From Candidatus Eiseniibacteriota bacterium (GTDB lineage: Bacteria > Eisenbacteria > RBG-16-71-46), in NCBI GenBank assembly GCA_041483195.1, contig JBGPFC010000036.1:1-38021 (forward strand): a stretch of DNA of 38,021 nt, written 5' to 3'. The notes beneath the pieces are model-generated. The model did no database searches. It was not told the DNA's origin and was given only the letters and a program-made list of their open reading frames with translations. Of the stretch, positions 1 through 38,021 are shown one piece after another. Numbering within the stretch: position 1 is the first letter of the stretch; every line of letters starts with the position of its first letter. Made by a program: the position numbers and the translations under genes.

Positions 1-127
1 AGTAGCCTGAAGGTCGAGCTTCGCATCTTCACGTGGTTCGTTCCCTGCCATGGTGCCCCTCCTCGGGTTGAGAGGGGTGGGGACTTTTCAATGACCACAG
101 GTGGAGAACTTTGCATGGCCGATGACA
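1..127 (-). mobile_element. IS21-family element, left end, with the first 17 codons of istA (ATG at 51, runs off the window)
   Basis: The minus strand from 127 reads TGTCATCGGCCATGCAAAGTTCTCCACCTGTGGTCATTGAAAAGTCCCCACC. This is a TG start with two internal repeats, typical of IS21 ends. It is followed by RBS GAGGAGG and ATG GCA GGG AAC... The IS5 transposase is cut exactly at this point. Confidence 0.75.
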
Positions 128-592
128 GGCTTCGAGGGTGGAGATGACCAGGCGGACTTCAGCTGGCGAAGCACTGGCCACGTCGACGGCGAGAGGAAGA
201 CCATGGCCGTCCGCAACGGCCATGAGCTTTGAGCCCTTTCCGCGCTTGGTCGGGCCCACACAAAGGCCCCCTTTTTCGCCCCCACGAAGGTGGCGTCGAT
301 GAAGCACTCGGCCAGATCGAGTTTCCCTCGGTCGCGCAGGTCCCTCGCCAGCGCGTGCAGGATCTTGCCGAACACGCCTGCGCACCCACTGCTGGAAGCG
401 GCGATGACACGTCGCCGGGGAGGGATACCGATCGGGCACGTCCTGCCAGGGCGCGCCGGTGCGCAACACCCACAGAATGCCGTTGAGGACCTCGCGATCG
501 TCGCGCCACGGCCGGCCACGGCCATCGGCTCGCCGACGCGGCCTGGGGATCAGCGGTTCGAGTACGGCCCATTGTTCGTCCTTGAGTTCCAT
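128..592 (-). pseudogene. IS5-family transposase, frameshifted and truncated
   Basis: It has the DUF4096-like N-terminus ([26 protein letters not shown]), and [11 protein letters not shown] in a second frame after an apparent 2-nt loss near 380. A slippery A5G5 run lies at 267-276, then [17 protein letters not shown], ending at the IS21 terminus. Confidence 0.85.
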
Positions 593-667
593 CGCTCCCT
601 CCTCGACGCCATCCATGACGCCGTCGGGGAGCAGCTTACTCCGTCACGCGGCTTGTGAGACAGGTTC
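128..667 (-). mobile_element. IS5-family element (programmed-frameshift type), interrupted by IS21
   Basis: The terminus GAACCTGTCTCACAA lies next to CTAG (667-670). A transposase gene follows. Confidence 0.75.
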
Positions 668-731
668 TAGCAGGTCACCCGCCGCAAGGGCGCTGCCGTA
701 CTCCGTTCCCTGGAGGGTCCAGAAAATCGTG

Positions 732-760
732 TTGATTTAGGTAGTCCCCCGTCATAGGGT
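732..760 (+). promoter_or_regulatory. Putative sigma70 promoter of the radical SAM operon
   Basis: TTGATT-17 nt-TAGGGT. Confidence 0.45.
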
Positions 761-913
761 TCGGGCATTAGTCATGCTCGTGCCGCCTCGGGAAAGTGGT
801 CGCCCCACCAGTATCGCCCAACTTACCGGATGACGGCGCGCGCCCTCGACCAAGATCATGGATCCTCAGAGCGCATCGGACGCCGCGTCCATGCCCTGGT
901 AAGGAGTCACCAC

Positions 914-2101
914 ATGACTGCAGCGACTCTTCCTATCCTCCCAGTAGTGCCAATGCTCCAGACGCCTGAGGGCCTTGGCCAAGGCTCAACCTACGTGATG
1001 TGGGGCGACCCCGAAACACGCAAACTCGAGACCTACCACCTTATCCTCGCGCCCACGCACGCGTGCAACCTGCGTTGCGCGCACTGCTACCTTCCGGATC
1101 ACGCGCGTAACCTCCTTCCCGAAGCCGTCGCCGTCCGTCTTGTGCAGGAGTGGGCTTCGATCGTTCTGGCAGAGCGAGATCCGTACCGCGGAATCTTTCA
1201 CGTCAAGGGAGGAGAGCCGTTCGTCGTCCCCTATCTCGATCGCATCGCCCGGCGCGTAATCGAGACGCGAGCACTGCAGTTCATGCTGACCACCAACGGC
1301 ACGATTCTGACCTCAACTACGCGAGGGCTGCTAGCGTCTTGGCAGGAAGCGCTTGGTGGGTACCTCACCATCGTCGTCTCGCTCGACGGAGCAACCGCAC
1401 GCACGCACGATTTGCTTCGAGGCGAAGGTTCGTACGACAGGACGATTCCCTTTCTGGAATATCTGCGCGGCCTCGGTGTGAAGACGTATCTAAACTGTGT
1501 TCTCCATCAATTGAACCTCGACGACGTACCTGCCTTCCTCGACCTCGCCCAGTCGCTTGGCGTGTCGCAAGTCAATTTCCTACCACTCGTTCCCAAGGGG
1601 TACGGCGCCGGCATACGCACGACTCAACTGCCGCACCTAGTGATTCACGAGCGGCTCCGCCGGGTCTATGAGTCCGTGGGGCACGCGACGCGACTGCTCC
1701 TCGCCGGCAGCCTGCCTCACATCGAGGGAGGTGAACAGGCGGGACGCTTCGCAGCCGCATTCGAATGCGTCGCCGCTTACCGTGGCCTCTTCTACATCAG
1801 GCCTTCGGGTTCCGTGCATTCGTGTCCAAATCTTGAGGATGATCGACACGCGGTAGGCAATGTGACCACCGAGGCACTCTACGAGATTCATCAGCGGCTG
1901 GGGACGCTCTACCAATCGCTTCATCTCGGCGTCCCCAACGACCGGTACTTATGCTCGGGCGAGCGCCTGCGCTATTCCGATGCCGCAGATGGTTCGAATC
2001 TGCGTTCGCTTCGTGTCCTGCAGCAAGATATCTTGGCTCGAACGTCAACTTCGCCGGCTTTGGGCCGTCGTGTGGCGTTCTGCGTCAGCCGGAATTGGTG
2101 A
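914..2101 (+). CDS. Radical SAM protein with twitch/SPASM-like C-terminal domain
   Basis: Contains CNLRCAHC, GGEP, TTNG and SLDG. C-terminal CVAAYRGLFYIRPSGSVHSCP..GNV plus two further Cys. RBS AAGGAG (901-906) favours ATG 914 over 830. Confidence 0.9.
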   Translation: MTAATLPILPVVPMLQTPEGLGQGSTYVMWGDPETRKLETYHLILAPTHACNLRCAHCYLPDHARNLLPEAVAVRLVQEWASIVLAERDPYRGIFHVKGGEPFVVPYLDRIARRVIETRALQFMLTTNGTILTSTTRGLLASWQEALGGYLTIVVSLDGATARTHDLLRGEGSYDRTIPFLEYLRGLGVKTYLNCVLHQLNLDDVPAFLDLAQSLGVSQVNFLPLVPKGYGAGIRTTQLPHLVIHERLRRVYESVGHATRLLLAGSLPHIEGGEQAGRFAAAFECVAAYRGLFYIRPSGSVHSCPNLEDDRHAVGNVTTEALYEIHQRLGTLYQSLHLGVPNDRYLCSGERLRYSDAADGSNLRSLRVLQQDILARTSTSPALGRRVAFCVSRNW

Positions 2102-2126
2102 ACCCGAGCGAGCACCGCATTCTGAC

Positions 2127-3050
2127 ATGACGGCATCGGCCGCATTCGCTGCTCCTGCGCCTGGCGCCGGCCAACCGGCCGCCCCTCGCGGGCCCAAGGG
2201 TTCAGTGCCCCGCAGCACCAAGGGCGATGATCGCGCCTTCGGGATTGGCATCGCACTCCTAGTGGGGGCCGGCGCTCACCTGCTCCGCCCTATATGGGTC
2301 GATCCCGCTCTCGCGTACGCCTATTCATGGCTCTTGGTAGGCCTGGCGTCCGCCGTAGGAAGCTTGGCGGCTTTGTTCAATGAACTCATAGACCGGGGTC
2401 TTTTAAATGTCTCCGCGAAGTGCCGCTGGGCTGGACGATTCGCCCAGTTCTTTGTCCCCGCTTCCGCGGTGATTCTCTTCGCCGCTATCCTTTGGTATTT
2501 CCTACTCAATCGGCAGGAGCAACTTAACTTCTCGAATGAGCACACATCCGTATCGCTGGAGAGCGTGTTCAGGTGCCTCACCTGGACCCTTCTCGGACTC
2601 TGTTTCGCTGTCTGGCTTTGTGACGAGCTCATTCTTGACCGGTCGACTCACCCGGCAAGTGACTCCGTGCTCTGGCTCGACTTCATGGTGCTGGGAGCAG
2701 TCTTCGTTACTCATGTCGCCGCGACGTTCTACGACGGTGTCGCGAACGCGAACGAAAGGTTCGTGCAGGGCTATTTCGCTGGGGCTGTGGCGTTCGAAGT
2801 TATCATCGCGAATCTTCTCTTTGATCCCGCCCCGGTTCAGGATCGAATTGGGTTCCTCTCCGGCGAGAATCCCGGCCAGGCCCGTCAACGTCGGCAAGGG
2901 TTGGTGATCTCGTTCCTCGTGATCATGGTTCTTATCATGGTCCTCATTCTTGTTAGGAGTAGAATCCTTCATCCAAGTTCCGGCCACGCGCCTGGACCTG
3001 TCACTGAGTCCTCGATGCTGAGCCCTCGGGCACTCGGAAAACAATTGTGA
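2127..3050 (+). CDS. Polytopic membrane protein of unknown function
   Basis: About 7 hydrophobic segments. It fills the gap between the radical SAM and SBP genes. Start uncertain. Confidence 0.7.
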   Translation: MTASAAFAAPAPGAGQPAAPRGPKGSVPRSTKGDDRAFGIGIALLVGAGAHLLRPIWVDPALAYAYSWLLVGLASAVGSLAALFNELIDRGLLNVSAKCRWAGRFAQFFVPASAVILFAAILWYFLLNRQEQLNFSNEHTSVSLESVFRCLTWTLLGLCFAVWLCDELILDRSTHPASDSVLWLDFMVLGAVFVTHVAATFYDGVANANERFVQGYFAGAVAFEVIIANLLFDPAPVQDRIGFLSGENPGQARQRRQGLVISFLVIMVLIMVLILVRSRILHPSSGHAPGPVTESSMLSPRALGKQL

Positions 3051-3057
3051 GGTAAAT

Positions 3058-4098
3058 ATGCTTCCAAGGCCTGCGCGAATCTTCAGCATCATCTTGCTTG
3101 TCGCAGCTCTGGTTGGCGTCAACGTCTGGGGGTGCCAGGCCAAGAAGGCGAGGATCCTCCAAACTCGCAACATCAAGGTCGGCATCGCTACATGGGCAGG
3201 TTTCGGCATTGGGTTCATCGCCAAGGAGCAGGGTTACTTCCGGGGCCTGAACGTCGACCTCAAGATCCTCGACGATACAAACGCTCGTCAGAATGCGTTC
3301 CGCTCAGGCGAGTTGGACGTCCGCGTCTCCTCAGCAGATGTCTTCTTGCAAGAGCGCGGATCCGGGCTGTCGGGGACGATCTTCCTCGTTACAGACGCTT
3401 CTTTCGGGGGAGACGGGATCATCGCTCGACGAGGCATTGATTCGCTTTCACAGCTCCGTGGCAAGCGGATCGCCTTCGCAAGAGCTACGCCCTCTCATTT
3501 CCTCTTGGCAATCGCCCTAGCCGCGCACGGACTGAAGCTTCGGGATATCAAGCTGGCGCTCGTCGAGGACCCCACGACAGCTGCGCAGGCGCTTCGCAGC
3601 GGCAGGGTCGACGCGGCCGTGACCTGGGAGCCGTTCTTGACCCAGCTTGCGAGTGAGCACAAAGGGAAGATCCTGTGCACCAGCCGCGACTTTCCAGTGA
3701 TTGTGGACGTGCTCGTCGGCTCCTCAAAGTTCCTGGCCAATACGGCTGCTGCAGAGGTATTCTGCGCCGGATGGCTGAAGGCCGTGGACTTCGCGAAGGC
3801 CAATCCCGACTCGGCGGCCGCAATTCTCTCGCGAGGGCTGAAAGTGCCGGTGGCAGACGTGTCGGGAATGCTCTCGTCGCTCCAACTGGCCGACGCGGGC
3901 CGGAACGCGTACTACCTGGGAGACGCCACGACAGAGCCCGCCATCACTCGGATTCTGCACAGCGCGAGCGCCGTCTGGGCCCAGGACAGCATCCCCACCG
4001 TCACCTTCGTCCCCTTGCCCTCGGTAGATCTCTTCACAAACCGCTACTTGCGCTCCGATCATCCGGCGGCATCCACATCGGCCCCCACAGGACGGTAA
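3058..4098 (+). CDS. ABC transporter substrate-binding protein, SsuA/THI5/NMT1 family
   Basis: Signal/lipoprotein-like N-terminus, WAGFG..AKEQGYF, GGDGIIAR, LRGKRIA, VDAAVTWEPF; RBS GAGGT. Confidence 0.9.
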   Translation: MLPRPARIFSIILLVAALVGVNVWGCQAKKARILQTRNIKVGIATWAGFGIGFIAKEQGYFRGLNVDLKILDDTNARQNAFRSGELDVRVSSADVFLQERGSGLSGTIFLVTDASFGGDGIIARRGIDSLSQLRGKRIAFARATPSHFLLAIALAAHGLKLRDIKLALVEDPTTAAQALRSGRVDAAVTWEPFLTQLASEHKGKILCTSRDFPVIVDVLVGSSKFLANTAAAEVFCAGWLKAVDFAKANPDSAAAILSRGLKVPVADVSGMLSSLQLADAGRNAYYLGDATTEPAITRILHSASAVWAQDSIPTVTFVPLPSVDLFTNRYLRSDHPAASTSAPTGR

Positions 4099-5004
4099 GT
4101 GCGCGATGGTCGTCCGACCGCGGAGCGGCCTCGCCTTGATGCCAGCTTCCAAACTTGCTCGACTTTCAGGCCGCCCCGCACGGCGGGCCGGTGGACTTGT
4201 GATTGTGCGGCCGCTTTCGTGCTAACGGCTCGCCATCCGGCAACCCAGCGGCTAGCAGTCATCGTCTTGGCGCTGCTGGCCATCGGGCTCTGGGCCGCCA
4301 TTCACACGCGCGGATCTGCGCCGAGTCTGATGGTGAGTCCGCTGGAGGTTGCTCGGGCCTTCGGGGCGATGCTCGCGTCAGGGCAACTCACTTCGGCGGT
4401 TCTCATTAGCTCACGGCGTGTATTCATCGGATTTGCATTCGCGCTAGCGATCGCACTTCCCCTGGGCGTGATCTTCGGGTACCACCGGTCGCTTGGCGCG
4501 ACCTTCCTTCCGATCAATAGCTTCCTGCGGTATATCCCCCCGACGGCGTTTACTGGCCTCTTGATTCTGCGGTTTGGGATCGATGAGGCGTTCAAGTACT
4601 CGATTGTCTTCGTGGGTGTGGTCTTCTTCATGATTCAGATGATCGCCGACGCCGTGTCTTCTGTCGACCGTCACTATGTCGAGATGGCGCGCGTTTCCGG
4701 TTTCACGCGCTGGTCCATCCTGAGCCGCGTTGTCCTTCCCCTCAGCGCGCCTTCGATCGTGGACGCGATCCGGGTGAATCTTGGAGCGGCTTGGACATTC
4801 TTGGTCGTCGCGGAACTCGTCGGCTCCGATAGCGGATTGGGCTTCCTGCTCGCTGTCAGCCAGCGCTTCTTCCGTGTCGCCGACATGTACGCCGTGATTG
4901 TCACCTTCGGAATTATCGGCTACGTGATCGACTCGGTGGTCTCCATGCTCACTCTCTCAGCGTTTCGTTGGCATCGCATCCGGCTGCGCAGCGAGCATGC
5001 CTAG
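4099..5004 (+). CDS. ABC transporter permease, NitT/TauT (SsuC-like); true start may be GTG 4219
   Basis: LRYIPP, EAA-like loop EMARVSG, AWTFLVVAELVGSDSGLG. Confidence 0.88.
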   Translation: MRDGRPTAERPRLDASFQTCSTFRPPRTAGRWTCDCAAAFVLTARHPATQRLAVIVLALLAIGLWAAIHTRGSAPSLMVSPLEVARAFGAMLASGQLTSAVLISSRRVFIGFAFALAIALPLGVIFGYHRSLGATFLPINSFLRYIPPTAFTGLLILRFGIDEAFKYSIVFVGVVFFMIQMIADAVSSVDRHYVEMARVSGFTRWSILSRVVLPLSAPSIVDAIRVNLGAAWTFLVVAELVGSDSGLGFLLAVSQRFFRVADMYAVIVTFGIIGYVIDSVVSMLTLSAFRWHRIRLRSEHA

Positions 5005-5013
5005 GGGCCTCGA

Positions 5014-5763
5014 ATGAGCGAGATCGTGCGGGCGAACGGAATCTCCTTCTCGTACCCGAGCCGCATGGTGATCCGGGACACATCGATTCAGCTTGGCACT
5101 GGGGAAATCGTGGCCTTGATGGGGCCTTCCGGATGCGGCAAGTCGACTTTGTTGCGATTGCTCGGGGGTCTGGAAAGGCCCGACGCCGGCACGATCGACC
5201 CATCGCCGGCCAAGCTGGCACGGGAAGCCAGCCTCGGTTATCTATTCCAAGATCACGATGCGTTTCCCTGGTTGACGGTCGCGCAGAACTTGAGGAGCGG
5301 CAGTGGAATGCCGCCGTACCCATCGAGCGAATCCGTTACGGCTCTGCTTGAGAAGCTCGGGCTCCGGGGAACCGAACAGTTGTTTCCTACGCAGCTATCC
5401 GGGGGCATGAGAAAGCGGCTCGGGCTCGGACGGGTCCTCGTTCGGAGACCGCGCTTGCTGCTGCTGGACGAACCTTTCTCGTCCCTGGATCTGGCTACCA
5501 AGTCGGAGATCTACGTGATTCTGGAGAGCCTCGTCGGGGAGCTTCAATGCGCGGTGCTTCTGGTGACTCACGATCTCGCTGAATCCGTTCTGCTGGCCGA
5601 CCGGATCCTTGCGAATCGAGGGCAGGTGCTGAACCTCAATGGCCCGGGCTACGACGTCGCACTGCCCAGACCTCGAAGTCTCAGTGTACTGAAGGACGCC
5701 GGAGCTGCCGCCATCGTGGAGTTCCTTGAGCGAACATTGCTCGCACAGCCTCGAGCACAATGA
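5014..5763 (+). CDS. ABC transporter ATP-binding protein (SsuB/TauB-like)
   Basis: GPSGCGKS, LSGGM, LLLLDEPF, VTHD. Confidence 0.95.
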   Translation: MSEIVRANGISFSYPSRMVIRDTSIQLGTGEIVALMGPSGCGKSTLLRLLGGLERPDAGTIDPSPAKLAREASLGYLFQDHDAFPWLTVAQNLRSGSGMPPYPSSESVTALLEKLGLRGTEQLFPTQLSGGMRKRLGLGRVLVRRPRLLLLDEPFSSLDLATKSEIYVILESLVGELQCAVLLVTHDLAESVLLADRILANRGQVLNLNGPGYDVALPRPRSLSVLKDAGAAAIVEFLERTLLAQPRAQ

Positions 5764-6072
5764 GCACCACCTCAGACTAGATTTAGAGCGCGGCTCGATC
5801 TGGGCCGGCCTCAATGCCTGGGTCTTCGCCGTGCCCGAGGATCACGAATCTGAGGCTTGGTTGTGACCGGGCGCTGCAGAAGGCGAGTCACAAGGCGGGT
5901 CGGCACGGTGATAGGATGCATTGTGGGTACTTTGCCAATTCGAACAACGCCGCGAGGCTGCGCACGACGATGCGTGCGGAGTTCGAATCGTTCGGCTCGG
6001 TCGCGTCGCCAACAGATCGCGTTTCCTGCAGGTACGCCGCGACTCAACCTAGTTTAAGCAGGGGGACGGAAA

Positions 6073-8409
6073 GTGAACTTCGCGACGCTCGAGCGCATGG
6101 TAAGCGACGGAGACATGAGCCGTGACGGCTTCCGGTACCTGCTCGGGTGTCGAGGGGAATGCGAGTGGCTTGACTACAAGGAAAGCCTCCGGTTGGAGCA
6201 CGATGCCGAATTGTGCGACTTCGCCCGAGACGCCCTGGCACTCAAGAACGTAGGTGGCGGGTACATCCTCGTCGGGGTCAAGGATAAGACGTGGGAACAG
6301 GTCGGCCTCACTCAACAGTTTGCATACGACTCCAAGCTTCTGCGCGACAAGATTCAGCGAGCGACGGGTGTTCAGCTGGAACTTGATATCGTTTGCCACG
6401 ATCAGGAGGGTGACGGGACCTCGAAGCGATTCGCGCTGATTCATGTGCGGTCCAGCCGGAAGCGCACCAAGCGACGCAGCCCTACTCTCATTGCAAAGGA
6501 CTTCTGCGCGAGCAAGCCCTTCGGAGTGAGAAGAGGAGAGATTTACGTCCGAAAGGGCGACGCGACCATTCGGGTTACCACGCAGGATGAACTTGAAGAT
6601 CTGCTTGAGCGACTCGAGTCCCAAGCCGACGAAGATGCGATCCAACAGGAGGGTGCGCCGACTCCATTCGCCGTCGAGACGGGCCTGTATAGACTTTTGG
6701 ATCCCGGATTTGAACGATTTGTCGGCCGGCACGAACTCAAAGGCCGCCTTCTTTCCGCGGTACTCGGAGACCCAAGGATCTGGATCATCAACGTTCATGG
6801 TCCGGGAGGCGTTGGAAAGTCCGCTCTCGTAAACTGGGCCGCGCACACGCTCTATCGTGAGCGTCACTTTGAAGCCATTCTTCAATTGACGGCGAAGGAG
6901 ACGATTCTCACTGACGCAGGCATCAAGAGGTTTTCACGGTCGCTATACTCGTTAGAAAACCTCCTCGACCACCTGCTCCTTCTCTTTGAGGAGGATCCGA
7001 ACCAGGAGCTAAACGCCAAGAAGGAGCTTGCGACGAAACTGCTGTCAGCCTGGCAATCGCTCATAATCCTCGACAACATGGAGACCGTTTCGGACGGTCG
7101 CATTCTCGCCTTCGTCCAGGGCCTGCCTCCCGACTCAAAGGCACGTGTTCTTCTGACCAGCCGAACCAAGACCGGTGGTTGGGAACTGCCACTTGCGGTT
7201 ACGGAGATGACGGCCGACGAGACCCTTGAGTTCATCAAGCTGAAGTCAGAGGAATTGAAAGTCGCTTTCCCCTTGGACCCGATGACGGTTCAGCGCGTGG
7301 CGGAGGTGAGCGGTGGTCTTCCGCTTGCGACCCAGTGGATCGTGGGCCAATACAAGAAGAGCCAGCGGCTCGACCTCGTTCTCGATAGTGCGAGGAGCAA
7401 GGACTCGCCTGTTCTCGAGTTCAGCTTCCGGAACATTTGGGGACTGCTCACCCCTGAGGCTAGGACAACGCTGGCGATGATGAGCATCTTCGAGGGACCA
7501 ACGACGGCACACGAACTTGTCGTTGCGAGCGAAATGGCTCCCGAGATGATCGAGCGGGCAATTGCGGACTTGGTTGACGTAACGCTCGTGAATCGCTCGC
7601 TGCCTCGCGATGACGGAAGAGTGCTCTTGTCGGCGTTGCCAATCACGTTGTCCTTCGCGCGCAATGAGCTGGCTGGGATGGGCGATCTTGAGGTGCGGTC
7701 TCGGCAACGCGTCCAGAGATTTAATGAGCAGATGGAGCTTCAGGCGTTTGAAATCGCGCGGTTCAAGGGCGAGTTCCAGCGTTACGGGATCGACACGCCG
7801 AACGAGAAACGCGCCGCTATTCTCTGCCGTCGTGCGGAGTCCGAGATGTTTTCAGGAAATACTGAGAGCGCAGAAGTCCTATTCGCTCAGGCGCGTGAAC
7901 TTGCTCCGCAGAGCGCATATGTATTGGCGCGATCCGCCAGCTATGAACTTGCACGCAACAGAGTAGGAGTGGCGCTCGAAAGAGCAGCGGAGGCATGCGG
8001 TCGCGCCAAAAAGAAGACAGGTGCCCTCTGCTACAGCGTCAAGGCCAGAGTTCTCGACGTGCAGCGTGATCGTGGAGGACGAGTCGAGGCACTGGGCGAG
8101 GCCCTGAAGTTCGACCCGAACGACACGATCCTCCAGCACCAATACGGGGTGGCGCTGAGCAGGGTGGGTCTCGAACGCGAGGCTGTTGAGCAATTCACGC
8201 GCATCATCGCTGTCGAAGAATTGAAGGTGCCGCCGCGCGAGACACTGGTCATGGCGCTGACGACGCGTATCATCAACCTACAAAGGTTGGGCCGCACGGC
8301 CGAGGCTATGCAGGACCTCCAACGAGCGCGTGACGTTGTAGCCCAGTACCCTCACCTTTCCCACGCCGCAAGAAAACTCGAGGAGATTGAAGTTGGTGCG
8401 TCCGGGTAG
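6073..8409 (+). CDS. Schlafen/AlbA_2 - STAND (NB-ARC-like) NTPase - wHTH - TPR protein; candidate anti-phage NLR
   Basis: AlbA_2 motifs ECEWLDYKE and ALKNVGGGYILVGVKD. STAND motifs FVGR, GPGGVGKS, LIILDNME, LLTSR and GGLPLA. C-terminal TPR-like helices (ALKFDPND..YGVAL). Confidence 0.88.
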   Translation: MNFATLERMVSDGDMSRDGFRYLLGCRGECEWLDYKESLRLEHDAELCDFARDALALKNVGGGYILVGVKDKTWEQVGLTQQFAYDSKLLRDKIQRATGVQLELDIVCHDQEGDGTSKRFALIHVRSSRKRTKRRSPTLIAKDFCASKPFGVRRGEIYVRKGDATIRVTTQDELEDLLERLESQADEDAIQQEGAPTPFAVETGLYRLLDPGFERFVGRHELKGRLLSAVLGDPRIWIINVHGPGGVGKSALVNWAAHTLYRERHFEAILQLTAKETILTDAGIKRFSRSLYSLENLLDHLLLLFEEDPNQELNAKKELATKLLSAWQSLIILDNMETVSDGRILAFVQGLPPDSKARVLLTSRTKTGGWELPLAVTEMTADETLEFIKLKSEELKVAFPLDPMTVQRVAEVSGGLPLATQWIVGQYKKSQRLDLVLDSARSKDSPVLEFSFRNIWGLLTPEARTTLAMMSIFEGPTTAHELVVASEMAPEMIERAIADLVDVTLVNRSLPRDDGRVLLSALPITLSFARNELAGMGDLEVRSRQRVQRFNEQMELQAFEIARFKGEFQRYGIDTPNEKRAAILCRRAESEMFSGNTESAEVLFAQARELAPQSAYVLARSASYELARNRVGVALERAAEACGRAKKKTGALCYSVKARVLDVQRDRGGRVEALGEALKFDPNDTILQHQYGVALSRVGLEREAVEQFTRIIAVEELKVPPRETLVMALTTRIINLQRLGRTAEAMQDLQRARDVVAQYPHLSHAARKLEEIEVGASG

Positions 8410-8479
8410 AACCTAGTCTGTTATCGTGCTACCGGCGGACCAGCCAGCCGGGCGGGCCCGCCGGAATGCCGTCTGGACA

Positions 8480-8767
8480 CTGCAATTGCCTCCTACACGC
8501 CTGGCGAATCAAGAGCTACCCAACCGTGCCGCCGGACCCGCGAGTAGGACCTCGAGGTCCTGCAATTGCCCCCTGCACGCCCGGGCGAATCGGGGGCTAT
8601 CCAATCGCACCTCCGAATACTGTGGTAGGTTCCAGTAAGTCATTGCACGGCGGTCGAATCAGAGTTGTTCAAACCGCTGCCCAGGGGCGACGCAGACGCT
8701 TCCGGTGGACCCGCTCAATCTTCCAATTGACCCCTGCACGCCGGTTCGAATCCGGGTGCCGCCTCCA
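8480..8767 (+). repeat. Four degenerate direct repeats, consensus CAATTGnnnCCTGCACGCCnGnnCGAATC
   Basis: Copies start at 8483, 8563, 8633 (most diverged) and 8724. Copies 1-3 continue with related tails (AAGAGCTACCCAACCG / GGGGGCTATCCAATCG / AGAGTTGTTCAAACCG). Confidence 0.75.
8741..8767 (+). other. tRNA-Cys 3' fragment; probable att site of a tRNA-integrated island
   Basis: CCGGTTCGAATCCGGGTGCCGCCTCCA comprises the T arm, acceptor 3' strand TGCCGCC, U discriminator and CCA. No matching 5' half lies upstream. Confidence 0.8.
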
Positions 8768-8853
8768 ATTTTCTCCCGGATGGCCTTGTGCGCGGGTGCC
8801 CTGGCCGGGTCGGGGGGATGTCCCAATCAACCATCGCCATCAAGGGAGAGCTG

Positions 8854-9612
8854 ATGAAGCGACTGCTGGCCGCGCTGGTGTGCGCGATGGTGCTGCTTGG
8901 CCCCTCAGGCGTACGAGCCGGCGGGCTTTACCTCCGCGGTGAGGCCGGATGGTCGATCGCTGCCCCTGCGAACCTGCGGGACAAGGAGATGGACCCCAAC
9001 AAGCCTACGTTCATCAACTCAGACAATGGGCTCGGCGAATTCGACGAGATCGGACACTCGCCGCTACTCGCAGTCGGAGTCGGCACTCGCGTTCTGGACA
9101 AGTTGCGGGTCGATCTCACCGCCGGCTATCGAGGCGGCTTTCGGCTCGACGGCACGGGCCCAAGCTCCATCGCGTCGACCACGAGCGCGGACATCGTCTC
9201 ACTTGCGCTCATGGCGAACGCCTGCTGGGACTTTCCGCCGACGGGTCCGGTGCGGCCGTATCTCGGAGTGGGGCTGGGCTGGGCGCACAACACCATTTCA
9301 AACATCCTGGAACGACGAGCCTCGGTCCCGAGATACGACCTGCCTGACGGTTCGACCAACAATCTTGCATGGCAACTGAGCGCGGGCGTCGGTTGGAAGC
9401 TCGCGAACAATTTCACGCTCGATCTCGGATACCGCTATCTCGACGCGGGCAAGATCGAGTCCGACGCCGGCAATGTGGTACGCAGGACCAACGGCACTAC
9501 CCTTCCGACAGCCGGCGTGAAAGGTCGCCTGGCCGCGCACGAACCGGTCGTCGACCTTCGCTTTGATCCGCCCCCAACTTCCTGGAGCAGCGGGACTGTC
9601 CCAATGAGCTAG
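8854..9612 (+). pseudogene. Outer-membrane beta-barrel protein (OMP_b-brl/Opa-like), C-terminus disrupted by IS3
   Basis: Signal peptide MKRLLAALV.., RPYLGVGLGWA, LAWQLSAGVG, LDLGYRYLDAG. The native end ...DLRFSL* can be rebuilt with 10804-10813. Confidence 0.8.
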
Positions 9613-9651
9613 CTTTGGGGCCTCCTGAACCGTCAAGGAGGAGGACCCAGG

Positions 9652-9918
9652 ATGAAGACGAGCAAGTTCACGGTCGAGCAGATCGCCCACGCCCTGAAGC
9701 GCGTGGAGGGCGGGGTGGTGGTCGGCGAGGTGTGCCGCGAGCTGGGCATCACCGAGACGACGTTCTACCGCTGGAAGCGGAAGTTCGGCGGCATCTCCTC
9801 GCCGGAGTTGCGCGAGCTGCGGCAACTGCGGGAGGAGAACCGGCGCCTGAAAACCGTGGTCGCCGACCTGACCCTGGATCGGACGATGCTGCAGGAGGCG
9901 CTCCGAAAAAAGTGGTAA
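9652..9918 (+). CDS. IS3 transposase OrfA (HTH)
   Basis: MKTSKFTVEQI..CRELGITETTFYRWKRKFGG; RBS GGAGG; A6G slippery site at 9906-9912. Confidence 0.95.
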   Translation: MKTSKFTVEQIAHALKRVEGGVVVGEVCRELGITETTFYRWKRKFGGISSPELRELRQLREENRRLKTVVADLTLDRTMLQEALRKKW

Positions 9919-10793
9919 GGCCGGTCGAGCGCCGCGCCGTGACCCGCTGGATGCAGGAGGCCTATCGCGTGAGTCTGCGCAAGGCCTGCCGCGCCTCGGC
10001 AACGGCGATGTCCTCGATGCAGTACCGCCCGGTCCGGCCGGATCAGTCCCCGCTGCGCCAGAGGATCAAGGAGATCGCGACGAACCGCGTGAGCTACGGG
10101 TATCGTCGCGTGCAGGTGCTGCTCCGTCGTGAGGGCTGGAAGGTGAACGCCAAGCGGACGTACCGGTTGTATCGCGAGGAAGGGCTCTGTCTGCGGTCGA
10201 AACGGCCCCAGCGTCGCCGCAGCGCGGTGCGTCGCCAGGAGCGGACCGCGGCGATCGGGAGCAACCAACTCTGGGCGATGGACTTCATGAGCGATGCGCT
10301 GGCGGACGGCAGGAAGCTGCGGGTGTTGACGGTGCTCGACACGTTCACGCGCGAGTGCGTCGCGCTCGAGGTCGGCGGGACGTTCGGCGGCACGGACGTC
10401 GCTCGCGTGCTGACGCGCGCGGGCGTGCAACGCGGGTTGCCGACGGCGATTCACGTCGACAACGGGACGGAGTTCACGTCGAAGGCGTTCGACCACTGGG
10501 CGTACCTGAACCAGGTGCGGCTCGACTTCAGCCGGCCCGGCAAGCCGACGGACAATGCGTTCATCGAAAGCTTCAACGCCCAGGTCCGGCGTGAGTGCTT
10601 ATCGCAATACTACTTTTCGTCGCTCATCGACGCCCGGGTGGTGCTCGATGCCTGGCGGGACGAGTACAACAACCGCCGGCCCCACGGGAGTTTGGGGCAG
10701 AGGACTCCGGCCGAGTATCGTGCCGAGGTCGAAGCAGCCGAGGTTCCCGAGCAGCTCGCATTGAGCGAGCCCGAATGCTCCAGCGTCGGGTAG
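9915..10793 (+). CDS. IS3 transposase OrfB (DDE integrase core), fused to OrfA by -1 frameshift
   Basis: YGYRR, WAMDF, DNGTEF, PGKPTDNAFIESFN, YNNRRPHGSLG. Confidence 0.93.
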   Translation, partial: VRPVERRAVTRWMQEAYRVSLRKACRASATAMSSMQYRPVRPDQSPLRQRIKEIATNRVSYGYRRVQVLLRREGWKVNAKRTYRLYREEGLCLRSKRPQRRRSAVRRQERTAAIGSNQLWAMDFMSDALADGRKLRVLTVLDTFTRECVALEVGGTFGGTDVARVLTRAGVQRGLPTAIHVDNGTEFTSKAFDHWAYLNQVRLDFSRPGKPTDNAFIESFNAQVRRECLSQYYFSSLIDARVVLDAWRDEYNNRRPHGSLGQRTPAEYRAEVEAAEVPEQLALSEPECSSVG

Positions 10794-10967
10794 CGGACCA
10801 CTTCAGCCTGTAGCGGGACGCGGGGCGGACCCGGATCCGGGGGCTGCCGGTCATGCGGCCCGCCCCAAAGATTCGGGTTGAAGTCCCGGCGGGCGCTCCT
10901 GCTACACTCTTCGCTCCCCTTTCCCCGTCGCCACCATCATCGTCATCCACCCCGCTCGGGAGCCGCC

Positions 10968-11930
10968 ATGCTCGCTCGCTCTGCCCTCGGAACGCTCGCG
11001 TCCCTCGTCATTCTCGCCGCCATCTGCGTCGCACCCGCGCGGGCCGCGACGCTTCAAGTCTACGCCACCAACATCTCGGCCGGCGGCGCCGACCTCGAGT
11101 TCGATGGCGCCGGCAACATGTACGTTACGGGCGGCAGCGGCGGCCTCGGGAAGCTCTACAAAGTCGCCCCCGGCGGAGGCGCCGCGACGCCGATGACGCT
11201 CACCGGCCCGGCGCTCTTCCAGCCGTGGGGGCTCGCGACGAGCCCGGGCGGGACCCTGTACCTGGTGGATCGAGGCGATCCGACGGTCGCCAACTCGGGA
11301 AAGATCTACTCGGTGTCGCCGACCGGCGTGCTGACGTTATTCAAAGGCAGCCTCGCCGGACCGTTCTCCATCGTCTTCGATCCGGCAGGTAATCTCTATG
11401 TCGGTCTCGTCAGCCAGAACAAGGTGGCGAAGATCACGCCGGGCGGCGTGATGACCAACTACGCGACCGGTCTCGGCGTCGCGGGCGAGCAGGTGATGCA
11501 GCTCTCCATCGACGCGTCCGGCAATATCTACGCGGGCGTCGAGCAGGACATGTACAAGATCGCTCCCGGCGGCTCGCCGGTCACCAAGGTGATCAGCGGC
11601 GGGCTCTCACAGGCGATGGGGCACGTTCGTTGGGCCAGCGACAACTTCATCGTCGCGACGTTCGGGTTCCATCAGCTCAAGCATTGGTCCGCGGCCTACG
11701 GCCTCCACAACCTGCTCAATCCCGCGGCAGGGAGCTGCGCGGTCGGCCTTCTCTCCGACGGTGTCTCGCCCGGCGGCGCGAGCATGAGCCAGCCCACCAG
11801 CATGCGGCTCCTCGCGGGCACCGTCTACGTCGCCGACCAGGGCTGCCACCAGGTTCGGGCGTTCGACGTCGGCGACATCACGCCGGCTCGTGGTCGCACC
11901 TGGGGGCAGTTGAAGACGCTCTATCGTTAG
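10968..11930 (+). CDS. Secreted beta-propeller (NHL/Vgb-like) protein with C-terminal TWGxxKxxYR tail
   Basis: Signal peptide ending APARA; repeats FDGAGNMYV, FDPAGNLYV, IDASGNIYA; RBS GGAG; extended -10 TGcTACACT at 10900-10908. Confidence 0.85.
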   Translation: MLARSALGTLASLVILAAICVAPARAATLQVYATNISAGGADLEFDGAGNMYVTGGSGGLGKLYKVAPGGGAATPMTLTGPALFQPWGLATSPGGTLYLVDRGDPTVANSGKIYSVSPTGVLTLFKGSLAGPFSIVFDPAGNLYVGLVSQNKVAKITPGGVMTNYATGLGVAGEQVMQLSIDASGNIYAGVEQDMYKIAPGGSPVTKVISGGLSQAMGHVRWASDNFIVATFGFHQLKHWSAAYGLHNLLNPAAGSCAVGLLSDGVSPGGASMSQPTSMRLLAGTVYVADQGCHQVRAFDVGDITPARGRTWGQLKTLYR

Positions 11931-13084
11931 CGTGAGGTCGCGCGAACGGTGAACGCCGCTCCCGGGTAGCCGACGAAGTGGTAGAGGTTCGACGGTGAGC
12001 CCGGGGCCATGCCGATGTCCCGCAGCCCGAGCTCCGGCCCGCTGATCGACGTCGCGTAGGCGACGGGCCAGCCGGTCGCGCCGCCGGCATCGCGCGCGAG
12101 GCGTTGGAGCGTGAGCAGCCCGAGAGGAATCGAGAACCGCCCGCACCAGGTCCAGCGGTACGTGTCGGGATGATCGGGGTCCACGAAGGTCCCGTACAGC
12201 GCGCGGATCTTCGCGGTTTCGAGCGCGCCTCGAAGCGCTCCGCTCAGCAGGCCGCGATCCTTCGCGGTCGCGTGCTCGTACGCCGCGAGGCCCCCTTCGC
12301 CAAACGTGTGCTGCTTGAAGTCTGGGCCGTAGTGAATGGCGTCCGCCGAGATCGCGATGGCCACGTCGCGTCCGAGGCGCCACTCGCGAGCCTTCAGCTC
12401 AGCGTCGAGCGCGGTGCCGAGATGGTCCGCGAGCGATCGCAGCCGCTCGAAGCGCGCGGCCGGGACGATGATGGGCACGATCTCCACGTCGGGACGGATG
12501 TGCCGGAGCCAGCACACCAATGGCTCGAGCGAGTGCTCCATGTCGTGCGCGAGCGAGCTCTGGACCCAGTCCCCGCGCGGCAGCCGGGCGAGGAGTGACT
12601 CCCGAAGTGACGAGACCGGAACCTGGCCGTCGGGCGCGGTCCACTCTTGGTAGGGATCGAACACGAGGCGGTCGCGCTCGTTGATGCGCCAGTAGCCGTG
12701 GAACACTCCGATCAGCACGACGGTGCGCGCCGTGACGAGCGGAAGCACGCGACGGTACACGCGGCCGGCGAAGCTGAAGTCGTCGTGCGGGCAGATGACC
12801 GCGGCCACTCCGGGCGCGGGTGCGGGGCCGAGCGAGTCGGGCGGGGGGCCGGCGGCCGACAGCTCCCAGACCTTCGCCATCTGCGAGGCGTGCAGGGCGT
12901 AGCCGGTCGAGTCGATGCGCCCACGTGCGCCGTCGTGCGAAGGGATCGCCATCGCGCGGAGCACCGAGTCCGCGGACAGATGCGTGCCGACGAGCGGGGT
13001 CGTGGTCTGCGCCCGCGCGGCGGGCGCCATTTCCGCGGAAGCGAGGACGACGAGCAGAATCAGGCTCAGCGATCGACGAATCAT
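11927..13084 (-). CDS. MEMO1-family (AmmeMemoRadiSam protein B-like) protein with signal peptide
   Basis: PHDD, GVFH, EHSLE, SADAIHYG, WCG, YATS, VGY; ATGA overlap with the upstream HTH gene. Confidence 0.85.
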   Translation of the reverse strand: MIRRSLSLILLVVLASAEMAPAARAQTTTPLVGTHLSADSVLRAMAIPSHDGARGRIDSTGYALHASQMAKVWELSAAGPPPDSLGPAPAPGVAAVICPHDDFSFAGRVYRRVLPLVTARTVVLIGVFHGYWRINERDRLVFDPYQEWTAPDGQVPVSSLRESLLARLPRGDWVQSSLAHDMEHSLEPLVCWLRHIRPDVEIVPIIVPAARFERLRSLADHLGTALDAELKAREWRLGRDVAIAISADAIHYGPDFKQHTFGEGGLAAYEHATAKDRGLLSGALRGALETAKIRALYGTFVDPDHPDTYRWTWCGRFSIPLGLLTLQRLARDAGGATGWPVAYATSISGPELGLRDIGMAPGSPSNLYHFVGYPGAAFTVRATSR

Positions 13085-13323
13085 CGCGGCGCATCTCCAT
13101 CGGGCTCGCGCAGGTGGCTGAAGCCCGAGTCTTCGCTCAGCAGCTGCTCGTCGAGCCAGCGGTCGAGGATGCTCATCCGGAATCGCCACTCCTTGCCCAG
13201 CTTGACCGCGGGAATGCGCCGCTCCGCGGCCCACTTGTAAATGGTCTGGGGTCTCAGGCGGAGGTAATGCGCGACCTCCTCGAGCGTGAGGATCTCGTGG
13301 TCGGGCTTGTTCGAACCACTCAT
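13081..13323 (-). CDS. HTH_17 excisionase/BldC-like DNA-binding protein
   Basis: ILTLEEVAHYLRLRPQTIYKWAAERRIPAVKLGKEWRF; ATGA overlaps on both sides. Confidence 0.92.
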   Translation of the reverse strand: MSGSNKPDHEILTLEEVAHYLRLRPQTIYKWAAERRIPAVKLGKEWRFRMSILDRWLDEQLLSEDSGFSHLREPDGDAPR

Positions 13324-14144
13324 CGTCCGGAAATTCCGAGGCTGTCTGCGTTCAATACCGGGAGGGGCTCGAAGAGGCTGCGCGCCGCGGGCCGAGACGT
13401 CGCGGAGGCAGCCTCCTTGCCCTCGCCGCGCGAGAGCTTCTGCAGCGAATAGATGACCGCCGTGTAGAAGTTGCCCTCGTTGTGGCGGAACAACTGGAAC
13501 GGCTGCCCGCGATCGCCGACGAAGGGCTGAAGGCCCCACGCCATCTGGATTCCCACGAACGCGAACAGGACGGCCCACACCTTCATGATCGTCATCGCGT
13601 TCTTCGGGTACACGCCGCGCTTCTCGCACGCGAACGCGAGTCCCTCGTGAAGCGCCGCCATTCCCACGAGGCCGGCGCCCAGCACGATGAGCACGTGCAG
13701 CAGCGTGAGGAAGTAGTAGTTGGCTCCGGTGAGCAGGAAAAAGGCAGTGATGGGAACGACCGCGGCGAGCACGATCGCGCCGAGCGCGAGCGCTCCGAGC
13801 ACGAGCGCCAACACCTGCTGAAGTCGCAGGCGCGAGCCGACCAGCACCTGGATCACGAAGAACCCGGGAAAGCAGATCGCGAGCGTGCCGAGGAACAGCA
13901 CGGGCAGCTTGATCGCCGCCGAGATCGCCTGCGCGGGACCCGCGTATGCGCCGGCCGCCGCGCCGTAGAGCGCGCACAGCGCGAGCAGCGTGCACAGCGA
14001 GTAGGTGAGCTTGCCGGGCAGCCCGTCGCTCTCGGCGACCTCGGCGAAGAATCGCTCGCGGTCGCTGAGGATCAGGGCGAGGAAGTGTCCGAATCCGGTA
14101 TTGGCGCCTTGGGCCGTGATCGTGTCGGTTGAAATCTCTGACAT
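13320..14144 (-). CDS. Multi-pass membrane protein (YIP1-like, about 5 TM)
   Basis: RBS GAGGAGG; hydrophobic helices; AIKLPVLFL..ICFP and WAVLFAFVGIQMAWGLQPFVG. Confidence 0.8.
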   Translation of the reverse strand: MSEISTDTITAQGANTGFGHFLALILSDRERFFAEVAESDGLPGKLTYSLCTLLALCALYGAAAGAYAGPAQAISAAIKLPVLFLGTLAICFPGFFVIQVLVGSRLRLQQVLALVLGALALGAIVLAAVVPITAFFLLTGANYYFLTLLHVLIVLGAGLVGMAALHEGLAFACEKRGVYPKNAMTIMKVWAVLFAFVGIQMAWGLQPFVGDRGQPFQLFRHNEGNFYTAVIYSLQKLSRGEGKEAASATSRPAARSLFEPLPVLNADSLGISGR

Positions 14145-14168
14145 CGCGCGTCCCTCCTCTCGGGACCG

Positions 14169-14240
14169 ATTATGGTGGGGCAGCGTTGGCGCCGAGTCAA
14201 CGTTTATTATTGTTTGTTGCTGTTTGCCTATGTTCATGAC
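14169..14240 (-). promoter_or_regulatory. Promoter with four 10-bp-phased AAC repeats
   Basis: Minus strand TGAACATAGG CAAACAGCAA CAAACAATAA TAAACGTTGA, overlapping TTGACT-20 nt-CATAAT. Confidence 0.6.
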
Positions 14241-14299
14241 CCGCGCCGGGCAGGCGAGTGCCGCATCATCGAACGGTGCCCTCCGCTACCATCACCCGC

Positions 14300-15091
14300 A
14301 TGGACGCCATCCTCGCGAAACGCTTCGAGCGCTACGTCGCGATCGGCGACAGCTCGACCGAGGGCATCGACGATCCCGACGGGAACGGCGGCTATCGCGG
14401 GTGGTCCGTCCGCCTCGCCGAGCGGATCGCCCGTGCCCAGGGCTCGCTGCTCTACGCGAAGCTCGGGCTCCGCGGCCGGACCACGCGCCAGATCCGCGAT
14501 CAGCAGCTGGAGCCTGCGCTCGCGATGCGGCCCGATCTCGCCACGCTGTTCTCGGGGACCAACGACGTCGTCGCGCGGCGCTTCGACGCGAACTCGGCCG
14601 CGCGCGACGTGGAGTTCATGCAGCGGGCGCTGATCGAGCGCGGCGCGACGGTCCTGACCTTCACCCTGCCGGATCTCACGCCGATCATGCCGGTCGCGCG
14701 CTGGATCGCGCCTCGAATCCTCGCGCTCAACGCGGCGCTTCGGGGCGTGGCCGCGAACACCGGCGCGATCCTGGTGGACTTCGCCGCGTATCCGCTCGGA
14801 TCGGACCTGCGGTTCTGGAGCGGGGATCGATTCCACGCGAACGCGATCGGGCATGCGCGAATCGCGGATGCACTCGCTCACGCGATCGGACTCGCGGGCA
14901 GCGGCGACGCGTGGAAGCAGCCGCTCCCGCCGCCGCCGCCGATCACCCAGTGGCGACGGCTCACCGCCGAGACGAACTGGGTGCTGCGCTACCTGCTGCC
15001 CTGGGCGGCGCGAGGACTGGTTCCTCGATGGGCCGAGGACTCACGCAAGCCACCGCAGCCGAGCCTGCGTGAGATTCGTGCGGAGCCCTAG
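14300..15091 (+). CDS. SGNH/GDSL hydrolase
   Basis: YVAIGDSSTEG, GTND, DRFHAN..GH. Confidence 0.92.
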   Translation: MDAILAKRFERYVAIGDSSTEGIDDPDGNGGYRGWSVRLAERIARAQGSLLYAKLGLRGRTTRQIRDQQLEPALAMRPDLATLFSGTNDVVARRFDANSAARDVEFMQRALIERGATVLTFTLPDLTPIMPVARWIAPRILALNAALRGVAANTGAILVDFAAYPLGSDLRFWSGDRFHANAIGHARIADALAHAIGLAGSGDAWKQPLPPPPPITQWRRLTAETNWVLRYLLPWAARGLVPRWAEDSRKPPQPSLREIRAEP

Positions 15092-15633
15092 AGCAATCGG
15101 CCCTTGCAGCGGTGGAACTCGCGCACGAAGAGCTGCGCGTCGGATTCAGAAAAGCTCTCGAGCACGTCCTGGTCGCTCACGTCCACGCTGTCGAAGATCT
15201 GTTTGCCGCCCTCGGTCGTGAAGACCAGGCGGCCCTGGCGGTAGCTCACGTCCCGCAGATCGCGAACCGAACACTCGACGCTGTGATCGAGCAACGCCCG
15301 CACGGTGCTGATCACCACGGTCTTGATGGTCTCGGCCAGCACGTTGTCTTCGCCGTCGTCCTGCTTGTCCCTCAACTCCCGGCGGACCTTTCGCAGCACG
15401 CGATCCGATAGCTGCATGGCCACGTGGTCGTCGGTCAGAACGAGGGTCACGTCGCCGTTCTGGGTGGTGATGGCGAGACGGGCGTCATGCGTGTTGTACC
15501 GGGACGACCATCGGGCGGGAGGGCTGCAGCACGAGCTGTGGAAGTGGCTGCAAACCGCGGCGTGCGCACGTGCCGGGGTGTTCGGGGCGGCTAAGAGGGC
15601 GAGAACTGCGACAACGAGCAGGCGGGTCTTCAT
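15088..15633 (-). CDS. Secreted hypothetical protein
   Basis: Signal peptide MKTRLLVVAVLALLAA, Cys/His-rich segment CSHFHSSCC, host-like codon usage. Confidence 0.75.
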   Translation of the reverse strand: MKTRLLVVAVLALLAAPNTPARAHAAVCSHFHSSCCSPPARWSSRYNTHDARLAITTQNGDVTLVLTDDHVAMQLSDRVLRKVRRELRDKQDDGEDNVLAETIKTVVISTVRALLDHSVECSVRDLRDVSYRQGRLVFTTEGGKQIFDSVDVSDQDVLESFSESDAQLFVREFHRCKGRLL

Positions 15634-15778
15634 CGGTGCCCCCAGGGCAAGGGTGGGGTAGGAGCGGTGGGATGCCATGCACCGCACTACGGCGGGGCCC
15701 GGCGCGGGGTTGCCGTCGGTCGTCTGGGGCCGCGGGTGGTTTAGTGGCCCGAATCGGGGCCAGAGGCAGCCCCGCCCC

Positions 15779-17044
15779 TCATGCCGCCGCGCGCCGCGGG
15801 GTATCCGCCAGCCGCTCGAGCTGATCGGCCGCGATCGCGGCGCCATCTTCGTGGGCGAGGCGTTCGCCCAGGGTCTTCGCCCGGGCCGCGATGGTCGGAT
15901 CGTCGATGCAGCGATCCAGGGCTTCCGCCAGCCGCGCCGCCGTCATGCGATGCCGCGACAGCATCAGCCCCGCGCCCAGCGCCATCACCCGCAGCGCGTT
16001 GTTGAACTGATCGTACGCGTGGGGAATCGCAAGCGTGGGTCGCCCCGCGCGCAGCGCCTGAGCGGTCGAGCCGATCCCGCCGTGATGAACGTTGACGAGC
16101 GCGCGGGGGAAGAGCGCCGAATGCGGCGCCCATGGAACGCCGATCACCCCGGGCGGCAGCTCCTCGGGCGGCGCGATGCCCCGGCCGACGATCAGCACGC
16201 CGCGGCGGCCGATGCGGCTGCAGGCCCGAGCCGCGATGCCGAAGAAGCCGCGAGCGGTGTGGACCGCGGCGCTTCCCAGCGTGAAGACGATCGGAGGCTC
16301 GCCGACCGAGAGGAATCGCTCGAGGCCCGCCTCGAGACGCGCGCCCGGCTCGCCGTCGTACCACGGGAACCCGCAGATCACGCCCTGCGCGGGGTCGCTC
16401 GGCAGCGGCCCCCGGAACGCCTCGGACCAGAGCGCGAGGTTGAGGTCGCCGCCCCGGAACGCGCCAGCCATGGGATCGCGCGCCGGCGCGAAGCCATTGC
16501 GCACGCGCATCCGGTTCACCCATGCGTTCGACACGATGCGCGCCACGGGGCCGAGTGCGCGCGCGAGCACCCTTGCACGGCGTTCGCGCCATGCGCCCGG
16601 CTCGACCTGAAGCAACGGCACCGGGTCGTCGGGCGCGAGCCACGCGAGCGGGGCCAGCACCGCGGTCGCGAGCGGAATGCCGCACTCCTCCGCGATCCAG
16701 CTCGCCGGGATCGCGACATAATGCGCGAGGATCACGTCGGGCCGGTGCGCTTCGATGCCGCGCCGCAGCGCCTCGATGACGCACGGGGCCACAGCATCGA
16801 AACGGCTCGCCAGCAGCCCGGGTCCGTGGTGGCGATGGAACAGGTGCGGATGGCGCAGCAGGTCTGCGAATGAGATCGCCTCGCGCACGGGGTACATGGC
16901 CAGCCCCGCGCTCGCGACGTCCCGGGTGAAATAGGGATCGGTGACCACCGCGCACTCATGGCCGCGCGCGGCGAGCGTCCGCCCGATCGCGAGAAACGGG
17001 TGGAGGTCGCCGTGAGATCCGAAGGTAACGATCAGGACGCGCAT
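15779..17044 (-). CDS. GT1-family glycosyltransferase (RhlB/sterol GT-like)
   Basis: MRVLIVTFGSHGDLHPF, HHGGIGSTAQALRAGRP, DQFNNA. Confidence 0.93.
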   Translation of the reverse strand: MRVLIVTFGSHGDLHPFLAIGRTLAARGHECAVVTDPYFTRDVASAGLAMYPVREAISFADLLRHPHLFHRHHGPGLLASRFDAVAPCVIEALRRGIEAHRPDVILAHYVAIPASWIAEECGIPLATAVLAPLAWLAPDDPVPLLQVEPGAWRERRARVLARALGPVARIVSNAWVNRMRVRNGFAPARDPMAGAFRGGDLNLALWSEAFRGPLPSDPAQGVICGFPWYDGEPGARLEAGLERFLSVGEPPIVFTLGSAAVHTARGFFGIAARACSRIGRRGVLIVGRGIAPPEELPPGVIGVPWAPHSALFPRALVNVHHGGIGSTAQALRAGRPTLAIPHAYDQFNNALRVMALGAGLMLSRHRMTAARLAEALDRCIDDPTIAARAKTLGERLAHEDGAAIAADQLERLADTPRRAAA

Positions 17045-17204
17045 GGGCTCGAGCGGAACATGTCGGGGGGGTATCGGCCGGGCGGGGCCGGGACGTTCAC
17101 CGCCACGCGATCCCGCGACGCCGCGAGCCTTGGCCAATCTCGATTGACTCTCCATCCCCGCGCGCCCGATATTGCTCGCCGGACCCCAGCCCCGGAGGAT
17201 GCTC

Positions 17205-17813
17205 GTGAAGCAGTCGAAGATCTGGATCGCGGCATTGATGTGCGCGGGATGGCTCGCGGCGACAACTGCGCCCGCCCGCGCGAACGACGCCATCGCACAG
17301 GTCAAAGGCATCCGCGGCGAGATGATCGCGAGCCTCGATGAAGCCGGGCAGAAGCTGATCGAGCTGGCGCAGGCGACCCCCGAGTCGCTTTACAGCTGGC
17401 GGCCCGGAAAGGGCGTGCGCTCGACCGGAGAAGTGCTCGCTCACGTCATCGGCGGAGACTACCTGCTGTCGTCGCTGTTCGGCGTCAAGCCGCCGGCCGA
17501 CCTCGACCTCCCCGGGCTCGAGAAGAGCCCGCCGGGCAAGCCGCGAACCATCGAGCTGCTCAAGGCCTCGCTTGCGTGGGCGGAGCAGGCGATCGCGGCC
17601 ACACCCGACGATTCGCTGGCCGCGCGCGCGAAGCGGCCTGACGGCCGCGATGCCACGAAGGCCACGGTGTGCATGATCATCGTGACCCACTCGCACGAGC
17701 ACCTGGGCCAGATGATCGCCTATGCGCGCATGAACGGCATCGTGCCGCCCTGGACCGCGCGGCAGCAGGCGGCGGCCGATGCGAAGGCCGCGGAGAAGAC
17801 GAAGAAGCCGTAG
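17205..17813 (+). CDS. Secreted DinB-family protein
   Basis: Signal peptide (APARA), WRP..GVRSTGEVLAH, HSHEHLGQMIAYARMNGIVPPW; RBS GGAGG before GTG. Confidence 0.88.
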   Translation: MKQSKIWIAALMCAGWLAATTAPARANDAIAQVKGIRGEMIASLDEAGQKLIELAQATPESLYSWRPGKGVRSTGEVLAHVIGGDYLLSSLFGVKPPADLDLPGLEKSPPGKPRTIELLKASLAWAEQAIAATPDDSLAARAKRPDGRDATKATVCMIIVTHSHEHLGQMIAYARMNGIVPPWTARQQAAADAKAAEKTKKP

Positions 17814-17842
17814 CGCGCGTGGTGCGCGGCCGCGTGCGGCCG

Positions 17843-20506
17843 CTACTCCTCGTGTCCCGCGTTCCAGTTCACGGCGACCGAGATCCCGGGAACGATTTTC
17901 ACCGCCGGGATGATGGTCAGGAACCGCTGGCCATCCGGGGCGGGGTACGCCTGCCAGCTCGGATCCAGGCGGAACAGCTCATGTGGACTGCCGAATCGCA
18001 ATTCCGGCCCCCACTCCACGGGCACGCTCGCGAAGGAGAGGTCGGGTCGGATCAGGAAGATCTCGCGCCGATTCCGGGACCATATTCCGAAGAATGCCCC
18101 GGTCTTCGACACCTGCTGCTTGTGCCCCGGTTCGGGAAACGACTGGGTGTACGCCTGCGGGCTGCCGGACTCGGTCGATACGTAGAGCACCCAGTGCCCG
18201 TCCGGCGAGATCTGCCCGAAGCTCTCGTCGAATGGCGTCACGAGGAACGATTTCGGGGGTCCGCCGGCGGCGGGCAATGTCCACAGGTTCCAGCCGTCTC
18301 GGTCGCCGTTCTGCTGAATCAAGATCCACTGGCCGTCGGGCGACCAGTCGCTCGCGTCCTTGAAGGGCACGCTCGACTGATACACCAACTGATCCGTGCC
18401 CGAACCGTCGGCCGCCCTGCGATAGATGTCGCGCGGGCCACGCCGCGTGGAGCTGTAGAGGATCTCCTTGCTGTCCGGCGACCAGGTGCCCGTGAAGTTC
18501 TTGCCCTGCTCGAACGTGAGCCGGTTCGTCACCTCGCGCTCGAGATCCACGACCCATAGGTCGTTGTTGCCGCTCGAAACGCCCTGCTCGAGCATCGCGC
18601 GCCGGCCGTCGGGGGAGATGGAGGGGCTGCCCCAGCGGTCGAGCGGGATGTCCACCGTTCCGATCTGGTGACCGGCGCGATCCAACCAGACCAGTCGCGT
18701 GTCGAGCTTGCCGGCGCTCTGCCACACGAGCACTCCGTTGCTCGAGACACTGGCTCCCGGTGATGCGGAAAATTGCGTGACTGCCGGTGGCTCGCCGATC
18801 GAAAAGGGTTCGCCGATCAGCTTGAGTCGCCCTGAGTCGAGTCGCTGCGCCAGCAGCGCTTCGCCGCGCGCGAAGATGACGTGGCCGGGCGCCGCGTAGA
18901 GCGGAGCGCCGCTCGCGGAGAGCAGCGGAGTACGCGCCTTCGAGACGATCGAGCCGACGTAGCACGGATATTGTCCGTTTCGCGCGGGCAACGCCGCGTA
19001 CAGGAAGTGTTCGCCGTCGGGAAGGAAGCAGGGCCAGCGGTGCGCGGTCTCGCCGTTCGCGGTGTCGAGCGCGGTCGCCGCCTCGGGGGCGCCACCGCTC
19101 GCGCGCACCTGAAACAGCGGACCGCCCGAGGCGGGTGAAAAGACGATAGTGCCCTTCGAGTTCCAGCTCGCGCCGCGTCCGCTCGGCGCATCGCAAATCA
19201 CCTCGGCGCTTCCGCCCGAAATCCGAACGCGCTTGAGCTTGCTGTCGGCGAAGAATCCGACCTGCCGGTCGTCGGGCGACCAGAACGGGAGATCGGCGTT
19301 TCGCGTACCGGGCACCTCGCGCGCTTCGAAGCTCCCCAGCGGGCGCAGCCAGAGGCTGCCCTGCCCGGACGAATCCACGGCCACGAAGGCGAGCGTCTTT
19401 CCATCGTGCGAGATCACGTTCTCGTTGGGATCGCCGGTCAGGCTCACGCGCGGCGGGGCTTGAATCGTGAAGCGCAGCGGCGCGGGTGCCGGGCGCGGAA
19501 CCGCCAGCTTCCACGCCACGGCGCCGGCGATCGCGCCCGAGACCACCAGCGCGGCCGCGCCGGCCAGCGCCACCGCGCGCGATCGCGGCCGCGCGGCCGA
19601 GGCCGCGGCCGCCGCCGCGATCGCGCCCGAGACCCGCGATGAGCCCGACACGCGCGCGCCCTGCAACTCCTCGAGCTCGATGCGCGCGTCGCCGATGTCG
19701 CGCAGCCGCCGCTTCGCGTCCTTCTCGAGGCAACGGCCCAGCAGCGCGCGCAATTTCTCGGGCGTCTTCGCCGGCAGCCGCGACCAGTCGGGTTCGCCCT
19801 GAAGAATCAGCGCGATCATGTCGGACACGGTCTCGCCCGCGAAGGCCTGATCGCCGGTCAGGCATTCGTAGATCACGCAGCCGAACGACCAGATGTCGGT
19901 GCGGCGGTCCACCGACTTGCCGCGCGCCTGCTCCGGGCTCATGTAGGCCGCGGTGCCGAGCACCACGCCCACACCGGTCGCGCCCTGCGTCATGGTCGGC
20001 GACTGCGAGAGGTCGGGGTTCGAGTCGGCGCCGAACGAGGCGCCCTTCGCGAGGCCGAAGTCGAGCACCTTCACCTCGCCGGTGGGCGTGAGCTTCACGT
20101 TCCCGGGCTTGAGATCGCGGTGCACGATCCCCGCCTCGTGAGCCGCCTCGAGCGCGCCCGCGATCTGGCGGCTCACGTCGAGCGTCTCCTCGATCGAAAG
20201 CGCGCCGCGGCGCAAATGTTCGGCCAGCGTCTCGCCCTCGACGTATTCGAGCGCGAGGAAGCGCTTGCCGTCGGATTCCTCGAGCCCGTAGATGCCGGCG
20301 ATGTTCGGGTGCGTGAGCGATGCGAGCAGCCGCGCCTCGCGCTCGAAGCGGGCGAGACGGTCGGGGTCGCGCGCGAAGGCGTCGGGCAGCACCTTGATCG
20401 CGACCGGGCGATTGAGGCGCGTGTCGCGGCCGAGGTACACCACGCCCATGCCGCCGCGCCCCACCTCGCGCTCGATGGGGTAGGGGCCAATCTGTGGGAG
20501 CGTCAT
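17843..20506 (-). CDS. Ser/Thr protein kinase - TM - TolB-like (PD40) beta-propeller
   Basis: GRGGMG, VAIK, HRDLKPGN, DFGLAK, YMSPEQ; TM helix; repeated WSPD/ISPDG blades. Confidence 0.95.
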   Translation of the reverse strand: MTLPQIGPYPIEREVGRGGMGVVYLGRDTRLNRPVAIKVLPDAFARDPDRLARFEREARLLASLTHPNIAGIYGLEESDGKRFLALEYVEGETLAEHLRRGALSIEETLDVSRQIAGALEAAHEAGIVHRDLKPGNVKLTPTGEVKVLDFGLAKGASFGADSNPDLSQSPTMTQGATGVGVVLGTAAYMSPEQARGKSVDRRTDIWSFGCVIYECLTGDQAFAGETVSDMIALILQGEPDWSRLPAKTPEKLRALLGRCLEKDAKRRLRDIGDARIELEELQGARVSGSSRVSGAIAAAAAASAARPRSRAVALAGAAALVVSGAIAGAVAWKLAVPRPAPAPLRFTIQAPPRVSLTGDPNENVISHDGKTLAFVAVDSSGQGSLWLRPLGSFEAREVPGTRNADLPFWSPDDRQVGFFADSKLKRVRISGGSAEVICDAPSGRGASWNSKGTIVFSPASGGPLFQVRASGGAPEAATALDTANGETAHRWPCFLPDGEHFLYAALPARNGQYPCYVGSIVSKARTPLLSASGAPLYAAPGHVIFARGEALLAQRLDSGRLKLIGEPFSIGEPPAVTQFSASPGASVSSNGVLVWQSAGKLDTRLVWLDRAGHQIGTVDIPLDRWGSPSISPDGRRAMLEQGVSSGNNDLWVVDLEREVTNRLTFEQGKNFTGTWSPDSKEILYSSTRRGPRDIYRRAADGSGTDQLVYQSSVPFKDASDWSPDGQWILIQQNGDRDGWNLWTLPAAGGPPKSFLVTPFDESFGQISPDGHWVLYVSTESGSPQAYTQSFPEPGHKQQVSKTGAFFGIWSRNRREIFLIRPDLSFASVPVEWGPELRFGSPHELFRLDPSWQAYPAPDGQRFLTIIPAVKIVPGISVAVNWNAGHEE

Positions 20507-20584
20507 GGCGCGCACTATAAGGGCACGCGCCGCGAATCCGCCAGAGGTGCGGAGCGCGGGGCGATGCCCGACGCTCTTCGTGGT

Positions 20585-22969
20585 TTAGGGTTTCCGCTTA
20601 GCGGGAGACCGCTCCTTCTCGCGTTCCGGTGGAGCCGGCGCCGGCTGCTGAGACTCAGGCGGCGACTGCGGAGCGGCGGCACCGGGTGGAGGTCCCGGGT
20701 TCGCGCGCTGCCGAGCGCGGTATGCGCCTTCGAGATCTCCCGGCGCAGTCGTCGCGGGCATCGCGGGGCTGGAGGGCATCGCGGGGTTCGCCCGCGGACC
20801 GACGCGGCGCGGACCCTCGTCTCCGCCCGGAGGCTGAGCCGGCATCGGCGGCAGAACAGGCTGCTCCGGCGGCCATGAGGGCTGCGGAGCCGAACCCCCG
20901 CGCACCTCGCGACCCGGCGCATAGGACGGGGCGGGTGCCGCGACCGGCAACCGCGCCGGAATCCAGCTGCGTCCCTGCTTTATCTTCCAACTGCCGCCAT
21001 CGTCGCGCTGATACACCCGGCCGTTCTTGCCCGCGAATACATTGTTGGGAAGATGAGCCGGTTGAGCGACGGGTCGCATGGAGGGTCGAATCGGGCCGCG
21101 ACCTTCCGTCCGAATGGTGGGACGCACGGGCATGCGCATCGCGATGCGGTCGACGCGCACGACGTTCTGCGAGCGATTGTAGAGATTCGCGGGCGTCGGA
21201 TCGGGGACGCTCCGTCGCGAACGGCCGAGGCGGCGAACTCGTAGCGGCGTCCGGTCCGCGGCCAGCATCGGGCGGCGGTAGCCGCCGGGGCCGAACCACA
21301 TCGGCGGTCCGTGGTGCTGCGCGGCGTTTGGCCACGAGTGCCAGCGGAAGCCCACTCTCAGGAACCCGGAGCAGTAGCTGAAGCCGTAGCTCCAGCGGCT
21401 CAGCCACGGATTGTAGCGCGCATGGAAGCCCCACGTGAGCGGGCGCGCGAAGTAGCGGTGCCGGCCGCGCCACGGCCGATAGTGGTATCCGGTCCCATGA
21501 ACCACCGTGCCGTAGTACGGATAGCAGCCGAGATAGCCGGGCAGGTAGCCCATGTACACGGCGGTCGGTGTCGAATCGTAGATGTACACGTAGCGGACGT
21601 TGTAGACCGGGCAGTCGGGTGCGATGTCGTCGACCTGCACGGGGCGCGTCTCGCTCACGTGCCACGGGCCGTCGGGGCTGATCGAGATGTACCAGACGCC
21701 CTGATCGCACGCGTAGTACTTGCCATCGGCGGCGATCACTTCGGCGTCAGCGTTGATGGCGTATTCCATGCGGGTGTGGGCGATGGGTTCGAACTGCGGC
21801 ATTCCGTCGTAGTTGACGTTGAAGTTGTGGTCGGCCTGCTGGATCGCGGTGGTCTGAGGGATCTCGGCATCGGCCACCGCGTCATCGGCCTGATCCGTGC
21901 CCGCCACGCTTGCCAGGATGTTCCCCTTCGGCGAGTCGGGCGGCACTTTGCGGAAGCTCGCGGGCAGCTGGTCGCCGCGCACGAACGCCCAAGGCCCGCT
22001 CTGCGAAGCGGACCGGTACCAGCGGCCGGAGAGCAATACATAAAGCGCCTGAGTCGGCACCTCGCGCACCACGTCGCTCTCGGTGTTGGTCACGTAGAGC
22101 AGGTCGCTGCCGACCAGCGGGGCATACTGCGCCGGTCCATCCATCGAGATCAGCTCGGTCGGCTCGGTGGCGGTGATCACCAGCGGCGCGGGGCCCGCGA
22201 CCTGATCATCGGAGGAGGTGTCGGGGGGGACGATCCTGCGCACTCGGGCCGGCGCCTCGCGGATGGAGCTCCAGGGGCCGAGCGGATCCTTCGCCGAGTA
22301 CCAGAGGTTCGCGCCGGCGATGTAGTAGGAGTGATTCGACGGGTCGTAGATCACCGCGTAGGGGGTGTTCGAGACGCGTTGGAGGTCCGAGCCGTCGATC
22401 GGCTCCAGGGTGGGCACTCCGTCGTAGGCGAGCAGGAACGCCCGCTGGGTGGAGAAGAGAATGTGGGGCGGAGTGTTGTCGAGATTGGCGACGCTCGCTC
22501 GCTCCTTCTCGCTCGCCGCAAGCCCCGCCTGCAGCTCCTCGACCGAGCCCGAGAGGTCCCAACGCGTGGCCTCATCCTCCACCAGCTTCTCGTAGCGGCC
22601 CGCCTCGGCCGGAGTGATGTCCGGCATGCGCACCTTGGTGACGTCGAGGTTGCGAACCGTCACCGTGCTGCTGTCGCGATCGATCGCGATGCGCTCGGTG
22701 AACCACAGCACGCCATAGATGGGATTGGCATCCCCGCTCTTCTGCAGCGCGAACGCGGCGCGGCAACTGAGCAGGTCGCGAGTGAGATCCTCGGGCTGGG
22801 GCTGGTAGATCACGAACGAGCCGTTCGGGGAATCGAATTGCCGCGGCCAGTCGGAATTGTCGGCGCGAGCCGAAGCCACGAGCGCGACCGCGGCGACGAT
22901 GGCGAGCACGGCCGGCGGCGGGCCGACGACGGGCCGGATGAACGATCGAATGGGTGGGAAAAGACGCAT
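20585..22969 (-). CDS. Large secreted hypothetical protein with Tyr/Trp/Gly-rich and Pro-rich C-terminus
   Basis: Hydrophobic leader ending SARA; repeated WY.....GPW modules; YMGYLPGYLG; strong GC3 bias. Confidence 0.8.
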   Translation of the reverse strand: MRLFPPIRSFIRPVVGPPPAVLAIVAAVALVASARADNSDWPRQFDSPNGSFVIYQPQPEDLTRDLLSCRAAFALQKSGDANPIYGVLWFTERIAIDRDSSTVTVRNLDVTKVRMPDITPAEAGRYEKLVEDEATRWDLSGSVEELQAGLAASEKERASVANLDNTPPHILFSTQRAFLLAYDGVPTLEPIDGSDLQRVSNTPYAVIYDPSNHSYYIAGANLWYSAKDPLGPWSSIREAPARVRRIVPPDTSSDDQVAGPAPLVITATEPTELISMDGPAQYAPLVGSDLLYVTNTESDVVREVPTQALYVLLSGRWYRSASQSGPWAFVRGDQLPASFRKVPPDSPKGNILASVAGTDQADDAVADAEIPQTTAIQQADHNFNVNYDGMPQFEPIAHTRMEYAINADAEVIAADGKYYACDQGVWYISISPDGPWHVSETRPVQVDDIAPDCPVYNVRYVYIYDSTPTAVYMGYLPGYLGCYPYYGTVVHGTGYHYRPWRGRHRYFARPLTWGFHARYNPWLSRWSYGFSYCSGFLRVGFRWHSWPNAAQHHGPPMWFGPGGYRRPMLAADRTPLRVRRLGRSRRSVPDPTPANLYNRSQNVVRVDRIAMRMPVRPTIRTEGRGPIRPSMRPVAQPAHLPNNVFAGKNGRVYQRDDGGSWKIKQGRSWIPARLPVAAPAPSYAPGREVRGGSAPQPSWPPEQPVLPPMPAQPPGGDEGPRRVGPRANPAMPSSPAMPATTAPGDLEGAYRARQRANPGPPPGAAAPQSPPESQQPAPAPPEREKERSPAKRKP

Positions 22970-23150
22970 GGGCTGCCTCGCGGAAGAGACGTTCGAGGGG
23001 AGGGCAGAGTTTCGACTTTCTTCTCGGCACTCTACACCCCGGCGGGTGAGGGCTCCATGGCGGGGCGTGTCGAAAGCCTGACGATTCAGCGCGGAGCGAT
23101 CGGGGGGGCGCCGCGAGGAACTCGGCGCAGCCGCGGTGGGAAACGCGGCG

Positions 23151-25608
<2,458 letters not shown>

Positions 25609-25616
<8 letters not shown>

Positions 25617-25905
25617 TTCGAATGCTCCGAGAGGCGTTCCAGGTCGCCCGTCCCGACAGAGGTGAAGCTTGAGACGCAGCCCGCGTCGCCCTAGTCAGGA
25701 GAGGCATTGGGAGGGGTACTGGGCCAGCCCACAAGATGATCCACTTCACTTGATTTGGCGTAGGTCCATCCGGATCCCCCGCCTGCGGCGGAGAGTGGAT
25801 CGGATCCCGTATCACGATCGCCGCCCCCTCGAGCGGCAGTGCGGCCAGTCCGATGGCCATGATGAGCGCGGCGAACAGCGCACTCTTCCTGCGGTGGATC
25901 TTCAT
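25609..25905 (-). CDS. Small exported pre-peptide (98 aa) with GDPDGP motif
   Basis: RBS GAAGGAG; signal peptide MKIHRRKSALFAALIMAIGLAALPLEGAA; the 3' end overlaps the start of the activator gene (ATGAATGA). Confidence 0.75.
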
Positions 25906-26096
25906 CTCAGCGCTCCTTCGGCTTTCCCTCGTGGGGCGGTGGCGCGCCTTCGGGGGCTTCGCCACTCAGACAAAACGACCCGGCGGCAGCGCGGGGTGCG
26001 CGCGGCCGCAAGGTCGCGGAAGGAACCGCAGATCGGGTGAGGGGAAATGCGCATGGCGCCACTCCGAACTAGGTTCAGGGCACGAAAGACGCAGAA

Positions 26097-26125
26097 AAGA
26101 TATTCCCATAGGGGACGGAGGTCAA
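26097..26125 (-). promoter_or_regulatory. sigma70 promoter for the peptide-activator operon
   Basis: TTGACC-17 nt-TATCTT on the minus strand. Confidence 0.65.
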
Positions 26126-26354
26126 CGGAATTTCACTCGGGCCGTCGCCCTTCCGCCATAATGGTCGCCCTGTCCTTGGTGATCGTCCGCCGCGCCTCCG
26201 AAGCAGAGCATCCCCCCCCGATCTCCCCCCGCACAATCCCTCAAGTCCTTGGCCCGCTCCGCCGAAACCCTCTCGGACAAGGAGCGTCCGCGACCCAGGT
26301 CGTCAGGCAGGCAGCCGGGGTCGGCGCACTTCATCTCGACCTCTCTGAGGACAC

Positions 26355-29300
26355 ATGAGCGACAGACACGGATCCGGATCGTCGGGCTTCGCGGGCGTCT
26401 CGCAATCGGGCGCGATCAGCCTGCGCGAACTTCTCGAGTCCTCCCCGGACGTCATCTTCTGCTGCGACGCGTCGGGTCGCTTCGCGTGGATCAGCGCCGC
26501 GACCGAGACGATGCTCGGCACGCGTTCGGCCGACCTGCTGGGCCATCCCTATCACACGCTGCTCGCCCCGGCCGATCGCATCCCCTTCGGTCGTCGCGTG
26601 GTGCGCCACCTGCTCCGCCGCCCGACCCTCGCCTTCGAGGAGCAGGTTGTTCTCTCGCCGCACGGGGGGGCGCCGGTTCGCGTCTCGGTCCGCGCGCGGC
26701 GCATCCAGCGCATGGACGGCGAATTCGTTTACGTGGGATCCGCGCGCCCCGCCAACGGGTCGCTCACCGCGGCCGACGCCAGTGCGATCGCGGCGCCCGC
26801 GGTGGCGGATCCGCACCAGCCATTCGCCGCGACCGCGCCGGGCGATTCCACCGTATTGAAGGCCATCCGTGCCGACCATGAGGCGCGCGTCGCGGATCTC
26901 ACCGCGCAGCTCGTCAAGGCGCGCGCCGAATCCGATAGCCGGGTCACGGAGATCGCCGCGAAGTTCGACAAGGCCCGCGCCGAATCCGAGCACCGGGTCG
27001 CGGAGCTCACCGCGCAGCTCGGCAAGGCGCACGGCGAGCCCGATGGCCGGGTCGCGGAACTCACGGCGCAGCTCGACAAGACCCGCGCCGAAACCGATGG
27101 CCGGGTCGCGGACCTGACCGCGAAGCTCGAACGGGCACGCACCGAATCCCAGGCGTGGGCCGCGGACCTCACCGCGCAGCTCGACCGGACGCGCGCCGAT
27201 GCCGAGACCCGGGTCGCGGACCTGACCGCGAAGCTCGAGAAGGCGCGCACCGAATCCGAAGCACGCGTCTCAGACCTCACGGCTCAGCTCGAGAAGGCGC
27301 GCGCCACGGCGCAGCTCAAGACCGACTTCCTCGCCACGATGAGCCACGAGATCCGCACGCCGATGAACGGCGTGATGGGGATGACGCAACTGCTGCTCGA
27401 GACCGAGCTCGACAACGACCAGCGCAACTTCGTCGAGGTGATCCACAACTCGTCGCGCGCGCTGATTCACCTGATCAGCGACACCCTCGAGTTCTCGCGG
27501 CTCGAGGCGGGCAAGCTGCCGCTCGAGAGTCTCGACTTCGACCTGCGGGTCACGGTCGAAGAGGTCGCGATGCTGATGGCGCCGCTCGCGAACGAGAAGT
27601 CCCTCCAATTCCAGTGCAAGGTCCACCACGAGGTGCCGTCGCGCCTCAAGGGCGATCCGGGCCGGGTGCGGCAGGTGCTGCTCAACCTCGCGGGCAACGC
27701 GATCAAGTTCACCGAAACCGGCGAGGTCGGGATTCGCATCGAGCGGCTGCAGGAAGACGACGACCGGGTCAAGCTCAAGTTCACGATCGCGGACACCGGG
27801 ATCGGCATGACGGAGGAGCAGGCGAAGCGCGCGTTCGACGGCTACGTGCAGGCCGACAACTCGACGGCGCGCCTGTTCGGCGGCACCGGGCTCGGGCTCA
27901 ACATCTCGAGCCAGCTCGCGCACCTGATGGGCGGCGAGATCGGCGTGGACAGCCAGCCGGGACAGGGAAGCAAGTTCTGGTTCACGCTGCCGTTCGAGAA
28001 GCAGCCGGCGATCCTGCCGGTGCCGGAACACCCCAACGTGCAGCTCCGCGGATTGCGCGTGCTGGTGGTGGATCCCTCGCGCGCGATGCGGGTGTCGCTG
28101 GTCGAGATGCTCGCGGCGTGGGGTTGCCGCGCGGATCAGGCCGAGCACAGCGAGGACGCGCTCGCGAAGCTGCGCGGCGCTGCGTCACGCGGCGAACCCT
28201 ACACGGTCGCGCTGATCGAGATGCAGCAGCCCGACATGGACGGCGAGCAGCTGGGCTGGTCGCTGCGCTCGGACGATCACTTGAAGAGCACGATCACCGT
28301 GCTCATGACGAGCGTCGGCCGCCGCGGCGATGCCGCGCGCGCCAAGACCCTGGGCTTCGCGGGCTATCTGCTGAAGCCGGTCCAGTGGACGGAGCTCTAC
28401 TCGGCGCTGGTTGAGGTGATTCATCAGTCGCAGGCCGGCGCGGAGTCGCACGAGCTGGTCACGCGCCATTCGCTGGCCGAGGCGCGTCGCCAGCGCATGC
28501 GCGTGCTGCTGGTCGAGGACAACGCGGTGAACCAGCTGGTGGCGGATTGGGCGCTGCGCCGGCTCGGGTACACGATCGACGTCGCGATCGACGCGACCAA
28601 GGCGCTGGAAGCGATCGACCGTCAGCGTTACGACCTGATCTTGATGGACGTCCAGATGCCGGTCATGGATGGCTACCGCGCGACCAAGGCGATTCGCGCC
28701 CGCGAGCACGGCGCCCCGCGCACGCCGATCATCGCGATGACCGGGAGCGTCCAGCCCGGTGAGCGCGAGCGCTGTCTGGCCGCGGGCATGGACGATTACC
28801 TGTCGAAGCCCATCGATCTCGGCCAGCTGTGCGCGGCGGTCGAGCGCTGGACCCGGCCGACCGTAGAAGGCGGCGTGAGTATCTGGCCGGATCCCACGAA
28901 GCCGGGGGCCGCGCCGATCGCGGGCGAGCATGCTCGCGATGCGCAGCCGGGCTCCGACACCTCGCCGGCCGCGCCCGGACTCAGCCTGGTGCCGCACGAT
29001 GGCGGCGCGCCGCAGACCGAATCCGGGCGCCAGGCCGCGCGCTCGCCATGGGCGGGACCCTATGCGGAGGCCCCCGCTACGCAGGAAGCCGCGGCGACAC
29101 CGAACGCCGCGACGCCGAATGCCGCCGCGAAGCCGGAGCCCGGCCCGCTCGCGCCGCTCGATACGGCGCGGCTCGAAGAGGCCTCGATGGGCATCCCCGC
29201 GTTGCGCGGCGCGCTCATCCAGACCTTCCTCGCCGACATCGCGCCCCGGCTCGAGCGGTTGCAGGAAGCGGTCATCGCCTTCGACGCGCGGCGCATCGAG

Positions 29301-29501
29301 TTCGAAGCCCACGGCCTCAAGGGCATGTCGGACACGATCGGCGCGATCGCGTGCGCGCAGGTCTTCGGCGAGATGGAGCACATGGCCGAGGACGAGCAGC
29401 TCGGCGGCGCGCCGGCATTGCTGGACCGCGCGCGTCACGAAGTCGAGCGCACGCGCGAGTACGTGCAGCGCTTCGAGCAGATTCTGCACCGCACGACCTG
29501 A
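26355..29501 (+). CDS. Cytoplasmic hybrid histidine kinase: PAS - repeat coiled coil - HisKA - HATPase - REC - REC - HPt
   Basis: PAS (SPDVIF..DASGRF), [56 protein letters not shown]; no TM. Confidence 0.95.
26883..27314 (+). repeat. Eight tandem 54-bp (18-aa) repeats within the kinase
   Basis: Consensus [18 protein letters not shown], eight units. Confidence 0.9.
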
Positions 29502-29574
29502 TCGCGGAGCACGCGGCGGCGGGCCCCCTGGGCCGGCCGTCGCGCCGCGTTGCGTGTGATATCTTCCGCGCCTC

Positions 29575-30780
29575 ATGCGGCGCATCCTGACCCCCCGTCT
29601 CGCACTCCTCTCGTTCGGCCACCTCACGGTCGATTCGTATTCGAGCTTCTTTTCGCCGCTCCTGCCGCTGCTGGTCGCCAAGCTCCATCTGAGCCTGACG
29701 CTGGTCGGGACGCTGGTCGCGCTGGCGGCGCTCTCGTCTTCGTTCGCGCAGGTGCTGTTCGGGATGATCGCGGACCGGCTGCGGCGCCCATGGTTCATCG
29801 CGTTCGGTCCGCCGGTGGCCGCGATCTTCCTGAGCGGCGTGGGTCTCGCGCCCAGCTTCGGGGCGCTGGTCGCGCTGCTCATGCTGGGCGGGCTCGGCGT
29901 CGCGTCGTTTCATCCGCAGGCCGCGGTGCTGGCGGGCGATCTCTCGCCGCGGCGCGCGCTCGCGATGTCGATGTTCGTGACCGGCGGCACGCTGGGTTTC
30001 GCGCTCGGGCCGCTGTTCGCGGTGAGCGTGGTGGGCGCGGTGGGGCTGGAGCGCACCTGGCTCGCGGCGATTCCCGGCCTGGTGGTGGGCGTGTTGCTGC
30101 TCGCGTGGTTCGCGCGGGTCGCGCCGCATGATCGCCATCGCGGCGCGCGCCCGGCGCTGCGCGAATTGCGGCCCGTGCTCCGGCCGCTCACGCTGCTCTA
30201 CTTCGCGGTGGTGTGCCGTTCGGCGGTGTCGTACGGCTTCATGACGTTTCTGCCGCTGCGCCTGCACGCGCACGGGTTCTCGGTCGCGGCGGGCGGCGCG
30301 ATCCTCACCGCGTATCTCGCGCTCGGCGCGGTCGGAGGCTTCTTCGGCGGCTGGCTCGCCGAGCGCTGGGGCGGTCGCCGCGTGGTGGTGATGTCGTTCA
30401 TCGGAGCGACGCCGCTCTTCCTGGCGTTCCTGTTCCTGCCGGATCTGCCGGGCCTCGCGTGCCTGATCCTCGGGGGCTTCGTGCTCCAGACGTCGCTGCC
30501 GGTGAACGTCGTGCTCGGTCAGGAGCTGTCGCCGCGTCATTCCTCCACCATCTCCAGCCTGTTGATGGGCGCAGCGTGGGGCGTCGGGGCGCTGCTGATC
30601 GGGCCGGTCGGCGCCTTCGCCGACGCGCATGGACTCACGGCGGGGCTCGCCTGCCTCGCGTGCCTGCTGGTGGGAGGCCTCGGCTGCGCGCTCGCGCTCC
30701 CCAGCACCGTCGGCATCCCGCATCGGACGCCCATCGATAATCTGGCGGCGACCGCCGAGGGCACTTCGCTCGGAGGCTGA
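29575..30780 (+). CDS. MFS transporter (Fsr-like)
   Basis: GHLTVDSY, FGMIADR, FHPQA, GGWLAERWG; about 12 TM. Confidence 0.9.
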   Translation: MRRILTPRLALLSFGHLTVDSYSSFFSPLLPLLVAKLHLSLTLVGTLVALAALSSSFAQVLFGMIADRLRRPWFIAFGPPVAAIFLSGVGLAPSFGALVALLMLGGLGVASFHPQAAVLAGDLSPRRALAMSMFVTGGTLGFALGPLFAVSVVGAVGLERTWLAAIPGLVVGVLLLAWFARVAPHDRHRGARPALRELRPVLRPLTLLYFAVVCRSAVSYGFMTFLPLRLHAHGFSVAAGGAILTAYLALGAVGGFFGGWLAERWGGRRVVVMSFIGATPLFLAFLFLPDLPGLACLILGGFVLQTSLPVNVVLGQELSPRHSSTISSLLMGAAWGVGALLIGPVGAFADAHGLTAGLACLACLLVGGLGCALALPSTVGIPHRTPIDNLAATAEGTSLGG

Positions 30781-30892
30781 AGCGGCGCTCGCGGATGGTG
30801 CGACTCCGCGCTTGCGCGCCGCTGCCGCGCGAGGCACCATCCCGCGGTTCGTATCGCCCGAATACACTCGCCGCGACCCCCGTGGAGCGCAC

Positions 30893-31789
30893 ATGAACAT
30901 CGGATTCGTCGGCCTCGGCCGCATGGGCCTGAACATGACCATCCGCCTCGCGCGCGCGAAGCACCGCGTGGTGGCGTGGAACCGCAGCCCCGAGAAGATC
31001 GAGGAGGCGAAGTCGCACGGCGCGGAGGGCGCGGCCACGATCCCCGCGCTGGTCGGCGCGCTCGCGGCCCCGCGGGTGGTGTGGCTCATGATTCCGGCCG
31101 GCCAGCCGGTCGACGACATGCTGGATCAGCTGCTGCCGCTGCTCGCTCCGGGCGATCTGGTGGTGGACGGCGGGAACTCGAACTACAAGGACTCGCGCCG
31201 TCGCGGCGAGCGCCTCGCCGCCGCCCGGCTCGCGTACGTGGACGCCGGCGTCTCGGGCGGCATCTGGGGGCTCGAGATCGGCTACTGCATGATGCTGGGG
31301 GGCGATGCGAATGCGATCGCGCGGCTCAAGCCCGCGCTCGACTCGCTCGCGCCGAAGGACGGCTGGCAGCATGTCGGCGCCTCGGGCGCCGGTCATTTCT
31401 CGAAGATGATCCACAACGGCATCGAGTACGGCATGATGCAGGCGTACGCAGAGGGCTTCGAGATTCTGAAGGCGTCCGATTACCCGTACGACCTCGCGCG
31501 GCTCGCGCACCTGTGGAATCAGGGCAGCGTGGTGCGCTCGTGGCTGCTGGAGCTCGCGGAACGCGCGTTCACGCAGGACCCGGGGCTCGAGAAGATCCGC
31601 GGCTACGTCGAGGATTCGGGCGAGGGGCGATGGACCGTCGACGAGGCGATCGCGCGCGGCGTCCCCGCGCCGGTGCTCGCGCTCTCGCTGTTCCGCCGCT
31701 TCCGCTCGCGCCAGGAAGACTCCTTCAGCGATCGCGTGCTGGCCGCGCTCCGCAACGAGTTCGGCGGCCACGCCGTGAAGGCGAAGTAG
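30893..31789 (+). CDS. gnd: 6-phosphogluconate dehydrogenase, decarboxylating (short type)
   Basis: IGFVGLGRMG, DGGNS, KMIHNGIEYG, DSGEGRW, RNEFGGH. Confidence 0.96.
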   Translation: MNIGFVGLGRMGLNMTIRLARAKHRVVAWNRSPEKIEEAKSHGAEGAATIPALVGALAAPRVVWLMIPAGQPVDDMLDQLLPLLAPGDLVVDGGNSNYKDSRRRGERLAAARLAYVDAGVSGGIWGLEIGYCMMLGGDANAIARLKPALDSLAPKDGWQHVGASGAGHFSKMIHNGIEYGMMQAYAEGFEILKASDYPYDLARLAHLWNQGSVVRSWLLELAERAFTQDPGLEKIRGYVEDSGEGRWTVDEAIARGVPAPVLALSLFRRFRSRQEDSFSDRVLAALRNEFGGHAVKAK

Positions 31790-31856
31790 TGCCGGCGCAG
31801 CGGCCGTCCCGCGCGGGCGGCGCCGCGAGGATCGCGCCACCGGGCGGCGCGCCGCG

Positions 31857-33374
<1,518 letters not shown>

Positions 33375-33408
33375 CCCTCGCGCGGCGTGGGCGCGCACGG
33401 CGGCGGGC

Positions 33409-34110
33409 GTGATCCACGTGTTCGGCGACGCGAGCGCGCTCGCCCGCGCCGCGGCCGAGACCATTGCCGATGCCGCGGCACGCGCGATCCGCGAACGCGG
33501 GCGATTCGACTTAGGCCTCTCGGGCGGACGCACGCCGGAGGCGACCTATCGCGCGCTCGCGAGCGCGCCGCTCGCCGGGCGGGTGGACTGGACGCGGGTG
33601 CGGGTCTACTTCGCAGACGAGCGGGCGCTGCCCCCCCAGGATCCCGCCAGCAACTTCCGGCTGGCGCGCGAGACCCTCATCGATCCCGCCCGCATTCCGC
33701 CCGCCAACGTTCATCGCATGAAGGGCGACTACGCGGACCTCGCCGCCGCCGCCGAGGAATACGAAGCGCACCTCACCGGCCCGCTCGATCTGCTGATCCT
33801 GGGCGTGGGGGAGGACGGCCACACCGCCTCGCTCTTCCCGGGGTCGCCGCTGGTCGACGAAACCACGCGCCGCGTGGCGGTGGTGGCGGACAGCCCCAAG
33901 CCGCCGGCGCGGCGCCTCACGCTCACTCCGCGCGCGATCGCCGAGGCGCGGCGAGTGCTGGTGCTCGCCACCGGAGCGGGGAAGGCGGGTCCGGTGGCAC
34001 GCGCGCTCGAGGGAGACGCGAACCCCCGCGAGGTGCCCGCGCGGCTGTTGCGCGACCGGGAGTGGTATCTGGACCGCGAGGCCGCGTCGGGCCTCGCGCC
34101 GCGGGAGTGA
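33409..34110 (+). CDS. pgl: 6-phosphogluconolactonase
   Basis: LSGGRTP, FADER, LGVGEDGHTASLFP; follows zwf. Confidence 0.95.
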   Translation: MIHVFGDASALARAAAETIADAAARAIRERGRFDLGLSGGRTPEATYRALASAPLAGRVDWTRVRVYFADERALPPQDPASNFRLARETLIDPARIPPANVHRMKGDYADLAAAAEEYEAHLTGPLDLLILGVGEDGHTASLFPGSPLVDETTRRVAVVADSPKPPARRLTLTPRAIAEARRVLVLATGAGKAGPVARALEGDANPREVPARLLRDREWYLDREAASGLAPRE

Positions 34111-34200
34111 AGCCAGGCGAGGCGTGAGACCGCGGGCTCGTCGCGGCTCGGAGCCGCCCATGATTCGCGGAGCAGCGCTTCGGGCGATTGGCCCGCCCGC

Positions 34201-36699
34201 CTAGTGCACGACCACGAGCCTCATGATCCCTGCATGGTCTCCCGCCCGCACTCTGGCCAGGTAAACCCCGTTGGGTACCGCCGATCCCGAGCGATCCCGA
34301 CCGTCCCAGGCAAGGCTGTGTGGACCGGGGGGCAGCGTCTGCGTCGTCGTCAGGGAACGCACTCTGCGACCCGCGATGTCGAAGATCTCGACCGTGACCG
34401 AGCACTCCTCCGGAATCAGGAAGTTGATCTGTGTCGCGCCCGGCGTGGGATTGGGCCTTGGCGACATGAGCAGGAAGCTCCGCGGCGGATCCGAAAGCGC
34501 CGGGCCGACGCCCGTGGTGCCCGCCCCGATATTGGCGAGCTCCGACACGGTGTTGGCGGTCATATTCGCCACCGCCAGGTCGGGCTTGCCGTCGCCGTTC
34601 AGGTCCCCGATCGCCACCCAGGCCGGAGAACTTTCCGTCCCGTAGTCCATCTTCGCCCCGAAGCCGCCGTTGCCGTCGCCGAGCAGCACCGACACTGTTG
34701 CGTCGCCCCAGTTCGCCACCGCCAGGTCGGGCTTGCCGTCGCCGTTCAGGTCCCGGGTCGCCACGGATTGTGGAAAGCCCCCTGTCCCGTAGTCCGTCTT
34801 CGTCGCAAAGGTACCGCCGCCGCTGCCGAGCAGCACCGAGACCGTGCGGGCCGGGTAGTTCGCGCCGACTAGGTCGAGCTTCCCATCTCCATTGAAATCC
34901 CCGATCGCCACGAAGAGGCAATAGCTTCCTGTCGCGTAGTCCGTGTGCAGCCCGAATGTCCCGTTGCCGTTGCCGAGCAGCACCGACACCGAGCTGGAGT
35001 ACTGGTTCGCCGTGGCCAGATCGGGCCTCCCGTCCCCGTTCAGGTCCCCGATCGCCACCGATCGGGGATGACTCCCCGTTCCGTACTCCGTCTTCGTCCC
35101 AAAGGTCCCGTCGCCATTGCCGAGCATCACGGACAGCGCACTGGAGCCTTCCGTCGTGGCCAGATCGAGCTTTCCATCCCCGTTCAGGTCCCCGATCGCC
35201 ACCGATGATGGCCCGCCCCCCGCCACGTAGTCCGTGTCACTCCCGAAAGTCCCGTCGCCGTTGCCCAGCAGCACCGACACTTTGCCGTAGGTGTAGTTCG
35301 ACACCGCAAGGTCGAGTATTCCATCCCTGTTCAGATCGCCGATCGCCACGGAGGAGGGATTTCCACCGCTCTCGGTGAAGAAGTCCGTCGCCGCCCCGAA
35401 CGTCCCGTTGCCGTTGCCGAGCAGCACCGACACGGAGCAGCAGTAATCATCGGCCGTCACCAGGTCTCGCTTTCCGTCGCCGTTCAGGTCCCCGATCGCG
35501 ACGGAGATGGGATTCCGCCCGGTTTCGAAAGCCACGTTCGTCCCAAAGGTTCCATTGCCGTTGCCCAGGAGTACGGACACCGTATTGGAGTTCACGCGTG
35601 CTGTCGCCAGGTCGAGTCTTCCGTCCCCGTTTAAGTCCCCGATCGCAACCGAGAAGGAGCCACTCCCCGCCTCGAATTGAGTGTCCATCCCAAAGGTGCC
35701 GTCGCCATTGCCCAGCAGCACCGACACCCCTGTGGAGCCTGACGCCGTGGCCAGATCGGGTTTCCCGTCGCCGTTCAGGTCCCCGAGCGCCAGCGAGACC
35801 GGACTACTCCCCGTGTCGAATTCTGTGTGCGACCCGAAGGTGCCGTTGCCATTGCCGAGCAGCACCGACACCGCGTCGGAGTACCCGTTCGCCGTCGTCA
35901 AGTCGCGTTTGCCGTCACCGTTCAGGTCCCCGATCACCACGGATTGGGGGTAGTTCGCCGTCAGGAAGTTCGTACTCGCGCCGAAAGTACCGTTGCCGTT
36001 GCCGAGCAGCACCGAGACCGTGTTGGAGTTCCCGTTCGCCAGCGCCAGGTCGGGTTTCCCGTCCCCGTTCAGGTCCCCGATCGCCACGCAGAAGGGAGCG
36101 GTCCCTGTTGTGTAGTCGGTCTTTGCCGCGAAAGTCCCGTTTCCATTGCCGAGCAGCACCGAGACCCCCGCGCCGACAGCCACTGCGAGGTCCGGCTTCC
36201 CATCCCCGTTCAAGTCCCCAATCGCCACGGATTTTGGATTATTCGCCGTGGAGAAGTCCGTATTCGCCCCAAAGGTCCCGTTGCCGTTGCCGAGTAGCAC
36301 CGAGACGGTGGGGCCGCTGCTCGTCACTGCCAGGTCGGGTTTTCCGTCTCCGTCAAGGTCGCCGATTGCCACGGAGCTGGGATGGTCCCCCGTCCCGAAG
36401 TCCGTCTTCGTCCCGAAGGTCCCGTCGCCGTTGCCGAGCAGCACCGACACTGAGGATGCGTACTCGTTCGCCGTGATCAGGTCGGGCCTCCCGTCACCGT
36501 TCAGGTCCCCGATCGCCACGAATCGGGCGCCCTCCGCCGTATCGAAGGAAAGAAAGGGTGCGGCGAAAAGCGGAGCGGCCGTGCTCTCTCGAACGGCTCC
36601 GGCCATAGCCCACAGTACGAAGAGCGGAAGCGGTGCAAGCCCGATCGCCCGTCGAATGATTGCGGAGGAGCGGATGGGCGACGCAGTCAGACCAAGCAT
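34201..36699 (-). CDS. Secreted FG-GAP/VCBS repeat protein with C-terminal FlgD-Ig/T9SS-CTD-like domain
   Basis: 14 (G)DLNGDGxxDL repeats; C-terminal PRPNP..IFDIAGRRVR..WDGRD..GVY; RBS CAGGAG; start somewhat uncertain. Confidence 0.9.
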   Translation of the reverse strand: MLGLTASPIRSSAIIRRAIGLAPLPLFVLWAMAGAVRESTAAPLFAAPFLSFDTAEGARFVAIGDLNGDGRPDLITANEYASSVSVLLGNGDGTFGTKTDFGTGDHPSSVAIGDLDGDGKPDLAVTSSGPTVSVLLGNGNGTFGANTDFSTANNPKSVAIGDLNGDGKPDLAVAVGAGVSVLLGNGNGTFAAKTDYTTGTAPFCVAIGDLNGDGKPDLALANGNSNTVSVLLGNGNGTFGASTNFLTANYPQSVVIGDLNGDGKRDLTTANGYSDAVSVLLGNGNGTFGSHTEFDTGSSPVSLALGDLNGDGKPDLATASGSTGVSVLLGNGDGTFGMDTQFEAGSGSFSVAIGDLNGDGRLDLATARVNSNTVSVLLGNGNGTFGTNVAFETGRNPISVAIGDLNGDGKRDLVTADDYCCSVSVLLGNGNGTFGAATDFFTESGGNPSSVAIGDLNRDGILDLAVSNYTYGKVSVLLGNGDGTFGSDTDYVAGGGPSSVAIGDLNGDGKLDLATTEGSSALSVMLGNGDGTFGTKTEYGTGSHPRSVAIGDLNGDGRPDLATANQYSSSVSVLLGNGNGTFGLHTDYATGSYCLFVAIGDFNGDGKLDLVGANYPARTVSVLLGSGGGTFATKTDYGTGGFPQSVATRDLNGDGKPDLAVANWGDATVSVLLGDGNGGFGAKMDYGTESSPAWVAIGDLNGDGKPDLAVANMTANTVSELANIGAGTTGVGPALSDPPRSFLLMSPRPNPTPGATQINFLIPEECSVTVEIFDIAGRRVRSLTTTQTLPPGPHSLAWDGRDRSGSAVPNGVYLARVRAGDHAGIMRLVVVH

Positions 36700-37034
36700 G
36701 AATGACGTGCTCCTGCCGCTGGAGAAAGTTGACTCGCAGCGGGAGCGGCTGACCCCGAGGCGGGCGCTTGCGATGAAGCCAAGAGTGCCGGGTGGTGGCT
36801 CCCGGGGGCATGGAGCCGGGCACGGCCTGCCTCGCTCACTCGTACGGTAGCCCAAGCTCGTCACGGGCCGCAACGTCCTTCTTCAGATCTGCTTCAGTCG
36901 CGCTCGAGAGTTCCTTGGAGCGCTGCAGCGCGCTTCCAAGAGGTTCGGGAGCGTGGTGTCAGGCTGCGTTCGCGGAAAAACTCGCGCGGCCCGGGTCGCC
37001 CCGGGCCGCGCGGATCCAATCGGCTGCGTACGCG

Positions 37035-37379
37035 CTAGACCCTGCGCGTGCGGCCGCGACGCGATGAGAACAGCGAATCGAGATAGCTGCTGACCTCGCC
37101 GCGCACGATCTCCGGGATGATCTGGCGAACCCGCGCCTGCACTTCGGCGCGAACCTGATTGCCGATGTTGCCCCCGCCCTTGGCCACGCGAACCACCGCG
37201 CGACGCCCGCGGCGGGCGGCCACGCCCTTCTTCTTGCGCCACGAGTAGTAGGTCACGGGCGTGACGCCGAACTTCTTCTGCACCTGGATCGCCGTGAGCC
37301 CTTCCTTCTGGGCCGCGGCGAGGACGCTCGTACGCTGCGCTTCGGTATAGGCGGTACGCTTGCGACGCTTCTTGGCCAT
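37035..37379 (-). CDS. Small basic protein with a transposase-type HTH (HTH_Tnp_1-like), stand-alone
   Basis: RBS CAGGAGG; YTEAQR..VQKKFGVTPVTYYSWRKK; C-terminal amphipathic helix; no OrfB follows. Confidence 0.85.
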   Translation of the reverse strand: MAKKRRKRTAYTEAQRTSVLAAAQKEGLTAIQVQKKFGVTPVTYYSWRKKKGVAARRGRRAVVRVAKGGGNIGNQVRAEVQARVRQIIPEIVRGEVSSYLDSLFSSRRGRTRRV

Positions 37380-38021
37380 GCAATCCTCCTGATGTGATTT
37401 TCCGAGGACAACACTTACCCCGCTCGGCGTAATAAGCCATATCCACACTGACTGCGTCAACCGCGAACCCCCCAATCGGTGTCCTTCTTTTGCAATGTAT
37501 GATTCGCCCCGCGAAACAGATCAAGAAACGAATACAAATTCCCGTATTCCCACCAACTCGAAATTCAGCGAGCCCTCGTTCGACAGTTCGCCCGCGATGG
37601 ACCCGAGACACGCGGCAGCGGGCCGATGGACAATGGTGTCGCCCCCCGCGCACTCCGCGAGGCAGCGGCGCGAGCGATGGGCGCGGCCCGGCGGCTCGAG
37701 GCCTCGCGTGAGCCACGGACGGCGGAGCGAGGCCTCGCGCCAGTGAGGGCGAGCAGGATGCGAGCCCGAACGGCCGAGCCGCACCCATCGCTCGGGCCGC
37801 TGCCACGCCGCCAGTTGGGGGGTTTCGCTGCGAGCCAGTGCAACTCGGAGCCAACGGGCCTATCGGACCACGCAGGAGCCGCCTAGGAGCCTGTCCGAGT
37901 ATTCGCAACGTCGGCGCGCATGATCCGAGATCCTGGGTGGTGCGCGTCGATCGTCGTTTCGGCCGGCCTGCGAAGGGATCCGCGACGCCCTCGGCGGCGG
38001 TCGACCTCGCCCCGGGCCACG

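Follow-up and report, generated by a model that had tools for sequence, protein, structure and literature searches.

What does a protein that couples a Schlafen/AlbA_2 domain to a STAND ATPase and a TPR array do for a bacterium, and is such a coupling new? The question is raised by a single gene of a Candidatus Eiseniibacteriota bacterium, found in the window (the whole 38,021-nt stretch of DNA analysed). The first-pass annotation had answered it with a phage-triggered RNase causing abortive infection, carried on a chassis like those of Avs and bacterial NLR proteins. Here, the gene, its family and its surroundings are examined computationally, and the likely function is weighed against three other explanations.

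Domain architecture

The open reading frame at 6073..8409 (+) starts with GTG and encodes a 778-aa Schlafen/AlbA_2–NB-ARC–TPR protein (P0001), with which full-length homologues (748–819 aa) align from residue 1. An ORF overlapping the gene start (5814–6125, +) lacks a family match and was treated as spurious. The head of P0001 is a Schlafen/AlbA_2 nuclease-type domain (aa 29–167; 6157..6573, +), detected by Pfam SLFN_AlbA_2 (PF04326) with E 7e-11 and 43.1 bits against a cut-off of 25.3, over profile positions 1–116 of 118. A six-frame family search of the organism's own genome returned this single AlbA_2 copy (6157–6573, 47.5 bits). Residues 29–37 read E-C-E-W-L-D-Y-K-E, the AlbA_2 acidic motif noted in the first-pass annotation, and they include the predicted catalytic triad E29-x4-D34-x-K36 (6157..6180, +). 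In alignments of 120 homologues, each residue of the triad is found in 120/120 sequences, and D71 (6283..6285, +; within G68-V-K-D71-K), the predicted third acidic catalytic residue, in 119/120.

An interdomain stretch of 47 residues (168–214) leads into a STAND module of the NB-ARC (AP-ATPase) clade, which comprises the NBD, a helical domain and a winged helix (aa ~215–530; 6715..7662, +) as judged from Pfam, VIA-align and Foldseek. The Pfam NB-ARC match itself spans aa 232–425 (E 5e-10, 39.6 bits against a cut-off of 23.5), and Pfam AAA_16, AAA_22, nSTAND1 and ATPase_2 match the protein as well. The STAND motifs had been described as complete, and each of them was recovered in 119–120 of the 120 homologues: the Walker A P-loop G243-P-G-G-V-G-K249-S (aa 243–250; 6799..6822, +), with G243, G245, G246, G248 and K249 in 120/120; the Walker B motif hhhhDNxE (aa 330–337; 7060..7083, +), with L333, D334, N335 and E337 in 120/120; T362-S363-R364 (TSR, sensor-1 arginine), in 120/120; and G-G-L-P-L-A, the GLPL motif of NB-ARC (aa 414–419; 7312..7329, +), in 119–120/120.

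The C-terminal TPR array, the predicted sensor, occupies aa 576–775 (7798..8397, +) in approximately six helix pairs. It is recognized by Pfam (TPR_2 at 581–613, plus weaker TPR matches from 581 on) and by the helices of the structure model, in agreement with the TPR C-terminus first proposed. Residues S590, P612, A622, A634, L674, H689, Q690, G692, V693, S696 and A704 of this part are invariant in the alignment. No HTH domain was found in the protein besides the NB-ARC winged helix. The layout thus reads as tripartite, with an effector-type head at the N-terminus, a STAND ATPase in the middle and C-terminal repeats as the predicted sensor.

Predicted structure and fold relatives

The AF2 model of the whole protein has a mean pLDDT of 84.9, with 75–91 in the AlbA_2 part. 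Residues 576–758 form 12 paired helices, i.e., about six TPRs, at pLDDT 85–96. For residues 203–551, the best fold matches (VIA-align, Z 22–25) are plant CNL/TNL resistosomes, CED-4 and Apaf-1, all of the NB-ARC/AP-ATPase clade. The closest is a wheat CNL (9h2l; Z 25.0, rmsd 3.2, 315 residues aligned), followed by WRR4A (9qlv, Z 23.0) and CED-4 (2a5y, Z 22.8), and the top three NLR/CED-4 superpositions span 307–318 residues at rmsd 3.2. Walker A and B, the TSR sensor and GLPL are common to P0001 and these proteins. Sequence identity is 13–19%, and in place of the Schlafen head and TPRs of P0001 the plant and animal proteins have a coiled-coil, TIR or CARD head and an LRR or WD40 sensor. Matches to the PDB by Foldseek include PH0952, NRC4, Apaf-1, CED-4, Avs3 (8dgc, rank 11) and MalT (8bob), with SAMD9 (9zjs) at rank 49 and a TM of 0.15. 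TPR proteins match residues 547–778 at Z 15–18 by VIA-align, which is generic for repeats.

Whole-model searches (Foldseek against the PDB, VIA-align wide) returned STAND and TPR matches only and were uninformative on the head; likewise, a full-length profile run against PDB sequences retrieved TPR proteins and the STAND protein PH0952, with no Schlafen among them. A profile of the N-terminal part did retrieve SLFN11, SLFN14, SLFN5, "Schlafen 8" and CbCash chains, marginally (best E 0.0011). In the corresponding alignments, the motif G-G-G-Y-x3-G-V-x-D-K containing D71 falls on SLFN11 chain residues 264–305 (G-G-G-Y-L-F-I-G-V-D-D-K), and E29/D34/K36 correspond, by alignment offset, to E17/D22/K24 of CbCash, where tRNA cleavage is reported to be abolished by E17Q, D22N and K24A (PMC13462974). 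The prokaryotic Schlafen motif is given as Ex4(E/D)xK in a study in which two such proteins protected E. coli from phages (PMC13056530). Modelled alone for 11 sequences (the window and homologue loci), the N-terminal domain reached a mean pLDDT of 42, too low for use. A homodimer prediction on residues 1–200, which asked whether two single-lobe Schlafen domains pair, gave scores of 0.13 and 0.15, the mark being 0.42, and speaks neither for nor against pairing.

Family conservation and exchange of heads

Homologues at 52–89% identity occur in at least eight phyla; those at 52–73% come from Nitrospirota, Verrucomicrobiota-type MAGs, Kiritimatiellia, Kryptoniota, Krumholzibacteria, a delta-proteobacterial MAG and Actinomadura. 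Among 8000 candidates scored there were 334 matches, and 656 cluster representatives fell at E ≤ 1e-30; representatives of 566–593 aa lacking the TPRs exist beside the ~775-aa form. For a gene of defence, identities of 55–89% across phyla are high. Averaged over the alignment, identity to the query residue is 0.61 in the TPR part, 0.64 in AlbA_2 and 0.69 in the NBD, and since the TPRs are conserved like the other parts, the sensor gives no sign of arms-race diversification. Phage records contained no match to the protein, and plasmid records only distant NB-ARC–TPR proteins (21–28% identity), the head being absent from all of them. A search for longer fused relatives (1363–3890 aa) found none, which is weak evidence. 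Source names of some homologues are "predicted transcriptional regulator" or "RNA-binding domain-containing protein".

The AlbA_2-type head of P0001 is present in 63 of the best 150 proteins among 1.84 billion representatives, and Ex4[DE]xK in 58 of these 63, the remaining five being N-terminally cut. To compare heads, 56 full-length proteins were picked that have only the NB-ARC–TPR part in common. Their heads fall into seven groups, the HEPN_Swt1-like group accounting for 35; 19 heads have no Pfam match, one is SIR2_2 and one is a different AlbA_2. The HEPN_Swt1 match in five members scanned was E 3e-9 in one and 0.003–0.004 in two, with none in the other two. Because homologous NB-ARC–TPR chassis bear other heads, the N-terminal position appears to act as an effector slot whose occupants are exchanged.

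These data bear on the reading of P0001 as a STAND-type regulator like MalT or AfsR, in which AlbA_2 would bind nucleic acid without cleaving it and the ATPase–TPR part would sense a metabolite or peptide and thereby govern transcription or the fate of RNA. AlbA_2 has long been annotated as a DNA/RNA-binding domain, and two of the source names above point the same way, as do MalT among the Foldseek matches, Rap-type TPR sensors, which bind peptides, at Z ~15–16, and a transporter operon upstream in the window. Mere binding, however, would not need the E-D-K triad and D71, which are (near-)invariant in 120 homologues; the protein has no HTH of its own beyond the winged helix and no conserved neighbour to control, and the heads on related chassis, HEPN and SIR2, are toxic enzymes rather than DNA binders. 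We therefore regard a regulatory role as highly improbable.

Locus and horizontal acquisition

The gene lies in a foreign segment of low GC (0.603; 1..8770), delimited by composition and by comparison with five relatives. The left end of this segment runs off the contig; besides the gene, it holds an ABC transporter, a radical SAM gene, a fragment of IS5 type and one unknown ORF. DNA similarity to the five relatives is lacking over 1–8700, save three stretches of 63–87 nt, and is back from ~8701; in 40 relatives, the gene was not found at E ≤ 1e-10. The gene itself has a GC of 0.581, the genome one of 0.700 (sd 0.026 in gene-size windows), and 0/3997 windows of that size are as low, so the low GC remarked on in the first-pass annotation is borne out. 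So is its statement that the gene stands alone: a 309-nt spacer separates it from the upstream ABC ATPase gene, no gene intervenes before the repeats downstream, and no partner recurs at the homologue loci (see below).

Three att-like direct repeats follow the gene. The first (8478..8535, +; repeat families D1 and D2) resembles the 3′ half of tRNA-Cys with an anticodon-loop-like CTGCAAT, the second (8558..8615, +) also aligns with the tRNA-Cys of relatives, and the third (8719..8767, +) ends in 27 nt of tRNA-Cys 3′ end, 8741–8767 being identical to the final 27 nt of a real tRNA-Cys(GCA) in a same-genus genome. The repeats were rejected as tRNA genes and read as att remnants, since ARAGORN found no intact tRNA in the window and the weak tRNA-like fold at 8685–8764 scores below the gathering score of its Rfam model (tRNA-Sec, 21 bits, E 0.13). 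Neither an intact tRNA-Cys nor the left end of the island is present in this assembly, and no integrase lies in the window. An 86-nt "tRNA-Cys" called by ARAGORN on contig C23 was discarded as the att partner; it lies in GC-rich, coding-looking sequence and has nothing in common with the tRNA-Cys of relatives. With the repeats at 8478–8767, the tRNA-Cys 3′ match and the return of similarity at ~8701, the gene is indeed the last before the att site, and computation shows it to be horizontally acquired, probably on an island integrated at tRNA-Cys.

A recently transferred gene may be intact in appearance and yet unexpressed, or lack its trigger in the new host. For such a silent passenger speak the GC, 12 points under that of the genome, a homologue elsewhere that is fragmented (L012), and a promoter/terminator scan of 5600–8900 that gave nothing above the shuffled expectation, no promoter-like site being found upstream. 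The promoter scan was limited to sigma-70 consensus sites, which says little for this host, and against the passenger stand 778 open codons in which all invariant family residues are kept. On balance, this explanation seems improbable.

Neighbourhoods of homologues

No specific defence gene is found among the neighbours in the window. PADLOC matches there the radical SAM gene (pVip), the ABC ATPase (mad3) and a Ser/Thr kinase (PD-T4-6), each of them generically. Elsewhere the picture differs: specific PADLOC matches, RM, Hma, Abi or OLD-like among them, lie within 10 kb at 7/11 homologue loci. The gene sits between HmaA and HmaB with an integrase adjoining (L005), near type II and type IV restriction genes (L009), or near a type IIG RM gene with HKD-Snf2, TIR-like and OLD-like genes (L004). 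PDC-S14 is directly upstream in L008 and Abi_alpha in L012, where the homologue itself is broken into fragments; PDC-M19 is nearby in L003, and ZorD-like and SoFic-like genes in L006. At 4/11 loci specific defence genes are absent, L002 being flanked by housekeeping genes. The homologue adjoins an integrase in L007, and in Actinomadura (L011) it resides on a conjugative element with TraG/T4CP and a primase.

The first-pass annotation had named enrichment of homologues in defence neighbourhoods as a check. At the ORF level, PADLOC matches 30/187 non-target neighbour ORFs versus 3/99 control ORFs (Fisher p = 7e-4; p = 0.009 after seven generic matches are dropped), in a small sample whose control consists of seven random 20-kb pieces of one genome, that of the window. 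Counted per locus, any PADLOC match occurs at 9/11 loci versus 3/7 control pieces, which is not significant (p = 0.14). A syntenic block is common to L003 and L004 only, and no conserved partner gene was found across the 12 loci compared, which argues for a self-contained module.

The same STAND-controlled RNase could halt growth or kill on a conflict or stress cue other than phage, for instance when a plasmid or ICE enters, in kin discrimination, or after damage. Roles of this kind have been suggested for the "apoptosis-like" NTPase conflict systems found in bacteria whose life styles are complex. It accords with the conjugative element in Actinomadura, with the integrases beside L005 and L007, with the lack of defence genes at the window locus, and with a TPR sensor so unusually conserved across phyla that a universal cellular or mobile-element cue fits it better than a fast-evolving phage protein; Schlafen-linked systems are also described as enriched in multicellular prokaryotes (bioRxiv 10.64898/2026.10.19.760177). 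Yet the strongest neighbours of homologues are restriction, Hma and Abi genes, and for each part of the protein the characterised relatives are antiphage: Schlafens of prokaryotes (PMC13056530), NACHT proteins of bacteria (10.1101/2022.07.19.500537) and Avs3 (8dgc). We consider a non-phage cue unlikely and favour the phage-triggered reading.

Relation to known Schlafen and STAND systems

In Avs1–4, one polypeptide joins an effector at the N-terminus, which is exchangeable within a family, to a STAND ATPase and a TPR-like sensor at the C-terminus. These proteins carry long sensors and DNA-nuclease or other heads. P0001 is far smaller: the chain in 8dgc ("Avs3 bound to phage PhiV-1 terminase") has 2028 residues.

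Closer in its head is Avs9, which, like P0001, places an AlbA_2 domain with acidic catalytic-type residues on a STAND NTPase with TPRs. In the report describing it (Nat Ecol Evol 2025, PMC12680541), Avs9 is toxic when expressed in E. coli, the active-site mutation D45N abolishes the toxicity, and an association with defence genes is noted. It is defined there by the SAMD9/9L composition minus SAM, AlbA_2-SIR2-P-loop-TPR-OB, with >1300 residues aligned. P0001, in contrast, lacks SIR2 and any OB or CSD match, has 778 aa, an NB-ARC-like NTPase and TPR helices to residue 775; because SIR2 and the OB fold are absent and its length is half, it is not Avs9 as so defined, and that assignment was rejected.

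Kibby et al. (bioRxiv 10.1101/2022.07.19.500537) set out a three-part logic in which an effector, an NTPase and repeats are combined, and their bNACHT34 resembles P0001 in having an N-terminal Schlafen RNase domain, called uncharacterised in that report, on an NLR-related STAND protein. The NTPase of bNACHT34 is a NACHT, whereas that of P0001 is an NB-ARC with GLPL; a classification as bNACHT was rejected, as Pfam gave no NACHT match for P0001 at E ≤ 1.

Prokaryotic Schlafens have been sorted into classes, of which pSlfn15 (17 members, defence score 0.94; Perez Taboada et al., Nat Microbiol 2026, PMC13056530) is defined by the joint presence, in a single polypeptide, of a pSlfn domain and a member of the Pfam P-loop_NTPase clan, a composition that P0001 has. 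In Supplementary Table 2 of that work, pSlfn15 is a heterogeneous bin by domain composition and not a clade. Most of the members given there have the NTPase in front, and one has a NACHT, whereas in P0001 the NTPase lies behind the Schlafen head; a single member combines SLFN_AlbA_2 with NB-ARC in the order of P0001. The gene of that member has 1743 nt (~580 aa) with no TPR annotated in the source, as against ~775 aa plus TPRs in the P0001 family.

RorSlfn5 and CbCash have the same nuclease motif as P0001 and are described as sensor-activated and oligomeric (a hexamer; a dodecamer to filament), cutting the tRNA anticodon arm or T-loop (PMC13056530; PMC13462974). Their sensors differ from that of P0001: one is an Ig-like domain that recognises the tail assembly chaperone of T5, the other a cA4-binding Csx15 domain, and neither protein as described has an ATPase switch.

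PADLOC v2 (PADLOC-DB v2.0.0), one of the comparisons proposed at the outset, holds 0 families that match P0001 at E ≤ 1, and no Avs or NLR model does so; there is no exact match to a described system. The first-pass suggestion that the effector is absent from the characterised Avs types has been overtaken, given that Schlafen heads on STAND proteins are in print (bNACHT34, Avs9, pSlfn15, as reported in the sources above). The pairing has been described in bacteria since 2022, and the kind is not new. What the comparison leaves is a ~775-aa NB-ARC/TPR Schlafen family with no PADLOC model, for which nuclease and defence roles are probable predictions.

Proposed mechanism and significance

We conclude that P0001 is probably the product of a single-gene defence module of the NLR/Avs-like kind, a tRNA/rRNA nuclease that a trigger activates, that oligomerises and that brings about abortive infection. 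The idea of a trigger-activated Schlafen RNase on an Avs/NLR-like STAND–TPR chassis, acting by abortive infection, fits all the computed data. The architecture, the invariance of catalytic and ATPase residues, the exchange of heads, the contexts of homologues and the horizontal acquisition are computed; what sets the protein off, whether it oligomerises, which RNA it cuts and how the cell fares are inferred as follows. At rest, the protein would be kept monomeric and inactive by the NB-ARC ATPase and the short TPR array. The switch would be released once the TPR array binds a trigger, for which a conserved protein of phages or mobile elements is the likeliest candidate and a nucleic acid a possible one. 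ATP-dependent oligomerisation of the NB-ARC modules would then bring the N-terminal Schlafen/AlbA_2 domains together, and their Mg-dependent E-D-K active sites (E29, D34 and K36, with D71 helping) would cut tRNA and possibly rRNA. Translation would halt, and the infected cell would yield no phage, through abortive infection or growth arrest.

A bolder proposal, which we hold to be possible but rather doubtful, is that P0001 is the founding example of a distinct, widely transferred bacterial "Schlafen resistosome" family of the NB-ARC clade. Instead of a fast-evolving antigen, its compact six-TPR sensor would recognise one universal cue, be it a fold conserved among phage proteins, the end of a nucleic acid or a signal derived from tRNA, and HEPN, SIR2 and several unknown heads would serve as interchangeable outputs. 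Among bacterial proteins, it would then come closest to the CNL-type receptors of plants, but with an RNase as its output.

If the nuclease reading is true, the gene would join the immune modules common to bacteria and eukaryotes, uniting within 778 aa a Schlafen tRNase, as in human antiviral defence, an NB-ARC switch, as in plant NLRs and Apaf-1/CED-4, and a TPR sensor. Common in metagenomes and spread by horizontal transfer, the family has no model in PADLOC v2 and will thus be overlooked by annotation pipelines built on that library. Its small, unusually conserved sensor may offer a handy system for studying recognition by a minimal STAND receptor and the switching of Schlafen domains by oligomerisation, and the unknown heads of the sister chassis are candidate new effector domains.

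A Schlafen Head on an NB-ARC-TPR Chassis

The gene under study (6073-8409, + strand) encodes a protein of 778 aa from a GTG start; the alignments of full-length homologues begin at residue 1 and thereby support this start. It lies in a genome of 4.17 Mb (93 contigs, 70% GC), of which the window is one whole contig (C36, 38,021 bp). The AlbA_2-STAND-TPR layout proposed in the first-pass annotation was borne out by Pfam domains and conserved motifs: SLFN_AlbA_2 covers aa 29-167 (E 7e-11, 43.1 bits against a cutoff of 25.3, 116/118 profile positions), NB-ARC covers aa 232-425 (E 5e-10), and weaker TPR matches begin at aa 581. The acidic motif E-C-E-W-L-D-Y-K-E reads exactly as claimed at residues 29-37. 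Beyond the Pfam domains, NCBIfam gave only partial TPR-type matches to this protein, and no model in PADLOC-DB v2, a search specified beforehand, matches it.

A word-indexed search of 5.8 billion protein clusters returned 334 matches at E ≤ 0.001 among 8000 candidates scored. The best 120 of these 334 homologues are 748-819 aa long and share 55-100% identity with the query over 91-100% of its length; a precomputed annotation column lists PF04326 for every one. Their source names say little: hypothetical, TPR repeat, NB-ARC domain-containing, or RNA-binding domain-containing protein, with one "predicted transcriptional regulator". Conservation was read from an alignment of the query with 119 homologues (n = 120), omitting the window's own protein as retrieved by the search (P0002). 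The predicted catalytic triad of E29, D34, and K36 is present in 120/120 sequences at each position, and the predicted third acid, D71, in 119/120; D53, N59, G61-G63, and D163 of the head are likewise found in all 120. The nucleotide-binding motifs are equally constant, comprising Walker A (G243, G245, G246, G248, K249), Walker B (L333, D334, N335, E337), and sensor 1 (T362, S363, R364), each 120/120, and a GLPL motif (G-G-L-P-L-A, 414-419) at 119-120/120.

The arrangement E29-x4-D34-x-K36 fits Ex4(E/D)xK, the motif described for 5,930 prokaryotic Schlafens (PMC13056530). A profile of the N-terminal 215 residues matched solved Schlafens marginally, with SLFN11 at E 0.0011 and SLFN14 at 0.002, followed by the characterized Schlafen tRNase CbCash (0.058), "Schlafen 8" (0.085), and SLFN5 (0.09). 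Query G61-G-G-Y...G68-V-K-D71-K aligns with G-G-G-Y-L-F-I-G-V-D-D-K of SLFN11. Residues 31-72 align with 19-60 of the CbCash chain with no net gap, equating D34 with D22 and K36 with K24, and extension of the same offset equates E29 with E17. In CbCash, this E-D-K triad (E17, D22, K24) is reported to bind Mg and to be needed for tRNA cleavage (PMC13462974).

Exchange of the Head among Chassis Relatives

A profile search of 1.84 billion cluster representatives retrieved 11,277 proteins at E ≤ 0.001, 4,314 at 1e-10, and 656 at 1e-30. The AlbA_2-type head of the query is present in 63 of the 150 best representatives, and 58 of these 63 heads display Ex4[DE]xK within the first 120 residues; the remaining five are fragments or begin too far into the protein. 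AlbA_2-NB-ARC proteins of 566-593 aa that lack TPRs were also found among the representatives. To these can be added 56 full-length proteins picked because their match to the query is confined to the NB-ARC-TPR chassis, starting near residue 215. BLAST sorts their N-terminal parts into seven groups, and Pfam was scanned for 22 proteins (13 head-group representatives and 9 AlbA_2-type relatives). In the largest group (n = 35), HEPN_Swt1-like matches were seen in P0189 (E 3e-9) and, at only 0.003-0.004, in two others; two further members, P0257 and P0226, gave no HEPN match in the Pfam scan. One of the 56 bears a SIR2_2 head (E 2.5e-22) and another a different AlbA_2 head, and four groups, totaling 19 of the 56 proteins, returned no Pfam match. 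Representatives of the other-headed NB-ARC-TPR proteins include P0242, P0233, P0149, P0205, P0188, and P0241. P0242, from the HEPN group, also possesses a C-terminal cold-shock (OB-fold) domain, echoing the C-terminal OB of SAMD9/Avs9.

RNase, NADase-type, and other heads swapped on one chassis are the pattern of the Avs and bacterial NACHT families. Such swapping speaks for the Schlafen domain being the machine's output rather than a handle for binding DNA.

Proposed Mechanism and Nature of the Cue

Standard STAND logic with a Schlafen output is the best-supported reading. A trigger would be bound by the TPR array, upon which the NB-ARC module would exchange nucleotide and oligomerize; the heads thus brought together would cut tRNA or rRNA, and translation would stop. 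This interpretation is in line with all of the comparative evidence and is plausible, if unproven. Three papers on characterized relatives lend it support. Prokaryotic Schlafens protect E. coli; one of them, activated by a phage tail assembly chaperone, is a hexamer as purified and cleaves tRNA in the anticodon arm (PMC13056530). CbCash converts from an inactive dodecamer to a filament and cleaves tRNA at T-loops and at anticodon loops (PMC13462974). Avs9 is lethal to E. coli, and mutation of its AlbA_2 site abolishes the killing (PMC12680541). The core of eukaryotic Schlafens is bilobed, its C-lobe carrying the active site (PMC13056530), whereas the bacterial head is single-lobed, which makes pairing upon oligomerization an attractive way in which the head might be activated.

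Three features fit this reading less smoothly, the first being that the sensor is conserved as much as the enzymatic parts. Mean identity to the query residue across the 120-sequence alignment is 0.61 for the TPRs, 0.64 for AlbA_2, and 0.69 for the nucleotide-binding domain. A patch within the TPR array (H689-Q690-x-G692-V693-x-x-S696) is invariant in the alignment, and the whole protein retains 55-89% identity across phyla. Together, these observations suggest that the sensor may recognize a conserved cue. They also leave room for a target other than phage.

Predicted Structure

An AlphaFold2 model built from the 120-sequence alignment has a mean pLDDT of 84.9 and a pTM of 0.46, from which the single domains can be taken as good and their mutual arrangement as uncertain. 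By VIA-align, residues 203-551 match the wheat CNL 9h2l (Z 25.0, rmsd 3.2, 315 aligned), the TIR-NLR WRR4A (Z 23.0), CED-4 (Z 22.8), and ZAR1 (Z 16.2). With the whole model, Foldseek placed the archaeal STAND-TPR protein PH0952 first, followed by NRC4, Apaf-1, and CED-4, with Avs3 in complex with terminase at rank 11 and human SAMD9 at rank 49. These whole-model match lists are occupied by the STAND and TPR parts and do not represent the head fold; a head-only model, derived from an alignment of 11 sequences, reached a pLDDT of 42. Over residues 547-778, VIA-align returned many TPR proteins at Z 15-18, which for repeats signifies "TPR" only, and the model displays 12 paired helices between 576 and 758, or about six TPRs. 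This sensor is small beside that of Avs3, whose chain comprises 2028 residues.

Defense Genes around Homologues

A scan of one genome per species, using six exact peptide patterns and therefore providing no measure of frequency, located 11 homologue loci at 52-73% identity. The hosts are Nitrospira, three Nitrospirota MAGs, an "Akkermansia" MAG, two Kiritimatiellia, Kryptoniota, a delta-proteobacterial MAG, Krumholzibacteria, and Actinomadura barringtoniae. Neighboring genes were called as longest ORFs, and all 200 were scanned with Pfam and PADLOC at E ≤ 1e-10. Specific defense genes lie less than 10 kb away in 7/11 loci. At L005, HmaA and HmaB flank the homologue, and HmaC, PDC-S11, and an integrase are close by. 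L004 contains HKD-Snf2, PDC-S22, a type IIG RM enzyme, a TIR-like protein, and an NsnB/OLD-like ATPase, while L009 has an Mrr/type IV fragment directly upstream and a type II methylase with two restriction enzymes downstream. The remaining four are L012 (a fragmented homologue directly downstream of Abi_alpha/PDC-S47), L008 (PDC-S14 immediately upstream, with MNT and Zeta toxin in the vicinity), L003 (PDC-M19A/B and a PsyrA-like gene), and L006 (ZorD/DpdE-like helicase, PDC-M38A, SoFic-like). No specific defense gene was found by PADLOC/Pfam within 10 kb at L002 (biotin carboxylase, TenA, ThiD), L007 (integrase, contig end), L010 (4 kb, a PIN gene), or L011 (conjugative element with TraG and primase).

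In a Kiritimatiellia MAG (L005, 6456-20163), the homologue interrupts an Hma (helicase-methylase-ATPase) system, HmaC lying another 5 kb along and the integrase upstream. In the Krumholzibacteria MAG (L012, 10001-11809), it is split into at least three ORF pieces (139, 96, and 136 aa) and looks like a decaying copy.

PADLOC matches account for 30/187 nontarget ORFs at the homologue loci, seven of the 30 being generic (ABC ATPases to mad3, RecG, LigA, primase, dCMP deaminase). In a control of seven 20-kb pieces drawn at random from the genome of the window, called and scanned alike, 3/99 ORFs match, all partially and generically. The enrichment in defense neighborhoods that the first-pass annotation had named as a check was upheld by ORF (Fisher p = 7e-4, or 0.009 without the seven generic matches) and not by locus, where any PADLOC match occurs in 9/11 loci versus 3/7 control pieces (p = 0.14, not significant). 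The enrichment is supportive and not decisive, the control being one genome of another lineage. A block common to L003 and L004 is the only conservation of neighbors across loci, so the gene is a self-contained module.

An Island End at tRNA-Cys

The window itself offers no specific defense gene among the neighbors in the Pfam/PADLOC scan. An IS5-type (DUF4096) transposase fragment (29-616, - strand) opens the contig and is followed by a radical SAM gene (830-2101), an overlapping 356-aa ORF (1980-3050), and the binding protein (NMT1/THI5-like), permease, and ATPase of an ABC transporter (3058-5763). This low-GC cargo (830-5763) has no DNA match in five relatives. The gene has a GC fraction of 0.581, the stretch 1-8770 one of 0.603, and the remainder of the contig 0.683; the lower GC noted at first reading is confirmed, as the 3997 gene-sized windows of the genome include none that low. 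The genome contains no other AlbA_2 gene, and a search of 40 relatives (3 from the genus, 21 from the family, 13 from the order, and 3 from the class; completeness 53-100%) gave no match to this one at E ≤ 1e-10.

Three direct repeats (8478-8535, 8558-8615, and 8719-8767) follow the stop codon. Repeats 1 and 2 contain CTGCAAT, the anticodon loop of tRNA-Cys(GCA), and repeat 3 ends with the T-arm, acceptor strand, and CCA. ARAGORN found no tRNA in the window, and Rfam gave only a sub-threshold tRNA-like fold there. When five relatives were compared with window 1-20000, no DNA similarity was found over 1-8700 save three stretches of 63-87 nt; similarity restarts at ~8701 and at 10290-19999. A same-genus genome has a real tRNA-Cys(GCA) (L028, 4520-4600) whose last 27 nt equal window 8741-8767, with a partial copy 1.3 kb downstream (5901-5975) and then genes syntenic with the right side of the window. 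In a same-family genome, tRNA-Cys (L030, 5654-5728) precedes the same genes. The 5′ part of tRNA-Cys is absent throughout the window's assembly; an 86-nt "tRNA-Cys" called by ARAGORN on another contig (C23, 58678-58763) has surroundings that look coding and no similarity to the relatives' tRNA-Cys, and is probably false.

The repeats and the synteny around the relatives' tRNA-Cys indicate the order of an intact tRNA-Cys (unassembled, to the left), the island, three att remnants, and conserved chromosome. The Schlafen-STAND gene is, as had been proposed, the last island gene before the att remnants, neither a left end nor an integrase being visible in the contig. Three tRNA-Cys-derived remnants are packed into 290 bp (8478-8767), and tRNA-Cys(GCA) has served repeatedly as a site of integration within the genus.

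To the right of the repeats, an outer-membrane beta-barrel gene (8788-9612) and an IS3-type transposase (HTH_21 and rve; 9615-10793, + strand) are followed by ordinary chromosomal genes; part of the IS3 region (10290-10800) matches a relative at 85%. Elsewhere in the window, a second GC dip (24500-26000, 0.585-0.60) coincides with the N-terminal TPR-containing part of a sigma-54 activator gene (23151-25616, - strand) and the adjoining spacer. Two in-frame tandem repeats were also observed: 7.7 copies of a 54-nt unit (26889-27305) inside a hybrid histidine kinase gene (26355-29501), and 13.4 copies of a 147-nt unit (34565-36519) that constitute the FG-GAP repeats of an 890-aa protein (34201-36873, - strand).

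Relation to Described Schlafen-STAND Systems

Schlafen heads on STAND chassis have already been described, which removes part of the novelty initially claimed. The N-terminal domain of bNACHT34 is a Schlafen RNase, and the same source counts Schlafen as one of the NACHT effectors (bioRxiv 10.1101/2022.07.19.500537). Avs9, with the layout AlbA_2-SIR2-P-loop-TPR-OB, is structurally analogous to SAMD9/9L (PMC12680541). A catalogue of prokaryotic Schlafens distinguishes 55 classes, among them pSlfn15, the P-loop NTPase fusions with 17 members (PMC13056530); its Supplementary Table 2 includes one pSlfn15 member with SLFN_AlbA_2 and NB-ARC (gene of 1743 nt) and, as a separate class of 36 members, pSlfn9 or "pSlfn.TPR". 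As those sources define the systems, the 778-aa protein differs from Avs9 in lacking SIR2 and OB and from bNACHT in having an NB-ARC rather than a NACHT NTPase. What stands of the claim is that neither of these two definitions covers the 775-aa family, and a full-text literature search, its coverage stopping short of most subscription journals and preprint supplements, found no paper describing it. The family adds to the described Schlafen-on-STAND kind, and its novelty is modest. It represents a defense-like family that PADLOC v2 misses and an NB-ARC-clade Schlafen receptor with a minimal, conserved sensor, whose sister chassis bear heads without Pfam assignment.
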